Notes under the pieces: model-generated
The model's input: only the letters and a program-made list of their open reading frames with translations
What the model was told of the DNA's origin: nothing
Databases searched by the model: none
IMG/VR virus record: IMGVR_UViG_3300027808_000024
Reading direction: 5' to 3' (one strand)
Source of the DNA: an uncultured virus (IMG/VR IMGVR_UViG_3300027808_000024)
Lineage: Duplodnaviria; Heunggongvirae; Uroviricota; Caudoviricetes
Length of the DNA stretch: 64,000 bases
Shown: in pieces, positions 1 through 64,000 of the stretch
How the letters are laid out: each line of letters starts with the position of its first letter
Numbering within the stretch: the stretch's first letter is position 1
Made by a program: the position numbers and the translations under genes

Positions 1-2175
1 CAGCTTGCTGAAGATCTAAAGAAAAAAGTTGTAGATGCTGGAGATGCAATTAAGGCTATTGCTAAAGCAAGAGAAGCAGGTATTGTAGATCCAGAAATGC
101 TAAAAAGAATATCTCAAGATCAAAGTTTAATTAATAAAATATTATCAAGCAGTATGGATAATCAAACAGTAAAGGGTATTGTTGATTCTTATAAAGCACT
201 AGATGAATTAGGACAAATAACAGAGGGCCTTATTGATCCAGCAAGGGCTGCAATGGATGCATTTGATAAATTAAGAGAGGCTGCAGACAAGGTTTTTGAT
301 AGACAATCAAGACAGGCTCAGGCTGATTTTGAAAGCTCAATGAATAGACTTGCAAGTACAGTTACAAAACTACCAGCGGCATTTGAAAATCTAACAATTA
401 AGGGCGCAACAAGTAAAGCAAATGAAGATATAGCTACATTAAATAGAGAAATTGATCAAATACAGTATAGAGATATTCGTCCACTTGATATTAAAATTGA
501 GGCAGCAGAATCTTCAATAGACAAGATAATGCAAGGTCTTGAGTCTCAAGCAGCAGGTATGCAACAAGGATTTAAACTTCCGCCAGCAGCATATAAAGAT
601 GTTGCAGAGGGACTAAGAGATAAAATTAATGAAATGGAACTTGATCTTGAATTCAATCCTAATTATGGTTCAAGACTTATTGAGCAGTTACAGGATCAGA
701 TTTCAGATATAGAATTAGAAATAGAACTTAACTTTAGTAGGTCAATAGCAGCATTACAAGAAGAGTCTTCAGATCTTTCTAATGAATTAACATTAATGGA
801 TCGCGTAGTTGATGGCATCAATAAAAAATATGATGCACAAGCAGAAGCCCTACAAAGAGTATCAGATGTAAATCAGGAAATTTTAAATCAGCAAAAGAGT
901 CAACTAGATATTGCAGGCGCTCTTTCACAGGGAGATATTGCTGCTGCTGCTCGTGCAGCCCAAGAAGCAAGGGCGCAGGCTGCTGCTGCTGCATCACAGA
1001 GGGCTGGTGGAGTGTTAGATGCAGCAAGACAAGCAGAGACCTCAGCAGTTCGATCTCCAGGAGGCCTAACTAGAGCACAAATAGAAGAGCGTCAATTCCA
1101 GATAAGTCAACAAATATTCCAACTAGAAGAGCAGTCAGAAGCAAGACAGCGTTCTATTCTTGCACTACAAGATCAAATTCGTGGTATTGAAGAAATTCGC
1201 ACACAAAAACAAAGAGACATTCGTGATATACAAGATCAAATTGCTGCTGGAGAAAGAGCAAGAGAGATACTTATTAGAGAAAAGATTATTCCTCTAGAAA
1301 ATACAATTAAGGATTTGCAGAAACAAAAGGAAGGATTTGTTGCCAGCATAAATGCAAAAGAAGCAGATATTCTTAGAATTCAAAATGAAATTCTTGCACC
1401 ACTTGAGATAGAAGTTGCAGCAAGAGAAAAAATATTAAACGATCAACTTGATGCCATTAAGGCTCAAAAAGATGCTTACGATCAAGCACGTTTAAAACTT
1501 GAAGAGGCTATAGTTCCTGCCACAGAATTTGCTAAGCAAGCAGGAAACGCAGAAGCAGCATTTACTAATGCAAAAAATAAATATGAAGAGATGACAAAAC
1601 TTGGGGCTATTACTATAAGAATAAATGAGATAGTTACAAGAACTGTTAATGTTAATACTGTTGCGGGATCAAGTCCTTTCAATACCGCACAGGTTGCTGG
1701 AAAAATGTATGGTGGCAGAATAGATGGCTACATGGGTGGCGGTAAAGTAAGAAAAGCATATATGACTGATGGTGGAGCAGTTGGTTCTGATACCGTGCCA
1801 GCAATGCTAACTCCAGGAGAGTTTGTTGTAAATAAGGCATCTTCCAAAGCATTTGCTCCATTTTTAACTGCTATCAATGAAAGCAAATACCCTTCAATTT
1901 TAGCAAATAAAATATCTAATGCTAGACCAATATATCAAATTCCAATTCAAACATCTTTAAATCAGCCATCATATAACATTTCTACACCAATGTTTAATAC
2001 ATCTCCAACTAATATAGCAAATGCTTCATATAGCGATAACTCTAGCGCAGTGTATAATTATAGTGTAGGTATTAGTGTTGGTGGAACCAATGCATCACCA
2101 GAAACAGTAGCGAAAGCAGTTATGAACGAAATTAAATATTTAGACTCTCAAAGAGTTAAGAAGCAGAGGGTATAA
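1..2175 (+). CDS. Tape measure protein, C-terminal part (5' truncated by window edge)
   Basis: Frame is open from base 1; long Ala/Gln/Glu coiled-coil; C-terminal GSDTVPAMLTPGEFVVN motif typical of TMP ends; followed by tail genes. Confidence 0.85.
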   Translation, partial: QLAEDLKKKVVDAGDAIKAIAKAREAGIVDPEMLKRISQDQSLINKILSSSMDNQTVKGIVDSYKALDELGQITEGLIDPARAAMDAFDKLREAADKVFDRQSRQAQADFESSMNRLASTVTKLPAAFENLTIKGATSKANEDIATLNREIDQIQYRDIRPLDIKIEAAESSIDKIMQGLESQAAGMQQGFKLPPAAYKDVAEGLRDKINEMELDLEFNPNYGSRLIEQLQDQISDIELEIELNFSRSIAALQEESSDLSNELTLMDRVVDGINKKYDAQAEALQRVSDVNQEILNQQKSQLDIAGALSQGDIAAAARAAQEARAQAAAAASQRAGGVLDAARQAETSAVRSPGGLTRAQIEERQFQISQQIFQLEEQSEARQRSILALQDQIRGIEEIRTQKQRDIRDIQDQIAAGERAREILIREKIIPLENTIKDLQKQKEGFVASINAKEADILRIQNEILAPLEIEVAAREKILNDQLDAIKAQKDAYDQARLKLEEAIVPATEFAKQAGNAEAAFTNAKNKYEEMTKLGAITIRINEIVTRTVNVNTVAGSSPFNTAQVAGKMYGGRIDGYMGGGKVRKAYMTDGGAVGSDTVPAMLTPGEFVVNKASSKAFAPFLTAINESKYPSILANKISNARPIYQIPIQTSLNQPSYNISTPMFNTSPTNIANASYSDNSSAVYNYSVGISVGGTNASPETVAKAVMNEIKYLDSQRVKKQRV

Positions 2176-2177
2176 TA

Positions 2178-2825
2178 ATGGCCACATCCGCTTATTTAAC
2201 TGGTAGAAGAAGATATCAAAGACCACAGGCAGCGCTTTGGGCTAACAATCCAGGAACTTTAACTGGTGGAGTTTATGTTCCTAATGGACAAGAAGTTGGT
2301 GCCAATACAGCAGAAACAGACGAAGATCTTTTAAATCAGTTTATTATTCTTTCTGATCATAATAGAAGTGAAATTTCTTTTACCCCGCAAAGAATAGAGC
2401 AGCGCCAACGTACCATCAATGGCCGTATGAGATCATATCATATTGCAGACAAAATGCAAATTAGTTTTTCTTGGAGTATGCTTCCTTCTAGAGCATATTA
2501 TCAGGTAGCAGCATTTAATGAAAGCACGGGAATATCTCCATACAAAAATAATACTCAAGAATTTACTGCAGATGGTGGAGCAGGTGGGGTAGCAATATTA
2601 GATTGGTACAACAATCACACAGGACCATTTTGGATGTATCTATCATATGACAATTATGCAAACTTTAAAGAAGATGGAGAGATAGTAAATAACTCTTTTG
2701 GCCACCTCGCACAATATAATGAAATTATTCAGGTATATTTTGCAGACTTCAACTATTCTGTAGTCAAGCGTGGTGGCGACAACTTTGACATGTGGAATAT
2801 ATCGGTAACTCTGGAAGAGGTCTAA
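2178..2825 (+). CDS. Putative distal tail / minor tail protein
   Basis: Directly after TMP; beta-rich 215 aa ending WNISVTLEEV, Dit-like position. Confidence 0.6.
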   Translation: MATSAYLTGRRRYQRPQAALWANNPGTLTGGVYVPNGQEVGANTAETDEDLLNQFIILSDHNRSEISFTPQRIEQRQRTINGRMRSYHIADKMQISFSWSMLPSRAYYQVAAFNESTGISPYKNNTQEFTADGGAGGVAILDWYNNHTGPFWMYLSYDNYANFKEDGEIVNNSFGHLAQYNEIIQVYFADFNYSVVKRGGDNFDMWNISVTLEEV

Positions 2826-2826
2826 A

Positions 2827-5800
2827 GTGTTTGTAAGCGAAGCATTAAAGACTCACCTTGAAACATCAGCAACAATAAATCTTCAGTCTCTTGTTTTGGC
2901 TGAATGGAATATGAATATGCCAGATAATATTTTTAAGGTTGGTAACTATCGATATCGCCCAAGAGATGTAAATTCAATTTATAGAACCATTCCATCAACA
3001 TTTGATCAATTAGATGCTGGAGAATATTATACTGGTGCAACAGATGCAGATGTTGTAATTGACGGTGGATTTGAAAACGACGGGACTCCACAACAGTTTA
3101 CTTTAACTAAAGACAAGATGAGAATGCTTTATTCTTTAGAAGATTGTCTAAAACCATTTAGACCAAGGTCTGGAATCAATAAAGCATTATACATTTCTGG
3201 AAGACACATTGCCAATTCTGGAGCAGACATTTCTGAAAGACCAAGATATTACATGCCATCAAGATATGATCAGTTTAGATATTGGACTTCGTATAGAACA
3301 GAAGGCGGAGATGAATACGGAATTGCAAAAAATGTATCAAATGGATTATATTTTATAGATGATGCTGCCCCCTTTGTGGTGTATAAAGAACAGGTTCCAG
3401 CAAACAGGGTAGTTATTAAAATGCAAACAAATGTTGGAGATGTTGATCTTGGACCATTCTCAACAAACACAGGCAGCATAGATGATCCACTATTTGGAAC
3501 GGCAAACCAAACAACCCCGTCAAGGTGGAAAGTTCAGTATTTATCTGGAACAGAGTGGATAGACCTATACGTATTTAATGAGTTTACTACTAGAGATGAT
3601 GAAGAAAATTCACCAATCATAGGCTCTGACGGATATGTTGAGTTAGAATATGGACTAGTTATTCCAGATGCGTACAAAGATACTTTTGTTTTTGCTGAGA
3701 TATTTTCTTCAGATACCCTGCTTCCAGAATCAAGTGTAACTGGATATGCATATCTTGTAATTGAAAATGAAGGAGATCTTGGAACATTTCACATTTGGAC
3801 TGGTTCTGAATACGAAACATTTAGTCCAGAATATGGCTGGTCTTTAGGTTCAGAAACAATAACAAATCAAACTAACTTTGTTAATGACTTGACATCTCCA
3901 GACTCATTTACAGACGAATTTGACGGGGCAACCAAATATAGACAATTCCAATACCTAAAAGGATTACGCATAGTAGTAGATGTAATGAATAAGCAAGATA
4001 GCACCTTTGATCTCATAGAAATGTCTCCAAGGCTTTTGGTAGATATGTCTGACAAGGTAATTGATTATAGAGTTACCAAAATGCTATCTGATCTTGGAAA
4101 CAGTTCAATTCCAGTAGGCCAACTTATGGCTTCTAATGGAGAGTTAAATATTTTTGATGACGACCAGGCTTTTAATGATAACAATACAGATAGCATTATT
4201 TCTTCATATGTAAGAAAAAATATTAAATTTAGATTCTATGAAAAAATAGTAAATGTTGATGGCTTTGATTATTATGTTCCTATAAAGACTTTATACTCTG
4301 ATGGGTTTCCACAGGCAGATGTAACAGGGGCAACTCTATCTTTAAGCCTTAGAGACTTCTTTTTCTTTTTAGAGTCTATGCCAGCACCAAGATTGCTTAT
4401 GACACAGACATCTGTTAGCATGGCTGTTTCAACTCTTCTTGATTATGTAGGATTCAGCAACTATACATTTAGAAGAGTAACTGGAGAATCCGATACTATA
4501 ATTCCTTTCTTTTTTGTAGCCCCTGATCAAAACGTTGCAGAGGTTTTAACACAGTTGGCTGTTGCAACTCAAAGTGCTATGTTCTTTGACGAATTCAATA
4601 ATTTTATAGTAATGAGCAAAAACTATCTTCTACCAACTGAAGATGATAGAGCAACTGATTTTATTTTATCTGGATCTAATAATCAAACAGACACAGGCGT
4701 AGTTAAAAATTCTACATCTGGAAATCTTCCAAACATTATTTCAATATCTTCTCAAGATAAAAAAATATACAATGATGGAAAAATTAATTATACAACTAGA
4801 TACATTCAAAGATCTTATGGCAGCATAAGACAAGCAAGTTTAGTTGATGCAGAAAAAACGTGGATCTACAAACCAGTCCTGCTTTGGGAGGTTGCTGGAA
4901 CTGAAAACTTAAAGACAATAAATGAGGTTGCTTCAAAACAAGGAACTTATGTGTTAAGTGCTTTGCCTATGAACTCTAATCTAACTACTTCTCCACCATC
5001 AGTATCTAATGGCGCTGTTATAAATAACGTAATAGATTTTGGAGAAAGTATTTATTGGCTTACAAGATATCAGGGATATTTTTATTCTAGCGGAGAAATA
5101 ATTAGATACGATGCCGTTCAATTTAACATAACTGGCGTTGGAAATGTTTATATAAGTAGCAATCAAGAGTATCAAAGATACTTTGCATCCCTGCCATTTA
5201 ATGGAAAGATATATCCAACAGGGCTTGTAAGAATCTACTCTCTTCCTTTTTATGAAACAATAGACGGCAATACAAGAATGAAGTCTGGGCCTGTCTATCA
5301 GCATGGTCGTGGACAATTTGGAACACCTATTGTTGATCATACCGCTGGTATTAATAACTACTGGACTGATAACGAATATGTTCGTGGTTGTGAGATGCAG
5401 ACGCAATATCTATTTACAACTTTGCTTGATGAAGATATAAATGCTCCCTCAACAACAACTGGCGCTGCTGGAGTAAACAATGATCTTGCTCGTCAAACCA
5501 CAAGAAATGGTGTCATTAAAAACTTTATGACAACAAATTATTTAACTGAAACACAGGTAAATAATCTTAAAACAACACAGACGGGAACAATACAATCTTC
5601 TGCTTTAGTTATGAATGGTCCTTCTTTTAAAACTACAGAAACTCCTTTAAACTTTGTTTCTTATGTATATAAAAATTTAGATAATGCATATAGACATTTT
5701 GGAACAAGGCTTAGAGTTATTGGGAAAATTGAAAACAGTGAGGTAAGAGGTCAGACCCCCATAGGTAGCACATCCTATTTTCAAGTTTCTGGTGCGGGCA

Positions 5801-7146
5801 CAAATAAAAACATAAGTATCGGAGGAGGATCTGGAGGCTTAGCAGTTCTTCTTAATCCAGAAACCAATAATGGATACTACTTTGAAATAGTAGCCTTAAC
5901 AGAAAATAATATTGAGCAGTATTTAAAAATAAACTCTAAAACTGGAGAGGGAGAAATCTCAATCAATAACGTTGTTTTTTATAAAGTTAAAAAAGATTCT
6001 TCAAACACAAACGCAATACCAGTTAAACTTTGGGGAGGCTTAACAAATATACTTGTAGACGATGGTAGATTTACTGGTCAATATAGGCTGATGGGTGAAG
6101 AAAATCCTACGGTTTATGACCTATCGGTTGAATATCAAGACATAGGAAATACAAGAAGATTTTATTTATATATAAACGGCAAACTGATAAAAATTGTAGA
6201 CGATACAGATCCTTTGCCAATATATAACAATATGGCTTTATTTACACGTGGCTCATCAAGAGTTATGTTTGAAAATATTTATGCACTAACCAATAACTAT
6301 GCTCAAAATTCTGTATTCACTGTTGGAGAGACTTTGTCTAACGCCTTTGGAGACAAACAAATAGATGCAAATGAGTCTTTTAGAAAATATGCAATGAGCG
6401 GTTTGCTTCAATCTACATACCTTTCTGGAATTAGTGCACAAGAGCCACCCAAATACAATATGTATTTTGAAGAATTTGGAACTATTATGCGTGAGTGTGC
6501 ATACTTTGACATTAGATATGATCGTGCATACCCTGCATTATATGCAAAAATATCTCCAACTTTTAATAGAATAAAAGGATACTCGGTTTCTGGATTTCAG
6601 GCAGATTCTTACGGTGCCGAATTTTTGATATTTAATGCAACAGATACTGCTTTAAACCTAGATGAAACAACTGGAAACTATTTAAGAATTCAAGGGGTTA
6701 CATTTACTCAAGACACTACCCACGAACTTACAGTGGACGAATATTTTAAGAAGAAAAGCAACTTGTCTGATCCAGAATTTGAGGCAGACACAGTGACTAC
6801 ATCTGCCTTAGTAGAAAAAGCAAAGTATGACGAAATTAAACTTAGTAGATTAATCTATGGCAAAAATGAATTTTCTATTGATAGTTTGTATATTCAGACA
6901 CAAGATGATGCAGAAGATTTGCTTGGCTGGATCATAAATAAAACAAAAGATCCTAAAAAAGCAATTGGGCTAGAACTATTTTCAATACCCACTCTACAAC
7001 TTGGAGATGTTGTAACAATAGATTATCAAGACGCTAATGACCTTGATTTGGTTACCGCTTCAGATACAAGGTTTGTTGTGTATAATATTGATTACTCTAG
7101 ATCTGGTGCTGGGCCATCTATGACTGTTTATTTGAGCGAGGTGTAA
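2827..7146 (+). CDS. Large tail/baseplate hub protein
   Basis: 1439 aa beta-rich ORF in tail module; C-terminal PTLQLGDVVTI resembles tail hub C-termini. Confidence 0.65.
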   Translation: MFVSEALKTHLETSATINLQSLVLAEWNMNMPDNIFKVGNYRYRPRDVNSIYRTIPSTFDQLDAGEYYTGATDADVVIDGGFENDGTPQQFTLTKDKMRMLYSLEDCLKPFRPRSGINKALYISGRHIANSGADISERPRYYMPSRYDQFRYWTSYRTEGGDEYGIAKNVSNGLYFIDDAAPFVVYKEQVPANRVVIKMQTNVGDVDLGPFSTNTGSIDDPLFGTANQTTPSRWKVQYLSGTEWIDLYVFNEFTTRDDEENSPIIGSDGYVELEYGLVIPDAYKDTFVFAEIFSSDTLLPESSVTGYAYLVIENEGDLGTFHIWTGSEYETFSPEYGWSLGSETITNQTNFVNDLTSPDSFTDEFDGATKYRQFQYLKGLRIVVDVMNKQDSTFDLIEMSPRLLVDMSDKVIDYRVTKMLSDLGNSSIPVGQLMASNGELNIFDDDQAFNDNNTDSIISSYVRKNIKFRFYEKIVNVDGFDYYVPIKTLYSDGFPQADVTGATLSLSLRDFFFFLESMPAPRLLMTQTSVSMAVSTLLDYVGFSNYTFRRVTGESDTIIPFFFVAPDQNVAEVLTQLAVATQSAMFFDEFNNFIVMSKNYLLPTEDDRATDFILSGSNNQTDTGVVKNSTSGNLPNIISISSQDKKIYNDGKINYTTRYIQRSYGSIRQASLVDAEKTWIYKPVLLWEVAGTENLKTINEVASKQGTYVLSALPMNSNLTTSPPSVSNGAVINNVIDFGESIYWLTRYQGYFYSSGEIIRYDAVQFNITGVGNVYISSNQEYQRYFASLPFNGKIYPTGLVRIYSLPFYETIDGNTRMKSGPVYQHGRGQFGTPIVDHTAGINNYWTDNEYVRGCEMQTQYLFTTLLDEDINAPSTTTGAAGVNNDLARQTTRNGVIKNFMTTNYLTETQVNNLKTTQTGTIQSSALVMNGPSFKTTETPLNFVSYVYKNLDNAYRHFGTRLRVIGKIENSEVRGQTPIGSTSYFQVSGAGTNKNISIGGGSGGLAVLLNPETNNGYYFEIVALTENNIEQYLKINSKTGEGEISINNVVFYKVKKDSSNTNAIPVKLWGGLTNILVDDGRFTGQYRLMGEENPTVYDLSVEYQDIGNTRRFYLYINGKLIKIVDDTDPLPIYNNMALFTRGSSRVMFENIYALTNNYAQNSVFTVGETLSNAFGDKQIDANESFRKYAMSGLLQSTYLSGISAQEPPKYNMYFEEFGTIMRECAYFDIRYDRAYPALYAKISPTFNRIKGYSVSGFQADSYGAEFLIFNATDTALNLDETTGNYLRIQGVTFTQDTTHELTVDEYFKKKSNLSDPEFEADTVTTSALVEKAKYDEIKLSRLIYGKNEFSIDSLYIQTQDDAEDLLGWIINKTKDPKKAIGLELFSIPTLQLGDVVTIDYQDANDLDLVTASDTRFVVYNIDYSRSGAGPSMTVYLSEV

Positions 7147-7147
7147 A

Positions 7148-8176
7148 ATGGTAAGAAAAAAATCACCAACCAAAATATTCAACGATGATGATTATTTAGA
7201 TGCAAGCGGAAATTACACACAAGTTCCTGCTCCTAACCCTAAAGCAGTTACTCAGGCACCATCTACAAGTGATGATTTTGATAATGCAATTAGGTCTATT
7301 CAACAAATTGTTGCTGATTCGCAAAGTGCCAGAGAAGAAAGACAGGCTGCTGCAGAGCAAAGAAAAGAAGAACTTGCAAAAGCAAGATTAGAAAATTTTA
7401 CACCACTTTATGAAAGAATAGATGCTGCAAGAGTAAATGTTGAATTAATACGAGCAAGGCTTTTAGAAAGCGAATATGGAGGAACTCCTCCTCCTCCTCC
7501 TCCAAAAGCTAAGACAGAGGTTGGTAGAACCTATTCTGGTCAATGTGCAAGTCGTGTTTTAATAATTAAATATAGCGATGGTAGCTCAGATACTATTTCA
7601 TCTCCAGACACAACAAGCACAGGATGTTTTGATCCAGGAATTGAACTTGGCACAAGCACAATAGACAATCCTATTTCAACTCCCACCCCTCCACCTGCTC
7701 CAACGCCACCAAAGCCAATAGTGCTCCCGTCACCTCCACCACCTCCACCAAAAACAGCACCAATAGATACAATTCTTTTTGATGAAGAGGCTGTTCCAAT
7801 AGAAATCATGTCCGATATGATCTTTGAAGATATCGGAGGACATGAAATAATAAACATTGCTCGCAATGATACTATTAATGGACAGACTGTTACATACCAG
7901 CCAATAAAAAATCTATCATCAATTCAACAACAGTATAATCCAAATAATGTTCTTGCTTTACAAAATACATCAGATAAATACTTTCAAAATTTTTCTATTA
8001 AACTAGATACAAAATTACCAGAGGAGGGCTCTGGACCAGATGCAGCCTATATTTATATAGAAAATGCAACTGGAGATTTAATAATAGAACTTATTAATCT
8101 TGAGCCTGATGAGCAGATAGAGGTAGAAATTAGCCTTAGTGGTACAATATATGAAGCGGAGTTCAATGAATCATGA
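7148..8176 (+). CDS. Putative virion protein with Pro-rich linker
   Basis: 342 aa; poly-Pro tracts; tail module context. Confidence 0.5.
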   Translation: MVRKKSPTKIFNDDDYLDASGNYTQVPAPNPKAVTQAPSTSDDFDNAIRSIQQIVADSQSAREERQAAAEQRKEELAKARLENFTPLYERIDAARVNVELIRARLLESEYGGTPPPPPPKAKTEVGRTYSGQCASRVLIIKYSDGSSDTISSPDTTSTGCFDPGIELGTSTIDNPISTPTPPPAPTPPKPIVLPSPPPPPPKTAPIDTILFDEEAVPIEIMSDMIFEDIGGHEIINIARNDTINGQTVTYQPIKNLSSIQQQYNPNNVLALQNTSDKYFQNFSIKLDTKLPEEGSGPDAAYIYIENATGDLIIELINLEPDEQIEVEISLSGTIYEAEFNES

Positions 8177-9291
8177 TAACTAATACTGGTAAGAATATTA
8201 TTGGCAAATACCTGCTTGGTCAGGCACCTGCCTATGCCTCTTATATAGCCGTAGGATGCGGTCCACAGCCCCTAGAAGCTGCTGACCCATATGGTGACTA
8301 CTCCACAAAAGAAAACCTTGATTTTGAGATGTTTCGTGTGCCCATTTCTTCCAGGGGATTTGTAACAGAAAATAATGTAACTAAACTAGTACTCACAGCA
8401 GAACTACCAACAGAAGAAAGATATGAAATATCAGAGATTGGTATTTTTTCTGCTGGAACAAATCCGTCTGCTGGGGCATCTGATAGCAAGACAATATTTG
8501 CTTTCACGCAAGGTGAAAATTGGCAATATTATTCTGCTACATCTACAGTTGCAATAGACACTGAAACATCGCAGTTAGACTCTGCAGATGATAATGTTAT
8601 TGATGTAGCCGATCCAGTATTTCAAACAAATGCAGACAATCCTACATTTTTTAAAACTGGTAGAACAGAAATATTTGAAAGATGTAGATTTTTTAATAAT
8701 ACGATATTAATGAAGGGTAATTCCTCAACCTTAAATGCATCCTCAACTTCTGGTTTTGCAATTGTGGCTGGATCAAACTACATAGGATTAACTGGAGTTG
8801 GAACTGCTGTTGATTTTACAAGAAACTCTCCAGTAGACGAATTAAGACTTGCTTTTTCTGTAGTTAACAGAGATGGAGATTCGGGTGTATCTCCAGACAG
8901 AGTTAAAATTTTAATTGAGTTTTCTGCGCCAGGAAGTCAGTTTGCAAGGTTTACAGTGGATGCAATAGATGGGGCAGCGGGTTTTAATTTTGATGAAAAT
9001 AGATATTATGTGGTATCACAAGAACTTCAAGAACTAGCAAAGACTAATGGCTTTACTTGGGATGCTGTTAACATTATCAGAATTTATTCATCAGTTCTTG
9101 TTAGTGGTTCAGTTTCTTCAAATTATTATGTTGCTTTAGACGCCCTTAGACTAGAAAATACCTCAAGCAATAATCCTTTATATGGTATGACTGGTTATAC
9201 CGTTGTAAAAAATACAGATGGAGAAACAATAATTAAACCACCTAACACTAGCAATTATGTTGAATTTAGATTTTCTATCGGAGTAACATAG
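8173..9291 (+). CDS. Putative tail/baseplate structural protein
   Basis: Starts MITNTGKNIIGKYL..YIAVG..ISEIGIF, like tail-collar/baseplate N-termini. Confidence 0.55.
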   Translation: MITNTGKNIIGKYLLGQAPAYASYIAVGCGPQPLEAADPYGDYSTKENLDFEMFRVPISSRGFVTENNVTKLVLTAELPTEERYEISEIGIFSAGTNPSAGASDSKTIFAFTQGENWQYYSATSTVAIDTETSQLDSADDNVIDVADPVFQTNADNPTFFKTGRTEIFERCRFFNNTILMKGNSSTLNASSTSGFAIVAGSNYIGLTGVGTAVDFTRNSPVDELRLAFSVVNRDGDSGVSPDRVKILIEFSAPGSQFARFTVDAIDGAAGFNFDENRYYVVSQELQELAKTNGFTWDAVNIIRIYSSVLVSGSVSSNYYVALDALRLENTSSNNPLYGMTGYTVVKNTDGETIIKPPNTSNYVEFRFSIGVT

Positions 9292-9701
9292 TGGCTAACA
9301 AGGTATTAAGAATTCCAAAAAATGATTTGCCTCCAGTAGAATCAGACAATGTTTATTCTGTTAGATTTAGAGTGGTATCTGAAGATAAAAACAGAACTTC
9401 TCATTGGTCTCCTGTTTTTGTTATAGAGTCAACAACCCCTGTTGCCGTTAATGGAGAGGTCGTTGTTAGTGGACCAATTATTATTGCAGCCTGGGAAGAT
9501 GAAGAAGATAGGCCACAATATGATGTGTTTGTCAAGTTTGATTCTGATCCGTATATATATCATGGAACTACCCCAATTCACACATATACATTTTTAAATG
9601 AGGCGTCTTCAACTGTTAGAGTAAAAATTCAAATAGTTGGATCTGCCAAAACAAGCAATGCAACCTTAACAATATGGGAATCAGCAATAACTTCCGTATA
9701 G
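9291..9701 (+). CDS. Putative virion protein (Fn3/Ig-like)
   Basis: YSVRFRVVSEDKNRTSHWS is an Fn3-like signature; tail module. Confidence 0.45.
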   Translation: MANKVLRIPKNDLPPVESDNVYSVRFRVVSEDKNRTSHWSPVFVIESTTPVAVNGEVVVSGPIIIAAWEDEEDRPQYDVFVKFDSDPYIYHGTTPIHTYTFLNEASSTVRVKIQIVGSAKTSNATLTIWESAITSV

Positions 9702-9738
9702 TTAGAGGCTAACTGGTATAATTAAATGAAGGAGAAAA

Positions 9739-10182
9739 ATGGCTAAAGTACCGCTTCCAGAACGAGGACAACCTCTTGATGTAACTTATATATATCAATT
9801 GGCTGAAACAATTAATGATATTGCTACACAGGTTTCATCTGCAACATATAACTATACTACTATTGATACTGTAAGCGCTGGAAAGCAAAGCGTAAAAACT
9901 TCAGAAGCAAGAGTAATTGGTGGTTTCGTAGAGGTTGCAAATAATTCCACAGTAAGCGCTGGTAACGAAAAAACATTTGCATATGACTTTCCATCAGATT
10001 TTAAGTATGCTCCGATTGCAACAGCAACAGCAGTAAACATAGGAAACACGCCTGCTGGTCAAAACGTAACTGTAATATTAAAATCTATAACGACTTCTAG
10101 GGTTGAGGGCGTTGTGAGGTTTGGCGCTTCTGGAGACCTTTCTTTAAATATAAATATTATTGTTGTCGGTATTCCAAACTAA
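9739..10182 (+). CDS. Putative tail fibre/receptor-binding tip protein
   Basis: GAAGGAG RBS; C-terminal FPSDFKYAPIATAT..IIVVG resembles H-type-lectin-like fibre tips. Confidence 0.45.
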   Translation: MAKVPLPERGQPLDVTYIYQLAETINDIATQVSSATYNYTTIDTVSAGKQSVKTSEARVIGGFVEVANNSTVSAGNEKTFAYDFPSDFKYAPIATATAVNIGNTPAGQNVTVILKSITTSRVEGVVRFGASGDLSLNINIIVVGIPN

Positions 10183-10191
10183 GGGGTAGTT

Positions 10192-10386
10192 TTGATTCTT
10201 CGTTGCAAAAAATGCAATGGCAGATTATTTGTTGACAGACAGTACTCTAGCCAGATACACTTAGAGGTGTATTGTCTGTTGTGTGGCAGTAGAAAGTTTT
10301 ATCATCCACCTTCAGATAGCAAGGAGGGTTTATGGCTTATGTCCCAAGAACAGTTGAGAGCAAAGGCTATAATAACAAGCCTGTAA
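10192..10386 (+). CDS. Small Zn-ribbon protein
   Basis: CKKC...CLLC. Confidence 0.5.
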   Translation: MILRCKKCNGRLFVDRQYSSQIHLEVYCLLCGSRKFYHPPSDSKEGLWLMSQEQLRAKAIITSL

Positions 10387-10874
10387 TTCCTGGAAACAAA
10401 ACTATTTGGTTTCTTAATGGAGATCTTGTAAGGCTTTATCATAGTTCTAGGTCTACTGGCATGGTAACTGTTTATAACATTACAAAAGATAGATTAGAAA
10501 CATGTCTAAGATCTGATTTTAGAAGAAACAGAGAAAAGGCATACACTGTATCAGAAACTGCTCAACTTGTCAATAGGCATCGTAAATATTTTCCAAGATT
10601 AGTAAAGAAGGGTGCAATACCTCCTCCTATGGGTGCACAGATTAATGGAACAAGAGGTTGGCAGATTAGAGCATACTATTCAGAGTCGCAAGTAAAAGAG
10701 ATACGTGATATACTTGCTAGTTATCATTTAGGCAGACCTAGAAAAGATAAATTAATTACAAATGGAATTACGCCAACAAAGCAAGAGTTGACACGCAGAA
10801 TTGGTAATGGTATACTGACATATACGAAAACAGAAGACGGTAGGTTTATACCTACATGGTCAGAAAAAATCTAG
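10332..10874 (+). CDS. MerR-like HTH DNA-binding protein
   Basis: AYTVSETAQLVNRHRKYF...G.IPPP...RAYYSESQV; AAGGAGG RBS. Confidence 0.6.
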   Translation: MAYVPRTVESKGYNNKPVIPGNKTIWFLNGDLVRLYHSSRSTGMVTVYNITKDRLETCLRSDFRRNREKAYTVSETAQLVNRHRKYFPRLVKKGAIPPPMGAQINGTRGWQIRAYYSESQVKEIRDILASYHLGRPRKDKLITNGITPTKQELTRRIGNGILTYTKTEDGRFIPTWSEKI

Positions 10875-10889
10875 TCCTTGGGAGGGGCA

Positions 10890-11099
10890 GTGGAAAAAGA
10901 GAGCACAAAAGTATCAGTAACACTTGGCTACACACTTAATCTTGGTAATTTTCAATCGTTAAGAGTAGACATTGGTGTTGTAGACAGCGTTCGCAATGAA
11001 GAAGATATAGACCAAGCAACAAATCGTGTTTATGATTTTGTTGAAAGCAAGGTTATTGAAAAGGTCAATGAAGCAAAGGCAGAACTGGTAACAGAGTAA
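10890..11099 (+). CDS. Hypothetical protein
   Basis: GTG start after GGAGG; YTLNLGNFQSLRVD. Confidence 0.55.
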   Translation: MEKESTKVSVTLGYTLNLGNFQSLRVDIGVVDSVRNEEDIDQATNRVYDFVESKVIEKVNEAKAELVTE

Positions 11100-11100
11100 T

Positions 11101-11409
11101 ATGGCTGAACGCAAAGACCGCATGGCTTTGCTCAGTCGGTATAACAAACTGCATTTGCAAAGATACGAAACGAAGTCTAATCTCAATCTAAACGTTGAGC
11201 AATGGGCTGCCGATGCTCTAGTTGAATCATATGGTATTTCACAGTGTTATGATTTGTTATCTTATTACTTTGAAATATCAAAAAATCCTTCATGGAATTC
11301 TTTTGCATACAACACAAAACAATTACTTGATGGTAAAATGGCTATAGAGAAAGATAAAAAAGAACGAGAAGAGCGTAGGAAAAAAGCGAGGGAGTGGTTA
11401 AATGATTGA
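11101..11409 (+). CDS. Hypothetical protein, possibly helicase loader/initiator
   Basis: Overlaps helicase start; function from position only. Confidence 0.4.
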   Translation: MAERKDRMALLSRYNKLHLQRYETKSNLNLNVEQWAADALVESYGISQCYDLLSYYFEISKNPSWNSFAYNTKQLLDGKMAIEKDKKEREERRKKAREWLND

Positions 11410-12625
11410 TACAGAATCCAGACTAATCTCCGCAGTGCTAAAAGACAAACAGATACACGTTCTTTTACAGGCTAACGTAGATAACATTATGCGTACACAT
11501 AATGATGTGTGGCAATTTATACGTAGATATGCAGAAGTAAATGGTTCGGTTCCACCAACATCCCTGGTAGTAGAAAAGTTTAGAGACTTCCAGCCAGAAG
11601 ATGGAGTAGGATCTACAAAGCATCATCTTGAAGAGTTGCAAGTAGAATATCTTAATGAAAGCGTAAAAGACATTCTTCGCTCTGCAGCATCGGAGGTTCA
11701 GAGCGGTAATGGAACAGCAGCCCTAAATAATCTTATAACAAAAACAGCAGAACTAAAAAAGAATACGTCGAATATCCGTGATATTGATGCAACAGATATT
11801 GATTCTGCTATTGCATATTTTGAAAATGTTCGTAGAGAACAAGAGTTAGGCAAGATAGGTATTTCTACTGGGCTGCCAGGATTTGACAACTATCTCCCAT
11901 CAGGAATCATGCCAGGACAATTAGGTATCTTTCTTGCCTACCCAGGAATTGGTAAGTCTTGGTTGTCTTTGTATTTTGCAGTTCAGGCATGGAAGCAGGG
12001 TAAAACTCCACTTATCATAAGTCTTGAAATGTCAGAAGTAGAAGTTCGTAATCGTGTGTATACAATAATGGGAGAGGGATTGTGGTCACATAGAAAACTA
12101 AGTAATGGTAATGCAGAAACAGAAATGTTAAAAAAATGGCACAAAGATAAAGTTGATGGCAAGTGTCCTTTTCATATCATCTCAAGCGATAATGGTGGAG
12201 AGATTACCCCATCTGTAATTCGTGGAAAGATTGATCAATATAAACCAGATTTTGTTATAGTTGATTATCTACAACTTATGAGTCCAAACCAGAAGTCTGA
12301 TAATGAGACGGTACGCATGAAGAACCTGTCTCGTGAACTCAAACTAATGTCTATTGGTGAAGAGGTGCCTATCATTGCTATTTCATCTGCTACACCTGAT
12401 GATGTTACTAATTTAAATACCGTTCCAACTTTGGGTCAAACAGCATGGTCAAGGCAGATAGCATATGATGCTGACTGGGTTTTGGCATTGGGAAGAGCAG
12501 CAAACAGTGATGTTATTGAATGTGCATTTAGAAAAAACCGTAACGGCTTTATGGGAGACTTTTTAATTCAGGTTGATTTTGACAAAGGTTACTACAAGTA
12601 TAAGGATTTTGAGAATAATGCATAG
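11402..12625 (+). CDS. dnaB: DnaB-like replicative helicase
   Basis: Walker A AYPGIGKS, SLEMS, IVDYLQLM, DADWVLAL, KNRNG. Confidence 0.93.
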   Translation: MIDTESRLISAVLKDKQIHVLLQANVDNIMRTHNDVWQFIRRYAEVNGSVPPTSLVVEKFRDFQPEDGVGSTKHHLEELQVEYLNESVKDILRSAASEVQSGNGTAALNNLITKTAELKKNTSNIRDIDATDIDSAIAYFENVRREQELGKIGISTGLPGFDNYLPSGIMPGQLGIFLAYPGIGKSWLSLYFAVQAWKQGKTPLIISLEMSEVEVRNRVYTIMGEGLWSHRKLSNGNAETEMLKKWHKDKVDGKCPFHIISSDNGGEITPSVIRGKIDQYKPDFVIVDYLQLMSPNQKSDNETVRMKNLSRELKLMSIGEEVPIIAISSATPDDVTNLNTVPTLGQTAWSRQIAYDADWVLALGRAANSDVIECAFRKNRNGFMGDFLIQVDFDKGYYKYKDFENNA

Positions 12626-13541
12626 TGAAGTTTACACAGAAGATCAGGTAGAGAGAGTCTTAGAGGGCATTGGCATAGAAATATCCTCTCAGACTGAAAG
12701 CAACTTTATGATATTTTGTCCGTTTCATAATAACAACAGAACTCCAGCAGGAACTATCTCTAAAGAAAAAGGGCTGTTCTTTTGCTTTGGATGTCAGACC
12801 AGCAAGACTCTTATAGAGTTTGTGATGGCTGTATCGGGCAGAACATATTTTGAATCGGCTAGGTATATCAAACAAAAAGATAAAGAGTTAGATATAGAAA
12901 AGGTTGTAAATAAAAAACTTTATGTTGCTCCCGAGTTTGTGCAGTTTGACGAGGTATTAATTAAAAGACTAAACAATCAAGCACTAGAATCTCCAAGGGC
13001 AATGAATTACTTTCATGGTCGTAGAATAACAGATGAATCTGTTGCTAAGTTTTCTTTGGGGTATTCTGAAAAACAGGACTATGTAACAATACCAGTTCAA
13101 TCACCAGACGGTATGACTATTGGTTTTGTTGGTAGATCTATTGAGGGTAAGGAATTTAAAAATACACCAGGACTTCAAAAGTCAAAGATTTTATTTAATC
13201 TTCACAGAGTTAGGTCGTCTAGATTTGTTTATGTTGTTGAGTCATCTTTTGACGCAATCAGATTGGACCAAGTAGGTTTCCCTGCGGTTGCTACCCTAGG
13301 GGCTAATGTTTCATCAGTTCAGATGAAACTATTAGAAAAGTACTTCAGTGATGTTGTGCTTGTAGCAGACAATGATGAGGCTGGTTCCATAATGGTAGAT
13401 CGTATCTTAGGAAAGATAGGTTCTAAGGTTTCAGTTGTAAACATTGATCAAAAATATAAAGATATTGGCGAAATGAGCGATGAGGAAATTAAAAAACTAG
13501 AATATAAGTTTGACAACTCAATAGTCGCTATGCTAAAATAG
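12618..13541 (+). CDS. dnaG: DNA primase (CHC2 Zn finger + TOPRIM)
   Basis: CPFH..FFCFGC; VVESSFD; ADNDEAG; ATG at 12618. Confidence 0.9.
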   Translation: MHSEVYTEDQVERVLEGIGIEISSQTESNFMIFCPFHNNNRTPAGTISKEKGLFFCFGCQTSKTLIEFVMAVSGRTYFESARYIKQKDKELDIEKVVNKKLYVAPEFVQFDEVLIKRLNNQALESPRAMNYFHGRRITDESVAKFSLGYSEKQDYVTIPVQSPDGMTIGFVGRSIEGKEFKNTPGLQKSKILFNLHRVRSSRFVYVVESSFDAIRLDQVGFPAVATLGANVSSVQMKLLEKYFSDVVLVADNDEAGSIMVDRILGKIGSKVSVVNIDQKYKDIGEMSDEEIKKLEYKFDNSIVAMLK

Positions 13542-13559
13542 AAGAAACAAGGAGAAATA

Positions 13560-14213
13560 ATGACAATAGTAAAAGGTCTAAAAAATATCAATGCATTAGT
13601 TGATAAGCCAAAATATGAAGGTACAGGAAGTAAGGTTCGCTGGCTAAAATTAGCAGACGGACAATCAGTAAAAATTCGTTTCATTGAAGAGTTGGATGAA
13701 GACTCTGCAAATTACAGCGACAGCCGTGGTCTTGCTCTAGTTGTAAAAGAACACACAAATCCAAAAGACTACAAGCGCCGTGCTCTTGACACAATGGAAA
13801 CAGAGGGTCGTGACTGGGCAGAAGAAATGCATCGCAAGGATCCAAAGGCTGGCTGGAGAGCACGTCTTCGTTTCTATTGCAACGTTCTAGTTGATGATGG
13901 ACTAGAAGCGCCATATGTTGCTATTTGGGCAATGGGTGTAAGCAAGCAATCATCATTTAATACTATTCGTGAGTATGCTCTTGAAACAGGAAGCATCTCT
14001 AATATTGTTTGGAAGTTAAAGCGTAACGGGCAGGGTACTGAAACAAGTTACACATTAATTCCAGGTGGTCCAGATAAAGAACCATTTGATTGGTCTAAGG
14101 CAGAGCCATTCCCATTGGAAAAGGCTCTTAACAAAATTCCTTATGCTGAGCAAGAGGCATATTATTTAGGGTTTGATACTCCAGGCAGTTCGTCAACAAA
14201 CGTTGACTGGTAG
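13560..14213 (+). CDS. Single-stranded DNA-binding protein (gp32-like)
   Basis: WLKLADGQSVKIRF..KRNGQGTETSY; between primase and polymerase; AAGGAG RBS. Confidence 0.7.
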   Translation: MTIVKGLKNINALVDKPKYEGTGSKVRWLKLADGQSVKIRFIEELDEDSANYSDSRGLALVVKEHTNPKDYKRRALDTMETEGRDWAEEMHRKDPKAGWRARLRFYCNVLVDDGLEAPYVAIWAMGVSKQSSFNTIREYALETGSISNIVWKLKRNGQGTETSYTLIPGGPDKEPFDWSKAEPFPLEKALNKIPYAEQEAYYLGFDTPGSSSTNVDW

Positions 14214-14216
14214 TAG

Positions 14217-17200
14217 ATGAATTACGCACCCTTACATCTTCATACTCACTTTTCTTTATTTGACGGAATAGGTACTCCAGAAGAGTATATCAACCGTGCA
14301 GTAAGTTTGAGTATGCCAGCAGTTGCAATTACAGATCACGGAACTCTTTCTGGTCATCGTGAGTTTTATCGTATTGCAAAAGAAAAGGGTGTTAAGCCGA
14401 TCCTTGGTCTAGAAGGATATATGTGTGCAGACATCTCTGATAGAAGAGATAAGTCTGAAAGAGAAGGTCAACAAGATCTTGTTTATAATCACATTATCCT
14501 TTTAGCCAAGAATCAAAAGGGCCTAGAAAATTTAAATAAGATAAGCGAATTGGCTTGGACAGATGGATTCTTTAAGAAGCCCAGGTTTGATTTTAATATT
14601 TTAGAAAAGCACAAAGAGGGAATTATTGTTTCTTCCGCCTGCCCAAGCAGCGTTTTGGTTAAGGCCCTAGAAGAAAATGAATTTGCAATAGCAAAAAAAT
14701 ACATTGCTTGGTTTAAGAATGCTTTCGGTGCAGACTATTACATTGAAGTCATGCCACACAATAAACCAGAAATAAATAAATACCTTATAGATTTAGCAGA
14801 TGAGTTTGATATCAAAGTTATTGTTACTCCAGACTGCCACCACGTTGACGAGTCTCAAAGAGAAATACAAGAGTTTAAGTTATTAATGAACACACATGCC
14901 AAAGTTGCCAAAGATGTATCATATGAAAAAGCAAAGAAGGCATCTTCTATGATGGACAGGCTAGATGCCCTATATGGCAAAGATCGTGAAATGACATTTA
15001 AGAACTTTAATATTCACCTTCTTTCATATGAAGAGATAAAGGCTGATATGAAAAAGCAGGGTATTGATAGAGAAGACATATATTCAAATACCTTGTTACT
15101 TGCAGAAACAGTAGAAGATTATAATATTAAAGATGGTTTAGATCTTCTTCCAGCACAATACAAAAGCCCTGACCAAGAACTATCTAACTTGGCATTTGCA
15201 GGACTTGAAGAAAAGAAGCTGACATCTAATTGGCTTGGTAATGATATCTATGAGCAAAGACTAGATGAAGAACTTCATATTATTAGAGAAAAAAAGTTTG
15301 CTCCATACTTTCTCGTTGTTCAAAATATGATTGACTGGGCTAAGAAAGAAGAGATTCTTGTGGGTCCAGGGAGAGGTTCTTCTGCTGGTTCTTTGGTTTG
15401 TTACCTTTTGGGTATAACAGAAATTGATCCGATAGAGCATGACCTGCTGTTCTTCAGATTCATCAATCCTGAGCGCAATGACTTTCCTGATATTGACACA
15501 GATATTCAAGACTCTCGTCGTGAAGATGTAAAAGATTATCTAGTTAGACAATATCGCCATGTAGCATCTATTGCAACCTTCTTATCGTTTAAAGATAAGG
15601 GTGTTGTTCGTGATGTTGCGAGAGTATTGAATATACCGCTAACAGACGTAAATAAAGTTCTAAAGACCATTGATACATGGGATGAGTATTGTAGATCAAA
15701 AACAACTTTATGGTTTAGAGATAAGTATCCAGAAGTTGAGGTTTATGGAGAACAGTTGCGTGGAAGAATTAGAGGAACTGGAATTCATGCTGCTGGTGTT
15801 GTAACTAGCAAAGAGCCAATATTTAGACATGCACCTATGGAGACAAGATCTTCAACTGGTTCTAATGAAAGAATTCCTGTTGTTGGAATTGACATGGAAG
15901 AAGCAGAAAAGATTGGTTTAATTAAAATTGATGCTCTTGGGCTAAAGACTTTGAGCGTGATGAAGGACTGTATTGACATTATCAAGGAGCGAGAGGGAAC
16001 AACAGTAGATCTTTTGCAGATTAAGATGGACGATGCAAAGGTGTATGAAATGCTCTCTGATGGATATACCAAGGGAGTTTTCCAGTGTGAAGCAGCACCT
16101 TACACAAATCTTCTTGTAAAGATGCGTGTAAAGAACTTTTCAGAACTTGCTGCTTCTAATGCTTTGGTTCGTCCAGGCGCCATGAATACTATTGGCAAAG
16201 ACTATATTGCTCGTAAGCACGGAAGACAAAATATTGATTATCTTCATCAGATATTAAAGCCCTTGACTGAGGAAACATATGGATGCATTTTATATCAAGA
16301 ACAAGTTATGCAGGCTTGCGTAGAACTTGGCGGTATGACAATGGCAGAAGCAGACAAGGTTCGTAAAATTATTGGTAAGAAAAAGGATGCGAGGGAATTT
16401 GATGAGTTTAAAGACAGGTTTATCAAAGGGGCTTCTAAGTATATTACTCCTAATGCTGCTTTGGATCTTTGGCAAGACTTTGAAGCACATGCGGGATACT
16501 CGTTTAACAAATCACATGCCGTTGCTTACAGTACTCTCTCGTATTGGACGGCGTGGCTCAAATACTACTACCCACTAGAATTTATGTTTGCTCTTCTTAA
16601 AAATGAGAAGGATAAGGATACGAGAACAGAGTATCTTATTGAGGCAAAGCGCATGGGGATCACAATCAAACTACCACACGTAAACGAATCAGATGTTGAT
16701 TTTAAAATTGAAGGTAAAGGAATTAGATTTGGACTATCTGCAATCAAGTGGATATCTGGAACTATTGCTGAAAGATACATTGCAGCAAGGCCGTTTACGT
16801 CCTATGAACATGTAGAAAAGTTTACATTTACAAAAGGTAATGGAGTAAACAGTAGGGCTTTACAGGCAATGAATTGTATTGGAGCACTTACTTTTACGGA
16901 CAATTCAGTAGATCAGGCAAAAGTAAAAGAAAATCTTTATGAGTATCTTAACCTGCCAGAGTTTAATGTTCAGATACCACAACATTACTATGCATATATA
17001 AATGATGTTGATGAGTATGAAGAAAAGGGTGCTTTTATATTGATGGGCATGGTAAAATCAATTAAGAGAGCAAAGGGTTGGTCAAGAATAGAATTGTTAG
17101 ACAAAACGGGAAGTGTTGGGATATTTGATGAAGAAAATACCACTATTGAGGCTGGTCGTACTTATCTTGTTCTTGCAAATGATAATAGGGTTGTTTCTGC

Positions 17201-17504
17201 AATTCCTGTTGATGAAGTATCTACTTCTAAAGATCCACTAATTAAGTTTTTAAATTACAAGATGTTGCCATATAAAGAGGGCGAACACTATGTTGTATCT
17301 TTTAAGCCTAGAGTAACTAAGGCTGGTAAGAAAATGGCATCACTAACAGTTGCCGATGCTGGCAGAGAGTTACATGCAATTACTGTATTTCCTACCGCTT
17401 TTGCAAAAGCATACATGCATGTTCAAGCAGGAAATGTTTATAAGTTTGAGTTTAAAGAAACCAAAGAAGGAACTAGAATAATGGAGGATGTAGTAAATGT
17501 TTGA
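14217..17504 (+). CDS. dnaE: DNA polymerase III alpha subunit
   Basis: PHP domain HLHTHFS/AITDHG; GPGRGSSAGS; FPDIDTD; YSFNKSHAVAY. Confidence 0.96.
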   Translation: MNYAPLHLHTHFSLFDGIGTPEEYINRAVSLSMPAVAITDHGTLSGHREFYRIAKEKGVKPILGLEGYMCADISDRRDKSEREGQQDLVYNHIILLAKNQKGLENLNKISELAWTDGFFKKPRFDFNILEKHKEGIIVSSACPSSVLVKALEENEFAIAKKYIAWFKNAFGADYYIEVMPHNKPEINKYLIDLADEFDIKVIVTPDCHHVDESQREIQEFKLLMNTHAKVAKDVSYEKAKKASSMMDRLDALYGKDREMTFKNFNIHLLSYEEIKADMKKQGIDREDIYSNTLLLAETVEDYNIKDGLDLLPAQYKSPDQELSNLAFAGLEEKKLTSNWLGNDIYEQRLDEELHIIREKKFAPYFLVVQNMIDWAKKEEILVGPGRGSSAGSLVCYLLGITEIDPIEHDLLFFRFINPERNDFPDIDTDIQDSRREDVKDYLVRQYRHVASIATFLSFKDKGVVRDVARVLNIPLTDVNKVLKTIDTWDEYCRSKTTLWFRDKYPEVEVYGEQLRGRIRGTGIHAAGVVTSKEPIFRHAPMETRSSTGSNERIPVVGIDMEEAEKIGLIKIDALGLKTLSVMKDCIDIIKEREGTTVDLLQIKMDDAKVYEMLSDGYTKGVFQCEAAPYTNLLVKMRVKNFSELAASNALVRPGAMNTIGKDYIARKHGRQNIDYLHQILKPLTEETYGCILYQEQVMQACVELGGMTMAEADKVRKIIGKKKDAREFDEFKDRFIKGASKYITPNAALDLWQDFEAHAGYSFNKSHAVAYSTLSYWTAWLKYYYPLEFMFALLKNEKDKDTRTEYLIEAKRMGITIKLPHVNESDVDFKIEGKGIRFGLSAIKWISGTIAERYIAARPFTSYEHVEKFTFTKGNGVNSRALQAMNCIGALTFTDNSVDQAKVKENLYEYLNLPEFNVQIPQHYYAYINDVDEYEEKGAFILMGMVKSIKRAKGWSRIELLDKTGSVGIFDEENTTIEAGRTYLVLANDNRVVSAIPVDEVSTSKDPLIKFLNYKMLPYKEGEHYVVSFKPRVTKAGKKMASLTVADAGRELHAITVFPTAFAKAYMHVQAGNVYKFEFKETKEGTRIMEDVVNV

Positions 17505-17814
17505 TGAGTTAGCAGAAGAGATACACAAAAATGCGGTAACCAAAGGGTTTTGGGACAAGACTGTAGACCCTATCTTTGTGGCAAAGCAGATGATGATGAT
17601 TGTTTCAGAAGTGTCTGAGGCGATGGAGGCTCTTCGTAAAGATATGGATCCTGACCAGATATCAGATGAGTTTGCAGATATTATTATTCGTACCCTTGAT
17701 TTATACGCGGGTATAGCAGAAGCAGGGTATGTAAAGAAATCACTTGATTATGCAATTAAAGAAAAGATGGAAAGAAATACACATAGACCAAAGAAGCATG
17801 GGGTAAGATTTTAA
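17497..17814 (+). CDS. MazG-like NTP pyrophosphohydrolase
   Basis: SEVSEAMEALRK..DEFADIIIR..EKMERN. Confidence 0.85.
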   Translation: MFDELAEEIHKNAVTKGFWDKTVDPIFVAKQMMMIVSEVSEAMEALRKDMDPDQISDEFADIIIRTLDLYAGIAEAGYVKKSLDYAIKEKMERNTHRPKKHGVRF

Positions 17815-18830
17815 TGACATTAACAATAGATCAGGTACTATCACAACTAAATCCTAAACTAAGGAAAAGCATTCTTGTTGGAGATGAAATACCAAAAACA
17901 GAATACGCTGCAACCCCTAGTTATGGATTAAACAAAGCATTGAATGGTGGTTTGCCATATGGCAGACAGGTGCTAATTTGGGGTAGCAAGTCTAGCGCTA
18001 AGTCCTCTTTGTGTTTACAGATGATTGCTATGGCGCAAAAAGAGGGAAAGGTCTGTGCATGGATTGATGCAGAAATGTCATACGATAAGGTATGGTCAGA
18101 AAAATTAGGAGTAGACACCTCTAAGTTAATAGTTTCACAAGCAAGAACGATTAATGAAATGGTAGATGTTGGAGTAAATTTAATGGAGGCTGGAGTTGAC
18201 ATTATTGTTGTTGACTCGGTAACATCTTTGTTGCCAGCCATATACTTTGAAAAAGATTCTGATGAATTAAAACAATTAGAAAACACAAAGCAAATTGGTG
18301 CAGAATCAAGAGACTTTAGTAATGCTTGGAAAATGATTAACTATGCAAACAACAAGGTAAAGCCAACATTGTTTGTTTTAATTAGTCAGTCTCGTAATAA
18401 TATTAATGCAATGTACACAAGCCAGCAGCCAACTGGAGGTCAGGCTACAAAATTCTATTCGTCTACAATTATTAAGTTGTTTTCGTCTGAATCAGACAAT
18501 CAAGCCATAAAAGGAAAAATACATGTCGGAGATAAAATTATTGAAGAAAAGATTGGTCGCAAGATTAGGTGGGATTTACAATTTTCTAAGACTTCACCCT
18601 CTTTTCAAAATGGAGAGTATGATTTCTATTTTAGGGGTGACAATGTTGGCATTGACTTTATTGGTGATCTTGTTGACACTGCTGAATTGGCTGGACACAT
18701 AAACAGAACTGGGGCCTGGTATCAACTAGATGATGGTACAAAGGTGCAGGGTCGTGATGGACTTATTGCTAGAGTAAAAGAAGATTTAGAACTACAAGAG
18801 ATTTTGAAAAATAAACTAAACAATGTCTAG
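17814..18830 (+). CDS. recA: RecA/UvsX-like recombinase
   Basis: GGLPYGR, WGSKSSAKSS, WIDAE, VVDSV, GG.A.KFYSS, GAWY. Confidence 0.92.
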   Translation: MTLTIDQVLSQLNPKLRKSILVGDEIPKTEYAATPSYGLNKALNGGLPYGRQVLIWGSKSSAKSSLCLQMIAMAQKEGKVCAWIDAEMSYDKVWSEKLGVDTSKLIVSQARTINEMVDVGVNLMEAGVDIIVVDSVTSLLPAIYFEKDSDELKQLENTKQIGAESRDFSNAWKMINYANNKVKPTLFVLISQSRNNINAMYTSQQPTGGQATKFYSSTIIKLFSSESDNQAIKGKIHVGDKIIEEKIGRKIRWDLQFSKTSPSFQNGEYDFYFRGDNVGIDFIGDLVDTAELAGHINRTGAWYQLDDGTKVQGRDGLIARVKEDLELQEILKNKLNNV

Positions 18831-19017
18831 TAAATTTACGGTATATGAAGGGAAGTTTCCATGCAGAACTTGCAAGCAAGAGGTGCTAAGCATAAGAATA
18901 TATCTAGAAACTGGAATTGGGACATGGATGTGCAAAGAGAAACACCTTTCAGAAGCCCAAGTTTATCAAGTAGGATACAAGAACAAGAAGGCTTATGAGC
19001 GAAAAGAACGAAAGTAA
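18823..19017 (+). CDS. Small Zn-binding protein
   Basis: CRTC...CKEKH; coupled to neighbours. Confidence 0.5.
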   Translation: MSSKFTVYEGKFPCRTCKQEVLSIRIYLETGIGTWMCKEKHLSEAQVYQVGYKNKKAYERKERK

Positions 19018-19300
19018 AAGAATAGGTGCTAAACAGCACAAAAATTCTGGTCGTAATAACCAGAAAGGCGATGCTACGTGGAGAAATTTTGTTATTGACT
19101 TTAAAGAGTCGGCAAAGTCTTTTACCATAAATCAAGACATATGGGCTAAAGCAGTAACCGATTCAATAAAGGCTGGCACAGATAAGTCTCCTGCAATAGT
19201 CATAGTTTTGGGCGAGGGAAATAAAAAAACCAGACTAGCCCTAATAGAGTTTGAATTACTAGATCAATTAACTTGGGAGGTTAAAAATGGAACCAACTAA
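18995..19300 (+). CDS. PD-(D/E)XK nuclease, Holliday-junction-resolvase-like
   Basis: NSGR..KGDA..FVIDFKE..SFTI. Confidence 0.7.
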   Translation: MSEKNESKRIGAKQHKNSGRNNQKGDATWRNFVIDFKESAKSFTINQDIWAKAVTDSIKAGTDKSPAIVIVLGEGNKKTRLALIEFELLDQLTWEVKNGTN

Positions 19301-19592
19301 ACCTACTATACAACAGGTTGATGGTTTGTCAGAAATAGCAGATTTTATGCAAGATGAAGAACTTACTGCTGCTCTTGTATTTATAGCAAAGGTCATACTT
19401 AAACCAGATATACCTTTGAATGTGGCTACTGTTGAGATAGTTAGACTTCAGGCAATTGCAGCAAAAATGTCATTTAAGGCTACTTGGATGGCTAATGTTG
19501 ACAAAAGTGATAGAGGTAAGAAAAATATTTACTATACCGCTGCAGAAGCGATCAACAACTTGGTATCTGCGCTAAAGTATACGATACGCTAA
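19287..19592 (+). CDS. Hypothetical protein
   Basis: GGAGG RBS; 101 aa helical ORF. Confidence 0.55.
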   Translation: MEPTKPTIQQVDGLSEIADFMQDEELTAALVFIAKVILKPDIPLNVATVEIVRLQAIAAKMSFKATWMANVDKSDRGKKNIYYTAAEAINNLVSALKYTIR

Positions 19593-19617
19593 CTGATATA
19601 ATAGAATAAAGGATAAT

Positions 19618-20457
19618 ATGAGTAAAAACTTACTGCAGCAAATTATGATAAAGACAGAAGAAAAAAAGAAAAGGCCAGAGAGTTCTTTTAAACTTGATGG
19701 TCTTGTAGAAAAAATTAAGGCTGGTTATACAAATAAACTAGTTCCTAAAGAGCAGACCAAGTACTCTTTTGCTCCATCTACCATTGCTTATAGCCATGGA
19801 GAGTGTCCAAGATATTGGTATCTTGCTTTTTCTGGTGCAACATTTGAAGATAACTCTGATGCTTTTGGTGTGGCAAATAGAACTAACGGAAGTAAGAGCC
19901 ACGATAGAATTCAACAAGCCTTAATGGATTCTGGAATTGCAAAGATATTTAAAAAGGTAGATAAAGAAACACAAAAAGAAAAAGACACAACCGAGTTTGA
20001 GATTAGAAATGAGAACCCTCCTATCTTTGGATATGGTGATGGAATCATACAATGGAACGATAAAGAAGTTGTAATAGAAATAAAGACAGTTCCAAACGAA
20101 GGGTTTGAATACAGGAAGAACAGTGGCAAAGGCAAAAAGGCTCACATCATTCAGATACTTATCTATATGAAGATTCTTGGTCATAAGCATGGAATTCTTA
20201 TTTATGAAAATAAAAATAATCACGAACTACTTCCAATATTAATAGAGGTAGATGATTACTATCGTGACTATATTAATAATGCTTTTGATTGGATGAAAAC
20301 TGTGAGGGCAAGTTGGATGAAAAATGAACTTCCAACTAAGAATTACAGGGCTAACTCAAAGATATGTAAAACCTGTCCAATTAAAAATACTTGTGATGCT
20401 GCTGGTGTGGGTGTGGTGAAGATTGCTTCACTGGAGGATCTGCGTGAAACCATGTGA
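19618..20457 (+). CDS. Cas4-like PD-(D/E)XK exonuclease
   Basis: CPRYWY, G.GDG, EIKT, QILIY, C-terminal CKTCPIKNTC. Confidence 0.85.
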   Translation: MSKNLLQQIMIKTEEKKKRPESSFKLDGLVEKIKAGYTNKLVPKEQTKYSFAPSTIAYSHGECPRYWYLAFSGATFEDNSDAFGVANRTNGSKSHDRIQQALMDSGIAKIFKKVDKETQKEKDTTEFEIRNENPPIFGYGDGIIQWNDKEVVIEIKTVPNEGFEYRKNSGKGKKAHIIQILIYMKILGHKHGILIYENKNNHELLPILIEVDDYYRDYINNAFDWMKTVRASWMKNELPTKNYRANSKICKTCPIKNTCDAAGVGVVKIASLEDLRETM

Positions 20458-20737
20458 GTTTTGTAACAAAAAGTTTGCTCCAAAGGTAACCTATCAGATA
20501 TATTGCAGCGAAGAATGTAGAACTAACGCTACAAAAGAAAAAATTGCTGAAAGATATCAGATTTCTCGTAGACAAAAAAGAATAGGTAAAAAAAGAATTT
20601 GTCTAGGTGGTTGCGGAACAAAACTTTCAATTTACAACGACTCAGGATTTTGCTCTAATTGCAACATTCATCAAAAGGCAGTTGAGAAAATGATAAAACA
20701 ACTAAAAGGATTTATTGATTATGAACAAGACAATTAG
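20444..20737 (+). CDS. Cys-rich Zn-finger protein
   Basis: CEFC..YCSEEC..CLGGC..CSNC; GTG start after GGAGG. Confidence 0.6.
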   Translation: MKPCEFCNKKFAPKVTYQIYCSEECRTNATKEKIAERYQISRRQKRIGKKRICLGGCGTKLSIYNDSGFCSNCNIHQKAVEKMIKQLKGFIDYEQDN

Positions 20738-21302
20738 CCAACCGCCAGTTATATGTGCTATTGATGCCAGTACTAATAGTCTTGCATTTGCTTTTTATTC
20801 ATACAAAACCCTAACACAGTATGGAAAAATAAATTTTGAAGGAGATAACATTTATCAAAAAGTTCTTGATGCTTGTGCAAAAGTAAAACCATTTTTTGAG
20901 CATTTTAATAAAACAAATGCAATAGTTATTGAGCATACTGTTTTTATGAATAGTCCAAAAACTGCAGCAGATCTTGCTCTTGTTCAAGGGGCAATCATTG
21001 GCGCTGCAGGTCTTGCAGGAATTTCTATAATTGGTAGAGTATCTCCAATAACTTGGCAAAGTTATTTGGGTAATAAGAAACTAACTAAAGAAGAACAGCT
21101 TAAAATAAGATCCTTAAATCCAGGCAAGTCTGATTCTTGGTATAAATCTTATGAGAGAGATTTTAGAAAACGCAGAACTATAAAGTTGTTAGAGGTAGCA
21201 TACGATAAACAAATAGATGATTATGACGTAGCAGATGCTGCTGGAATAGGTCATTGGTCTATAAATAACTGGGAAAAGGCTGTGAAATTTGACAAGGACT
21301 AG
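20721..21302 (+). CDS. RuvC-like Holliday junction resolvase
   Basis: AIDAST, IVIEH, DDYDVADAAGI acidic catalytic pattern. Confidence 0.8.
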   Translation: MNKTISQPPVICAIDASTNSLAFAFYSYKTLTQYGKINFEGDNIYQKVLDACAKVKPFFEHFNKTNAIVIEHTVFMNSPKTAADLALVQGAIIGAAGLAGISIIGRVSPITWQSYLGNKKLTKEEQLKIRSLNPGKSDSWYKSYERDFRKRRTIKLLEVAYDKQIDDYDVADAAGIGHWSINNWEKAVKFDKD

Positions 21303-21304
21303 TT

Positions 21305-21460
21305 ATGAGTGGTAAACTGTATACAAGCCAAGTTTGGCTAAAGAAAAGATATCATATGGACAAAAAAAGCCCAGAAGATATTGCTAAAGAGTGCGGGGTA
21401 AGCGTAGAGACTATTTATGTATACCTTGCTAAATTTGGACTAAGGAAATCAAAACGATGA
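21305..21460 (+). CDS. Small HTH protein (51 aa, absent from ORF track)
   Basis: MSGKLYTSQVWLKKRYHMDKKSPEDIAKECGVSVETIYVYLAKFGLRKSKR; ATGA overlap with next gene. Confidence 0.75.
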   Translation: MSGKLYTSQVWLKKRYHMDKKSPEDIAKECGVSVETIYVYLAKFGLRKSKR

Positions 21461-21711
21461 GTGAAGATAAGTTTAGAATAGTAGTAGATCAAGTAAATCA
21501 TCCTGTCCACTATACATCAGATCCTAGTGGTGTAGAGGCTATACAAATAACAAGACACAGAAATTTTAACATAGGCAATGCCTTTAAATATCTTTGGAGA
21601 GCAGGGCTTAAAAATGAAGAAACTCATATTGAAGATCTAAAGAAGGCAATCTTCTACATTCAAGATGAGATTAACAGACTAGAAGGCAAATATGACCAGC
21701 ACAGAGATTGA
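21457..21711 (+). CDS. DUF3310 family protein
   Basis: DQVNHPVHY..GNAFKYLWRAGLK..EDLKKAIFYI. Confidence 0.85.
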   Translation: MSEDKFRIVVDQVNHPVHYTSDPSGVEAIQITRHRNFNIGNAFKYLWRAGLKNEETHIEDLKKAIFYIQDEINRLEGKYDQHRD

Positions 21712-22231
21712 ATTAGTAAAGCATCTTGATGAAATAAACAAGGTGGTTGAAGAATATTTAAAAGGAAACGATCCAACAAGAATATCAAAGACTCTTGACC
21801 TACCAAGAACAAGAGTTGTAGCCCATCTTAATGAATGGCGAGTCATGGCCTCTGCCAATGATGCTATTCGTGCTCGTGCAAAAGAGGCTTTAGTTGGAGC
21901 AGACGCACACTATACTAAACTAATTAATAAAGCATATGAAGTTATAGAAGATTCTACTACTACGGCAAATCTAAATGCCAAGACCGCTGCAATTAAACTA
22001 GTCATGGATATTGAGTCAAAAAGAATTGACATGTTGCAAAAGGCTGGGCTATTAGAAAATAAAGAACTTGCAGAAGAGATGGTTCAAATTGAGAAACGTC
22101 AAGAGGTTTTGATTGGAATTCTGCGTGATATTGCTTCCGAGCATCCAGAGATTAGAGATATTGTTATGTCAAGATTATCTGAGATTGCTAGAGAGGGAGA
22201 GGTAATAACAATTGTCCACGATGTTCAATGA
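21692..22231 (+). CDS. Probable terminase small subunit
   Basis: N-terminal HTH, helical, overlaps large terminase start. Confidence 0.6.
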   Translation: MTSTEIELVKHLDEINKVVEEYLKGNDPTRISKTLDLPRTRVVAHLNEWRVMASANDAIRARAKEALVGADAHYTKLINKAYEVIEDSTTTANLNAKTAAIKLVMDIESKRIDMLQKAGLLENKELAEEMVQIEKRQEVLIGILRDIASEHPEIRDIVMSRLSEIAREGEVITIVHDVQ

Positions 22232-23993
22232 TTTTTTTGAGATTCTTAAAGAAAATCAATTTGAAGAAAATCCAGTAGACGTAAAAACATTTGTTGAGTC
22301 TCCTGATTTTTTAGGACAGCCACCGCTATCTCCAATTCAATATGACATTGTTGAGGCAATGAGCCAGATATACAAAAAACCAGAACTAGAAACACTTCTT
22401 GGTTCTACAGAAGGAGCAAAACAATATGACAAATACACCAAAAATGAAATCATCTTACAACTGGGCAAGGGTAGTGGTAAAGACCATGCTTCTACCGTGG
22501 CTTGTGCTTACGTTGTTTATAAGTTACTATGTCTTAAAGATCCTGCCAGATATTTCGGAAAGCCACCAGGAGATGCCATAGACATTATAAATGTTGCTAT
22601 AAATGCACAACAGGCTAAAAACGTTTTCTTTAAAGGATTTAAAACAAAGATTGAAAAGTCTCCATGGTTTGCTGGTAAGTATGAATCAAAAGTAGACTCA
22701 ATTGGCTTTAACAAATCTATTACAGTTTATTCTGGTCACTCAGAAAGAGAATCTCACGAAGGTCTAAACCTAATTATGGCAATTCTTGATGAGATTTCTG
22801 GCTTTGCTACAGAAACTGCAAGTGGAAATGATCAGGGTAAGACTGGTGACAATATATATAAAGCGTTTCGTGGCTCCGTAGATTCTCGTTTTCCAGATCT
22901 TGGTAAGGTTGTTCTTCTTTCATTCCCCCGTTTTCAAGGAGATTTTATTTCAAAGCGGTATGAAGAAGTAATAATGGAAAAAGAAACAGTAGAACGTAGA
23001 CACACCTTTATTATTAATGAAGAACTGCCAGAGGGGCCAGATAATGAGTTTGAAATTACATGGGAAGAAGACCATATCTTGTCTTATAAGTATCCCAAGA
23101 TGTTTGCACTCAAAAGGCCGACATGGGAAGTAAATCCAACAAGAAAAATTAATGATTTTAAGATTGCATTTTTAACAGACTTGGGAGATGCGATGATGAG
23201 GTTTGCTTGCATTCCGACATTTGCATCTGATTCATTTTTTAAACAGAAAGAAAAGTTAGAAAAATGTATGACTCTAAGAAACCCAGTAGATAATTTTAGA
23301 AGGTTTGATTTGTCTTTTAAACCAGATCCTGATAAAATTTACTATGTACATGCTGACTTGGCTCAGAAACACGATAAGTGTGCTGTTGCTATAGCGCATG
23401 TAGATAAATGGGTAAACGTACAGGTTATAAAAGATTACGATCAGGTAGCACCTATTGTAATCGTAGATGCCGTAGCATGGTGGGAGCCAAAGGTAGAAGG
23501 ACCTGTAAATTTATCAGAAGTAAAACAGTGGATAATGAATCTTCGTAGGGAGGGTTTTAACATAGGCATGGTTACATTTGACCGATGGCAGTCCTTTGAT
23601 ATTCAACAGGAACTAAAAGCGGTTGGAATGAGAACTGATACTGTCTCTGTTGCCAAAAAACACTATGAGGATTTAGCCATGATGATCTATGAAGAAAGAA
23701 TTGCAATGCCTATGATTCCTTTGCTTCTTGATGAGATGAGTGAACTTAAAATTATGAGAAATAATAGAGTTGACCACCCTCGCAAAAAATCTAAGGACTT
23801 AGCAGATGCCGTCTGTGGGGCGGTATTTGGGGCAATCTCGCATACAAGTAAGGATTCTAATCATGAGATTGAGATTCATACTTGGTCTTCTGCCAGCCGA
23901 CTTGCACAAAAGCAGAGAGCTATGGTAGAATTGGAAACTAGGGAAGTCCCTGACGATGTCAGAGATTTCTTGACAGAATATAAATTAATTTAA
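22212..23993 (+). CDS. terL: Terminase large subunit
   Basis: LGKGSGKD Walker A, ILDEISG Walker B, HADLA..D and KDLADA RNase H-like nuclease residues. Confidence 0.9.
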   Translation: MSTMFNDFFEILKENQFEENPVDVKTFVESPDFLGQPPLSPIQYDIVEAMSQIYKKPELETLLGSTEGAKQYDKYTKNEIILQLGKGSGKDHASTVACAYVVYKLLCLKDPARYFGKPPGDAIDIINVAINAQQAKNVFFKGFKTKIEKSPWFAGKYESKVDSIGFNKSITVYSGHSERESHEGLNLIMAILDEISGFATETASGNDQGKTGDNIYKAFRGSVDSRFPDLGKVVLLSFPRFQGDFISKRYEEVIMEKETVERRHTFIINEELPEGPDNEFEITWEEDHILSYKYPKMFALKRPTWEVNPTRKINDFKIAFLTDLGDAMMRFACIPTFASDSFFKQKEKLEKCMTLRNPVDNFRRFDLSFKPDPDKIYYVHADLAQKHDKCAVAIAHVDKWVNVQVIKDYDQVAPIVIVDAVAWWEPKVEGPVNLSEVKQWIMNLRREGFNIGMVTFDRWQSFDIQQELKAVGMRTDTVSVAKKHYEDLAMMIYEERIAMPMIPLLLDEMSELKIMRNNRVDHPRKKSKDLADAVCGAVFGAISHTSKDSNHEIEIHTWSSASRLAQKQRAMVELETREVPDDVRDFLTEYKLI

Positions 23994-24016
23994 TGGATAA
24001 TACAACAAGGAGAAAA

Positions 24017-25177
24017 ATGAATTCATTTAAGAAAATTGCTCTAGCCGTGGTTGCAGCCATGACTTTGGGCACTCTCGTAGCAACACCTGCAAGTGCTGCT
24101 GTAATGACAGTCGCTGTATCGCTTGACGGAACTGCTAATAGCACTAACTCCGCTATCGCTACACCTGCTGCATTGCCAGTACCTGCTGATAATACAGTTG
24201 ATGCTGCAGATGCACTACGCTTTATTGCAACAGTTGACACAGGAACAGCAGTTTCTGCTGTCTGCACAAACTGCACAATTGTGTCTGCACTACACACAAC
24301 TGCTGCACCAGTAACATCAGCATCGGGATCTTCAAGCCTGACTATTGCAACTGGTACAGGAACAACTGCAACGTTTTATGTATATACTAAAACGACAGCA
24401 ATTGGAACCGTGGTTGTTACAAACCAGGGAACTACATTAACATATTATGTACAGGGAACTGCTGGAAAGATTAATACCCTTTCTGTAAGTGCTCCTGCTA
24501 CTGGCGCTGCTGGAACAAAGCAAGATGTTATCGTAACTGCAACAGATACATTTGGAAACAAGGTATCTGCAAAGTCAATTACTGCAACAGTATTTGCTGC
24601 AACCGCAGTATTAGACACAGCAACAGCAACAACTGGTTCAGCGCTATCAGATTTTGGAACAGCAACCTTTAAGGTTACTCTACCAACAACTGGAACACGC
24701 TCACTAGTAATGTTTGCTCCAACAACCGCTGGAGATGCAACAACTGCAGATGTAGTCGGATTGCCAGCACGAGCACTTGCTCCGTTTGCAGAGATTACAG
24801 TTCGTGATCTAGTATCAGAACTTGCTGCTGAAAAGGCTGCAAAGGATGCAGCGCTTGCTGCTAAGGCAGTTTCAGATGCTGCAGTTGTAAAGGCTGCTGC
24901 TGATGCAGTTGCTGCTATGGCAGTTTCAGATGCTGCTCTTGCAGCAGAGAAGACTGCTTCTGCAACTGCACTTGCTGCAGAGAAGGCTGCTTCTGCTAAG
25001 GCACTTGCTGATGCAAAGGCTGCTTCAGATGCAGTTGTACTTGCTAAGGATGCAACCATCGCTAAGTTAACAGCAGATAATGCTGATGCACTTAAGTCAA
25101 TTAAGGATGCTTTCAATGCACTTGCAAAGAAGTGGAATGTAAAGAATCCAAAGGCTAAGGTTACTTTAATCAAGTAA
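24017..25177 (+). CDS. Secreted Ala/Thr-rich surface protein (Ig-like domains plus coiled coil)
   Basis: AAGGAG RBS; signal peptide MNSFKKIALAVVAAMTLGTLVATPASA; TATDTFGN Ig-like motif; AAKA repeats; basic C-terminus. Confidence 0.7.
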   Translation: MNSFKKIALAVVAAMTLGTLVATPASAAVMTVAVSLDGTANSTNSAIATPAALPVPADNTVDAADALRFIATVDTGTAVSAVCTNCTIVSALHTTAAPVTSASGSSSLTIATGTGTTATFYVYTKTTAIGTVVVTNQGTTLTYYVQGTAGKINTLSVSAPATGAAGTKQDVIVTATDTFGNKVSAKSITATVFAATAVLDTATATTGSALSDFGTATFKVTLPTTGTRSLVMFAPTTAGDATTADVVGLPARALAPFAEITVRDLVSELAAEKAAKDAALAAKAVSDAAVVKAAADAVAAMAVSDAALAAEKTASATALAAEKAASAKALADAKAASDAVVLAKDATIAKLTADNADALKSIKDAFNALAKKWNVKNPKAKVTLIK

Positions 25178-25192
25178 TTAGTCCAACAACTA

Positions 25193-25221
25193 GGGGAGCC
25201 ATTAATTTGGCTCCCTTTTTT
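25193..25221 (+). terminator. Intrinsic terminator
   Basis: GGGAGCCA-ttaatt-TGGCTCCC followed by T run. Confidence 0.85.
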
Positions 25222-25281
25222 GTTATATTATTATGTCTAACTGAATAATTTGATATAATAGGCAAGAGGAGTTCTTATCAC

Positions 25282-27411
25282 TTGAATAAACTTTTGCGTA
25301 TATCTACCGTTATTTTACTTACTTTTGGATGGCTTCTAATAGCTCCTACAGAAGCTAATTCAGACGATCCACTAACGGTTGCAGCCCAACAAATTGAAGA
25401 ACTTAACGATAGTGTAGATGATCTTGGATACAAGAATGAATTTTTATCCCTAATTGAAGAAGCAGAAGATAAGTATGCCCTTGCCGTATCTGCAAAAGAA
25501 ACCCAGACCCAAACCTCTGCCACATACGACACATCACTTGTATTAAAAGCCACGGCAGGAGAAGAAAAAGCATCAGCCCAAACAGCCGTAGATGGACAAA
25601 CAGCAGTAGTTGCAACTGCCCTAACTAATAAAAATAATGCCCAAGATGCTCTTGATATAGCCAACATAAACTTATCAACCCAGTCTGGCTCAATAACTGA
25701 TATCACAACAGAAGATTTTAATAATAATAGTATAAATAATGGTAGACAAAATTGGCCAGCAGGTGCTCTTAGTATATTTATAGTTGGATCAATAGACTCA
25801 AATGGAAACTCTGTGGGCACTGAGGTTGCAATAACTTCAACAAATAATGGTGGATATTTTTATGGAAGCGACCAGGTTCCAAGTAATGATTATACAAACC
25901 CACCAGCACTACATCTTAAATTACCAAGTCAAACACTTGCTTTTCGTGTTGCCAATTGGAGTGAGGGAGCAGTTACTCAGGTTAAATTTTCCGTTTATGC
26001 AAAAAATGGAGATGCCACTGCTATGGTCAGGCATACAGATGGAACAACATATAACTTTACAATTCAAGACAATGTTAATTCAAATTATCCAGGATTTGTT
26101 CATCAAGAGGTTTTAGATGCCCTACCTGGTAAACAAATTCATGAGATATATTTTTGGGCAAATGATGACTGGTACGTTATTGATAATGTAATTATAAAAA
26201 CTATTATAGGAAGTGCTCCAAGCCAAGAGTTAACTGATGCAGTTACCTCAGCACAGGCTGTATACAATGACAAACTAAATGTTTATAACCAAGCAGTATC
26301 AACACTTAATGGTTACAATCAAACCTTAACTAATAAAACATCTGAGGCCGAGAATGCAAGTTTAAATGTTGTAACGGCACTACAAAATAAAAACAATGCT
26401 ATTAGCGCATACAATCAAGCAATCAGTAATGTTAATAGTGCAATTGATGACGCATGGCGTTACTATGACGAGCAACTACAAAGAGAAATTCAATCTGCTA
26501 TTGCACAAGCAGCAGCCAATGCTGCAGCCAATCAGCCTACCCCAGAACCAAGCCCAGAGCCAACTGCTGAAGAGCCACCTACTCCTGAGCCAAGTCCAGA
26601 ACCAACTGCTGAGGAACCACCAACACCAGAACCAAGCCCTGAACCTACAGCAGAAGAGCCTCCTACACCAGAGCCTTCTCCAGAGCCTACAGTAGACCCT
26701 ACAGACCAGCCTACACCTGAACCTACCCCAGAGGAACCACCAACTCCAGAGCCTTCTCCAGAACCAACTCCAGAGCCTGCCCCAGAAAATACTGAAGAGC
26801 CTGCCCCAGAGCCTTCTCCAGAACCTGGACCAGATCCAAAGCCAGAAGAGAATCCCTGGAATGAACCAGATGTAGAAATTACTGATGAGGTATTAGCAGC
26901 ACTTGTTCCTGAAAAGGGAACGGGAACTTCAGAAGATTTATCTGGAGTTATTGCTAACCTTACAAGCAAGGATAATAAGTTAGTTACTCTTTCTGCTGAA
27001 CAAATAACAGCAGTCAGCCAAACACTCAGAGCCTTGACTCAAGAAGCAAAGGTTGAGGTAGCAGAAGACCTTGGTATTAAGCCTTCAGAAGTTGCACAAA
27101 TTGCGGAGCAGATGAAATCTAATCCAGCACTTGCAGAAGCATTTGTTGAGTTCTCAGATAGAGAGGCGGAGGCAGGAGAAACTCCAATGCCATTTACATT
27201 AGCAGATGCGGTAACAGAAGTACAAACAGAAGCATTCTTAGCAGATCCGTTGAGTGTATTTACAAACATAGATTTTGATCAAGTGTTTAGCCCATCAGAA
27301 TGGGGCAAAGATATGACGGATGATCAGAGGGAAAAGGCTCAAGAAGTTATTATCCCAGTAATTCTGGTATCCAATATTATTAGTTCAGTTATGTCAACAA
27401 GGAGGGTATAA
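25282..27411 (+). CDS. Exported, membrane-anchored protein with Pro/Glu/Thr repeat stalk
   Basis: Signal peptide, coiled coils, PTPEPSPEPTAEE repeats, C-terminal hydrophobic segment. Confidence 0.7.
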   Translation: MNKLLRISTVILLTFGWLLIAPTEANSDDPLTVAAQQIEELNDSVDDLGYKNEFLSLIEEAEDKYALAVSAKETQTQTSATYDTSLVLKATAGEEKASAQTAVDGQTAVVATALTNKNNAQDALDIANINLSTQSGSITDITTEDFNNNSINNGRQNWPAGALSIFIVGSIDSNGNSVGTEVAITSTNNGGYFYGSDQVPSNDYTNPPALHLKLPSQTLAFRVANWSEGAVTQVKFSVYAKNGDATAMVRHTDGTTYNFTIQDNVNSNYPGFVHQEVLDALPGKQIHEIYFWANDDWYVIDNVIIKTIIGSAPSQELTDAVTSAQAVYNDKLNVYNQAVSTLNGYNQTLTNKTSEAENASLNVVTALQNKNNAISAYNQAISNVNSAIDDAWRYYDEQLQREIQSAIAQAAANAAANQPTPEPSPEPTAEEPPTPEPSPEPTAEEPPTPEPSPEPTAEEPPTPEPSPEPTVDPTDQPTPEPTPEEPPTPEPSPEPTPEPAPENTEEPAPEPSPEPGPDPKPEENPWNEPDVEITDEVLAALVPEKGTGTSEDLSGVIANLTSKDNKLVTLSAEQITAVSQTLRALTQEAKVEVAEDLGIKPSEVAQIAEQMKSNPALAEAFVEFSDREAEAGETPMPFTLADAVTEVQTEAFLADPLSVFTNIDFDQVFSPSEWGKDMTDDQREKAQEVIIPVILVSNIISSVMSTRRV
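26536..26830 (+). repeat. Coding tandem repeat (~39 bp unit, PTPEPSPEPTAEE)
   Basis: Three near-identical peptide units plus degenerate ones; DNA differs mainly at synonymous positions. Confidence 0.85.
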
Positions 27412-27412
27412 T

Positions 27413-27817
27413 ATGATAATGATAGATAAGTTAATTAACCAAGCAAAGGCCTTTATTGGCAAAATAAAGGTTCCACAGGTAAAAATACCAGCGGTACCTA
27501 AAATAAAAATGCCAAACCTTAAGCCTTTACTTAATAGGGTCAAACCTTTACTTAATAAGGCAAAGCCAGCTTTATTAAAGGCTATAGGCTTACTCAAAAA
27601 GGCTCTAGAATTGGCCTACAGGCTTGTTAAAGGCTTTGTTTCATGGTTTGGTAAGGCCATAAAAGAAAGCATTGCCCAGGTATGGACACTGCTAGGATTC
27701 TTTATTGCATGGCTTACTCTTACTGGTACCGCTCAACAAATCGTAGGAATTGCTACAATAGCCGCTACTATTTTATGGCTTATCACAATACCTCTTCGTG
27801 AGGAAAAAGACGAATAA
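27413..27817 (+). CDS. Membrane protein (basic N-terminus, 2 TM)
   Basis: AGGAGG RBS; two C-terminal hydrophobic helices. Confidence 0.6.
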   Translation: MIMIDKLINQAKAFIGKIKVPQVKIPAVPKIKMPNLKPLLNRVKPLLNKAKPALLKAIGLLKKALELAYRLVKGFVSWFGKAIKESIAQVWTLLGFFIAWLTLTGTAQQIVGIATIAATILWLITIPLREEKDE

Positions 27818-27834
27818 CTGCTATAATGGTAGTT

Positions 27835-28020
27835 ATGGTAAAAATAATCCTAACTGCTTTTCTTGGAGTCTTGCTTGTGGGCTGTGGCTATGATGGTCAC
27901 TACCGCTATCCCTGCCAAGATCCATTAAATTGGGAAAGGGCTGAATGTAAGCCACCAATCTGCACCGCTAATGGGGCATGTCCAGAAGACTTGTCAAAAA
28001 TTGAAGGGGAAAACAAATGA
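27835..28020 (+). CDS. Small Cys-rich lipoprotein
   Basis: Lipobox LLVGC; four further Cys; likely leaderless from TGCTATAAT at 27819. Confidence 0.65.
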   Translation: MVKIILTAFLGVLLVGCGYDGHYRYPCQDPLNWERAECKPPICTANGACPEDLSKIEGENK

Positions 28021-28427
28021 GTAAAGAAAGATTAACTCCAGCAGATTTAGATGCTAGGTTAAAGTTTATATTAGGAATAACGCTAGGTTCAATTTTATTT
28101 TTAACATCAACAGGCATAATGTATGCCCTTATATTTGTAACACAACCAATCACAGGACAATCAGAAAACGATAAGATGTTTTTTAATGTTCTTGGTAGCG
28201 TAGCAACTTTTATTACAGGAACACTTGCTGGATTATTAATTGGAAACTCTGGTGCCAAAGATATCATGACAGCGCAACTTGCTAACAAGGAAATGGATGC
28301 CAGAAATACTCAGGCAGATAAAAAGCTTGAAGCAGAGATCGATGCAACAGCAGCTCGCTTGGCAGCAAAGCCAGATGGCGCAATGCCAGAAGAGCAACCA
28401 GTTGATGCAGATTGGGACAAAGAGTAA
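28017..28427 (+). CDS. 2-TM membrane protein (holin-like?)
   Basis: Two TM segments; immediately upstream of endolysin. Confidence 0.55.
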   Translation: MSKERLTPADLDARLKFILGITLGSILFLTSTGIMYALIFVTQPITGQSENDKMFFNVLGSVATFITGTLAGLLIGNSGAKDIMTAQLANKEMDARNTQADKKLEAEIDATAARLAAKPDGAMPEEQPVDADWDKE

Positions 28428-29014
28428 TGGCAGAACAAGGAACAGCAGCACGTCTTATTGAAGTTGCTACAGCAGAAATTGGGACTATTGAAGGTCCAAA
28501 AGATAACGAAACTAAATACGGCGCTTTTATGAAAGCAAACTTCCAACCATGGTGCGGAAGTTTCGTAAATTGGTGCGGATCAGTATCTGGCGTAAAAGTT
28601 CCTAATACTGTTTATACCCCAAGTGGTGCAGCAGCATTTAAAAAATCAGGAGCATGGATTGATGGAGACATCGCAGATCCAGAGCCAGGAGATATAGCCT
28701 ATTTTGATTTCCCATCAGATGGCGTTGATCGTATTTCTCACGTAGGTATTGTTATTAAAGACAATGAAGATGGGACTGTCTGGTGTATAGAAGGAAACAC
28801 ATCTTCTAAGAAATCTGGAAGCCAGCGCAATGGCGGAGAGGTTTGTAAACAACTTCGTGCTTTTAAGAAGAACAAGGCGGGGGTAATGATTTCAATCGTT
28901 GGCTTTGGTCGTCCTAAGTTTGGCGGGAATTTAGAAAAAAAATCTACTACAAAATCACCTAACAAAACCAACAAAGGTAAAACCTGTCCAACATGTGGAC
29001 AAGCTATTAAGTAA
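28427..29014 (+). CDS. CHAP-domain endolysin
   Basis: PWCGSFVNW (Cys), PEPGDI, SHVGIV (His), IEGNT. Confidence 0.9.
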   Translation: MAEQGTAARLIEVATAEIGTIEGPKDNETKYGAFMKANFQPWCGSFVNWCGSVSGVKVPNTVYTPSGAAAFKKSGAWIDGDIADPEPGDIAYFDFPSDGVDRISHVGIVIKDNEDGTVWCIEGNTSSKKSGSQRNGGEVCKQLRAFKKNKAGVMISIVGFGRPKFGGNLEKKSTTKSPNKTNKGKTCPTCGQAIK

Positions 29015-29043
29015 TTGACACATTTTTAGTTAGATGATATACT
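29015..29043 (+). promoter_or_regulatory. Consensus housekeeping-sigma promoter
   Basis: TTGACA-17 bp-TATACT with extended TG. Confidence 0.8.
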
Positions 29044-29066
29044 AAATACCAAGTTAGGGGGCTGTC

Positions 29067-29600
29067 TTGACCTGTATAGTCGCTGTAAAAGATACAATAG
29101 ATAATAAGATTTGGATGGCTGGAGATCGTGGTATTTCAGATGACAACTCTATTGGAATTGGATCAAGCCCAAAGATTTGGAAAAAAGAAGGATATTTATT
29201 TGGATATGCTGGATCTATGGATGGAGATAGAATAAGACATTTATTTGTACCTCCACAATTTGAAGGTCGTGGCAGTGTTGATAAATTTATGTATAGTAGA
29301 TTTCTTAAATCTCTTAGGAAATTTTATGAAGAGTGGTGGGTTGATACATCACCAACTGCTGATTTTGGTATGATAATTTGTGTTCGTGGAAAAATGTACG
29401 AGCATAGCTCTGGCGATATGTCATTAACACAATATGAACAAGAATATTTAACCATGGGGTCTGGTGGAGATATTGCACTAGGATCACTTTATGCTACACA
29501 AAAAACAAAAGATACAAGAAAAAGGGCTGTTGCATCAGTTCAGGCTGCTATAAATCACTCTCCATCCTGCAAAGGTCCTATTGACATTCTAAGCATTTAG
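29067..29600 (+). CDS. Ntn-hydrolase, HslV/proteasome-beta-like protease
   Basis: N-terminal TCIVAV, MAGD, PKI, GYAGS, MGSGG..ALGSL. Confidence 0.8.
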   Translation: MTCIVAVKDTIDNKIWMAGDRGISDDNSIGIGSSPKIWKKEGYLFGYAGSMDGDRIRHLFVPPQFEGRGSVDKFMYSRFLKSLRKFYEEWWVDTSPTADFGMIICVRGKMYEHSSGDMSLTQYEQEYLTMGSGGDIALGSLYATQKTKDTRKRAVASVQAAINHSPSCKGPIDILSI

Positions 29601-29615
29601 GTATATACTAAATAG

Positions 29616-29825
29616 ATGAATGACATAAATGAAGAAGACCTGTCTCCAGAAGAGCAGGAATTTAGCATTTGGATAGAAAATGGAATTGAGAGGGGATGGA
29701 TAACAGAACCTTTCTGTAATACTCATGATGGTGGATATCAGTACATGAGTGAAGAAGAGTTAGAAGAATGGGAAGCAGGAGGCGACCCATGCCAACACGT
29801 AGTTAGATTAATGATAGAGGGGTAG
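29616..29825 (+). CDS. Hypothetical acidic protein
   Basis: Likely leaderless; CNTHDG..DPCQH. Confidence 0.6.
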   Translation: MNDINEEDLSPEEQEFSIWIENGIERGWITEPFCNTHDGGYQYMSEEELEEWEAGGDPCQHVVRLMIEG

Positions 29826-29827
29826 TA

Positions 29828-30688
29828 ATGAAAAAAATAGTGGGGCTATTGGCAGTTATTCTTATCGCTGCATTTTTGCCAGCGGTATCTGCAAATGAAA
29901 AACCATCAATTGTTATTATTGATACAGCAATTGACACATCAAGGGTAAATGTAATTCATGAAGTATGTATTCTTTATGAAATCCGTTGTCCAAACAGAAA
30001 AGCATTTATGGAGGGTCCAGGAGCAGCAAGCCTTCCTGCATCACAACTATATAAAAATGGTTTTCAGCATGGAACCATTATGTCAACAATTGCATCTGCT
30101 GTTAATAAAGACATGAATATTGTTTTTATTCGTGTGGTTTCAATGACAAACACAGGTCGTCAAGGATATTATGACGATAATCTTGTCAACGAGGCTTTAA
30201 AGTGGGTTTCTACAAATAAGACTAAGTTTAATATTGTTGCAGTTTCTGCATCTGTAGGAAATCACACACGTTTAAAGACTGGTGCAAACTATTGTCCAAT
30301 TAACCAAGCACTTAGAGAAAGTATTATTTCTCTTCAAGGAATTGGTGTAGCCACAGTATTTGCTGCAGGAAATAATTATGATACTGCTCGTGTTGATACA
30401 CCAGCATGTACTCCTGAAGCAGTCGCTGTAGGATCAGTAGGAGAGCGTGGCAATGTAGAAAATTATAGTAATGGCGGTCCAGACTTAGACTTCTATGCTC
30501 TGGGCACATACAATACAAGTGTTGGTAGGGCAATGGGAACTTCTGCTGCTACCGCTGCATTTTCTGCATACTGGGCAAAAAATTACAAGGGTAGTTATCA
30601 AGCAACATATGACTATCTAAAATCTATTGGAAAATATGCTGAGGGTAACGGGGTAAAGACAAATCTGTTTGTCAATATCTTAGGATAG
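29828..30688 (+). CDS. Secreted subtilisin-like (S8) serine protease
   Basis: Signal peptide; IIDTAID (Asp), HGT (His), AAGN, GTSAAT (Ser). Confidence 0.88.
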   Translation: MKKIVGLLAVILIAAFLPAVSANEKPSIVIIDTAIDTSRVNVIHEVCILYEIRCPNRKAFMEGPGAASLPASQLYKNGFQHGTIMSTIASAVNKDMNIVFIRVVSMTNTGRQGYYDDNLVNEALKWVSTNKTKFNIVAVSASVGNHTRLKTGANYCPINQALRESIISLQGIGVATVFAAGNNYDTARVDTPACTPEAVAVGSVGERGNVENYSNGGPDLDFYALGTYNTSVGRAMGTSAATAAFSAYWAKNYKGSYQATYDYLKSIGKYAEGNGVKTNLFVNILG

Positions 30689-30699
30689 TGCTATAATAG

Positions 30700-30757
30700 T
30701 TAGTGCACCTGCCAAAAGGGGGTGCACTACTTACTCGCTGAAAAGGAGAAAAAGATG
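30700..30757 (+). ncRNA. ROSE-like RNA thermometer in hsp20 5' UTR
   Basis: Upstream hairpin TAGTGCACC/GGTGCACTA, then CUC(G)CU-GAAA-AGGAG sequestering the SD with a bulged G. Confidence 0.7.
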
Positions 30758-31171
30758 GTAAGTTCGTATGCACTGGATCTTTTCAAGGATCCATTTTTTA
30801 TTGGCTTCAACAGAGAGTTGGAGCGATTTAATAGTCTAAGCAAAGTAAACAATGGTGCTTTCCCGCCATATGATTTATTGAAATTAGACGAAGATAACTA
30901 CCAGTTAACTCTAGCAGTTGCTGGGTTTACCAAAAAGGATCTAACTGTTTCCATTGAAGACGGAAGTCTTTGGATTACAGGTGAAATTACAACCGTAACA
31001 GATGCAGAGGTTGTCCACAAAGGTATCGCTGCACGTAAATTCACAAGGATTTTTGAGTTAAGTGAATACATGGAAGTTTCTACGGTAGAACTAAAAGATG
31101 GAATGCTAAATATTCGCATTGTCAGAAATCTACCAAAAGAGAAACAGCCAAAAATTTTAACAATCAAATAA
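30755..31171 (+). CDS. hsp20: Small heat-shock protein (Hsp20/IbpA family)
   Basis: FPPYDL..LAVAGF..HKGIAARKFTRIF..LKDGML; AGGAG RBS. Confidence 0.93.
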   Translation: MVSSYALDLFKDPFFIGFNRELERFNSLSKVNNGAFPPYDLLKLDEDNYQLTLAVAGFTKKDLTVSIEDGSLWITGEITTVTDAEVVHKGIAARKFTRIFELSEYMEVSTVELKDGMLNIRIVRNLPKEKQPKILTIK

Positions 31172-31209
31172 GTATAATGCTATAATTGTTAGATACTAAG
31201 GGAGCAGAT

Positions 31210-31386
31210 GTGCCTAAATATGACTATAAATGTGATGTTTGTAACTCTGTAATTGAGTTTGAGCGAGGTTTTGGTGAAGACAGACAGCCAGTTTGTTGCT
31301 CAAAAAGTATGAACAGAATTTGGAACTCTGCTCCCAGTGTATTGTTTAATGGTTCTGGATTTTATTCAACTGACAACAGAAAGTAG
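31210..31386 (+). CDS. FmdB-family Zn-ribbon protein
   Basis: MPKYDYKCDVC..F.GSGFYSTD. Confidence 0.85.
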   Translation: MPKYDYKCDVCNSVIEFERGFGEDRQPVCCSKSMNRIWNSAPSVLFNGSGFYSTDNRK

Positions 31387-31401
31387 AGATATACTTAGAT
31401 C

Positions 31402-31662
31402 ATGAGTCTAATAGTAAAAGATCATCCCAGCGTAAAGCAAAAAGAATGGAGCCTTAAGGCTACCGATAGATGCGATAGTTGTGGGGCACAGGCTTATGTT
31501 TCTGTCAAAGGTTCTACTGGAGATTTAATGTTTTGTGGACACCATTATGAAAAGATTATGAATAACCCAGATGCATACACAAAGATGATGTCTTTTATGC
31601 TTGAGGTTACAGATGAACGTGAAAGACTAATTGAAAATAAAGCCATAGGGAGTGCAAACTAA
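31402..31662 (+). CDS. Small Zn-finger protein
   Basis: DRCDSCGAQAYV..LMFCGHH. Confidence 0.65.
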   Translation: MSLIVKDHPSVKQKEWSLKATDRCDSCGAQAYVSVKGSTGDLMFCGHHYEKIMNNPDAYTKMMSFMLEVTDERERLIENKAIGSAN

Positions 31663-32069
31663 TGTATGAATATTATGTAAAAAAGGTAGAGAACGTAGTA
31701 GATGGAGATACTATTGACGTCATTATTGATTTAGGGTTTGACATTTTGTTTGCATCTCGTGTAAGACTAGCTGGCATTGACACTCCAGAGTCTCGCACTA
31801 AAGATATTAAGGAAAAGGCTCTTGGGCTTGAGTCCAAAGAATACTTAAAGAAGCATTTAAAAGATGCAAAGTCTGTTGTTATCAAGACTGAAAAGATGGA
31901 CTCATCTGAGAAGTATGGTCGCATTTTAGGTTGGGTATATATCAATGGGGATACAGAATCTTTAAATGATAAGATGATAAACGATGGCTACGCTTGGGGA
32001 TATATGGGAGATACTAAAGTAAAAGATTTTGAATTATTAAAAGCAGCCAGAGCAAAATCTGGAAAATGA
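31662..32069 (+). CDS. Thermonuclease (SNase-like)
   Basis: VVDGDTID, RVRLAGIDTPE, KYGRILG. Confidence 0.9.
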   Translation: MYEYYVKKVENVVDGDTIDVIIDLGFDILFASRVRLAGIDTPESRTKDIKEKALGLESKEYLKKHLKDAKSVVIKTEKMDSSEKYGRILGWVYINGDTESLNDKMINDGYAWGYMGDTKVKDFELLKAARAKSGK

Positions 32070-32317
32070 AAACTGTATACTACTTTACTGCAGAGTGGTG
32101 TCAGCCTTGTAAAAAAACAAGACCGATAGTTGAAAAACTAAATCACGATCAACAAAATGCTCTTTTTCAAATAATCGATGTAGATGATTCTGGAGATCTT
32201 GTTAAACATTTTGGAATAAAATCTGTGCCTACTTTTATTTTATTTGAAGACGGTATAGAAAAAAATAGAATCATTGGTGCTCAAACACAAGATCAGTTGG
32301 AGAATTTTATAAAATGA
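32066..32317 (+). CDS. Thioredoxin
   Basis: FTAEWCQPCK, IKSVPTF. Confidence 0.9.
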   Translation: MKTVYYFTAEWCQPCKKTRPIVEKLNHDQQNALFQIIDVDDSGDLVKHFGIKSVPTFILFEDGIEKNRIIGAQTQDQLENFIK

Positions 32318-32649
32318 ATGACGAAACTAACGATATAGAAAAACTAGTTCTTTCAGGGGGCCTTGAGGTCGCTGGTGTAGATTCAGACACTGGGGAACTC
32401 CTGTATACCTTTACGCCTAAAATGAAAAAAATAAATGTTCAGCTATATAACGATCATTTAAACTTCGTTAATTCTGAAATTATGGGGCTGTGGGAAAAGG
32501 GTTTTGTAAATGTAGACCTTATGCTTGAGGAGCCCATAGTAAAGTTAACAGATAAGGCTTTTCTAGATCAAGAACTCAATAAACTAACAAAGCAGCAGAG
32601 ATGGTCTTTGGAGGAAATCAAACGGCTTCTTAAGAGCCGAGAAGTCTGA
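32314..32649 (+). CDS. Hypothetical protein
   Basis: Coupled 111 aa ORF. Confidence 0.55.
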   Translation: MNDETNDIEKLVLSGGLEVAGVDSDTGELLYTFTPKMKKINVQLYNDHLNFVNSEIMGLWEKGFVNVDLMLEEPIVKLTDKAFLDQELNKLTKQQRWSLEEIKRLLKSREV

Positions 32650-32661
32650 TATAATCTTATT

Positions 32662-33519
32662 ATGCCATATCGTGTAGGTGCTAAGGGTTCGTACGGTTGT
32701 TCTGGATACCCTGCTTTAAAAGAGGGAACCAACGAGGTAATGGGCTGTCATGATACTCGTGCACAGGCTGCAGCACAGATCTATGCTATAAATCAATCTG
32801 AAGGAAACATCGGCAAAAATATGCACACTCTTAAAGAGGGTGATTTTGTCATGGGCGCAACAACAGAAGGCCTTGTTCATGGAATGATTGAACACATCAT
32901 GACCGAAGGCGGAACTCTTGGAACTCCTGGAAGTAGATTTGCTCTTGAGTCAAAACCACCAGAGAACCCTGCCATGTCTGTTAGAATTTATGAAGAAAAA
33001 GATGGTGGTTGGGAACCAACTGCTTACAGTATCGGAATGATGTATGTAAATGCAGAAAAAATAGATATTGAAACACATAATATGGATGGAGAAGAAACAA
33101 TGAAATCTTATCATTCAGACAATGAAGATGAAGATAAATGGGACAACATGACGAAGGCTTGCTGGGTAGGATATGAGCAGCAAGGTATGAAAGAAAAAGA
33201 TGGCAGAATGGTTCCTAATTGTGTACCCGTAGGAAAAATAAATAAAGATGAAAACGATATTGATAAAGCAAAAAAACCAAACTATGATGAATTTATTCAG
33301 CCAAGACGTGGAGGATCAACTCCATCAAATCCACGACTATATGCAAGAGTTCAGCGTGAAGCAAAAGATAAATTTGATGTATATCCTTCAGCAGTAGCAA
33401 ATTCTTGGGTGGTTCAAGAATATAAGCGTCGTGGAGGAACATATAAAGGTGAAGGAATTAAAACAACTAAGGATATTTGGGATGGATCTATGTTAGATCC
33501 TAACTCATTTAAAAAATAA
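32662..33519 (+). CDS. Multi-domain hypothetical protein
   Basis: Leaderless start; modules CWVGYEQ.GMK..VPNC and YPSA.AN..VQEYKRRGG.Y. Confidence 0.6.
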   Translation: MPYRVGAKGSYGCSGYPALKEGTNEVMGCHDTRAQAAAQIYAINQSEGNIGKNMHTLKEGDFVMGATTEGLVHGMIEHIMTEGGTLGTPGSRFALESKPPENPAMSVRIYEEKDGGWEPTAYSIGMMYVNAEKIDIETHNMDGEETMKSYHSDNEDEDKWDNMTKACWVGYEQQGMKEKDGRMVPNCVPVGKINKDENDIDKAKKPNYDEFIQPRRGGSTPSNPRLYARVQREAKDKFDVYPSAVANSWVVQEYKRRGGTYKGEGIKTTKDIWDGSMLDPNSFKK

Positions 33520-33656
33520 TGTCATCTGGAAAATTTAAAAGACATGATGGTTTTAATACCGTGCAAATTAAAGACGGAATGATTGTTAGACTTCGTAAAG
33601 ATGGAACTTTAAAAGCAGTTCTTGGAAAATATGGAGAAAAGAAAAATGGAAAGTAG
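33519..33656 (+). CDS. Small basic protein (45 aa, absent from ORF track)
   Basis: MSSGKFKRHDGFNTVQIKDGMIVRLRKDGTLKAVLGKYGEKKNGK; TAATG coupling. Confidence 0.55.
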   Translation: MSSGKFKRHDGFNTVQIKDGMIVRLRKDGTLKAVLGKYGEKKNGK

Positions 33657-34053
33657 AACAAAGGTAGTGCAGCCAGCAGATATGCACAAAGAAGAAACAT
33701 ATACCCCAACCTCTGGAATGAAGGCAGCAGCACGTCGTGCATTGCGCTGGAAAGCCGAGGGTAAAGCCAAAGGGGCAGGAACTCCAGTAGGATGGGGACG
33801 TGCAACAGATATTGTTGCTGGTAGAGCAATGTCTCTTTCTACCGTAAAAAGAATGTATTCTTTCTTTTCCCGTCATGAAGTTGACAAAAAGGGAAAAGAC
33901 TTCTATAATAGTAGTAATCCTTCAAATGGTCGCATAATGTGGGACGCATGGGGAGGGGACGCTGGATTTTCCTGGTCACGTAAAATTGCAGAACGTGAAA
34001 GAAATAAAGCAGTAAAGGCCTGGGAAGGTAGCGCATTTAGTACTAGGGGGTAG
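33646..34053 (+). CDS. Basic phage hypothetical protein
   Basis: GTPVGWGRA..RMYSFFSRH..WDAWGGDAG. Confidence 0.6.
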   Translation: MESRTKVVQPADMHKEETYTPTSGMKAAARRALRWKAEGKAKGAGTPVGWGRATDIVAGRAMSLSTVKRMYSFFSRHEVDKKGKDFYNSSNPSNGRIMWDAWGGDAGFSWSRKIAERERNKAVKAWEGSAFSTRG

Positions 34054-34056
34054 TAC

Positions 34057-34236
34057 ATGGAAGACTTGGGTATTGAAGAAATTAAACAAATTGTTACTTT
34101 CTACAAACAAAGAGCATCAGATTTAGAGTTGTCTAATTTGCAGTGGCAGTTGAAGTATAACAAACTACTTTTAAATAACTCTCAGCCAGTTACAGCAACA
34201 AAGGTAACTGCTGAAAGAAAAACCAAATCTGAATAA
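34057..34236 (+). CDS. Small coiled-coil protein (59 aa, absent from ORF track)
   Basis: MEDLGIEEIKQIVTFYKQRASDLE..; fills the gap; AGGGGG RBS. Confidence 0.55.
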   Translation: MEDLGIEEIKQIVTFYKQRASDLELSNLQWQLKYNKLLLNNSQPVTATKVTAERKTKSE

Positions 34237-34241
34237 TAAAA

Positions 34242-34658
34242 ATGGAATATGGGATTATTGGTGCGTTGGCACTGGCGTTTTCTTTTTTAATTATTTATTG
34301 GATTGGTTTGAAAAGAAAAATATCCAATAAAAGAGTTATCTATCGTCAAAGTGATACCCATGCATTTTTAAAAGAGTTTTTTTCAAGACAAACATCTCAA
34401 ACAAAAAAGAAATCTCAACTTGAACAAAGAAAAGAAAGACAGGGCACAAAAATAATTGTTACAGAAGATGAAGTAGCATATTGGGTATCTGATAATATTT
34501 TTTTTAGTACAGAGGTCATTGACGGCAGACCAGATTTTGAAAACGCAAGACCAGTAGATACTTCAAGTATGTCTAAGAAGGAACTTGACAAAATGCTCTT
34601 TATACTGGATAATTTAGGTAGAGGTGATAAGAATGAACGTGGTAGTTCAGGGAACTAG
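34242..34658 (+). CDS. N-terminally membrane-anchored protein
   Basis: Single N-terminal TM. Confidence 0.55.
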   Translation: MEYGIIGALALAFSFLIIYWIGLKRKISNKRVIYRQSDTHAFLKEFFSRQTSQTKKKSQLEQRKERQGTKIIVTEDEVAYWVSDNIFFSTEVIDGRPDFENARPVDTSSMSKKELDKMLFILDNLGRGDKNERGSSGN

Positions 34659-34983
34659 CGATTTTGATGAATACAATGTATTCCTTCGTGCTATGGGTGT
34701 AGCAATGTCCAGCATGAAAGAAGCAGATGAGTATTTCTATGTTTATTCTGTAGGACCTGCCAGAATTAACTCAATGGTTTCTGAGTTCTGCAATCTGTCA
34801 GAACGAGGAATGAAAGCCAGAGGTAAAAAGATAAAGTATTACAAGGTGCCATTTTCTTGGGTTGAAGAGAATATGGATGACATGGACTACTTTGCTTTTT
34901 TAAGTAAACCAAAACAAACTGTGTCAAAGTTAATCGCAAATGCAGAATTAAAAGGTAAAGAAGTGGGGATATTTAGATACTAA
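34633..34983 (+). CDS. Hypothetical protein, SLOG/YspA-like
   Basis: VVVQGTSDFDEY start; Rossmann-like pattern. Confidence 0.4.
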   Translation: MNVVVQGTSDFDEYNVFLRAMGVAMSSMKEADEYFYVYSVGPARINSMVSEFCNLSERGMKARGKKIKYYKVPFSWVEENMDDMDYFAFLSKPKQTVSKLIANAELKGKEVGIFRY

Positions 34984-35936
34984 TGACAACTCAAGATCCA
35001 AGATTTTTTTGTTATAAGGAAGAGTATTTTGGCGGTACTGAATATATGGCCAGGCATTTTCATAAAAATGTTGCTCCGTATGTTCAACAATTAAAAGAAT
35101 ATAATTGTTTAATTCTTCCAGGTCAAACAGATAGATCATACTTTGAACTTGTTTATGAACCTAAAGAAATAATTATATGGCTTCATAATCTTGTTGATCA
35201 GTTTGGTTATCAACTCTATTATATATTTACAGATAAAAGGTTTCTTGCTAAAATAAAATATATTATAACTGTTTCTGAATATCACAGGCAGGATGTAATA
35301 AAGAAAACTGGCATAGATCCAGACAAGGTGCTTGTTATATATAACGCTATAGATCCAGTAATAAATGATTTATCAAGGTTTGAAAATGTAAAAGTTCCAG
35401 AATTAATATACACGTCTTCTCCAGGAAGAGGTTTGGAGATAGGCCTTAAGGCTCTTTCAGAATTAGATGTTGATTTTAGACTAAGCATATTTAACGAGAT
35501 TGTTCCAGATTTAATCAAAGCAGACAGTGCTAATAAGAAAATCTTAGAAGATCCAAGATTTTACTTTTATGGAAAGACTCCACACAAAACGGTTCTAGAT
35601 CATATGTCTCGTTCTCATATATTTATGCATACGAGCAGTTGGCATGAAACATTCTGTCTATCTCTTGTTGAGGGGCTTAGTGCAAACTGTTTATCGGTTT
35701 ACAGCACATTTGGCTCCCTTAAAGAAGTTGGTAGTGGCTTAGGAATATCATATGATATAGATGGTAAAACAGAAAAACAACATGTGGAAATCTTTAAAGA
35801 AAAGATAACTACAGCAATTGACATGATCAAAAAGGGAAAATTTGATCCAGGCAGTCAAGCAGAAACAATAAACAATAAATTTTCCTGGGATGTTTTTAGA
35901 AATTCTTGGTTAGATTTTTATGAAAAGAGAATATAA
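34983..35936 (+). CDS. Glycosyltransferase, GT-B (GT4-like)
   Basis: GGTE, VSEYH, YTSSPGRGL, ETFCLSLVE (E-x7-E). Confidence 0.85.
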   Translation: MTTQDPRFFCYKEEYFGGTEYMARHFHKNVAPYVQQLKEYNCLILPGQTDRSYFELVYEPKEIIIWLHNLVDQFGYQLYYIFTDKRFLAKIKYIITVSEYHRQDVIKKTGIDPDKVLVIYNAIDPVINDLSRFENVKVPELIYTSSPGRGLEIGLKALSELDVDFRLSIFNEIVPDLIKADSANKKILEDPRFYFYGKTPHKTVLDHMSRSHIFMHTSSWHETFCLSLVEGLSANCLSVYSTFGSLKEVGSGLGISYDIDGKTEKQHVEIFKEKITTAIDMIKKGKFDPGSQAETINNKFSWDVFRNSWLDFYEKRI

Positions 35937-36146
35937 ATGGAAATAAAAGATTTAGACTTAATGGAAAAAATAGTTAAAAAGTATAAAAACTTGAGTTGGA
36001 TTGGTTGGGATGTGGTTGATCGTCGCCCTACCCAGGCTGGTAGAACCGCTATTAATGGTGTTAGGGTCGGTAGTCAATGGTACGTCCAGACAGCTTATCC
36101 AGTAACAACCAAAGGATGGGATATACCGAATAAGTATAGGATGTAA
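35937..36146 (+). CDS. Hypothetical protein
   Basis: Adjacent 69 aa ORF. Confidence 0.5.
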   Translation: MEIKDLDLMEKIVKKYKNLSWIGWDVVDRRPTQAGRTAINGVRVGSQWYVQTAYPVTTKGWDIPNKYRM

Positions 36147-36148
36147 AC

Positions 36149-36430
36149 GTGAAGCAACATTTATGGAAAGATGATGCTTTGTGTTTGGGATCCGAAACAA
36201 ACCTTTTCTTTGATACATACGAAGAAAATCCAGAAACCAGAGAGTTCGTAGACTCTTTGTGTCGCACATGCCCCATGGCAAGAAAGTGTTTTGCAGTGGG
36301 GGTATCTGGTAAAGAATGGGGAGTATGGGGCGGAGTATACCTAGAAGATGGCGAGATATCAAAAGAATTTAATAATCATAAGACCAAAAAAGATTGGTCT
36401 TACACTTGGCAAGCATTAACAATGGGGTAA
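36149..36430 (+). CDS. whiB: WhiB-family Fe-S transcription factor
   Basis: C...FF...CRTCPMARKC..GVWGG. Confidence 0.9.
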   Translation: MKQHLWKDDALCLGSETNLFFDTYEENPETREFVDSLCRTCPMARKCFAVGVSGKEWGVWGGVYLEDGEISKEFNNHKTKKDWSYTWQALTMG

Positions 36431-36432
36431 GT

Positions 36433-36663
36433 ATGTATACAGACAATATGCGTAGGGCTTTTCATTCTATACCAGCGCCAAAAAACTTTACTATTTCTAT
36501 TATTGACAACGAACACTTCATTACGATAAAATTAGATGAAAGATCTTTTCTGCCTTTAAGTCATGATGAAAAGATAGATGCAGTAAAGTATGTAACATTA
36601 GTCAAAAAGGCTTTGGAGATGGAGGGGGCTATCGTAATGGTAACACGAGAGCCACTAAAATGA
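36433..36663 (+). CDS. Hypothetical protein
   Basis: ATG right after whiB stop. Confidence 0.5.
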   Translation: MYTDNMRRAFHSIPAPKNFTISIIDNEHFITIKLDERSFLPLSHDEKIDAVKYVTLVKKALEMEGAIVMVTREPLK

Positions 36664-36790
36664 TTAGATTAATGTTTAAATCTTTAATTTGTATTGCAAA
36701 AAATCACAATTATGTTGATTTGGGCAAATGTCCATTTACTGGCAATAACTATAAAATGTGTACAAGGTGTCAAGAAATGGTAACAAAATA

Positions 36791-37288
36791 ATGCAAACAT
36801 TTTTACCATCATCAAATTTTGCAAGGTGTGCAGAATTGCTTGATAACAAAAGACTAAACAAACAAATTTTAGAGGGCTATCAGATTCTTAATGTAAATTC
36901 TGGCATGTCAAAAACTGGTGGTTGGCGTAATCATCCAGCAGTTTTGATGTGGAAAAATCATGAGGGGCATTTATTTTATTACATTTCTGAGATGGTCAAA
37001 GAGGCAAAACTTCGAGGAATAAATACAACAGGTAATGAATCAAATATAAATATGCTAATGGGCAAGGTTGGAGATAGCTGGAATTACGATTCACCTTCTT
37101 GGATGCTTGACAATAACAAACTTATGCGTGTAATTACAACACATAGGGCAAATTTATTTAAAAAAGATCCTTTATATTATGCTAGGTTTCAAAGTTCTAT
37201 GAATAGTCCTTGGAATAACCCTTGCTGTCCAGATCGCAAAACACCGTGTCAATACTACTGGGTAACTCATGAAAGTAGAGTACAATAG
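36791..37288 (+). CDS. Pyrimidine-dimer DNA glycosylase (DenV/MSMEG_6728-like)
   Basis: MQTFLP..LDNKRLNKQILE..WRNHPAVLMW..HRANL.KKDP.YY. Confidence 0.85.
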   Translation: MQTFLPSSNFARCAELLDNKRLNKQILEGYQILNVNSGMSKTGGWRNHPAVLMWKNHEGHLFYYISEMVKEAKLRGINTTGNESNINMLMGKVGDSWNYDSPSWMLDNNKLMRVITTHRANLFKKDPLYYARFQSSMNSPWNNPCCPDRKTPCQYYWVTHESRVQ

Positions 37289-37292
37289 GTAT

Positions 37293-37724
37293 ATGGACTT
37301 TCTAACATTAATTCTTGGAATTTTTTCTGTATCTTTTGCTGTTGCATATACACTTTCAGTTTATAGATCAAAAAAATTAACAAAAGCATTTGCAAAACTT
37401 TTAATGTCTCAAGCCCAACTAGAGCAGGCACAAGAAAACTTTTTTAAAACAACAGCAGCAATTAATGATTCTGATGTTCACACTCAAAACTTTATAAAAT
37501 TTTTATCTGATTCTCGTGATTGGGCATTTCAGTATATAGAAGAGGTGCAAAATGGTTTACAAAAATTTGTTGAAGAAGTAGAGCCACAGATTAACCATTA
37601 TAATAGATATGGTGCTGCAATAGAAGGAACTATGCCACCATATGATATTGCTTTGAAAAAAATTTCAAAGGAGATGGAAGATCTTAAAAAGTTTCTTCCA
37701 GAAGAAACAATTGATAGACGCTAG
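37293..37724 (+). CDS. Membrane-anchored hypothetical protein
   Basis: N-terminal TM; leaderless from TACAAT at 37281. Confidence 0.55.
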   Translation: MDFLTLILGIFSVSFAVAYTLSVYRSKKLTKAFAKLLMSQAQLEQAQENFFKTTAAINDSDVHTQNFIKFLSDSRDWAFQYIEEVQNGLQKFVEEVEPQINHYNRYGAAIEGTMPPYDIALKKISKEMEDLKKFLPEETIDRR

Positions 37725-37908
37725 AGGAATTCCAACTTGTACCTGCCCTAATTGTGGAGGGGTATTGTTTAGAGCCCTTGTATCTTTTGATCCAGAAACC
37801 TACACAATAGGAATGTATCATTTAGACATTCAGTGTAATGATTGTGGTGCTTTTGCTACTGCCCCAACTCCGACAGATAATCCAACACAAAGCAATGATT
37901 CAATTTAA
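37711..37908 (+). CDS. Small Zn-ribbon protein
   Basis: CPNC...CNDC. Confidence 0.55.
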   Translation: MIDARGIPTCTCPNCGGVLFRALVSFDPETYTIGMYHLDIQCNDCGAFATAPTPTDNPTQSNDSI

Positions 37909-38058
37909 ATTAAAAACTGCAGAAGAAGTTTATGAATACATTTATCCTGTGTGCGAAGTAAAAGATTGTACAACGGAAAGTGAAAAATTGACTTCAACTG
38001 AAACAAGATTCGTAGACTTTTGTAAAAAACACTACGAAAATTATATTATGGGGGAGAT

Positions 38059-38217
38059 ATGAAAGAAATCGTAATGTCCGTTTTAACAGGTTTTGGATGT
38101 GGCCTAATATTTGCTGCATTCAAATTGCCAGTTCCAGCACCACCAGTTTTTGCGGGAGTCGCAGGAATTATTGGTCTTTGGGCTGGTTATGCTATACTAA
38201 TAAAGGTTCTATCCTAG
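38059..38217 (+). CDS. XapX/DUF1427-like small membrane protein (absent from ORF track)
   Basis: MKEIVMSVLTGFGCGLIFAAFKLPVPAPPVFAGVAGIIGLWAGY; GGAG RBS. Confidence 0.75.
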   Translation: MKEIVMSVLTGFGCGLIFAAFKLPVPAPPVFAGVAGIIGLWAGYAILIKVLS

Positions 38218-38226
38218 GAGGAAAAA

Positions 38227-38481
38227 ATGGAACTTAAAAAAGAACACAAAGCAATGCTTGCATCCTATGGTCGTTCAGTAGTCGGCGCAGCATCAGCACT
38301 TTACGTTGCAGGAGTAACAGATCCAAAGGATCTATGGGCAGCACTCGTAGGAGCGCTTATACCAGTACTAGCACGTGCAGTTAATCCAAACGATCCAGCA
38401 TTTGGTCGTATGCCAGCAGCAAAGGCTGTTGAGAAAGCACTTAGCAAGGCTAAGGCTAAAAAGAAGAAGGCTGCAGAGTAA
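38227..38481 (+). CDS. Holin-like membrane protein
   Basis: GGAGG RBS; 2 hydrophobic helices, NPNDPAFG, basic tail. Confidence 0.6.
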   Translation: MELKKEHKAMLASYGRSVVGAASALYVAGVTDPKDLWAALVGALIPVLARAVNPNDPAFGRMPAAKAVEKALSKAKAKKKKAAE

Positions 38482-38495
38482 TTAGTTATTCTGTA

Positions 38496-38534
38496 AAAGA
38501 AAGCGGGCTTAGAAATAGGCCCGCTTTTTATTTT
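38496..38534. terminator. Bidirectional terminator at convergence of the two arms
   Basis: AAAGCGGGC...GCCCGCTTT flanked by A and T runs. Confidence 0.85.
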
Positions 38535-39577
38535 AAAGAATCAAAAAGTTCTAGATACCTATCTTTAAGAACTTCTACGGAAAAAGATCCAATGCCAATT
38601 TCAAGAGCATCACGCTTAACTTGCTGTTTTAGTTTTTTATTCATGCCAACATAATTATCAATGAGTTTGGCTAATTCTACAGGGTCCGCACCATAAACAT
38701 CTATGGTAGATTTTGCTCTAAACTCTGTAACCTTTGTTGCACCAACAAGCCATTCTTTTGGCAAAACCTGATTATTTGGAGATAGGTCTGTCATAAATAC
38801 AGGCATTCCACTTATCAAAGCCTCATTCATTGGAAGGCATAGCCCAGCATATCTTCTTGGTAAAACCATACCATCAAAACCATAATACAGATCCTGTCTA
38901 TTTTTAACATTTTGATACAGCAAAGATACTCTAGGATCTCTTGGTTTTCCATCAAATTCGGTTTGAGATGTTATGACTAAGTTGTAATCTTCTTTAGAAT
39001 ATCTTAGCATTTCTAATACAGTGTCTGTTCCATTTCTATCCCGTGCTGCTTTTTTACCACCCACATGAAGTATTCTGTTATGTACTCTTGACATGTTGTG
39101 AGTTCTAGATTTATCAAATAATGTTATTTCAGTTGGTGGTGGTAGGTGGGCAAGCATGGTCTTATCACTAAAAAGTTTCTGCATTTTTTCAAAGTTCCAT
39201 AGGCTTGGAGCAAGCAAAACATCTGGAAGCGGGGCATCTTTTTGTTCTAAATTTAATAAAAATTCATAGTTGTATTGAAGAACAGTCTTCACTCCCATAT
39301 CCCTTGCTACATCTACAAACAAAGAACTATAAAATGTTTCACAAGACAATACAACATCCAGGTCTCTAAGAAAAGAAATGACCTCTCCACGCTTGGGAAA
39401 TCCTGCACGTGTTACCGTATAATCATAGTCTTGATACCAGTCAAAATTTTGTTTGTTTTTATTAAAAAAGGTAGAGTTAACAACTAAAACTTTTTTAGGA
39501 TTTAACATCTTGACAAGTTCTCTAGTCTGAGTACCAAGACCAGTATTATCTGATCTTGCTATGATTCCTAGTTTCAT
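38528..39577 (-). CDS. Glycosyltransferase (GT4-like)
   Basis: PRRYAGLCLPMNEALISGMPV GT-B C-terminal motif. Confidence 0.8.
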   Translation of the reverse strand: MKLGIIARSDNTGLGTQTRELVKMLNPKKVLVVNSTFFNKNKQNFDWYQDYDYTVTRAGFPKRGEVISFLRDLDVVLSCETFYSSLFVDVARDMGVKTVLQYNYEFLLNLEQKDAPLPDVLLAPSLWNFEKMQKLFSDKTMLAHLPPPTEITLFDKSRTHNMSRVHNRILHVGGKKAARDRNGTDTVLEMLRYSKEDYNLVITSQTEFDGKPRDPRVSLLYQNVKNRQDLYYGFDGMVLPRRYAGLCLPMNEALISGMPVFMTDLSPNNQVLPKEWLVGATKVTEFRAKSTIDVYGADPVELAKLIDNYVGMNKKLKQQVKRDALEIGIGSFSVEVLKDRYLELFDSLK

Positions 39578-40335
39578 TCTTTATACCCCCAGGCTTGATC
39601 ATCTGAAGTAAATTTACGTGTACCTTTGCGTCCATCTAGGTGGTAGGATCGTTTGATATTGCCCTCTGGGTGATATATCCAAAGTTTATGAATGTTCCAA
39701 CCCTCATCGCTGAAACTGTTGTAAGGAAATGAATCGTCTTGAATTTTTCCATGAAATCTATCTTCTATAAAAGATTTTTCTTGGCAGAATGGCAGAACAA
39801 CATTTTTATAATAATCTTTTTTAGATAGGTGTGGTCTTTGACTCCATTGTGCAGTTTTCATAAAACCATCTTCTAACTCAATCATCAAGTGTTTATGGGG
39901 ATTTGGAATTGTAGCCTCAAAGTGAAAACGAATAGTATTTGCTTTACCATATTCAAGCATATCTAAACACTTTTGCCAATCAATTGGTAAGTCTGGTGTT
40001 AGTGGAGCATCCCCTTCAACATAAAGAAGAGCAGATGTTTTAACTTCATCGATTGTTCTAAACATCATTGTGGTTTGATGACAGTGCTCCTCAAAAATAA
40101 AAGGTAATACATTTTTGTATTCATGTAAACATTTCCATAATATGCGATTTTTATATTCATCATAATCTTTCTTACGATGTTGTTGTTCTTCTCTAAGACC
40201 ATCAATCTGCATAATAATTTCATTATCTGGAAAATGAACACGAACGTCTTTAATTGTTTGCTCTATCATCTCTGTGCTTGGATGATCTGGAATCACAGAG
40301 GTGGCTAGGATAATAGTTACATCATTAATGTTCAT
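39574..40335 (-). CDS. Putative GT-A glycosyltransferase
   Basis: VTIILATS..LLYVEGD; cluster context. Confidence 0.55.
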   Translation of the reverse strand: MNINDVTIILATSVIPDHPSTEMIEQTIKDVRVHFPDNEIIMQIDGLREEQQHRKKDYDEYKNRILWKCLHEYKNVLPFIFEEHCHQTTMMFRTIDEVKTSALLYVEGDAPLTPDLPIDWQKCLDMLEYGKANTIRFHFEATIPNPHKHLMIELEDGFMKTAQWSQRPHLSKKDYYKNVVLPFCQEKSFIEDRFHGKIQDDSFPYNSFSDEGWNIHKLWIYHPEGNIKRSYHLDGRKGTRKFTSDDQAWGYKE

Positions 40336-41182
40336 TTAAATGTCTCATTATCTTAAAAGAAAAATCTCTTTTATATTTTAACCACCAGCATACGGCTCTG
40401 TGAAGATTTGCTGGATAATCATTCATTAGTTTTTCAAAAATGTTAGGCAATTCATTCCAGTCGTAAGTTAACTCTATTGGAACATTTTTGCCATAAACAT
40501 AATCGTAAAAATTTATTTCTCTGCCCTTCGGATCTTTACGATCTCCTATTGGTAAGGTCAACATTTCTATTGCCTCAAAAAACCTAAATGAATCTATTAC
40601 TTGTGCACCAGATGGGGATGGAGCAACTTTTGCGCTTGCCAGTTTGCGATAGTACTCTTGTGGTGGATCCCCCTGTGCAAAGCCCTCTGTAGGGCAATAT
40701 AGGGCGTTTTTGACTGCAGACATGGCCTTGGCTAACTCTTGCCTACGCTGATGAGTTATTTGTCCACCAAAATAAATATCATATTCTTTAATAGGATAAT
40801 TAGGAAGATTATTTTTAAGGTGCTGAGGAACTCCAATAAAAAATCTATTGTATTTTTCATGTTTTGGGTGAGGGTATTGAATCCAAATACTTATATTAGG
40901 ATGCTTAATTGCATCAACATTAAACAAACCTTGCTCATCTCCAGTTATAAATAATACAACACGATTAAGGTTTGCTAGTTCTTTGTTTATTTGTTCTTCA
41001 CTACCTGCATTTCCCTGGCCTGGTATTACAACAAAAGCTCTATCATCTTTAGGAATGCAGGTAACTAAAATTTCTTCTACACGGTTTCTATTGAATGCTT
41101 CTTTAAGCAAGCCGTAATCCCATTTGCCATTAGCAGAATCTAGTGGATCTGTAGAAAAAATATATACTTTAGATTGATTCAT
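40325..41182 (-). CDS. Putative glycosyltransferase (exostosin/GT47-like)
   Basis: YFGGQ..RR..APSPSG..SFRFFEAIE..LPI. Confidence 0.65.
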   Translation of the reverse strand: MNQSKVYIFSTDPLDSANGKWDYGLLKEAFNRNRVEEILVTCIPKDDRAFVVIPGQGNAGSEEQINKELANLNRVVLFITGDEQGLFNVDAIKHPNISIWIQYPHPKHEKYNRFFIGVPQHLKNNLPNYPIKEYDIYFGGQITHQRRQELAKAMSAVKNALYCPTEGFAQGDPPQEYYRKLASAKVAPSPSGAQVIDSFRFFEAIEMLTLPIGDRKDPKGREINFYDYVYGKNVPIELTYDWNELPNIFEKLMNDYPANLHRAVCWWLKYKRDFSFKIMRHLNEH

Positions 41183-41882
41183 AAAATAAATGAACCTCAT
41201 GCTGATAGTCTAAAATTATTTCAGTATATCCTAATCCCTTGATCCATTGTCTAAGATTATATAAAGATTCATCCCATTGCTGTAACATAAACTCAGGGTG
41301 TCCAGATAGCCAGATCTTTGGTTTGTACTCTCTAAGCACCTTCTCTGCACCTCCTAGCACCCTCCATTCACTACCCTCTACGTCCAATGAAATAGCGGTA
41401 GGTGGCTTAATGCCATGATCATACACACAAGAATCTATAGTAATTTGACCATAGGCATCTCCTTCAAGGTATAGTTCTTTAAATCCATGTGCTGCCTCAA
41501 TTACATCATTAACTTCTGGAGGCCATTCATTATAATAAATTCTTGCAAGATCATTTATTTTATCAGAAGCAAACCCAGGAATACATACCATAGGAAGTTC
41601 TAGGTTGTTTGCAGTCCATGTTGCAGGAAAGTGCGACCAAACTTTAGGATTTGGCTCAAACAACACCACCTCTGCTCCCCACATTTGACACAGCGCTGGA
41701 AACTCTCCTTCTTCAGCACCAACGTAGTAAACAACATCTCCAGTACCAATGTTCTCAGACATATGCTTTAGTCTTGGTTTTTCCCAACCGTGTGGTTGAT
41801 ACCAGTCTGGTCTATCAGCACGATGCTTTGGTAGTGTTATTTCAAATTCCCCGTTAATAGTAGCCTTAATCATTTCAGTCAT
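41169..41882 (-). CDS. FkbM-family methyltransferase
   Basis: YYVGAEEG, FEPNP, SLDVEGSEWRVLGGA. Confidence 0.8.
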   Translation of the reverse strand: MTEMIKATINGEFEITLPKHRADRPDWYQPHGWEKPRLKHMSENIGTGDVVYYVGAEEGEFPALCQMWGAEVVLFEPNPKVWSHFPATWTANNLELPMVCIPGFASDKINDLARIYYNEWPPEVNDVIEAAHGFKELYLEGDAYGQITIDSCVYDHGIKPPTAISLDVEGSEWRVLGGAEKVLREYKPKIWLSGHPEFMLQQWDESLYNLRQWIKGLGYTEIILDYQHEVHLFYESI

Positions 41883-42762
41883 TTTGTATCCATTCCATTA
41901 ATGATACCTTTGGTATCCATCCAGTTAAATCTTTAAACTTGGCATTAGACGCAAGAGTTTCTTGCACTTCACCAATTCTTGGCGGGATAAATTTAATATC
42001 ATTTGAAATCATATTAGCAATATCAAGTATAGCGTAGTTGCTTCCATACCCAATGTTATATACCTCACCAAATCCATTTTCAACTTCAGATGCAAGTATG
42101 TTTGCTTCTATTACGTCTGATATATGAGTAAAATCTCTACGCTGAGATCCATTACCAACTACTGTTAGTGGTTTTGACTCATGATATTGTTTTAAGAATA
42201 GTCCTATTACTGGGGCATACTGTCCTTTTAATGGTTGTCTATCTCCATAAACATTAAAATATCTAAGAGATATAGTCTTTAATCCGTAAAGGTTATAATA
42301 AACTCTTGCAAGGTTTTCACCAAAAACTTTAGCAGCAGAGTATGGAGTTAACGGATCAGGCGATTGGGTTTCTTGGTTTGGAAGCAAAGCCTTTTTACCA
42401 TAAGAAGAAGATGTGCTTGAATAGATTAGCCTATCTACCTTATTAACCCTACAAAGTTCAAGAACATTTGCTGTTCCTACTGCGTTTGATTGAATAGATT
42501 TTTTAGGATTTAATATTGCTGGCTGTATTCTTGCATCAGATGCTACGTGAAATACGCAGTCAACATCTTTAAAAAGTGATGCAATTAAGTCATAGTCACA
42601 AATATCATACTTATAGTTTTGTGCCTTATCATTCCAATAGAACTGCTCATGACACTCTGCAGACTCATCATCAATACAAACAACGTCGTGACCAAGACTA
42701 ATTAACTTATCAACAAGGTTTGAACCAATAAAACCAGCACCACCAGTTACTAAATATCTCAT
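41875..42762 (-). CDS. NAD-dependent sugar epimerase/dehydratase
   Basis: TGGAGFIGS, YSAAK, RYFNVYG, RDFTHI. Confidence 0.92.
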   Translation of the reverse strand: MRYLVTGGAGFIGSNLVDKLISLGHDVVCIDDESAECHEQFYWNDKAQNYKYDICDYDLIASLFKDVDCVFHVASDARIQPAILNPKKSIQSNAVGTANVLELCRVNKVDRLIYSSTSSSYGKKALLPNQETQSPDPLTPYSAAKVFGENLARVYYNLYGLKTISLRYFNVYGDRQPLKGQYAPVIGLFLKQYHESKPLTVVGNGSQRRDFTHISDVIEANILASEVENGFGEVYNIGYGSNYAILDIANMISNDIKFIPPRIGEVQETLASNAKFKDLTGWIPKVSLMEWIQND

Positions 42763-43718
42763 TGTATGTTTAATGTTTCTAGTATTGTTGCCCACCTGTG
42801 TACATATGTGTGCTCTTGTTTAGTTCTTTCATGCCCAGCAAGTCTTATACTCTCTCTTGAAAGACCATCTACTAGATACTTATCTATCTTGGTTTTTAGA
42901 TCTTCAAGATTACCATGTTCATAAAATACAATCTCATTGCCATCTTCAAAGTATTCTTCAAGTCCTGTAATGCGAGGGTAGATAGTAAAACCACCACGAC
43001 CAGTACTTTCAAACAATCTATCACTAGTGTAGTAAGGATAGTTAAAGTTAATATTTAAACTATCACCTATTGCTATTTTGCTTCTTGCATAAATCCGATT
43101 TAAAGCATCTCCACGTACAGTTCCAGTATCTCCATCGCCACCAACATGACAAAACCTACTGCCGTAAGTGTCTTTTAAAAAATCTATTAGTTGTGGACGG
43201 AATGGATACTCTTTGTGATATCTTTTACTTCCCACGAAAATAACATCATGATCGTAATACTTTTTATTATAATCTGAATGAAGATAGCACTCTTTGTCAT
43301 AAACTCCAGCAGGAACAAAATGACCTTTTACTTTTGTATTTTTGTTAAACCAATCAGTCATTAGCTTGTCTGTAGCAAAGAAATGTTCTATGTTTGTGTA
43401 AAAACCATCATCTTTTAAGTCTTTTTGACGCTCAATACCAAACCAAAGATCAAGATGATAAGTCATGGTTGGTATGTTAATCATCTTCAATTCTTGTAAA
43501 ACTTCAATCATGTCAAAGTGTCCAGGGGTTTTCCAGCCATGGGTGTGTACCCATATGAATAAATCTGATTCTGATGCCTGGTAAAATATCTCTTTACCTG
43601 TTGCTTGACGCTCTTGTAATTTTATTACAGTATGACCCAGAGACTCCAAAGACGCTGCGTGATGATTCTCACTAGAATATGGAACTTCAAAGTTACCAAG
43701 AAAAACAATTTTTGCCAA
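42759..43718 (-). CDS. Glycosyltransferase (CgeB/YkvP-like)
   Basis: TTG start with GGAGG; DVIFVGS..SDRLFE..GGF..HTYVHR. Confidence 0.8.
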   Translation of the reverse strand: MAKIVFLGNFEVPYSSENHHAASLESLGHTVIKLQERQATGKEIFYQASESDLFIWVHTHGWKTPGHFDMIEVLQELKMINIPTMTYHLDLWFGIERQKDLKDDGFYTNIEHFFATDKLMTDWFNKNTKVKGHFVPAGVYDKECYLHSDYNKKYYDHDVIFVGSKRYHKEYPFRPQLIDFLKDTYGSRFCHVGGDGDTGTVRGDALNRIYARSKIAIGDSLNINFNYPYYTSDRLFESTGRGGFTIYPRITGLEEYFEDGNEIVFYEHGNLEDLKTKIDKYLVDGLSRESIRLAGHERTKQEHTYVHRWATILETLNIQ

Positions 43719-43772
43719 TTTTATCCTCCACTGTAAATAATTATAGCATGATATACTTGTAATAGGGGTAAA

Positions 43773-44465
43773 ATGAATTTTATATATATATGTCGTGGCG
43801 GGGAAAACCAAGAACTTAGGTACTCTGTTAGGACAGTTGTTAATAGTTTTCCAGACTCAGAGATCTGGGTAGTCGGCGGTATACCAAATTGGTACAAAGG
43901 TAAAAGTATAAGCATAGAGCAAAATGCTAGTAAATATAATAACGCTATAGAAAACCTAAAGGCTATCGTAAAGTCTACAGAAACCCCAGAAGAGTTTGTT
44001 TTAATGAATGATGACTTCTTCATTGTAGACAAAATAAATTCAATAAAACATTATCACGAGGGACCCCTCCTTGATAAAATTGAAAAATACAGGGATTTAA
44101 AAATGGATCCTAGTTACGTTCAAAAACTTGGACAGACCTATGCCAGATTACAAAGAATGGGCATGGAAGAGCCTGTAAGTTATGAAACTCATACCCCAAT
44201 GATTATGCTTAAAGATAGGCTTAAAGAGGTTTTACAATATTGTCCTACTAGCCTTTGGAGATCTCTGTATGGCAACATACATCATGTTGGTGGAGAACAA
44301 ATAAAAGATGTAAAGGTTTACTATAGAGATAGGTTTGCAAAAATATCAAATGACTATACTAATTCTGATTTCCCTTTGATGTCTACAGACGATGAATCAT
44401 TTTTAATAATAAGAGATAGTTTATTAAAAAATAAGTTTAACAAGAAAAGTAAATACGAGAAATAA
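43773..44465 (+). CDS. Stealth-like putative sugar-phosphate transferase
   Basis: ELRYSVRTV and FVLMNDDFFI resemble Stealth CR2 motifs. Confidence 0.55.
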   Translation: MNFIYICRGGENQELRYSVRTVVNSFPDSEIWVVGGIPNWYKGKSISIEQNASKYNNAIENLKAIVKSTETPEEFVLMNDDFFIVDKINSIKHYHEGPLLDKIEKYRDLKMDPSYVQKLGQTYARLQRMGMEEPVSYETHTPMIMLKDRLKEVLQYCPTSLWRSLYGNIHHVGGEQIKDVKVYYRDRFAKISNDYTNSDFPLMSTDDESFLIIRDSLLKNKFNKKSKYEK

Positions 44466-44467
44466 AA

Positions 44468-45154
44468 CTATCTCATAAAATGATAATCGCCATCTGGGCC
44501 ATTGTCAGAAAACATCCCCATGTTTTTAAATCCTTGTGATGAAAGATAATCAATGATAACTTCTTTTTCAGGAGATCCAATATTATATTCTACATCTCTT
44601 AGCTCTACTATAAGGTGTTCACAAGTTTTTAATGATTTAGTTGCACCCACAAGGACATCTAGTTCTGCGCCCTGAACATCAATTTTAATAAAGTCTGGCT
44701 CTTTAAACATTTCATATTTGACGGTATCATCTAAAGTAATGGTTGTCATTTCAACTATACTGTTATCATCAAACAAATAATCTGCTGCTGGACTATATTT
44801 TGAATTTTCTTTGTAATATGAATTGCCAGCAAAGTTATCATTGTTCTGATAAAACTTTATATTTTTGTCAGAAGCATTACTTAAGGCACCAATGCTGTAT
44901 TGCAATCCGCTTTCAACATAAAGACTTTCAAATGCATCTGTTGCATCAAACAAAACTATTTCACTCTCAGGCCAGATATCTTGCGCTCTTTGTGTCCAGT
45001 GTAAAACACATGCTCCAATATCATAAATTACTTTTGGGTTGAAGTTGTAATCATATTTTAATTTAAGCAGATATTTAAAATGTTTATCTGGTAGGTTTCT
45101 ATAGTCGCTAACCTTTTTAATATTATCTAAAATATTTTTATTATATTGTTTCAT
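44468..45154 (-). CDS. FkbM-family methyltransferase
   Basis: IYDIGAC, IKIDVQGAELDVLVGA. Confidence 0.82.
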   Translation of the reverse strand: MKQYNKNILDNIKKVSDYRNLPDKHFKYLLKLKYDYNFNPKVIYDIGACVLHWTQRAQDIWPESEIVLFDATDAFESLYVESGLQYSIGALSNASDKNIKFYQNNDNFAGNSYYKENSKYSPAADYLFDDNSIVEMTTITLDDTVKYEMFKEPDFIKIDVQGAELDVLVGATKSLKTCEHLIVELRDVEYNIGSPEKEVIIDYLSSQGFKNMGMFSDNGPDGDYHFMR

Positions 45155-45728
45155 TGTTAATATCATACTTTCCAATTTTATTTAGCCACTGTGCCATAGC
45201 CCATGCCTCACGAAACCTTATGTTTGCCATAGTCATACCATACTCTCTACACAACCTTTCAAAATCTTTATAGGTTTTTGGTTTTTTTGTAAAAAGAATC
45301 CACATCAAGGCCGACTCTGTTGTTAAAAATGTTTTGCCACCTTTTATATGAGAAGGTCTTTTAATTACGTTGCACCTTCTGCATCTCAAAGTCATGTTTT
45401 CTAAACTGTCTGCTTGATCCCCTAACACTTCTCTCGGAACTATGTGATCCGCCTGCAATTCAAGTCGTGTTCCGCAGTCAGCACATTTACCATTTTGATT
45501 CTTATGCCATTCATAAACAGCCTGCATGGTTTTTCTTGGTGGATATTTACTTTGAAAAGTTTTTTTTGATGCTATAGAGGTTCCCACTTGTGATGGATTT
45601 AAGTGTCCAAGAACTAAAGCCACAACTTCTTGCATGGTAACAAGACCCTCTGTAATTAATTCATTTAATAAATTAATCCAATCTTGTTGAGTCCATTCAC
45701 GATCACTGTCTGGAAATTTATTTTGCAT
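45141..45728 (-). CDS. HNH endonuclease
   Basis: CADCG..ADHIVP..N...CRRCNVIK. Confidence 0.85.
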   Translation of the reverse strand: MQNKFPDSDREWTQQDWINLLNELITEGLVTMQEVVALVLGHLNPSQVGTSIASKKTFQSKYPPRKTMQAVYEWHKNQNGKCADCGTRLELQADHIVPREVLGDQADSLENMTLRCRRCNVIKRPSHIKGGKTFLTTESALMWILFTKKPKTYKDFERLCREYGMTMANIRFREAWAMAQWLNKIGKYDINNETI

Positions 45729-45865
45729 TTTTCTTTTCTTCAACTAATTTTTTAATATTGTTTATTTTAGTATAGGCATCTCCACCAGCATCAAGAAGTA
45801 TTATAACTTCATCAAACGCTTGCTTACGAGCTTTTTTACAGCCATTGCAAGGACAAGCCCAATCT

Positions 45866-46666
45866 TTATTGTTGCTTTCCAAGGTCTTGTTTTCTTTTAA
45901 CTTTACCGTCTGCTACGCCAGTCCAATACATATTGTAATAGTTTACATCAAACGAAAATGTCTTGAGATGCTGAACATGTGCACCAGTATGAGCATATAA
46001 TTGAATACCAGCCTCTTTTAGTTTTCTAAAGAAAGAAACATCTTCGCTAATAAACTTATTTGCTGCTTGTTGATTTTCTCCAAATACAGAAAACTCACCA
46101 GCAACTTCACGAACTTTAGGAACAACCGATCTGTGCATCAAAACAAAACCAAAACCAGCAACATCAACTGGTATTAACTGATTTGTTGGCATAGGATGAA
46201 TCGTTCTTGTTACATATTTATTGTCTGTATTCATATAAATAGCAGGAGTTGGCTCCATCAAACTCTGTTCATTTTCTTGGCTAACAAAATAAACTCCAGT
46301 AACAACTGGCTTAGAGATTTTATCTGAAGAATCCCATAGCAACTTAAATGCACCCATAGTCATAACTATGTCTGAGTCAATCCACATTAACCAATCTGTG
46401 TTCATATTGTCATACCAATAGTCAATTAAAGATTGACGCTGTCTTGCTATTTGATTACCCTGCACACGAATAGTGCTTGCTACCTTGATTCCACTTCTCT
46501 GTGCTTCAAGCAGGGTATTTAAAATGCCACTTGCAAACCTACCCTCTACAGTGCCACCGTCACACCAAGCAAAGGTAACTGTTTCCTTATCGCTGTGTCC
46601 TGATATTGGTTTATCTACAACCTTTTTTGGTTGTGCCTTACTAGGCTGCTTTTTTGCCATTGCCAT
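45866..46666 (-). CDS. GT-A (GT2-like) glycosyltransferase
   Basis: IARQR, LMWIDSD (DxD), GFGFVLMHR, SEDVSF. Confidence 0.8.
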   Translation of the reverse strand: MAMAKKQPSKAQPKKVVDKPISGHSDKETVTFAWCDGGTVEGRFASGILNTLLEAQRSGIKVASTIRVQGNQIARQRQSLIDYWYDNMNTDWLMWIDSDIVMTMGAFKLLWDSSDKISKPVVTGVYFVSQENEQSLMEPTPAIYMNTDNKYVTRTIHPMPTNQLIPVDVAGFGFVLMHRSVVPKVREVAGEFSVFGENQQAANKFISEDVSFFRKLKEAGIQLYAHTGAHVQHLKTFSFDVNYYNMYWTGVADGKVKRKQDLGKQQ

Positions 46667-46769
46667 GCTCCCTTATATGTCTTGCAAGGGTGCTGTGAGC
46701 AAAGATGCCCCAACGCACCTCAAGTCCTTTACCGCATTGATTGCAGACTGCTACTCTACCCTTGTCCAT
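46641..46769 (-). CDS. 42 aa C2H2-type Zn-finger protein (absent from ORF track)
   Basis: MDKGRVAVCNQCGKGLEVRWGIFAHSTLARHIREH; TATAAT 6 nt upstream. Confidence 0.6.
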   Translation of the reverse strand: MDKGRVAVCNQCGKGLEVRWGIFAHSTLARHIREHGNGKKAA

Positions 46770-46954
46770 GTTTCTATTATATACCAAACATTATTTATTG
46801 TCAATCTTAGGTTCTAACTTGTCCCACTTGCCTGCTGCATTGCCTTGATAGGTTTGTCCAGTTTCTCTGTCTATGAGCAGCCATTTTGTTGGGGATAATG
46901 TTTGTACAACTAGAACTACTTCGCTTAAAGTTTCAGGGAATTCAAAAGAATCTC

Positions 46955-47719
46955 TCATATACCATTATCTTCCATATATTTTAATCTTTCCATAATAACA
47001 TCAGTATTTGGATCAGCCAGGAATTGATCAAGAGCCTCTTTAACTATTGGGCGCATCTCATCAACTGCAGGGCCACCTTCATTTTCCATATTAGATATAT
47101 CATAATGATAGGCATCTGAATCCTCTGTAACCCACTTGGCAGCATCTTCTACATCCCATTTGCGGGTATTGATAAGACGATGTATAACAGGTTTACCAGG
47201 CTTAGTAGTAAATGAAGGCTCTAAAACAAAAACACGATTGTTAGGCTGAATAGCAAAATTACCATCATCACGCTCTATAACATGACCACATTTATGTTGC
47301 CCAGGATTTTCTGAATACCCATCATCAAGGCTATTAGAGTCTCCTCCATACCAGTCAAGGCTAAACAAATACTTGCCAGATATCTTATTCTTACTTCTGT
47401 TCAAATAATTCATACGAAGGTTTGCAAGGTTTGAAAATCTGGTGACGGTAATGAAAGGACTAAAAGAATTCCATAGAACTAGATCATGTATGTCTATCTC
47501 TGGAACTCCTGGTTTGGTACAGAAGGCATTAATAGGCATTCTCCACCAGATACCACCATCTTCCATCATAAAATGAAACAGGGGACTTCGGTTTGGAACA
47601 CTAGCAACGCCGAAAATTACACAGGGAAAGTATTGATCGTGACTATCCTTTTGATCTCGCAAAAAGTTACCACGGATGTAGCATTCAATCGGCGGTATAT
47701 TAGCATTTAATTCAGGCAT
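46955..47719 (-). CDS. Phage hypothetical protein
   Basis: 254 aa; HKCGH..GNFAIQPNNR; leaderless. Confidence 0.6.
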   Translation of the reverse strand: MPELNANIPPIECYIRGNFLRDQKDSHDQYFPCVIFGVASVPNRSPLFHFMMEDGGIWWRMPINAFCTKPGVPEIDIHDLVLWNSFSPFITVTRFSNLANLRMNYLNRSKNKISGKYLFSLDWYGGDSNSLDDGYSENPGQHKCGHVIERDDGNFAIQPNNRVFVLEPSFTTKPGKPVIHRLINTRKWDVEDAAKWVTEDSDAYHYDISNMENEGGPAVDEMRPIVKEALDQFLADPNTDVIMERLKYMEDNGI

Positions 47720-48160
47720 AAGTCAATTCTATCATCTCGGCGCAATAGATGTATCAAACCACCATTCGCCCCTTTGCAGGGCGCTATGGTTTAATCTTAC
47801 TATCTGCGTAATCTTGACTAGCCATGTTTACCATTCTGGCTTTTCCGCAGGGACAGGCAGGAGCCTTATGTATCTTATCCTCATCTAATGTAGTAACAAT
47901 AGCCATGATGGTTTGACATTCAAGGCATTTAAACATCCATCTACTTTCTACCACGAGCAACCTCCGCTGCTAATATTCTCATTCCTAAACCATTTATCTG
48001 AGACGATGTGCCAAGATCGATTGATTCAATCTCTCTGGCTATACGCTCACGCAATTCAGACTCTACGGCCACAATACTATTCCCGATAAGGCTCTGTGTT
48101 TGAGATCCGAAGTTCTTAGATACCTCGTTGTAAAAGTGTTTGCCAATGTCTGTAGTAATA

Positions 48161-48415
48161 TCAAAGTTCATTGTCTTCAAACTCCATGTTGTATACCGTG
48201 CCCCATTTGTCATAGATAGGCCAAAGATTATCCCAAATCCAACAATCTCTCTTAAATCTAAATCCACTTGTTTTGCCAGTTTCTTCATAGAAGGAAATAC
48301 GAAGAACAGCTTTTGATGCAAAGTGTCCTGCTAGGTTTGCCATCCACCTTAAAGGAGGGCGGGAGTTATCAATTCTAGTAGTCTTCCACTCTGGAACATC
48401 ATCATCATAACGCAT
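48161..48415 (-). CDS. Hypothetical protein
   Basis: 84 aa ORF in leftward gene run. Confidence 0.45.
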   Translation of the reverse strand: MRYDDDVPEWKTTRIDNSRPPLRWMANLAGHFASKAVLRISFYEETGKTSGFRFKRDCWIWDNLWPIYDKWGTVYNMEFEDNEL

Positions 48416-48777
48416 ATGCTATTACCCCCAATAGAAATCCTATAATAAATGCAGAACATACAAAAGTTGAGATAAATCGTTTTTCAAGCCATCGTTTAAT
48501 TACGGCTCGTTCTATCTCACGATCCACTTCATAAACCACATCATCAACTTTGTATTCTGTCATGACTAGCCTATCTCTTTAATGAGCCTTGCTAGAATAT
48601 GAGTAGCCTCGTCAATTTCGTGAAGAGAGCCTGAAAAGATCAGTTCGTGTGCCTTTGTGATTTCTGTCTTTATATATTCGTTAGTAAGTTCCATCAAACC
48701 AGTATACCCTAAAAAAGCGGGGGAGTCAAACAAAAACCACTATCAAAGTAAGTAAAGGAACAAACCACCATATATGC

Positions 48778-49005
48778 TTAATCACGTATCTGCCCATATA
48801 AGGTATCTGGTTTGTCAGGAATTGTGTTAGGAGTCTCATGATCTGAGCATACGGGGTATAGTTTATGGCCAATTGACTTGATACCCTCGGACTTTTTAGA
48901 ACAGAAATAGCATATGGCCATAAAGGCTTGACCGTTTTTGCGTATCTTGTCTAAGGCTTCTACAAGTCTCTTATCTTTATACCATTGGGTATGTTGGCTA
49001 GGCAT
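48778..49005 (-). CDS. Small Zn-binding protein
   Basis: AGGAGG RBS; CYFC..CSDH. Confidence 0.55.
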   Translation of the reverse strand: MPSQHTQWYKDKRLVEALDKIRKNGQAFMAICYFCSKKSEGIKSIGHKLYPVCSDHETPNTIPDKPDTLYGQIRD

Positions 49006-49323
49006 ATATTCCTCCTAGGAATAAGTATATCAGGCAGGAGGGTTTTTGTCTATTTCTTCTAATATTTTCTTAGCAAGTTCTTGGGCCTGAATATCTTTGT
49101 GTTTGGTTTTGAGATATGGGGATAGAAGGTTTGCTATCAGGTCTATCATTTCTTGATTCATATCTGGATATTTATTATACATTATTAATGAGCCGTTTTT
49201 CTCATACTCAGGAGACTGCACTCATTTTTCTGTGGATAGGGTAGAGGCAAATGTATCAGATCCCTACTTTGTGGTTGTGGTAGATGATGGTTTAACCCAT
49301 CACCTATCTAATAGTATATCAGA

Positions 49324-50022
49324 TTAGGAATAGTCTTTGCGTACCCAATGATTTTTTTTATACCAGCCAGAAAATACTGAGCTAGATTTTTTACCATTTA
49401 GTATGCCCATTTTAAGAAGACCTTTTGATTCTTTTGATATCCAAGAATCTTGTTTAAATGGTATTAATTGGGCTACTGGAGTTCCTTGTTCTATAACTCC
49501 TTCAAAACCACTTTTAATATAAAAGGGATAAGAACCATGTGGATTTGTAACATACCCACCGTCTATTATTCCAGAAAGAGTGAAAAATGGAAGATCATGT
49601 CTATTAAGTGGATGAGTTAATAAAATACTATATCCTTTTGGAACTTGAAAAGCAACATTGGTATTCCATGTATATTCTATTGGATAACAGCCTGTTGGGA
49701 CTAGTGAACTATCAGATACTTCATTTCTAAATCCAGGTGGGTTGCTCATGGTGCCCCATACAACATATGGCGCTCCGTTGTTATTTTTAACATAAATATC
49801 AGATGGCAGCAATAGCATATAGCCACTTGAAAGACCATTTAAAAATGGAACACATTGTTTTACTGTTAAATTAATGTTATTTTTAGAGTCTATTATTTCT
49901 CCATTTTTCCATTTTGGTATTTTTTTATACCAATTGGGTATTACATTTTTAGACGGAACAAGTGTGTTTGGATATTCTTCTAGTGCTGATTCATATTTTA
50001 TAGTTGGTTTTTTCTTAAACAT
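49324..50022 (-). CDS. DUF6065-like / dUTPase-like beta-fold protein
   Basis: CVPF..SGY, THPLNR.DLPF.TLSGIID, IEQGTPVAQLIPF. Confidence 0.5.
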   Translation of the reverse strand: MFKKKPTIKYESALEEYPNTLVPSKNVIPNWYKKIPKWKNGEIIDSKNNINLTVKQCVPFLNGLSSGYMLLLPSDIYVKNNNGAPYVVWGTMSNPPGFRNEVSDSSLVPTGCYPIEYTWNTNVAFQVPKGYSILLTHPLNRHDLPFFTLSGIIDGGYVTNPHGSYPFYIKSGFEGVIEQGTPVAQLIPFKQDSWISKESKGLLKMGILNGKKSSSVFSGWYKKNHWVRKDYS

Positions 50023-50039
50023 GTTTTAATTGTATCAGA

Positions 50040-50770
50040 TATGCCTGGATTTGTAAAGTTATCCACAAATAAATCTTACTGATAAAAAAATGTTATACCA
50101 ATGGTGGAGGAAAGTGGAGGGAGGTGGGGGATGGAGCGCTTTTGCTGAGGGGATCGTAATACCAAACCAAATATCCCAAACCACGTATCCACGATATGGG
50201 GCATATGATACACCAGATATAATGGTTTGTCAAGCCCTAAATACCGCCCCAAAAATGTGTAGAAATGTAACAAAACTATAACAAAAAGTTATAAAACCTT
50301 TTAATAACAAACCAAAATATCTAGAAAAGTTAGAAAATGTTTTGTCTCTATATATGGGGGGATTAGGAATAGGGATCGTAATCTTTTTTATCCCCGCCCC
50401 TGCGGGGCCGCCGCCTGCGGCGGGGTATTTGACAAGGATCGTAATCCCTAGTATACTTATAGTATTGAATCTGGCCTTGCAGTCATTGATTCAATATTTG
50501 GGATCTGGTTACCTTTCTGGCCAGGTCCCAATTTTTATGGTTTGATATAGTCTAAACTTTCAGCGGGGGCTACGGTTTGAGGGTTCTTAATGTCTTTTTC
50601 AAAAAATGGGCGGGGATTCAAAGATACACATCAAACCTAGTATAAGAGACATAAGGTTTATATAATACAAGGTTTGGGGATATAAGGTTTGGGATCGTAA
50701 TGGTTTTTTAAGGTTTGAGATGTCCAGATTGTCTGGTTTGATATGATATTACCCGGGGGGCCTAAAAGGA
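50040..50770. other. Candidate replication origin / regulatory non-coding region
   Basis: DnaA box TTATCCACA at 50059; four GGATCGTAAT copies; many GGTTT/AAACC; AT-rich and GC-rich patches; no convincing ORF. Confidence 0.55.
50104..50129 (+). promoter_or_regulatory. MraZ-type binding repeats
   Basis: GTGGAG-N4-GTGGAG-N4-GTGGGG. Confidence 0.55.
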
Positions 50771-50773
50771 TCT

Positions 50774-51043
50774 TTAGGGTTTTTTATCTGCTTTGAAAAG
50801 AACCTCGTCTAAATCTTCAAACCCTGTATCCTCAACCTCAACGGATGCTAAAAATAAATCAAATGTTTCTGCTACATACTTAGCCCCATCAGGTCTTATA
50901 TCGCATAGCCCCTCATTAGCAAGATAGGCTAATGGCAAACCAATATCATTGAACTCAAAGAATTGGTCTGCTTCCTCATCATCTTGATATCTAACATAGA
51001 ACTCTCCTAGTATTACTATCTTATTAGAAAAGTCTGTCGTCAT
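50774..51043 (-). CDS. Hypothetical acidic protein
   Basis: GGAGG RBS; 89 aa. Confidence 0.55.
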   Translation of the reverse strand: MTTDFSNKIVILGEFYVRYQDDEEADQFFEFNDIGLPLAYLANEGLCDIRPDGAKYVAETFDLFLASVEVEDTGFEDLDEVLFKADKKP

Positions 51044-51260
51044 AGTGTCCTCCCTGTTGGTAGTATTCTCTTACTTCTTTATTATACCTTGCCGATTCTA
51101 AAATCTCAAGTGCTCTTGAATAAGGCACATAGGGAATAGCGGTTGCCAAGTAGTAGCCAACTGCCTCTAAGTCTAAAGAAAAATCAGATACGAGTGTAGA
51201 AATCTTTTGGGCAACCTTCTCCTCTTTTGTAGGTGTAGCGTTGCGTTTGATTCTATACAT
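51024..51260 (-). CDS. Hypothetical protein
   Basis: MYRIKR start after GGGAGG. Confidence 0.55.
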   Translation of the reverse strand: MYRIKRNATPTKEEKVAQKISTLVSDFSLDLEAVGYYLATAIPYVPYSRALEILESARYNKEVREYYQQGGHYDDRLF

Positions 51261-51383
51261 AGTTCCTCCCATTGTATCAAATAAGTAGGGAGAGCGCAAG
51301 CCCCACACCTGCGCTCTACCCTTATATCACGTGAGGGACCCCACCCCACGCATTCAGCCTAGGTCACCACTCCAGGCTCTCAG

Positions 51384-51737
51384 TTAAACCTTTAAACTTA
51401 AATGATAATTAATAAAACTATCAAACTCATGAATGCCAGTTTCATCTTCTACAGTCTTATTAATTAAATCAATAGTGATATCTGGATGGTCTCCACCATA
51501 GTCCATACCGTGGCCATTACTGGCCCATAGACCAAAACCTGTCTCCTCTGTCCACTGGTCCCCAATCAGCTGAGACACAATGATACGGGTTGCATAGGAT
51601 GTGTCATTCCGCCTAGGTTCTGCAGCCTGTAGTGCACGGGCAAGGTTAACAAATCTATCATAGCCACCCCAATGACTGTATAAATTTACAGATAAGTCTT
51701 TATCTTGTTTGATTGTGTAGACGATTCTATCTCCCAC
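51384..51737 (-). CDS. Phage hypothetical protein
   Basis: MGDR..LYSHWGG motif. Confidence 0.6.
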   Translation of the reverse strand: MGDRIVYTIKQDKDLSVNLYSHWGGYDRFVNLARALQAAEPRRNDTSYATRIIVSQLIGDQWTEETGFGLWASNGHGMDYGGDHPDITIDLINKTVEDETGIHEFDSFINYHLSLKV

Positions 51738-52063
51738 TATTCATCATCTCCTACAAATTCGATAACAACTCTAGCAACTCGTCCGTCCTCATTCATTTCA
51801 GCATAGACAGGATAGAGCCCGTCGCCATAGCCAGTTGAGAACACTACAGCGGTAGCCATACCTAACTCGCCATAGCCTTTTGTTATGGTAGCCTCACAAG
51901 CCCCAAGATAACTATACTCTCCTACTTTTTGTTTATGTAGTTCAAAGTCCTCAGCCTCATCATTCCAAGGCTCCCACTCATCAAGATAGCAAGGGTCGCC
52001 TACCATGGCTTGCCCACTATCAACAGAAAAATGTCCAATAAGGGTCATTTCTTTAGTATCCAT
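51737..52063 (-). CDS. DUF4241-like protein
   Basis: VDSGQAMVGDPCY, STGYGDGLYPVY. Confidence 0.65.
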   Translation of the reverse strand: MDTKEMTLIGHFSVDSGQAMVGDPCYLDEWEPWNDEAEDFELHKQKVGEYSYLGACEATITKGYGELGMATAVVFSTGYGDGLYPVYAEMNEDGRVARVVIEFVGDDE

Positions 52064-52186
52064 TTCTTTCCTCTCCTTTGGTGTTTATGTCAATTCTATC
52101 AAAATCCAGCGGTAATGTCAATTGCTGATAAATCCCTAATAGATCCAACTGTTGTTTTGCCTTTAATACATCTAATGATTCTATTA

Positions 52187-52438
52187 TCATGTACCGTCCC
52201 TTTCTGCGATTGCAAATGACAAGTCATATGTTAGTTTATATAGATTTGTATAAGCGTCTAGCATACCTTCACAGTATGTCCTGTTCATTGAATCCATGGC
52301 CTCACCTGAGAGCTCTTCTATATCTGCAGCAGCCTCTAATGAGCGTTCAGCCTCCAGCATAAGATTTTTAAGCTCTCCATGTATGACATCAAGGCCTGAT
52401 GAGCCCAGGTCAATCTGTTTCTGTAGATTGTCGTTCAT
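52187..52438 (-). CDS. Hypothetical protein
   Basis: Overlapping leftward ORF run. Confidence 0.5.
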   Translation of the reverse strand: MNDNLQKQIDLGSSGLDVIHGELKNLMLEAERSLEAAADIEELSGEAMDSMNRTYCEGMLDAYTNLYKLTYDLSFAIAERDGT

Positions 52439-52637
52439 CTCTTTCTCTTTCCTCTCCTATTTGTATAAAGTGACGGGTAGCAATAATCTGCCCACCTAAC
52501 CAGTTAAACTCAAAATCTAATTCAGCATAGTCTTTAGAATTCATATCTAATGATTCCATTTGTTCTTTTACATATTCCTGGTCTTGTTCAATACTAACAA
52601 GATGTAGCTTCATATATTCTATCAAATAAGAACTCAT
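52410..52637 (-). CDS. Hypothetical protein
   Basis: Coupled acidic ORF. Confidence 0.5.
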   Translation of the reverse strand: MSSYLIEYMKLHLVSIEQDQEYVKEQMESLDMNSKDYAELDFEFNWLGGQIIATRHFIQIGEERERDERQSTETD

Positions 52638-52864
52638 TAGTCTACCTCAATATAATATTGGTCATCAGGATTCATATTGTAGAATTTATTAAATGCCTGT
52701 TTAATTTCTTTAGAATCAGACAATGAAGCAAATTGATAATCTGCATACAATGTACCCTCATCTAAATTAGAATCCATCCATTCAGTAAATAGATGTTCTG
52801 ATATTGCTTGTATCTCATAATCAATAACCATTTGGTTAATGTTTGCTTCCTCTAGGAAACTCAT
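52637..52864 (-). CDS. Hypothetical protein
   Basis: Coupled acidic ORF. Confidence 0.5.
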   Translation of the reverse strand: MSFLEEANINQMVIDYEIQAISEHLFTEWMDSNLDEGTLYADYQFASLSDSKEIKQAFNKFYNMNPDDQYYIEVD

Positions 52865-53610
52865 TTGATTTGGTCCCTTCTGTATTCTGGTAGATGTGCT
52901 TCGTCTAAGTATACTTTATGGGTATCACATTCTGCAACTGCCTCTAGGTCTGCCTCGCCTAGCCAGTTACACGATTCACATATCTGACCACATTCACTCT
53001 CACAATAATCTAATGTGTTGGTTGCTTCGCAATCTCTGCACATATTCTCATATCCAGAATCAGAAATCATTTCACCACGCAAGAACTCACACTCACCACC
53101 CCAACCTGTCTCTTCCTCATAAGATAAGGTAAAGAGCAATGTTGGATACTGACTAGATAGTTTAGCAATAGCAGGCATTGGCGGCGACCAAGCGGTATTA
53201 AAATTATAATAAACAACTAGATTCTCTCCATTAGGAGTAGGACCTTCCATATATGTATCAGGATGTTCATTATCAGAAGATACAGCAATTTCCCATTTAG
53301 TTCCCCAGTTGCGGACATTCCATGAATACCAGTCATTGCCTTTGAACTGCATGGCTTCTTCAATTGGTAATTTATGGTCAGGCTGCCCTGAATACTCATA
53401 CTCAGTAACACCGTCTTCAATATAGTTATAGATATTATAGAATGCAAATACAGGATTTGGATAAGTAGTTAATTTCTTTTCCATTTGTCCAGTCTCCGTG
53501 TTCCATGAATCATGGACCATTTTGAATGGTTTATTAAGTTGTGCTACAAGGTCATTAACCTCTGACGGACTACCTTCTATAGTAAGTCCACTAAATACCC
53601 AATTAGGCAT
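52861..53610 (-). CDS. YubB/DUF1281 ferredoxin-like domain protein
   Basis: MPNW..DWYSWNVRNWGTKW..FNTAWSPP; AGAAAGG RBS. Confidence 0.75.
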   Translation of the reverse strand: MPNWVFSGLTIEGSPSEVNDLVAQLNKPFKMVHDSWNTETGQMEKKLTTYPNPVFAFYNIYNYIEDGVTEYEYSGQPDHKLPIEEAMQFKGNDWYSWNVRNWGTKWEIAVSSDNEHPDTYMEGPTPNGENLVVYYNFNTAWSPPMPAIAKLSSQYPTLLFTLSYEEETGWGGECEFLRGEMISDSGYENMCRDCEATNTLDYCESECGQICESCNWLGEADLEAVAECDTHKVYLDEAHLPEYRRDQIK

Positions 53611-54284
53611 GGGGGTCCTTTCTGTTTGTCGTAATACAATTATCCCAAAATCAGGGAATTCTGTCAATCTGTCGTAAAGTGATTTTGGTCACACCTTTCC
53701 CTCTACCCTCGTGGATTGGCATTCCATGCACTTAGGATCTATAGGATCGTAGTACTCTTTATAGCCAACATCCTCCAACTCACCTGCGGCAGTATATGTG
53801 GCCTCGTTATAGGAATTCTCCATGAATGAGAACCTAGTTACATTATTACAATCTAAACACTTAGGCATCTGCACCCATCTCCCATGGCTCTACTTTATAG
53901 TTTGCACATATTTGCTCAATGCAATCTTCAAGTTCGGTAAAGAATAGGCCACCTTCATTGTCGTCAAAATGACTAATCATGTTGTCAGTTATCTTGAATT
54001 CCCATACTATTTTCATTGGACATGTCCTTCTGCTAACAGACCTTCAAAGAAGTCCCATACTATTAGTAATTGTTTATAGTTTTGTTCATCCCCTTGGTTT
54101 TTGGCAGTATCAATAGCCCAAGTCAAACTATTACCAAATGCTTGTATATCTTGATATGTATAACCTAACATAATTACCCTTTCTGTGGTAAATATATTGT
54201 AGCAAATTTTGGGGAAAAAATCAAACTATCGTAAAGAATTTTAGGTAAAAATATCATGGATCCCGGGGGGATTTTAAAAAAAGT

Positions 54285-54312
54285 TGAGCAGTTTATACTC
54301 TTACTCAGGAGT
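54285..54312 (-). ncRNA. Repeated H-type pseudoknot, copy A
   Basis: ACUC-CUGAGUAA-GAGU-AUAAAC-UGCUCA. Confidence 0.65.
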
Positions 54313-54321
54313 TGAATTAGA

Positions 54322-55332
54322 TTAAACTAATTCTAAAGTATTTTTTACAATACTTAGCAGACGATTTTTTTCTGCTGTAATTGTCGCATCAAAACCAGAA
54401 GCAGCAGCAAGCAGAGATTCGTTAGAATTACCACGAGCAGACCTGTGCCAATCAAGGCGTTCAGTTAGAGCATTGAAAGCACCCCAAGCGGTATTGGCAA
54501 TCATGCCATTAAACTCGCCTGTGTAAATATCATTGATTAAATCAATTTTATTTTCCCACTTCTTTGATGAGCCTTTAGAATCTTTATCAGGCTTAGGATA
54601 AGCAGCAAGAACAATATCATTGAACTGTTGCGCTGTGATTTCTTTTTCAATCATAGCCTTAGCCATAACATCAAAAGAATCCATATAAGCATTAGCAAGA
54701 CCAAGGGCCTCACGAGCAATTTGGACTTTACCATTAGCGGTCTGTGTGTGGCGAATCTTGAAAGATTGCTTGATTTTATTCTTCTTAGAACCAAGCGCAA
54801 GATTAAGAGTGTTAGCGCATACAACACGCACTGGTGTGATACTTGCTTGAATAGCAATAGAGCCATCATGTGATGTATTGATAAGTAAATAAGTTTTTAC
54901 CTTATCTGCCACACCATTAGGGTCTAATACTGTTTCACGCTCAAGAGCAAGAGAGCCAAATACAACACGCCCTCCACGAATAGAGCCAGCGGTTTCCCAT
55001 CTGCCTCCACCATCTAGGATATTATCACCAAATGAGAATAAGTCCTCATTTTGTAAAACATGATAACGCTCACCAACAACACCTAAAATATCTGTCTGAG
55101 AGTTATTTGTAGGATTTGTCCTAACAACATACTGATATTCTTTATCTGATGATAAAGTATTTGGAATCTCAACATCAACTAATCTAACATTCCAATTATT
55201 TAGATTAGCAGCAGCAAGCATTTCTGCTGTGGTTTTTTCATCTGTGAATACTGTGCCTAGACCATGCCAAGCAGGCTCACGCAATGAAGCAAAAGAAGCA
55301 ACGCCATTTTGCGTTTCTAACTCATGTGCCAT
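54322..55332 (-). CDS. DUF932-family phage/plasmid protein
   Basis: MAHE..PAWHGLG..ETAGSIRGG..NTSHDGS..RVVCANTL..RHT. Confidence 0.85.
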   Translation of the reverse strand: MAHELETQNGVASFASLREPAWHGLGTVFTDEKTTAEMLAAANLNNWNVRLVDVEIPNTLSSDKEYQYVVRTNPTNNSQTDILGVVGERYHVLQNEDLFSFGDNILDGGGRWETAGSIRGGRVVFGSLALERETVLDPNGVADKVKTYLLINTSHDGSIAIQASITPVRVVCANTLNLALGSKKNKIKQSFKIRHTQTANGKVQIAREALGLANAYMDSFDVMAKAMIEKEITAQQFNDIVLAAYPKPDKDSKGSSKKWENKIDLINDIYTGEFNGMIANTAWGAFNALTERLDWHRSARGNSNESLLAAASGFDATITAEKNRLLSIVKNTLELV

Positions 55333-55360
55333 TTTTATTTCCTTTCTATTTGTTTAGACA

Positions 55361-55382
55361 ATCATATCAGGTGGGTCTGACA
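55361..55382 (-). promoter_or_regulatory. PafBC/RecA-NDp-type promoter
   Basis: TGTCAG-N10-TATGAT, with TTGACA just upstream. Confidence 0.6.
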
Positions 55383-55470
55383 ATGTCAATTCATACTATT
55401 AAGAATCTGGGCAAAACGGACATCGTTCTTAAACTTGACAAAAGATCTTTTTGCCCCCCGGGATTTTGGA

Positions 55471-55498
55471 GAGCAGTTTTAAGACATGCTCAGGTCTT
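55471..55498 (-). ncRNA. Repeated H-type pseudoknot, copy B
   Basis: AAGAC-CUGAGCAU-GUCUU-AAAAC-UGCUC. Confidence 0.65.
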
Positions 55499-55512
55499 GG
55501 ATAGCCCCACTA

Positions 55513-55977
55513 TCACACGTTATAGATATTATCTATCTCAACACCTACTTCTCCGTCATATGAATTTAGTTCAGCATAAACATTTAAGTCAATGTCGCTA
55601 ACCTCAAAATTAGCAACTTCATCTAACGGAACTAATATTGTTCCTGTGATTGTGGCGGTAGCCTCAAACTGAATTTCCTTAGTAGGATTAAATCCAAAGA
55701 TACTACAAATATCAGCAACGATTTCCTCTGAACCCATATCAAGGTAATCAGGTAGGCGACTTTCTAACAGACCTACTCCCTGAGTATATCTATTAAGTTC
55801 TCGTCTTTCTCTGCGGTGTTGATGTAATTCCCACTCAAGGTCGCTAACCTTTACTGTGGGATACCAATTTGTATAGTCTGTTTGGTGTGCCTCAGAATCA
55901 ATAATCTTATAGGTCACGATTTGATTTGGGTTGTAGTGGTTTGGCACTACTATTTCATTAGTTGTTTCTGTATTCAT
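55513..55977 (-). CDS. Hypothetical protein
   Basis: 154 aa; GAGG RBS. Confidence 0.6.
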   Translation of the reverse strand: MNTETTNEIVVPNHYNPNQIVTYKIIDSEAHQTDYTNWYPTVKVSDLEWELHQHRRERRELNRYTQGVGLLESRLPDYLDMGSEEIVADICSIFGFNPTKEIQFEATATITGTILVPLDEVANFEVSDIDLNVYAELNSYDGEVGVEIDNIYNV

Positions 55978-56239
55978 TTAAGAGTTCCTCTCCTACTGTA
56001 TCCATTTCTTTAATGGTATCCATCATATCGTTTAACTGTTCCTCTGTCAATAGTGCGTGGGTCACTAAGGTTGTTGTCATAGCAGAGAGCATAGCGGAAT
56101 AGTTATACATCTCTTTGATAAAACTTTCATCATCTACTTCATTTCTGATACTGACAATGTGTTTCACAATTTCCATTATCATGTCATCATGAACTGCGTC
56201 TCTTGACGCTTCTTGTAATTTAATAGCGGTTGCTATCAT
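55958..56239 (-). CDS. Hypothetical protein
   Basis: MIATAIK start after AGAAAGG. Confidence 0.6.
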   Translation of the reverse strand: MIATAIKLQEASRDAVHDDMIMEIVKHIVSIRNEVDDESFIKEMYNYSAMLSAMTTTLVTHALLTEEQLNDMMDTIKEMDTVGEELLNEYRNN

Positions 56240-56317
56240 GGGGCGTTCCTTTCTTTTGGTTATACCCAAGTCTATCAAAAATATAGGAAAAATACAAATC
56301 GTGTCTTAAACCAGCTA

Positions 56318-56333
56318 TGTGATCATTATCACA
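56318..56333. promoter_or_regulatory. CRP/GlxR-type site
   Basis: TGTGA-tcatta-TCACA. Confidence 0.6.
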
Positions 56334-56356
56334 TTTCCCGGGGGGCGCAAAAAAAA

Positions 56357-56385
56357 TAAGCAGTTTTAGTTCATGCTTAGGAACT
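56357..56385 (-). ncRNA. Repeated H-type pseudoknot, copy C
   Basis: AGUUC-CUAAGCAU-GAACU-AAAAC-UGCUUA. Confidence 0.65.
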
Positions 56386-56470
56386 GTATGCCTCGCTATA
56401 GCACTGGCAGGGACATTTGGTTGTGGCTGGGGGAATTCCGATTACACACCCGAAACCAGCCACAATTCTA

Positions 56471-56638
56471 TTAGTGTGTTTTTACCATAGCAAATCTTGT
56501 TTGATTATTTGCCAAGCGCAACATTACTTTAGTGACATTACGAGTTTGTGGGACAAACTTTTCAATGCGACCTGTAATACCTGTTTTGCTTGTTGTAAAT
56601 AAATCACCAAGTTGGTATCTGTATCCTCCAAGTGTCAT
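56471..56638 (-). CDS. 55 aa SH3/KOW-like protein (absent from ORF track)
   Basis: MTLGGYRYQLGDLFTTSKTGITGRIEKFVPQTRNVTKVMLRLANNQTRFAMVKTH; AGAAAGG RBS. Confidence 0.7.
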   Translation of the reverse strand: MTLGGYRYQLGDLFTTSKTGITGRIEKFVPQTRNVTKVMLRLANNQTRFAMVKTH

Positions 56639-56668
56639 TTACTTTTCCTTTCTGTTAGGGGTTTTTGT

Positions 56669-56698
56669 TGAGCAGTTTTAGTTGTCATACTCAGGACA
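56669..56698 (-). ncRNA. Repeated H-type pseudoknot, copy D
   Basis: UGUC-CUGAGUAU-GACA-ACUAAAAC-UGCUCA. Confidence 0.65.
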
Positions 56699-56713
56699 TT
56701 TAGCGTTTGCTAA

Positions 56714-57133
56714 TTATAGATAACGAGCGATAGCATTATAGGTGCTAGTGCTAACTACTTCCTCATCTGTCATTTTGAGAATACGAATTGCGTTCTCAAT
56801 TTCATCTACCATTTCCTTGTATTGCCACTCATTGTAAGTGTCAAAATCTTTCTGAGGTTCATCAGGTAGAACTATACTTCCACTAGGTAAGTTGAAATCT
56901 ACATTTATAGTGCCATTGTAGCGAACATTGGCAGATAAATCTGTTGCCTTGCTTATTTGAGCAAGTGCTAACTTTCCTACTTCTTTGTTGTATTTCTCTT
57001 GCGCCTTTGAGAACTTTTCCTCATTGACTTTTTGATTAGCCTTATCCTTTTGGATTTGGGCTAGTTTTGCTTCTAGAGCCTTTATGACTTTAGTTGTAGC
57101 GATTTTTACGCTAATTGCTTTTCCTCTTGACAT
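56714..57133 (-). CDS. Hypothetical protein
   Basis: AGAAAGG RBS; 139 aa. Confidence 0.65.
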   Translation of the reverse strand: MSRGKAISVKIATTKVIKALEAKLAQIQKDKANQKVNEEKFSKAQEKYNKEVGKLALAQISKATDLSANVRYNGTINVDFNLPSGSIVLPDEPQKDFDTYNEWQYKEMVDEIENAIRILKMTDEEVVSTSTYNAIARYL

Positions 57134-57219
57134 AATTACCTTTCTGTGTAATTTATTGGTGGGCTATTATTTTAGCATTTTTAGGTGGGATAGTCAATTT
57201 GGCTACCCCACCCATTTGA

Positions 57220-57384
57220 CTACTTAGATTTCCAAGTTGTCCAACGAGTTGCGCCATTTACATCAAGTTTAACGCGAACTGTGTCCTTGTTGGTTGGCAC
57301 GATTTCCTTGATAACACCTGTCACCTTAGACTTCTGTGAGGTGTAAGTGTCGCCGACCTTGTAAGTTGCTACTGCTACTGACAT
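57220..57384 (-). CDS. 54 aa SH3/KOW-like protein (absent from ORF track)
   Basis: MSVAVATYKVGDTYTSQKSKVTGVIKEIVPTNKDTVRVKLDVNGATRWTTWKSK; AAAGGAG RBS. Confidence 0.7.
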   Translation of the reverse strand: MSVAVATYKVGDTYTSQKSKVTGVIKEIVPTNKDTVRVKLDVNGATRWTTWKSK

Positions 57385-57628
57385 TGTTTCTCCTTTGTTA
57401 GTTGTTTTTTCATTACTGTATTATTATCGCATTTTTGGTATTTATTGTCAAGTCCTATACCCTAAAAATCTCATTATTTGAGATTTGTGAGGTAAGTCAC
57501 TAATTGCCCATTCCCGAAAAAACTAGCAGTAGGCATGTGACTCCTAAGATTATTAGTAATTCCACGATTCCCCTTTCTGTCCTTGATTTTATCATTTTGC
57601 GGGGGTATTGGTCAAGTCCCCCTAGATC

Positions 57629-58348
57629 CTACTTCTTCTTAGCAGAGAAAACTATATTAGCCTTGTTATCAATACATAGAGAGCAGACTACGCAAGCAGA
57701 GCCCTCTTTAGATATTAGTGGAATAGCCTTTTTATTTTCAGGGCATTTAGCTCCAGGCTTACCTATCATCTCTTTCATATCTGCCTGACCAATTGCGAAG
57801 GTATCAGCAAGGTATGCTAATTTAACTCCAGTATCTTTATTTAATTTAATAGCAATTTTTTTATTCTCGCTATCTGTGGAATAGTATAGAGATAGATTAT
57901 CAATACCCTTAAGAATATTGACCGCAGAGGCTACTCTTGTATATACCCAAAACTTTATATCAGAATTATTAAGGATGATATGCTTCCAGGCGAAGGCATA
58001 AGTATCATTGAAAAAGTCTCCGTCCCAATGGATACGAAATAATTTAGGAGCATTGCGCTTATCACAATCAGCCTTAAAATCATTTATCATATCTTGCAAT
58101 AGGTCTTCCATAGTATCGTGGTCAGCGTCTTTTAATAAATTCCAATTATGAATTAGGTTTTCTCTTACGCCTTTATATACTCTTTCAAGTTTTCCTGCGT
58201 AGCAAACACTTTCACAAACACTAGTGGCACCAGGGCACGAGTAAGCCTTGCCAGCAGGCAGTCCAAAAGTGTTGGCGATTGTTGCGGTTTTTCCATTGGG
58301 TGATACGGCATTAGCGACCTTTCTATCGTTAGAGCGTTTTAGTTTCAT
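57629..58348 (-). CDS. GP88-family (radical-SAM-like) protein
   Basis: CPGATSVCESVCYA, FRIHWDGDFF, FWVYTR, C-terminal CxxCxxC. Confidence 0.75.
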   Translation of the reverse strand: MKLKRSNDRKVANAVSPNGKTATIANTFGLPAGKAYSCPGATSVCESVCYAGKLERVYKGVRENLIHNWNLLKDADHDTMEDLLQDMINDFKADCDKRNAPKLFRIHWDGDFFNDTYAFAWKHIILNNSDIKFWVYTRVASAVNILKGIDNLSLYYSTDSENKKIAIKLNKDTGVKLAYLADTFAIGQADMKEMIGKPGAKCPENKKAIPLISKEGSACVVCSLCIDNKANIVFSAKKK

Positions 58349-58576
58349 AGGGGTCCTTTCTTACTTCCTAGAATAACATTTTTTTAATCTTTTGTCAATT
58401 TTTTATGCTTGGTTTTGCGGGAATAAATTTTCTTGTTCCTTAATGGCGTGGCAGCAGAAGACCTACGTAATTCCATTAATCTACGTAATTCTTCTCTAGG
58501 TTTTTTCCACATAAAATAATCTTATCATAAAAATATCATAAAAGCAAATCGGACAAATCGGGCGCCCCGGGGGCTT

Positions 58577-58804
58577 TTATTCTAAAATATACAATTCAAA
58601 TTTTTCATTATCAAAAATTTCAACATCTTCTTTTTCATCAAACTCATTATCAATGACAAGAGCGAACCCATCTTTAGTTGGAGTAATTGAAATAATTTTT
58701 ACAATACCAATAATGCCTAAACCAATTAGATCTCCTACTTCTAATTGGTCAGCATTAAGAATATCTACAAATCTGTAATCCATAGAAATTAGTGTATCAG
58801 ACAT
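58577..58804 (-). CDS. Hypothetical protein (small beta-barrel)
   Basis: ADQLEVGDLI motif. Confidence 0.5.
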   Translation of the reverse strand: MSDTLISMDYRFVDILNADQLEVGDLIGLGIIGIVKIISITPTKDGFALVIDNEFDEKEDVEIFDNEKFELYILE

Positions 58805-59020
58805 TTATTTACCTGATACCCTTCCGTCACGATAAAAAATCTTAGTAATCATTTTACCTGATGGCTCTGAAAAATTGTAGGTTGCGTATTCATTAGCAAA
58901 TCCCCAATCCTTTATTTTATCCCACTCGCCAACTGCGCTAATTGCGTCAGAATAACGACCAACCCAATAAGGGGCTTTATCGTTATCATAGGTTGCGGTA
59001 ATTGCGTATAAGTATTCCAT
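58805..59020 (-). CDS. Hypothetical protein
   Basis: MEYLYAI start after GAAAGGG. Confidence 0.5.
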   Translation of the reverse strand: MEYLYAITATYDNDKAPYWVGRYSDAISAVGEWDKIKDWGFANEYATYNFSEPSGKMITKIFYRDGRVSGK

Positions 59021-59021
59021 T

Positions 59022-59300
59022 TTAGTATTCCCTTTCAATAAGCCACGCATTTAGGTGGTGTTGCTCAATAATAGCCCAAGCAGGGGCGGTAGTCAAACCC
59101 TTATAGGTTATTCCTTCAGGCATAGGTATTTCTAAATCCCAAAGTCCAGCGTCATTAACTGCGTCTATGGCTTCAACGCAAGGAGCAACCATAGAGCGGG
59201 GAACGGGCGGGTAATGATTAGCAGATAGGTGAATTGCTATCTGACTTTCAATTTCAAGATTATCAGCAAGGGCTAAATCGTGAGCAAAAATACTTCCCAT
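59022..59300 (-). CDS. Hypothetical protein
   Basis: HLSANHYPPVP..IIEQHHL. Confidence 0.55.
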   Translation of the reverse strand: MGSIFAHDLALADNLEIESQIAIHLSANHYPPVPRSMVAPCVEAIDAVNDAGLWDLEIPMPEGITYKGLTTAPAWAIIEQHHLNAWLIEREY

Positions 59301-59301
59301 T

Positions 59302-59541
59302 TTAGTTAGCCTCTCTACTAGCAAAGATACTGAGATTATAGAAATCTTTAATTAGTTCAGGCTCGCTTAGCAAACCATTATCCCAAATTACATCTCCGTC
59401 ATCATCTAAGATTAGTTCATAGGGATTACACTCGCAAACCTCAAAATCAAAATCCTCGCCAATTCCCCAATACAAATTACCTTTACCCTCGCAAGCATTA
59501 CAATTGCGAATTGTGTTTAACGCGTATTCTACTTTATCCAT
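59302..59541 (-). CDS. Small CxxCxGxG Zn-finger protein
   Basis: CNACEGKG..CEC; AGAAAGA RBS. Confidence 0.55.
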   Translation of the reverse strand: MDKVEYALNTIRNCNACEGKGNLYWGIGEDFDFEVCECNPYELILDDDGDVIWDNGLLSEPELIKDFYNLSIFASREAN

Positions 59542-59636
59542 TTTTCTTTCCTTCTTTCTGTTTAATACTGTAAGCCTATCAGATAGGGCTGACATTTCCA
59601 AATCTGCCACGCCCTGTCCGATATGTCCGTTTTGTC

Positions 59637-60134
59637 CTACCAAGAACTCTGATAGTAGAAAGACAATTCCTCAAACTCAGGCAGATTAATTAGCCTTCTC
59701 AATTGCTTTCTAGTATCCTCAATATCTCGCCAATACCACTCATCAATATCTGTTCCACCAAAGAAAAATCCTTCTGTTGGCGGTAGCAAATTAGGGTCCT
59801 TATTAGTTATAGCCAAAGCACAAAGTGTTTCTAATTCTCTTATCTTAGTATTGGATACATAGTATTCTCCACAATTATCCTCGCCACCTTGAATATTCTT
59901 TACAAACCAATTGTGTATCTGATTACACTTGCGCCAATAGCAGACATTTACTGACACATCTACACCATAGATACCTTCTCTATCTGCGAGGGTAGCCAAA
60001 CCAGCACTATCTACTACATTATCCCATTGTGGATAAGTAGCCTGTGAATACTTAGTATCGCTATCACGATCAAGTAAATCCCAATTTACTTTTTTAATGT
60101 GCTTTCTAGCACTCATATACATATCTAATCCCAT
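59637..60134 (-). CDS. Phage hypothetical protein
   Basis: MGLDMY..YWRK.NQIHNWF..GFFFG..YQSSW. Confidence 0.7.
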   Translation of the reverse strand: MGLDMYMSARKHIKKVNWDLLDRDSDTKYSQATYPQWDNVVDSAGLATLADREGIYGVDVSVNVCYWRKCNQIHNWFVKNIQGGEDNCGEYYVSNTKIRELETLCALAITNKDPNLLPPTEGFFFGGTDIDEWYWRDIEDTRKQLRRLINLPEFEELSFYYQSSW

Positions 60135-60425
60135 TTTACTGTTCCTTCTTTCCAAAAACATTTTCCATTATATTTAAGTTTTCCTCTGTTAGAAAACTCT
60201 GTGCGCTTCCCCATAAGCCATAAATATAGTTATCACCATATTTTTCTTTAGCTAATTTTTCAATATTAGCAATTCTTTCCATTTTTTCAATAACTGTCAT
60301 TTTAGTTATCCTTTCTTTATTTTCAGGCTTCTAGCCTATCATTTTCTACTGACAAAATCAAATTAGACACGCCCAAAAACTGTGAGAAAATTCACAAGCC
60401 CCGTAAAGTGCTACGTAATTCACAT

Positions 60426-60446
60426 TGTGGATAACCCTGTGGATAA
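60426..60446. promoter_or_regulatory. Tandem DnaA boxes
   Basis: TGTGGATAA-ccc-TGTGGATAA. Confidence 0.7.
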
Positions 60447-60658
60447 CCCCCCCGGGGCCTTGCAACTCTAACTATTTAAATTAAAGTTGCAATTTTGAAA
60501 TCAAACTTTTATTTGATTCCATTTCATTTCAGCATTTTTTTTTCGCAATTCTCTGTTTTCATTTTCTAATTTTCTAAGTGTAATTAGTCCGTGAAATGTT
60601 ATTCCAATTAAGCCAACGAGAGCAATTATTATTGCGATTACATCAGTTGTTAAAAGTG

Positions 60659-60850
60659 TCATACGGGAATTAGTCCTATCTCATCAACACCGCAAGCCTT
60701 CTCAAATCTTGCGAAGTCAAATCTATCATTGTCAGACTTGAAAAATTGTGAAAACTCCTCTACCAAATCCTCAAAAACTTGCGGGTGGATTTCCTCGCTG
60801 AAACCTTTTAGAATTTCAGCGGTTTTGACATAGTCTTTTCGTGTCATCAT
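60659..60850 (-). CDS. Hypothetical protein
   Basis: MTRKDY..DNDRFD.ARF..AC. Confidence 0.6.
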   Translation of the reverse strand: MMTRKDYVKTAEILKGFSEEIHPQVFEDLVEEFSQFFKSDNDRFDFARFEKACGVDEIGLIPV

Positions 60851-61110
60851 TAGTTAGACCCCTCATCTAATAGAATAAATGCGTGAGTTCCACCATTATT
60901 TATTTTAGTTAGTGCTATTAGCAATTCATCTTTAGTTAGAAATGAAGCGTCACCTACCAATTCGGTTAGTGCTTGAATATTTAATTCAGCAAATGCGCCA
61001 GCAGGCAGGCTCTCAATACTAGATAGAAATGGAGAGTCAGAATAAACTCTTGAAACGAATTTTACTCCGTTAGTTGTAAATGGGAAATCTTTATAGGTTG
61101 TGTTAGTCAT
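60850..61110 (-). CDS. Hypothetical protein
   Basis: AGAAAGG RBS. Confidence 0.55.
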   Translation of the reverse strand: MTNTTYKDFPFTTNGVKFVSRVYSDSPFLSSIESLPAGAFAELNIQALTELVGDASFLTKDELLIALTKINNGGTHAFILLDEGSN

Positions 61111-61238
61111 AGTTAGTTTTTACCTTTCTTGGTGTTTGTGTTATTTACTATTTTAGCGATTTTCTCTAAGTTTGTCAATTCTTGCGCCTTGCGCTGGCTC
61201 TCAATAAGAGCCTTGAATTCGTGTAGTTTCATTGGAGA

Positions 61239-61445
61239 TTACTCTCCAACTTTAACTGCTAGGGTAGCCCAATAATCTCGGGAAGCAAATCTGAAGCGAA
61301 TTGCGTAGGCTTCATAGCCCTCAGATAGATAGACATTATCTCGCTTCTCAGCGTAGTTAATTTCTCCACCCATAAATCTCCTGCTCATAGAGCGTGGATA
61401 GTAGAACTTGCCAACTAGCAAGTCTGGAATTGAGTATGATTTCAT
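61239..61445 (-). CDS. Hypothetical protein
   Basis: AGAAAGG RBS. Confidence 0.55.
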   Translation of the reverse strand: MKSYSIPDLLVGKFYYPRSMSRRFMGGEINYAEKRDNVYLSEGYEAYAIRFRFASRDYWATLAVKVGE

Positions 61446-61557
61446 TTTAAGTTATCCTTTCTAAGATACTTTCTAATAGTTCTATTATTTCATTTTTTAG
61501 CGTAAAAGTCAAATTAGACCCACGCTTGGTGAGTGTGAGGTTAATCACACCTTCCCC

Positions 61558-61755
61558 CTAGTTAGGGAGAATGTCTATTCCGTAGTATTCTACGGCTTCA
61601 ACTATGTTAGTCATACCCTTATACTCACGACAAGATACGCATACCGCGTTCCAACGATCATAAGTAGTTGAGCAGAACACGCAGATTTTATCTTGAAAAT
61701 TAAAGTTATTTTCAATTAAGTATTCTATTACTTGATTTTTATCTAGTGTAGTCAT
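61558..61755 (-). CDS. Small Zn-binding protein
   Basis: CVFC..CVSC; AGAAAGG RBS. Confidence 0.6.
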   Translation of the reverse strand: MTTLDKNQVIEYLIENNFNFQDKICVFCSTTYDRWNAVCVSCREYKGMTNIVEAVEYYGIDILPN

Positions 61756-61788
61756 TTTAAGACCTACCTTTCTTTTTAGTGTGTTAAC

Positions 61789-61860
61789 TTATTTGCTCTT
61801 ATCTTATTTGCTAGGCTCACCTTTCGGATTATTTGCTAGGCTCATTTAAGAGGCTCATTT
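61789..61860 (-). repeat. Direct repeats in 5' leader (TGAGCCTAGCAAATAA x2 plus partial copies)
   Basis: ttatttgctaggctca at 61804 and 61829; partial copies at 61789 and 61851. Confidence 0.8.
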
Positions 61861-61888
61861 AACACTATTTATTTTTTCTTATACTAGA

Positions 61889-62115
61889 ATTATAACAGGG
61901 GGGTCTGACATTTTGAGAGAACAAATCAGGATAAATCGGACATTCTGAAAAACTATTTTTGTGATAGTAGTCACAAATAAACTATGACAAATCGGACACC
62001 CCCCGGGGACCGACACGCCCGAACGCGGGGGTGGGAAAAGTGTGACCAACACCACAAAAATACTTTGCGACACGCCGTGTTTAGATTTGATTTTGTCGGT
62101 CTGCTCTGTTATACT
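61889..62115. promoter_or_regulatory. Divergent promoter hub
   Basis: Leftward TGTCAG-N10-TATAAT (61889-61910); rightward TGTCGG-N10-TATACT (62094-62115); CRP-type, GACAC and GGACA motifs between. Confidence 0.7.
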
Positions 62116-62167
62116 TCCCGTATTAGATAGTTAAAATATAACTACTAAACGAAAGGTAAAAACTAAA

Positions 62168-62320
62168 ATGATAAGCGATTTTTTTGGAAATACATTGGAC
62201 TCAGTGTCAGACTTCTTTGGAAATATTACAGACTGGGCAGATGATGCTTTAGCAAGTGGGCCATGGCCAGCATTTATTGGCGTTGCCATATGCGTGATTA
62301 TAGGTATAGCCACCCTTTAG
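62168..62320 (+). CDS. 50 aa membrane protein (absent from ORF track)
   Basis: GAAAGG RBS; SDFFGN x2 then one TM. Confidence 0.55.
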   Translation: MISDFFGNTLDSVSDFFGNITDWADDALASGPWPAFIGVAICVIIGIATL

Positions 62321-62425
62321 GGTGTGACCTAAATCACAGGGATTACCCCACAGACACCCCCCAAAATGTCAGTGGCAACAGATAGAATTACAGGTATAAC
62401 AAAAAGAAAGGTTAGGTAGCAAAAA

Positions 62426-62584
62426 ATGCTAACACTAAATTACACAGTATCTAAAGAGGATACTATACTTACAACATCAGATAGGCTGATGATAAATGAG
62501 CGTCAAATAAATGACCTTATGGATAGCCTAGTGGCTTACGGATTTACAGTAGAGGCTATGTCAGTAGCCCCTGCTACACTTTAA
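62426..62584 (+). CDS. 52 aa hypothetical protein
   Basis: AGAAAGG RBS. Confidence 0.5.
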   Translation: MLTLNYTVSKEDTILTTSDRLMINERQINDLMDSLVAYGFTVEAMSVAPATL

Positions 62585-62607
62585 GAATTAAGAAAGGATA
62601 AACTAAA

Positions 62608-62715
62608 ATGATAAACGCAATAGAAAGAATAAATTGTGATGAGTGTTATGGACACGGACTTATTTTCTACGGAGATGAGAACAACTATGACACAGAACCT
62701 TGCGAGTGTGTATGA
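62608..62715 (+). CDS. 35 aa CxxCxGxG Zn-finger peptide
   Basis: MINAIERINCDECYGHGLIFYGDENNYDTEPCECV; AGAAAGGA RBS. Confidence 0.55.
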   Translation: MINAIERINCDECYGHGLIFYGDENNYDTEPCECV

Positions 62716-62817
62716 CCTACACACTAGAGCAACAACTGCGCCTAGCGTGGATAAATAAAAATGGTAGCCCCAAAGGTTATCACCAAGCAACACAACAACA
62801 GAAAGAACAGGTGTTAA

Positions 62818-63000
62818 ATGAAAATAACGATAACTAGTATGAGTGGCAAAGAAATGAAAATGGATTTGCCTACTAAAGAAAATGTCTATTACTTTATAGA
62901 CCTATACAAAAAATCTCTAAAGAAAAATCAACGAGTAAAAATTACTTGCGATTTATTAGGTATTGACGGATATTTACAAGGCACTGCTTCTAGTAAATAA
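62818..63000 (+). CDS. Hypothetical protein
   Basis: 60 aa ORF before terminator. Confidence 0.55.
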   Translation: MKITITSMSGKEMKMDLPTKENVYYFIDLYKKSLKKNQRVKITCDLLGIDGYLQGTASSK

Positions 63001-63017
63001 ACCGCTATAAATAGCCC

Positions 63018-63056
63018 TAGTGCGATCTCTCCAATAGTGGTCGCACTATTTTTTTT
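63018..63056 (+). terminator. Intrinsic terminator
   Basis: TAGTGCGA...TCGCACTA then T8. Confidence 0.85.
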
Positions 63057-63151
63057 ATTTTATTTTTTCAAATCATGCATCATACACTTTAGCAAAATAT
63101 TCAGATTTTCCCAAAATGAAAAATTTTTCAGATTTCGGGTATAATAAATAC

Positions 63152-63349
63152 ATGCCAAACCCCACACCCTGTATCCATGTATTTGAATATGTTCATCGTG
63201 AAACATGCCCCCATTGTGGGCGGTATACCCATGAACCCGATCATAACCTTAACTCTAAACTCTTTAAAGAATTCTACCTATCAGACGAACCTAAAAAATA
63301 CATATGCCCAATAGATGGGGGAACCATAAGAGGCTGGTGGTCTATATAG
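63152..63349 (+). CDS. Small Zn-binding protein
   Basis: Leaderless (TATAAT at 63140); CIH..CPHC..CP. Confidence 0.5.
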   Translation: MPNPTPCIHVFEYVHRETCPHCGRYTHEPDHNLNSKLFKEFYLSDEPKKYICPIDGGTIRGWWSI

Positions 63350-63502
63350 ATCTATTTTCCATATTTATTAATTATACTCAATATACCAATACATATACAA
63401 ATAGCCAGAGACATGTTTATAACAAATTGCAACATATAGCCATTATATAGCAAAACTATACAAAAAACAATATATATGCTACAATTATATAAAAGGGAAA
63501 AT

Positions 63503-64000
63503 ATGGACATTCAAATTATAGACGATTTCTTAGATAAAGACAGTTTTGAAAATATCAAAAATACCATGCTTTCAGAAAACTTCCCATGGTTCTATGTGCC
63601 CAGAAAAACAAATGGTTATGACTTTAATGAGAATTTTCAGTTTGTTCATATTTTTTATATACGTCATTCAATAAACTCAAACCATTCTCAAATTCTTAAT
63701 CCATTAATAGATAAAATTGATGCACTTGCTTTAGTAAAAATTAAAGCAAATTTAACAGTAAAAACCAAAGAAATTATTGATTATGGATATCATACAGACT
63801 ATATAACAGATAGCAAACTTTATACAGCAGTTTACTATATTAATAGTAATAATGGATCTACTAATTTTGAAAATGGTCCAAGCGTAAAATCTAAAGAAAA
63901 TAGAATAGTCATATTTGACTCTCAACTTCGTCATAGTGGCACTAGTTGTACAGATGAGCGTTTGAGAGTATTGATAAACTTGAACTTTTATAAAAATCCA
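63503..64000 (+). CDS. 2OG-Fe(II) oxygenase (stop codon beyond window edge)
   Basis: IIDDFL start, H-T-D, TAVYYIN, NRIVIFD, HSG, R..IN.N. Confidence 0.8.
   Translation, partial: MDIQIIDDFLDKDSFENIKNTMLSENFPWFYVPRKTNGYDFNENFQFVHIFYIRHSINSNHSQILNPLIDKIDALALVKIKANLTVKTKEIIDYGYHTDYITDSKLYTAVYYINSNNGSTNFENGPSVKSKENRIVIFDSQLRHSGTSCTDERLRVLINLNFYKNP

Follow-up and report, generated by a model that had tools for sequence, protein, structure and literature searches.

A small H-type pseudoknot RNA behind stop codons in an uncultured Caudoviricetes virus and in other phages and prophages

Pseudoknot copies and their surroundings in the window

The window (the whole 64,000-nt stretch of DNA analysed, from an uncultured Caudoviricetes virus) carries on its minus strand four short elements, copies A to D, and a fifth, diverged copy, with spacings of 300-5000 nt between them (Table 1). 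The neighbouring proteins, as annotated with PHROGs and Pfam, comprise DUF932, GP88 and otherwise proteins of unknown function. Copy A starts 9 nt past the stop codon of the DUF932 gene and has a stem 1 of 4 bp (ACUC/GAGU) and a stem 2 of 6 bp, including one G-U (UGAGUA/UGCUCA), whereas copy B, 14 nt past the stop codon of ORF 55513-55977, has 5 bp in each stem (AAGAC/GUCUU and GAGCA/UGCUC). Copy C lies 85 nt past the stop codon of ORF 56471-56638; its stem 1 is AGUUC/GAACU and its stem 2, UAAGCA/UGCUUA, contains a compensated A-U pair. Copy D starts 15 nt past the stop codon of ORF 56714-57133 and ends 30 nt ahead of the next start codon, combining UGUC/GACA in stem 1 with UGAGUA/UGCUCA in stem 2 and a linker that is longer by 2 nt. 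All of this, the four elements with their stems and their distances from the stop codons, is as the sequence-only reading had described it. The fifth copy begins ~108 nt past the stop codon of ORF 49324-50022, with UCUC/GAGA as stem 1 and UGAGU/GGCUCA as stem 2, in which five pairs are formed and the last, A-G, is unpaired.

Table 1. Pseudoknot copies and flanking features, in coordinates of the window (a dot marks a feature without strand)
Feature	Position	Strand	Basis or remark
Pseudoknot copy A	54285..54312	-	covariance model, 44.4 bits (in training set); fixed-gap pattern
Pseudoknot copy B	55471..55498	-	covariance model, 45.9 bits (in training set); fixed-gap pattern
Pseudoknot copy C	56357..56385	-	covariance model, 42.1 bits (in training set); fixed-gap pattern
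Pseudoknot copy D	56669..56698	-	covariance model, 41.6 bits (in training set)
Fifth, diverged copy	49189..49215	-	covariance model match 49219-49186, 21.9 bits, E 1.1e-5; outside training set
U7 run, two bases past copy A	54276..54282	-	sequence
U8 run, immediately past copy C	56349..56356	-	sequence
G/C palindrome (C6G3 on minus strand), 14 nt past copy A	54262..54270	.	1 of 7 such sites in window
G/C palindrome, opposite orientation, 8 nt past copy B	55454..55462	.	
G/C palindrome beyond copy C and its U run	56337..56345	.	
Putative sigma-70-like promoter (TTGACA, 17-nt spacer, TATGAT, upstream TG)	55361..55389	-	consensus match only
Promoter-like site (9/12 consensus positions), downstream of copy A	54196..54224	-	consensus match only

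The covariance model, which the sequence-only reading had proposed as a check, was trained on 147 sequences that include copies A to D, so that their scores (41.6-45.9 bits) are not independent; the fifth copy was recovered by it from outside the training set. A fixed-gap pattern gave three matches in the window, as against 0.00 expected from 100 shuffles, and missed copy D, which has a longer linker. The nested folds of the five copies are of modest predicted energy (-4.0 to -6.5 kcal/mol; z-scores -2.2 to 0.0).

It had been stated at the outset that none of the copies has a stem followed by a long U tail; this holds for copies B and D, but not for copies A and C, which are trailed by U7 and U8, respectively. 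A simple consensus scan found no classic minus-strand terminator at the copies or at the ends of their units. The putative promoter of Table 1 sits between copy B and the DUF932 gene and would place copy B at the end of a transcription unit. Two genes of the window, 57220-57384 and 56471-56638, have hairpins that begin 6 nt past their stop codons, the same slot as that taken by the knot. A SAM-II-like match at 57217-57162 was set aside: its score of 21 bits falls short of the gathering score (44), and it belongs to a separate element that folds as a long hairpin of 12 bp.

In a DNA similarity search against GenBank phages, Streptomyces and Mycobacterium phages matched over short coding segments only, and nothing matched at the elements. 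At the RNA level, the metatranscriptome contig of a relative departs from the window precisely where copy D ends on its 3' side, and an RNA contig spans copies C and D, including the U run of copy C (weakly, since DNA carry-over is possible); these RNA runs are contigs, and give neither transcript ends nor strand nor level, and the gaps that they leave over parts of the stretch carry no weight.

Fold, placement and spread of the family

Each element is built from a variable stem 1 of 3-5 bp with a C-G closing pair, a loop 1 consisting of a single C, a stem 2 of 5-6 bp, one base before the returning strand of stem 1, and an A-rich linker that ends in AAAC and leads into the 3' strand of stem 2. 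Covariation in both stems, across hundreds of independent copies, indicates that this is a selected H-type pseudoknot RNA, as the sequence-only reading had inferred from four. Among the matches listed, stem 1 forms at least three complementary pairs in 130/143 of the CTGAG form and 92/121 of the CTAAG form, where chance would give ~5%. Within stem 2, and again among the matches listed, a G at position 11 is accompanied by C at position 34 in 126 cases and by U in 4, and an A by U in 84 and by C in 8; where position 13 is other than G (n=97), the pair 13-32 is A-U in 83, U-A in 8, C-G in 5 and unpaired in 1; and the pair 15-30 is formed in 10 of 12. Moreover, the pair 14-31 is G-U in 38/147, and this pairing is valid on the sense strand only.

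The unpaired nucleotides hardly vary: at positions that were left free in the search, and among the matches listed, loop 1 is C in 116/117, the linker ends in AAAC in 117/120 and the closing pair of stem 1 is C-G in 114/117, although the scans behind these figures of 97-99% fixed the canonical stem 2 and hence describe one subfamily. The loop 1 C and the AAAC linker may engage in triple-helix contacts. The letters of stem 2 covary freely, so that little of the helix surface is fixed.

Among the matches listed, 109/123 have an ORF of 60 codons or more that runs on their own strand and ends ahead of the motif, and in 61 of these 109 the gap to stem 1 is 0-10 nt. Stop-codon-to-loop distances set in abruptly at 9 nt, being exactly 9 in 32/137 and below it in only 4. 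The motif lies on the sense strand, as the strand-specific G-U pairs indicate, and this arrangement, together with the point at which the relative's contig departs at copy D, assigns it to the upstream gene. Further evidence for this comes from the upstream genes: seventeen of 92 listed upstream ORFs belong to the DUF932 family of the window (phrog_1221), with differing sequence after the knot, and a PHROGs scan of the 92 listed ORF fragments found no shared function beyond these 17 relatives; the genes that flank the motif are of many kinds, most of them without a known function. The last sense codons before the knot are likewise diverse, and the UGA/UAA of the loop is split 60/46/31 between the frames (among the matches listed).

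What follows the knot is also varied. Same-strand tRNA genes start 5-14 nt past it in 13/241 of the matches listed, with none upstream, and Rfam confirms the tRNAs in 4 of these loci. A type III hammerhead follows in loci L288 and L003 (Rfam), hammerhead-like cores in L284 and L009, and a twister-P1-like match begins directly past the knot in L373; in L035 and L327, the knot stands ahead of the DUF2800 motif, a regulatory-type RNA with no known cut. By eye, some copies have canonical terminator-like hairpins 10-25 nt downstream. In about half of the matches listed, the next ribosome-binding site follows. A downstream ORF is present in 107, and in 64 of these the next gene starts within 45 nt of the knot (median 35 nt). 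At least five of the eight bases directly past the knot are U in 105/329, compared with 32 and 24 at two control positions; the median distance to the next start is 35 nt with or without the U run among the matches listed, and a role for the U run as a marker of operon ends was, accordingly, dropped. The sequence ACCA follows stem 2 in 11/198 of those listed, with A at +1 in 61%, C at +2 in 38% and C at +3 in 32%.

The motif is very widespread in phages and prophages, with carriers in assemblies labelled as many different phyla. Among the carriers, in which it falls in spacers that bear no annotation, are Lactobacillus prophage Lj771, the phages phi jlb1, KC5a and phiAQ113, phages of Lactobacillus helveticus, Anoxybacillus phage A403 and Cylindrospermopsis phages; the collection scans, which used the canonical stem 2 and its G-to-A and A-U variants, return counts that are lower bounds, among the matches listed. 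The sequence-only reading did not recognise the RNA, and no Rfam 15 model matches the elements, whether hits are required to reach the gathering score or are admitted up to an E value of 10. Literature searches for the motif found no description: it is absent from the main text of PMC10690425, the supplements of that paper and of PMC5737381 could hold it as an unnamed candidate, and the literal element sequences retrieved unrelated primers and siRNAs only. As defined by a C-G-closed stem 1, a loop 1 C, a stem 2 and an AAAC linker, on the sense strand and after a stop codon, the family thus appears in these sources as an uncatalogued post-stop-codon phage pseudoknot, and the window copies possess each of its defining features.

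Functional interpretation

We tentatively favour the view that the knot marks a gene boundary, as part of the 3' end of the upstream cistron, and caps that message at the point of cleavage or termination of the transcript; other explanations, taken together, could well prove correct. The view starts from what is directly seen, namely the selected fold, its placement behind stop codons, its strand and its neighbours. With the stop codon in the A site, the knot would sit just outside the ribosome, so that translation need not melt it. Once folded, it would provide the upstream message with a structured end, at which 3'-to-5' exonucleolytic trimming may be halted while the stop codon is still intact; such protection would count where a cut follows a few bases on, by a self-cleaving ribozyme or by RNase P at a tRNA, or where a terminator ends the transcript. 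Additionally, the knot could part the translated region from the next RNA element or ribosome-binding site. Resistance to nucleases, and an effect on message stability, would be expected on this view. Of the four functions that the sequence-only reading had suggested, an end cap or processing signal is the one that best fits the context, after stop codons and before tRNAs, hammerheads and twisters.

Several known systems offer partial parallels. Intercistronic stem-loop stabilizers of bacterial and phage messages, such as REP elements or the sites at which RNase III acts between the early genes of phage T7, are thought to shield the upstream message from 3' exonucleases and, like the knot, are short, repeated and structured and follow stop codons; the knot differs in being a pseudoknot rather than a long hairpin, in its far lower predicted stability and in having a sequence conserved across phyla. 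In MALAT1-type RNAs, a triple helix at the 3' end lies beside a tRNA-like structure that is cleaved by RNase P. In the 13/241 listed cases noted above, the knot is likewise an A-rich element, perhaps triple-stranded, with a tRNA shortly downstream, and RNase P processing 5-14 nt on would leave the upstream RNA with its 3' end, even though domain of life, size and fold are all different. The H-type frameshift pseudoknots of luteovirids, of ~28 nt, have a very short loop 1 with a conserved C and an A-rich linker along stem 1; the knot shares their size, loop 1 C, linker and position a few bases downstream of the A-site codon, and has the compact H-type fold, short loop 1 and A-rich loop along stem 1 that are looked for in -1 frameshift pseudoknots. 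Unlike them, it resides in the DNA phages of bacteria and has a stop codon upstream: neither a slippery heptamer 5-9 nt upstream nor an overlapping -1 frame that would extend the product was found, and stop-codon read-through and frameshifting were rejected for want of a frame bias or a slippery site. A further parallel is with the clustered hammerhead and twister ribozymes that border single genes in phage and prophage operons, the hammerheads being described as flanking genes by Perreault et al. 2011 (PMC3088659): these share with the knot an intergenic sense-strand slot among small phage genes, often several times per operon, and an implied role in splitting long messages into gene-sized units, and the knot is found directly beside such ribozymes. 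Models for hammerhead, twister, pistol and hatchet gave no match at the knot itself (the hammerhead and twister matches adjoin it); the knot is much smaller and, lying 5' of the cut site, would not be the cutter.

A number of observations sit uneasily with a mere cap. The predicted stability is modest, below that of a typical terminator hairpin, and a plain thermodynamic block to nucleases is, therefore, doubtful unless tertiary contacts add much. A roadblock would have no need of unpaired letters that are conserved at ~97-99% across phages of many phyla; this degree of conservation hints at a specific partner or chemistry. Moreover, a cap would seem superfluous ahead of a canonical terminator, the knots of L035 and L327 precede an RNA at which no cut is known, copies A to D lie 9-85 nt from their stop codons, off the tight modal distance, and one RNA contig runs across copies C and D. 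We rate as unlikely a second possibility, in which a conserved partner docks specifically on the knot, be it the ribosome at termination, some other universal host factor, a protein of the phage or a small ligand, and in which the knot would regulate events at the cistron boundary (termination or recycling, re-initiation on the next gene, or access of Rho) instead of capping it passively. The mRNA entrance of a ribosome paused on a stop codon lies about where a knot with a 9-nt onset would be, and a next gene start within 45 nt in most of the listed cases with a downstream ORF is in keeping with such a site. The near-invariant loop 1 C, AAAC and C-G closing pair (among the matches listed), and carriers labelled as many different phyla, point the same way: a passage of Weinberg et al. 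2017 takes a pseudoknot with several nucleotides conserved at 97% or more and an occurrence in multiple phyla as the sign of a demanding biochemical task, and the present motif combines these features. Against a docking site stand the diversity of the flanking genes, mostly of unknown function, the varied downstream partners (tRNA, ribozyme, terminator or start site), a stem 2 whose freely covarying letters leave little helix surface fixed, the fact that no candidate protein was found, and the restriction of the 97-99% figures to one subfamily. Rather unlikely in our estimation is that the knot represents a new class of minimal functional RNA whose target, at the stop codon, is universal machinery. 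It would either control the fate of the message after termination, by docking to the ribosome or by blocking a 5'-to-3' translocase such as Rho, or be the smallest natural self-processing RNA yet seen; this would explain why the loop 1 C and AAAC are conserved at ~97-99% in many phyla while the helices are free to covary, and also the 9-nt onset after the stop codon.

The U runs raise the question of whether the knot is a leaky intrinsic terminator of pseudoknot type, or a pause signal, in which the 3' strand of stem 2 and the U run act as the terminator hairpin. The excess of U-rich tails over the two control positions among the matches listed, the runs past copies A and C, the promoter-like sites downstream of copies A, B and C, and the lack of a classic minus-strand terminator for these units in the simple scan would all be accounted for. 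We nevertheless think this quite unlikely: two thirds of the listed instances have no U run, the next start is no further away where there is one, a canonical terminator follows some copies, many copies lie in the short gaps between close-set cistrons or ahead of tRNAs for which the polymerase has to read through, and the RNA contig bridges copy C with its U run (a weak point, given possible DNA carry-over). Compared with intrinsic terminators, in which a G+C-rich hairpin is directly followed by a U run, the picture is mixed: the consensus scan calls none at the sites, and U-rich tails are present in 105/329 of those listed. Improbable, in turn, is that the knot is itself the processing site, as a very small self-cleaving RNA or as a fold recognised by a host RNase. 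It does occupy the slots of phage operons in which hammerhead and twister ribozymes occur (the former flanking genes in the excerpts cited above), and its unpaired nucleotides are highly conserved; a second cutter would, however, be redundant at loci that have a ribozyme or tRNA 5-14 nt further on. At 27-30 nt, the knot is smaller than any natural self-cleaving class known to us. Furthermore, with ACCA in only 11/198 of those listed, it differs from a tRNA-like 3' structure, which would present that sequence single-stranded after its helices, and is not the usual tRNA-like substrate of RNase P.

The suggestion that the element mimics a type III antitoxin RNA, or is some other anti-defence decoy, finds no support, and we regard it as highly improbable. 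It shares with ToxI (about 30-36 nt) only its size and pseudoknot topology. ToxI occurs as tandem repeats of about 34-36 nt beside its toxin gene, whereas the present copies are single and dispersed, Tandem Repeats Finder (48500-58000) detected no array at the five sites, no ToxN/AbiQ-type endoribonuclease or other toxin-like or defence protein was found nearby (0/17 neighbouring proteins matched in PADLOC; PHROGs and Pfam concur), no Rfam model matches, and the position is tied to the stop codons of ordinary genes in phages and prophages of many phyla. A ligand-binding riboswitch, also suggested initially, fits poorly: diverse flanking genes, mostly of unknown function, argue against a pathway-specific switch, the knot follows their stop codons instead of occupying the 5' leaders of one pathway as preQ1-I and SAM-II/V do, and the models for these small pseudoknot riboswitches had no match at the elements. 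Two partial likenesses were considered and dropped: that of UGCUC to the boxA antitermination signal, as the letters that follow are not conserved, and that of GAGC/GCUC to a tRNA D-stem, as this pair covaries freely.

Implications for phage operons

If the boundary-element reading is correct, phages of very different hosts share one tiny, portable RNA device by which gene ends are marked within long messages. Working beside ribozymes, tRNAs and terminators, the knot would be a missing piece in the cutting of phage operons into stable units, and a part of 28 nt might be of use as an insulator or 3' stabilizer in synthetic operons. Annotation of phage intergenic regions would gain from a curated family for this abundant motif, which Rfam 15 lacks. 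Its near-invariant unpaired letters may reflect a more specific job, involving the ribosome, another factor or a ligand, which would be of wider interest to RNA biology.

Architecture of the pseudoknot and selection on its fold

The four minus-strand elements of the window (copies A–D) match, letter for letter, those described in the sequence-only reading, and each comprises, in order, the 5' strand of stem 1, a loop of 8 nt (C-U-R-A-G-Y-A-W), the 3' strand of stem 1, a linker terminating in AAAC and a UGCUY(A) segment complementary to the loop. Stem 1 varies in its letters and keeps its pairing (ACUC/GAGU, AAGAC/GUCUU, AGUUC/GAACU and UGUC/GACA), as had been claimed. With both stems taken together, an H-type pseudoknot (hereafter, with its relatives in phages and prophages, the knot) is the sole possible joint fold; nested folding chooses either stem, never both, at -4.0 to -6.5 kcal/mol. 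A fixed-gap pattern matched at three places in the window, where 100 shuffles gave an expectation of 0.00; copy D lies outside it because its linker is 2 nt longer. A covariance model was built from 147 sequences; since copies A–D are among them, their scores of 41.6–45.9 bits are so by construction. The fifth copy, which is outside the training set, scores 21.9 bits (E 1.1e-5) and sits in an intergenic spacer. All five copies lie in the minus-strand arm, on its coding strand.

The viral contig collection was scanned with exact patterns, and the counts that follow are among the matches listed. Two stem 2 variants, the CTGAG and CTAAG forms, gave at least 143 and at least 121 matches, of which 130/143 and 92/121 listed, respectively, have at least three consecutive complementary stem 1 pairs, against a chance level of ~5%. 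Almost no two copies have the same stem 1 sequence, and the linker is 6 nt in 198 of the 222 stem-1-valid matches listed, though 4–9 nt was allowed. The covariation earlier proposed for stem 2 is borne out at pair 11–34 (G-C 126, G-U 4; A-U 84, A-C 8; matches listed). With G barred at position 13 and its partner unconstrained, at least 100 unique matches were obtained, 97 of them stem-1-valid, and pair 13–32 is compensated in 96/97 listed (A-U 83, U-A 8, C-G 5). Variants of pair 15–30 are rare (23 unique matches, 12 stem-1-valid), and 10 of those 12 are paired. Across the 147-row alignment, 94.9% of cells are paired, versus 78.7% when shuffled and 22–45% with partners slid by 1–3 columns; the rows had been pre-chosen for at least three stem 1 pairs, which leaves the outermost pair of stem 1, together with stem 2, as the only free tests there. 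Moreover, pair 14–31 is G-U in 38/147 rows, and because G-U pairs become A-C mismatches on the opposite strand, the structure is sense-strand specific. The unpaired letters are nearly constant: left free, the linker end is AAAC in 117/120 matches listed and loop 1 has C in 116/117, and stem 1 closes with C-G in 114/117 and with G-C in 3/117, all figures for the subfamily with canonical stem 2, which these scans held constant. The fold of the knot is under selection.

Neighbours in the window and in related loci

The distances from the preceding stop codons are as the sequence-only reading gave them (see the table); its statement that the elements lack a U tail was wrong in detail, as U7 follows copy A two bases on and U8 follows copy C directly. 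Copies A, B and C each stand at a gene end, with a G/C palindrome and, beyond it, a sigma-70-like promoter downstream; copy D and the fifth copy are intercistronic. In the same arm, hairpins begin 6 nt past the stop of gene 57220-57384, at -22.1 kcal/mol (z -3.5), and past that of gene 56471-56638, which indicates that the post-stop slot is used by more than one fold. In four freshwater runs, RNA-library contigs, one of them bridging copies C and D, span much of 53–58.6 kb; such contigs show neither transcript ends nor strand, and DNA carry-over is possible.

Positions of the copies and of other features in the window
Feature	Position	Strand	Remarks
Copy A	54285-54312	minus	9 nt from stop codon
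Copy B	55471-55498	minus	14 nt from stop codon
Copy C	56357-56385	minus	85 nt from stop codon
Copy D	56669-56698	minus	15 nt from stop codon
Fifth copy	49219-49186	minus	
G/C-only palindromes (7)	50752-50760, 54262-54270, 55454-55462, 56337-56345, 58565-58573, 60447-60456, 61999-62007	both orientations	CCCGGG core with flanking C or G
Hairpin	57155-57222	minus	stable, 6 nt past stop codon, -22.1 kcal/mol, z -3.5; weak SAM-II-like Rfam match, 21 bits vs gathering 44
GGGGG/CCCCC hairpin	57575-57630	minus	6 nt past stop codon; loop CUUGA complementary to UCAAG 14 nt downstream; overlaps promoter-like site; fold no better than shuffles, z 0.24
DnaA-box-like nonamers	60426-60446	minus	two, perfect, TTATCCACA, 3 nt apart, adjoining G/C palindrome
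Region without genes	50023-50773		751 nt; ATTACGATCC four times, CAAACC-type words many times; divergent promoter-like sites
Terminator-like hairpin in that region	50498-50531		strong, bidirectional-looking
Intergenic spacer with direct repeats	61756-61878	minus	AAATGAGCC and GAGCCTAGCAAATAA words
Sugar-modification gene cluster	38528-45175	minus	glycosyltransferases, NAD-dependent epimerase/dehydratase, two FkbM-type methyltransferases

Every CCCGGG site of the window falls in the 50.7–62 kb section of the minus-strand arm. The G/C palindromes are mostly found at transcription-unit ends, upstream of sigma-70-like promoters, and a GTGTC...ATTTG-type motif comes after several of them; they may serve as operators or form mini-hairpins. 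The SAM-II-like match is probably spurious, the GGGGG/CCCCC hairpin may be a second pseudoknot type, and the region without genes may be an origin or control region. DnaA-box-like nonamers similar to those of the window also lie behind the knot in two related loci, L006 and L012.

With flanks of 280 nt, an ORF of 60 codons or more on the same strand terminates ahead of the knot in 109 of 123 listed instances, the stop codon being 0–10 nt ahead of stem 1 in 61 of these 109. The distance between the stop codon's last base and loop 1 has an abrupt onset at 9 nt: 4 of 137 listed instances fall below it, and 32, 19, 13, 19 and 12 lie at 9, 10, 11, 12 and 13 nt, respectively. No slippery sequence was found upstream of the knot in 137 listed instances, and the stop-like triplet in the loop is without frame preference (60/46/31 of 137 listed), both of which argue against recoding. 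The upstream flank is open on the same strand in 67 listed cases and on the opposite strand only in 9. The upstream genes are varied: 17 of 92 fragments belong to phrog_1221, relatives of the DUF932 gene of the window, and the others include Hsp20, ribonucleotide reductase, an SSB-like protein and endolysin but are mostly unknowns. Behind the 17 DUF932-gene relatives the knot is retained and the downstream content differs; additionally, a metatranscriptome contig from a related phage matches the window to 56667, the 3' edge of copy D, and then diverges. Together, these observations indicate that the knot travels with the upstream gene. Beyond 56667, the relative's contig has a different ribosome-binding site and gene, forming a mosaic joint at the knot.

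On the 3' side, a same-strand tRNA gene begins 5–14 nt past the knot in 13 of 241 listed instances (four of the 13 confirmed by Rfam), and in 0/241 is one found upstream. Hammerhead type III matches follow the knot in loci L288 (41 bits, E 1e-6) and L003 (32 bits, E 5e-4), both under the gathering score of 48.5, and hammerhead-like cores do so in L284 and L009; the cut site, read from the sequences by eye, is 6–9 nt past the knot. In L373 (contig 138 of assembly G006), a twister-P1-like match starts right behind a knot (40.6 bits, E 6e-6, below gathering), and ahead of two more twisters lies a variant hairpin with a loop that, by eye, is able to pair with the A-rich tail behind it. This locus (5500-13500) holds a 5-kb stretch with few long ORFs, at least seven knots, three twister-P1-like ribozymes and further repeated modules, including a GUUGAAACACGAAAAG word, so that small structured RNAs are densely packed around tiny genes. 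The DUF2800 RNA motif (RF02960) lies directly 3' of the knot in L035 (285-445, 160 bits) and L327 (176-324, 135 bits), and canonical terminator-like hairpins were seen by eye behind some knots. The next start codon is within 45 nt of the knot in 64 of 107 listed instances with a downstream ORF (median 35 nt).

Candidate functions

The simplest account, to which we lean tentatively from these arrangements, is that the knot serves the upstream message as a putative boundary element or 3' cap, as this would account for the selected pseudoknot, the conserved unpaired C and AAAC, the ownership by the upstream cistron, the minimum stop distance and the RNA-end sites just 3'. The knot would be placed as near the stop codon as a terminating ribosome permits, the 9-nt limit agreeing with the downstream reach of the ribosome. 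After cleavage by a ribozyme or RNase P, or ahead of a terminator, it would stay at the 3' end, where it would prevent exonucleases from eating into the stop codon and would set the translated region apart from the next RNA element.

Our leaning towards a cap is tempered by the low predicted stability and by the conserved unpaired letters, which hint at more than a roadblock. A conceivable, if unlikely, reading of the knot is a specific docking site or ligand sensor. A leaky pseudoknot terminator is improbable. A U-rich stretch follows the knot in 105 of 329 listed instances, versus 32 and 24 at control positions, and among the listed instances it has no link to longer spacing before the next gene. 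That the knot is a processing site in itself we likewise regard as improbable. The ToxI mimicry suggested from its size and topology is very improbable, having failed all three runnable tests (tandem array, PADLOC toxin or defence neighbours, and Rfam match).

Carriers and relation to known RNAs

A prokaryote scan with one genome per species returned at least 127 matches, stem 1 being valid in 115/127 listed. The listed assemblies are labelled Firmicutes (Lactobacillaceae, Enterococcus, Streptococcus, Clostridia), Bacteroidota, Saccharibacteria and further candidate phyla, Cyanobacteria, Proteobacteria, Aminicenantes, Chloroflexi, Planctomycetes and others. Copies of one genome gather on a single contig (for example, seven in 5 kb in G006), which fits prophage or phage DNA. 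Unannotated spacers of cultured phages (phi jlb1, KC5a, Anoxybacillus A403 and others) also hold the knot, and in Lactobacillus prophage Lj771 it lies ~70 nt upstream of the scaffold gene. The window itself, the sequence of which occurs in freshwater metagenomes, encodes DUF932 and GP88 family proteins and gives short matches, at the DNA level, to phages of Streptomyces and Mycobacterium.

The Rfam comparison proposed with the sequence-only reading gave no match at the elements, either across the whole window at the gathering score or at E up to 10 in the 4 kb around them (Rfam 15), nor at the knot in 20 related loci. Literature searches by sequence strings and topic found no description of it, and main-text passages of Weinberg et al. 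(2017) and of a 2023 survey of viral structured RNAs do not describe it. Among known systems, intercistronic stabilisers are among the closest to the knot in working, and the compact frameshift pseudoknots of luteovirids are nearest in architecture. Also closest in working is the ribozyme 'punctuation' of phage operons (Perreault et al. 2011, PMC3088659). The knot belongs to none of the three. It represents a new family within a known general kind of RNA and is abundant across phyla; the near-invariance of its loop letters is compatible with a more unusual function.

Follow-up and report, generated by a model that had tools for sequence, protein, structure and literature searches.

The middle promoters of phage T4 serve a temporal class of the phage's genes, with the activator and the anti-sigma factor supplied by T4 itself. 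Other phage and prophage genes stand under the host SOS repressor LexA, which exerts negative control via LexA boxes. The described system closest to the sites analyzed here is the PafBC (RecA-NDp, recA P1-type) promoter of Mycobacterium and other Actinobacteria, whose published consensus, tGTCgg(N10)tA(N3)T, combines a -26 element with the absence of a -35 (PMC8635444). PafBC activity requires single-stranded DNA (PMC11804915). The authors of the former paper draw a comparison with T4 middle promoters, where the MotA box lies near -30 and, together with AsiA, replaces the -35 beside a normal -10 (PMC8635444). DriD of Caulobacter and WYL regulators of Moraxellaceae and Acinetobacter are also ssDNA-responsive activators of damage genes; however, they differ from the present case in target sites, promoter geometry and phylum, and the portions of that literature used here report no phage promoter arrays for them.

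Our analysis concerned 64 kb of DNA from an uncultured virus (the window). The phage has a GC content of 36% and is a relative of large Streptomyces phages, with whose DnaE its own shares 52% identity. It encodes whiB, and the region was recovered in freshwater metagenome runs. Judging by whiB, DnaE and metagenome occurrence, this is an actinobacterial, freshwater phage. Its repair genes include recA, a pyrimidine-dimer glycosylase and a Cas4-like nuclease. No tRNA genes were detected in the window, and megablast of positions 54000-63000 against named phages returned no match.

The sequence-only reading had listed six TGTCRG-N10-TAnnnT sites, and all are exact at their coordinates and on their strands. 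We found a seventh exact match, at 62559-62580 (+). All seven are confined to the final 9 kb of the window, where the relevant features are as follows.

54322..55332, minus strand: DUF932 gene, 336 aa, first behind the promoter at 55361-55382 (Pfam PF06067, E 2.4e-50).
55361..55382, minus strand: predicted PafBC-type promoter TGTCAG-N10-TATGAT, a hybrid overlapped by TTGACA (55384-55389), upstream of the DUF932 gene (motif and sigma-70 scans).
58577..59541, minus strand: four small genes, none belonging to a known family, downstream of the promoter at 59573-59594.
59573..59594, minus strand: predicted PafBC-type promoter TGTCAG-N10-TAGGCT, ahead of the four small genes; missed by the sigma-70 consensus scan.
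59637..60300, minus strand: two genes, encoding 54 aa and about 165 aa and assigned to no known family, behind the promoter at 60333-60354.
60333..60354, minus strand: predicted PafBC-type promoter TGTCAG-N10-TAGGCT, ahead of ORFs 60300-60136 and 60134-59637 (motif scan).
61558..61755, minus strand: 65-aa gene behind the promoter at 61889-61910.
61889..61910, minus strand: predicted PafBC-type promoter TGTCAG-N10-TATAAT, in the divergent hub, leftward arm; a 133-nt leader separates it from ORF 61755-61558.
61911..62093, no strand: 183-bp divergent control region between the hub arms, containing AAATCGGACA repeats, CCCCGGGG and two CGACACGCC elements.
62094..62115, plus strand: predicted PafBC-type promoter TGTCGG-N10-TATACT, rightward hub arm, ahead of ORF 62168-62320, with a weak TTGATT -35.
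62168..63000, plus strand: small genes in rightward orientation downstream of the promoters at 62094, 62367 and 62559 (50, 52, 35 and 60 aa).
62367..62388, plus strand: predicted PafBC-type promoter TGTCAGTGGC-N6-TAGAAT, ahead of ORF 62426-62584.
62559..62580, plus strand: seventh predicted PafBC-type promoter, TGTCAGTAGCCCCTGCTACACT, in the 3' end of ORF 62426-62584.

The seven matches compare with 1.09 expected from dinucleotide-shuffled DNA (sd 1.03, largest 5), and none of 100 such shuffles reached seven; 200 block shuffles gave a mean of 1.05 and a maximum of 5. When the gap was varied from N5 to N15 in the window, N10 gave all seven matches, N5 gave one and every other gap gave none. As the sequence-only reading had proposed, the sites point toward the downstream gene: an ATG lies 27-133 nt downstream in 7/7, with GAAAGG or GAAAG ahead of it. 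Intergenic placement holds for six of the seven, the added site overlapping the last codons of ORF 62426-62584; downstream of it are a 35-aa ORF (62608-62715) and ORF 62818-63000. The GTC-bearing -26 element is present at every site, and five of the seven fail a sigma-70 consensus scan while two pass. At site 55361-55382 a perfect TTGACA hexamer precedes the -10 by 17 nt, and site 62094-62115 has TTGATT at the -35 position; because of these -35 hexamers, both could fire without an activator. Metatranscriptome contigs from four runs covered parts of the region, which were coding and included the DUF932 and GP88 genes, with RNA ends invisible and DNA carry-over possible in such data.

The arrangement is widespread among related phages. 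Across 80 related IMG/VR loci (1.30 Mb), 539 motif matches were found against 16 for the reversed control, although these are not independent events since the loci share ancestry. In the 78 unique loci there were 524 matches at N10 and 5-152 at other gaps. Five complete relatives yielded 47 matches against 7 in the control, grouped in one ~10 kb block per genome with 6-13 sites each. The 22-mer of site 60333-60354 has an identical copy in two relatives (G002 and G004); the nearest record (G001), represented only by a 24-kb fragment, has no match, which is uninformative. The DUF932 gene has 383 relatives in IMG/VR, and the motif lies about 53 nt (-47 to -59) upstream of it in 49/63 distinct relatives. 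Half of the 14 upstream regions without the strict motif retain TGTC at the equivalent position, and seven of the 14 carry a -35-type hexamer (TTGACA, TTGACT or TTGCTT) instead. Family-wide, 504/867 TGTCAG hexamers stand in the N10 arrangement, a -35 with at least 5/6 matches accompanies 95/524 sites, which may do without an activator, and next to the box there is a weak signal resembling TTGAAA. Base preferences extend into the flanks: the box is followed by T, S, S, C, and the -10 is preceded by CTGnTA. Judged by the N10 arrangement, the -35 swap at DUF932 and the sigma-70 scan failures, the TGTCAG box is, in its behavior, a promoter element.

The hexamer, 10-nt gap and TAnnnT of the phage sites equal the published PafBC consensus, with the invariant GTC also shared (PMC8635444) and a good -35 lacking at most, but not all, of the sites. 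There are differences from the known PafBC promoters. The phage sites precede small genes of no known function and DUF932 rather than repair genes, and are arrayed at several per genome. Position 5 of the hexamer, G in the mycobacterial consensus, is A (TGTCAG) in 95% of family sites and at recA of 19 candidate hosts. A TGn precedes the -10 in 337/524 family sites (64%), and there is no attached LexA box. In coupling phage expression to host DNA-damage sensing, such promoters would resemble those of phages wired to LexA; in contrast to the latter, control would be positive, and the window is without a LexA box (15 matches with three mismatches against 13.1 expected, none closer).

Based on these comparisons, we consider that at the seven sites this phage probably carries promoters of the "sigma adaptation" kind that depend on PafBC of the host. 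The -10 box (TAnnnT, usually after TGn) would be read by the host's RNA polymerase and housekeeping sigma factor, and the host heterodimer PafBC would stand in for the -35 contact. The PafB helix-turn-helix is predicted to read the GTC of TGTCAG, the box starting 16 nt upstream of the first base of the -10 hexamer. PafBC is present in the cell at all times but active only on binding single-stranded DNA; the small-gene block, DUF932 and both hub arms would therefore be boosted under ssDNA. This could happen in a DNA-damaged host, or when infection itself makes single-stranded DNA through phage replication, recombination or host DNA breakdown. PafBC binding, PafBC-dependent transcription, host identity and timing are the elements of this reading that we infer. 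The sequence-only reading had proposed that a host DNA-damage sensor drives the earliest phage transcripts. Its first part is favored by the consensus match, family conservation, the lack of a phage reader among the proteins searched and, in plausible hosts, pafBC and the recA motif. Its second part is unsupported: canonical TTGACA-N17-TAnnnT promoters are interleaved within the same block and, because PafBC needs single-stranded DNA (PMC11804915), are at least equal candidates for immediate-early expression.

As host lineages, small planktonic actinobacteria with rhodopsin are plausible, and it was here that pafBC and the recA motif, both anticipated for the host, were looked for and found. 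WYL domains occurred in 33/33 rhodopsin-bearing small or mid-size planktonic genomes, with at least two matches in 30 of them, mostly ~0.95 kb apart and mostly forming a pafB-pafC-like pair. In one genome (G626) a PafB-like protein (WYL+WCX) and a PafC-like protein (HTH_PafC+WYL) adjoin tatC; the former aligns at E 1e-40 with the PafB chain found in the RNAP complex of M. smegmatis and keeps both base-reading arginines (R46 and R50 equivalents). In 27/28 genomes recA has the strict motif upstream of it; the promoter type of the phage sites is present at recA of candidate hosts as well. The motif there often reads TGTCAGTGGCGCCTGCTACCTT, close to the phage sites, and in 19 genomes begins TGTCAG, with a LexA box directly after; site 62559-62580 is identical to the recA promoter of the candidate hosts at 17/22 bases. 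Elsewhere in G626 the motif stands ahead of carD, a LysM-nrdR-RNR unit and a PD-(D/E)XK nuclease. Genome-wide, the motif was not enriched in five candidate hosts (60 matches vs 55 control), from which it follows that the regulon is small. Judged from these genomes, it is visible only in the composition of the matches, 25/60 of which begin TGTCRGTG, and in the genes downstream of them. Two further sums over bacterial genomes were likewise near control (688 vs 786; 144 vs 119), and genome-wide counts at control level cannot reveal small regulons.

PafBC is not universal in Actinomycetota, since WYL was absent from 58/401 sampled genomes, many of these small and of low GC. Streamlined hosts without PafBC were considered and rejected: small WYL-less genomes had rhodopsin in 0/45 and cytochrome oxidase in 1/45, and were dropped as host proxies because these counts are not those of aerobic lake plankton. 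Against the proposed host lineages, GC around recA in the candidate genomes is about 48-52%, compared with 36% in the phage, and none of the gene or DNA comparisons linked the phage to these genomes. A 20-kb phage DNA query gave a single 35-nt match in five candidate genomes. As a host marker, the phage DUF7455 protein matched 305/401 class genomes at 43-51% identity over its full length with no group prominent, and phage WhiB had no useful match in the 401-genome phylum sample; elsewhere it matched only phage-like contigs binned into unrelated MAGs. A literature search on PafBC in Nanopelagicales or Planktophila found nothing.

An alternative we regard as unlikely is that a phage-encoded activator of novel fold reads the TGTCAG box by sigma appropriation in the style of MotA/AsiA, which would make these phage-run middle promoters and their likeness to PafBC convergent. 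The geometry is that of T4, and the small ORFs of the block, being mostly without a family match, leave room for a novel factor. Moreover, the arrays are missing from four cultured Streptomyces phage relatives (6 matches vs 5 control) although PafBC is present in the hosts of these; this speaks against the PafBC reading and means that the trait arose within this phage lineage. However, an arbitrary box would have to coincide with the hexamer, the 10-nt gap and the flanks (T, S, S, C; CTGnTA) found at candidate-host recA promoters. Searches for the reader were also negative. WYL, HTH_PafC and Sigma70_r2 domains were each found in 0/5 complete relatives, and tblastn of one PafB and one PafC against the window and 80 loci reached no better E than 1.8. 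Pfam found no WYL, PafC-type, sigma region-2 or box-binding activator or anti-sigma family among 114 window ORFs, and no transcription factor in the promoter block. Unlike in T4, no phage activator was found here, and the box equals the site of a host activator.

Rather less probable, in our judgment, is that the sites are constitutive extended -10 promoters in which the TGTCAG of the spacer is an operator for a phage or host repressor, giving negative control. The frequent TGn before the -10 can make a -35 dispensable, and TGTCAG with CTGnTA forms an imperfect inverted repeat; yet the apparent half-site CTGnTA is accounted for by the promoter's own TGn and TA. The box also keeps a fixed distance to the -10 and a single orientation, its replacement by a -35 hexamer at the DUF932 gene of some relatives is what is expected of a polymerase-recruiting element, and the same arrangement at host recA is a known activator-dependent type. 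Further conserved boxes do lie nearby: ATGTCCG and CGACACGCC are enriched just upstream of many sites, and these could belong to a regulator other than PafBC.

It is very improbable that the arrays are chiefly decoys whose many replicated copies soak up PafBC and polymerase and blunt the host DNA-damage response, with small-gene expression secondary. The 6-13 sites in about 10 kb would multiply with genome copy number, and the phage has repair genes of its own; against this, every window site is correctly oriented, with a ribosome site and start codon following within 27-133 nt, a signature of use in expression. Chance or a compositional artefact, for which nothing speaks beyond the shortness and degeneracy of the pattern, has a negligible probability and is already refuted by the controls (0/100 and 0/200 shuffles reaching seven, 16 control matches vs 539, and a specific spacing).

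Returning to host PafBC as the reader of the box, we put forward a broader proposal tentatively, as one that may well prove wrong. An abundant lake phage family might use host PafBC as its own "MotA", a clock or environmental sensor that fires a block of 6-16 promoters when triggered by ssDNA that arises as the phage replicates, as the host genome is broken down or through damage by sunlight. The arrays may at the same time divert PafBC from host repair genes, and no earlier phage promoter class would have depended on a host WYL activator and sigma adaptation. Should PafBC drive these promoters, a globally common freshwater phage group times part of its program by the host's single-stranded-DNA alarm, the control being positive and exerted by a WYL activator, unlike that of the classical LexA route. 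Phage expression would then be tied to sunlight damage and replication in the most abundant lake bacteria, and the family would offer hundreds of natural PafBC promoter variants for dissecting sigma adaptation. Our full-text literature search returned no paper describing PafBC-type promoters in a phage. PMC12848934 cites an article from ACS Infect Dis 2025 that deals with PafBC and resistance to mycobacteriophages.

The 64-kb window contains seven matches to TGTCRG-N10-TAnnnT, in which TGTCRG is the box and TAnnnT the -10 element, and all of them lie within 55361-62580. Six were listed by the sequence-only reading with exact coordinates, and the last one below is an additional exact match.

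55361-55382, - strand, with a perfect TTGACA at 17-nt spacing
59573-59594, - strand
60333-60354, - strand
61889-61910, - strand, one arm of a divergent pair
62094-62115, + strand, the other arm, with TTGATT in the -35 position
62367-62388, + strand
62559-62580, + strand, overlapping the final codons of ORF 62426-62584, ahead of a 35-aa ORF

The other six sites are intergenic. Downstream of each of the seven, in its direction and 27-133 nt away, stands an ATG with GAAAGG or GAAAG in front of it. The divergent hub of the sequence-only reading corresponds to sites 61889-61910 and 62094-62115, which lie back to back across 183 bp. Enrichment over shuffled DNA, which the sequence-only reading had proposed as a check, was found: dinucleotide shuffles (n = 100) gave a mean of 1.09 matches and at most 5, with none of the 100 reaching seven, and block shuffles (n = 200) averaged 1.05, with 5 as the highest count. 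When the gap was scanned from 5 to 15 nt, matches were seen at N10 (seven) and N5 (one) and at no other length. A sigma-70 consensus scan was failed by five of the seven sites. Canonical TTGACH-N16-18-TAnWWT promoters are enriched too (14 versus 4.06), and they are interleaved with the PafBC-type sites in one block. Four metatranscriptome runs yielded contigs over parts of this block, with RNA ends that are not resolvable and with DNA carry-over possible.

PafBC is the actinobacterial WYL-domain heterodimer that activates the LexA-independent DNA-damage response. Passages of PMC8635444 give its in vivo consensus as tGTCgg(N10)tA(N3)T, describe a PafB helix-turn-helix whose R46 and R50 read GTC at -23 to -28, and explain that the -35 element is dispensable because PafBC sits between sigma domain 4 and DNA. 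The phage sites match this consensus and, judged by sequence, would have the PafBC promoter architecture claimed for them. We consider it moderately probable, and likelier than any rival reading, that they work by sigma adaptation dependent on the host's PafBC. No description of PafBC-type promoters in a phage was found in full-text literature searches. The sites had further been proposed to drive the earliest transcripts. This part of the claim is unsupported because PafBC requires single-stranded DNA, whose binding activates it according to a passage of PMC11804915, and canonical promoters are scattered among the sites. These are at least as likely to form a class that is delayed, coupled to replication or coupled to damage.

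A host for this mechanism was sought in two genome samples. Among 401 genomes sampled across the phylum Actinomycetota, WYL was present in 343 and absent from 58, which were often small and low in GC. Of 54 genomes lacking WYL, examined at 55 recA loci, none had the motif upstream of recA, and PafBC seems to have been lost in these lineages. Forty-five small, lower-GC genomes (34 without WYL) were tested further; rhodopsin was found in none and cytochrome oxidase in one (G377, which is WYL-positive), indicating that these genomes are not aerobic lake plankton, and they were rejected as host proxies. The second sample, 401 genomes of one class, included 52 rhodopsin-positive genomes, 28 of them of 1.3-1.7 Mb, a profile that fits streamlined lake actinobacteria. 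Tallies from both samples include genomes flagged as unpublished (G129, G334, G182, G156, G010, G270, G057, G097, G233, G341, G027, G091, G245, G316, G389, G436, G438, G681, G414, G449, G750, G442 and G431), and no individually cited site or sequence comes from these.

In these candidate host lineages, pafBC-like genes and the recA motif called for by the sequence-only reading were both found. All 33 rhodopsin-bearing genomes tested carry WYL, and 30 have at least two matches, usually on one strand and separated by about 0.95 kb. In genome G626 a 316-aa protein with WYL and WCX domains pairs with a 302-aa one with HTH_PafC and WYL domains, and tatC comes next. Against the M. smegmatis PafB chain in RNAP-PafBC structures (7p5x, 9fnd) the 316-aa protein gives E 1e-40, and it retains both base-reading arginines (ERMFERDK). 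The strict motif precedes recA in 27 of 28 genomes, the exception (G602) having TGTCGT. In 19 genomes it takes the TGTCAG form, most commonly as TGTCAGTGGCGCCTGCTACCTT, and there a LexA-type box, TCGAACAGATGTTCGG, begins right after the -10 element. The window site 62559-62580 (TGTCAGTAGCCCCTGCTACACT) is identical to the candidate-host recA promoter at 17 of 22 bases, and the gap positions conserved in the phage family recur at candidate-host recA, with T,S,S,C following the box and C/A,T,G ahead of the -10. Across five candidate genomes the motif is no commoner than its control (60 matches versus 55). Of the 60 matches, 25 start with TGTCRGTG, and conserved matches in G626 precede recA-recX, carD-ispDF, a LysM-nrdR-ribonucleotide reductase unit and a PD-(D/E)XK nuclease. 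Taken together, these observations indicate a small PafBC-type damage regulon in these lineages. At the LysM-nrdR-reductase unit the PafBC box lies between two LexA boxes, so that this promoter and that of recA resemble the dual PafBC and LexA control of mycobacteria. In contrast to the candidate-host recA design, which joins both kinds of box, the phage window copies the activator arm only, and no LexA box was found in it. Two results speak against the reading: GC around recA in the candidate genomes is about 48-52%, versus 36% for the phage, and a search for a specific tie between the phage and these genomes found none.

The box might instead be read by a protein of the phage itself. WYL, HTH_PafC and Sigma70_r2 domains were each found in none of five complete relatives, while the same searches gave matches in control genomes. 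In tblastn searches of the window and 80 related loci, neither a PafB nor a PafC query found anything better than E 1.8, and a Pfam search of 114 window ORFs returned no relevant family. A small reader protein of novel fold is conceivable, and overall we regard a phage-encoded reader as unlikely.

The motif is a trait of the phage family, as seen in loci related to the window's DUF932 gene (54322-55332, - strand). IMG/VR holds 383 relatives of its protein. The best 80 of these loci (1.30 Mb) contain 539 motif matches versus 16 for the reversed control, counts that are not independent events since the loci share common ancestry. Among the 78 non-identical loci, N10 gave 524 matches and other gaps 5-152, and of the 867 TGTCAG hexamers 504 have this N10 arrangement. 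TGn precedes the -10 element at 337 of the 524 sites, and 95 have a -35 hexamer with at least 5/6 matches. From 439 distinct sites the logo obtained is gAAW-TGTCAG-T(C/G)(C/G)c..(a/c)TGnTAnAAT, and an A-rich leader comes after it. The strict motif lies at -47 to -59 from the DUF932 ATG in 49 of 63 distinct relatives. Seven of the other 14 keep TGTC in place with positions 5 and 6 altered, and seven carry a TTGACA, TTGACT or TTGCTT -35-type hexamer instead; the window's own upstream region has both box and hexamer. Promoter class has thus switched at one gene among relatives. The box could alternatively be an operator within extended -10 promoters, but its exchange with a -35 hexamer argues for a polymerase-recruiting element rather than a free-standing operator, and we hold the operator reading to be quite improbable.

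In the five complete relatives (114-120 kb) there are 47 matches versus 7 for the control, clustered in a single block of about 10 kb per genome. That such arrays act as decoys appears very improbable, and chance, the reading addressed by the shuffles and reversed controls, is practically negligible. By polymerase, the nearest cultured relatives are the Streptomyces phages BillNye, Wakanda, Faust and Bmoc. They have 0-3 matches per 127-133 kb (6 in total versus 5 for the control) and lack arrays, indicating that the arrays are an innovation of the freshwater lineage.

The window has a GC content of 35-41% and encodes DnaB, primase, a DnaE-type polymerase, DUF932, a GP88-family protein, WhiB, Hsp20 and thioredoxin, as well as the following.

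17814-18830, divergent RecA
19618-20457, weak Cas4-like nuclease match
36758-37288, T4 endonuclease V-type pyrimidine-dimer glycosylase
38528-45175, - strand, glycosyltransferases, two FkbM-type methyltransferases and an NAD-dependent sugar epimerase/dehydratase, probably a sugar-modification module

The phage polymerase shares 50-52% identity with its counterparts in the 127-133-kb Streptomyces phages (Stanwilliamsviridae). Fourteen sequencing runs contain at least half the words of region 54300-63000; most bear a freshwater metagenome label, and three are possibly the window's own source. Together with the gene content, these observations indicate an uncultured low-GC freshwater phage of actinobacterial type, and its own DNA-damage tools, the first three entries listed above, are consistent with a sunlit habitat.

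Further boxes accompany the sites. In the family loci, ATGTCCG is 23-fold enriched upstream of PafBC-type sites (88 of 435) as part of (A)ATGTCCG(A/T)TT. The core of this element, TGTCCG, shares the orientation of TGTCAG and usually precedes it by 31-40 nt. CGACACGCC or its complement is found in 267 distinct family contexts, and about 10% of the sites have it at preferred distances upstream. In the window they occur as follows.

55417-55422, 58550-58555, 59615-59629, 61937-61942 and 61993-61998, second box
60366, 62011-62019 and 62068-62076, CGACACGCC or its complement

In candidate hosts, the recA PafBC box has GCGACAC(G/A)CC about 21 nt ahead of it. These three elements could mark a second regulator.

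CCCGGG occurs seven times at 50.7-62.0 kb (50752, 54262, 55457, 56337, 58566, 60451 and 62002), always intergenic and often as CCCCGGGG, versus 2.4 expected. This arrangement is shared solely with the closest relatives (L001, L002, L006 and L015) and is absent from 26 others checked; it could be an operator, part of a terminator or a restriction-related element. Finally, the 133-nt leader behind promoter 61889-61910 contains direct repeats at 61781-61870, seen by eye, which read on the - strand as two copies each of TAAATGAGCCT and GAGCCTAGCAAATAA.
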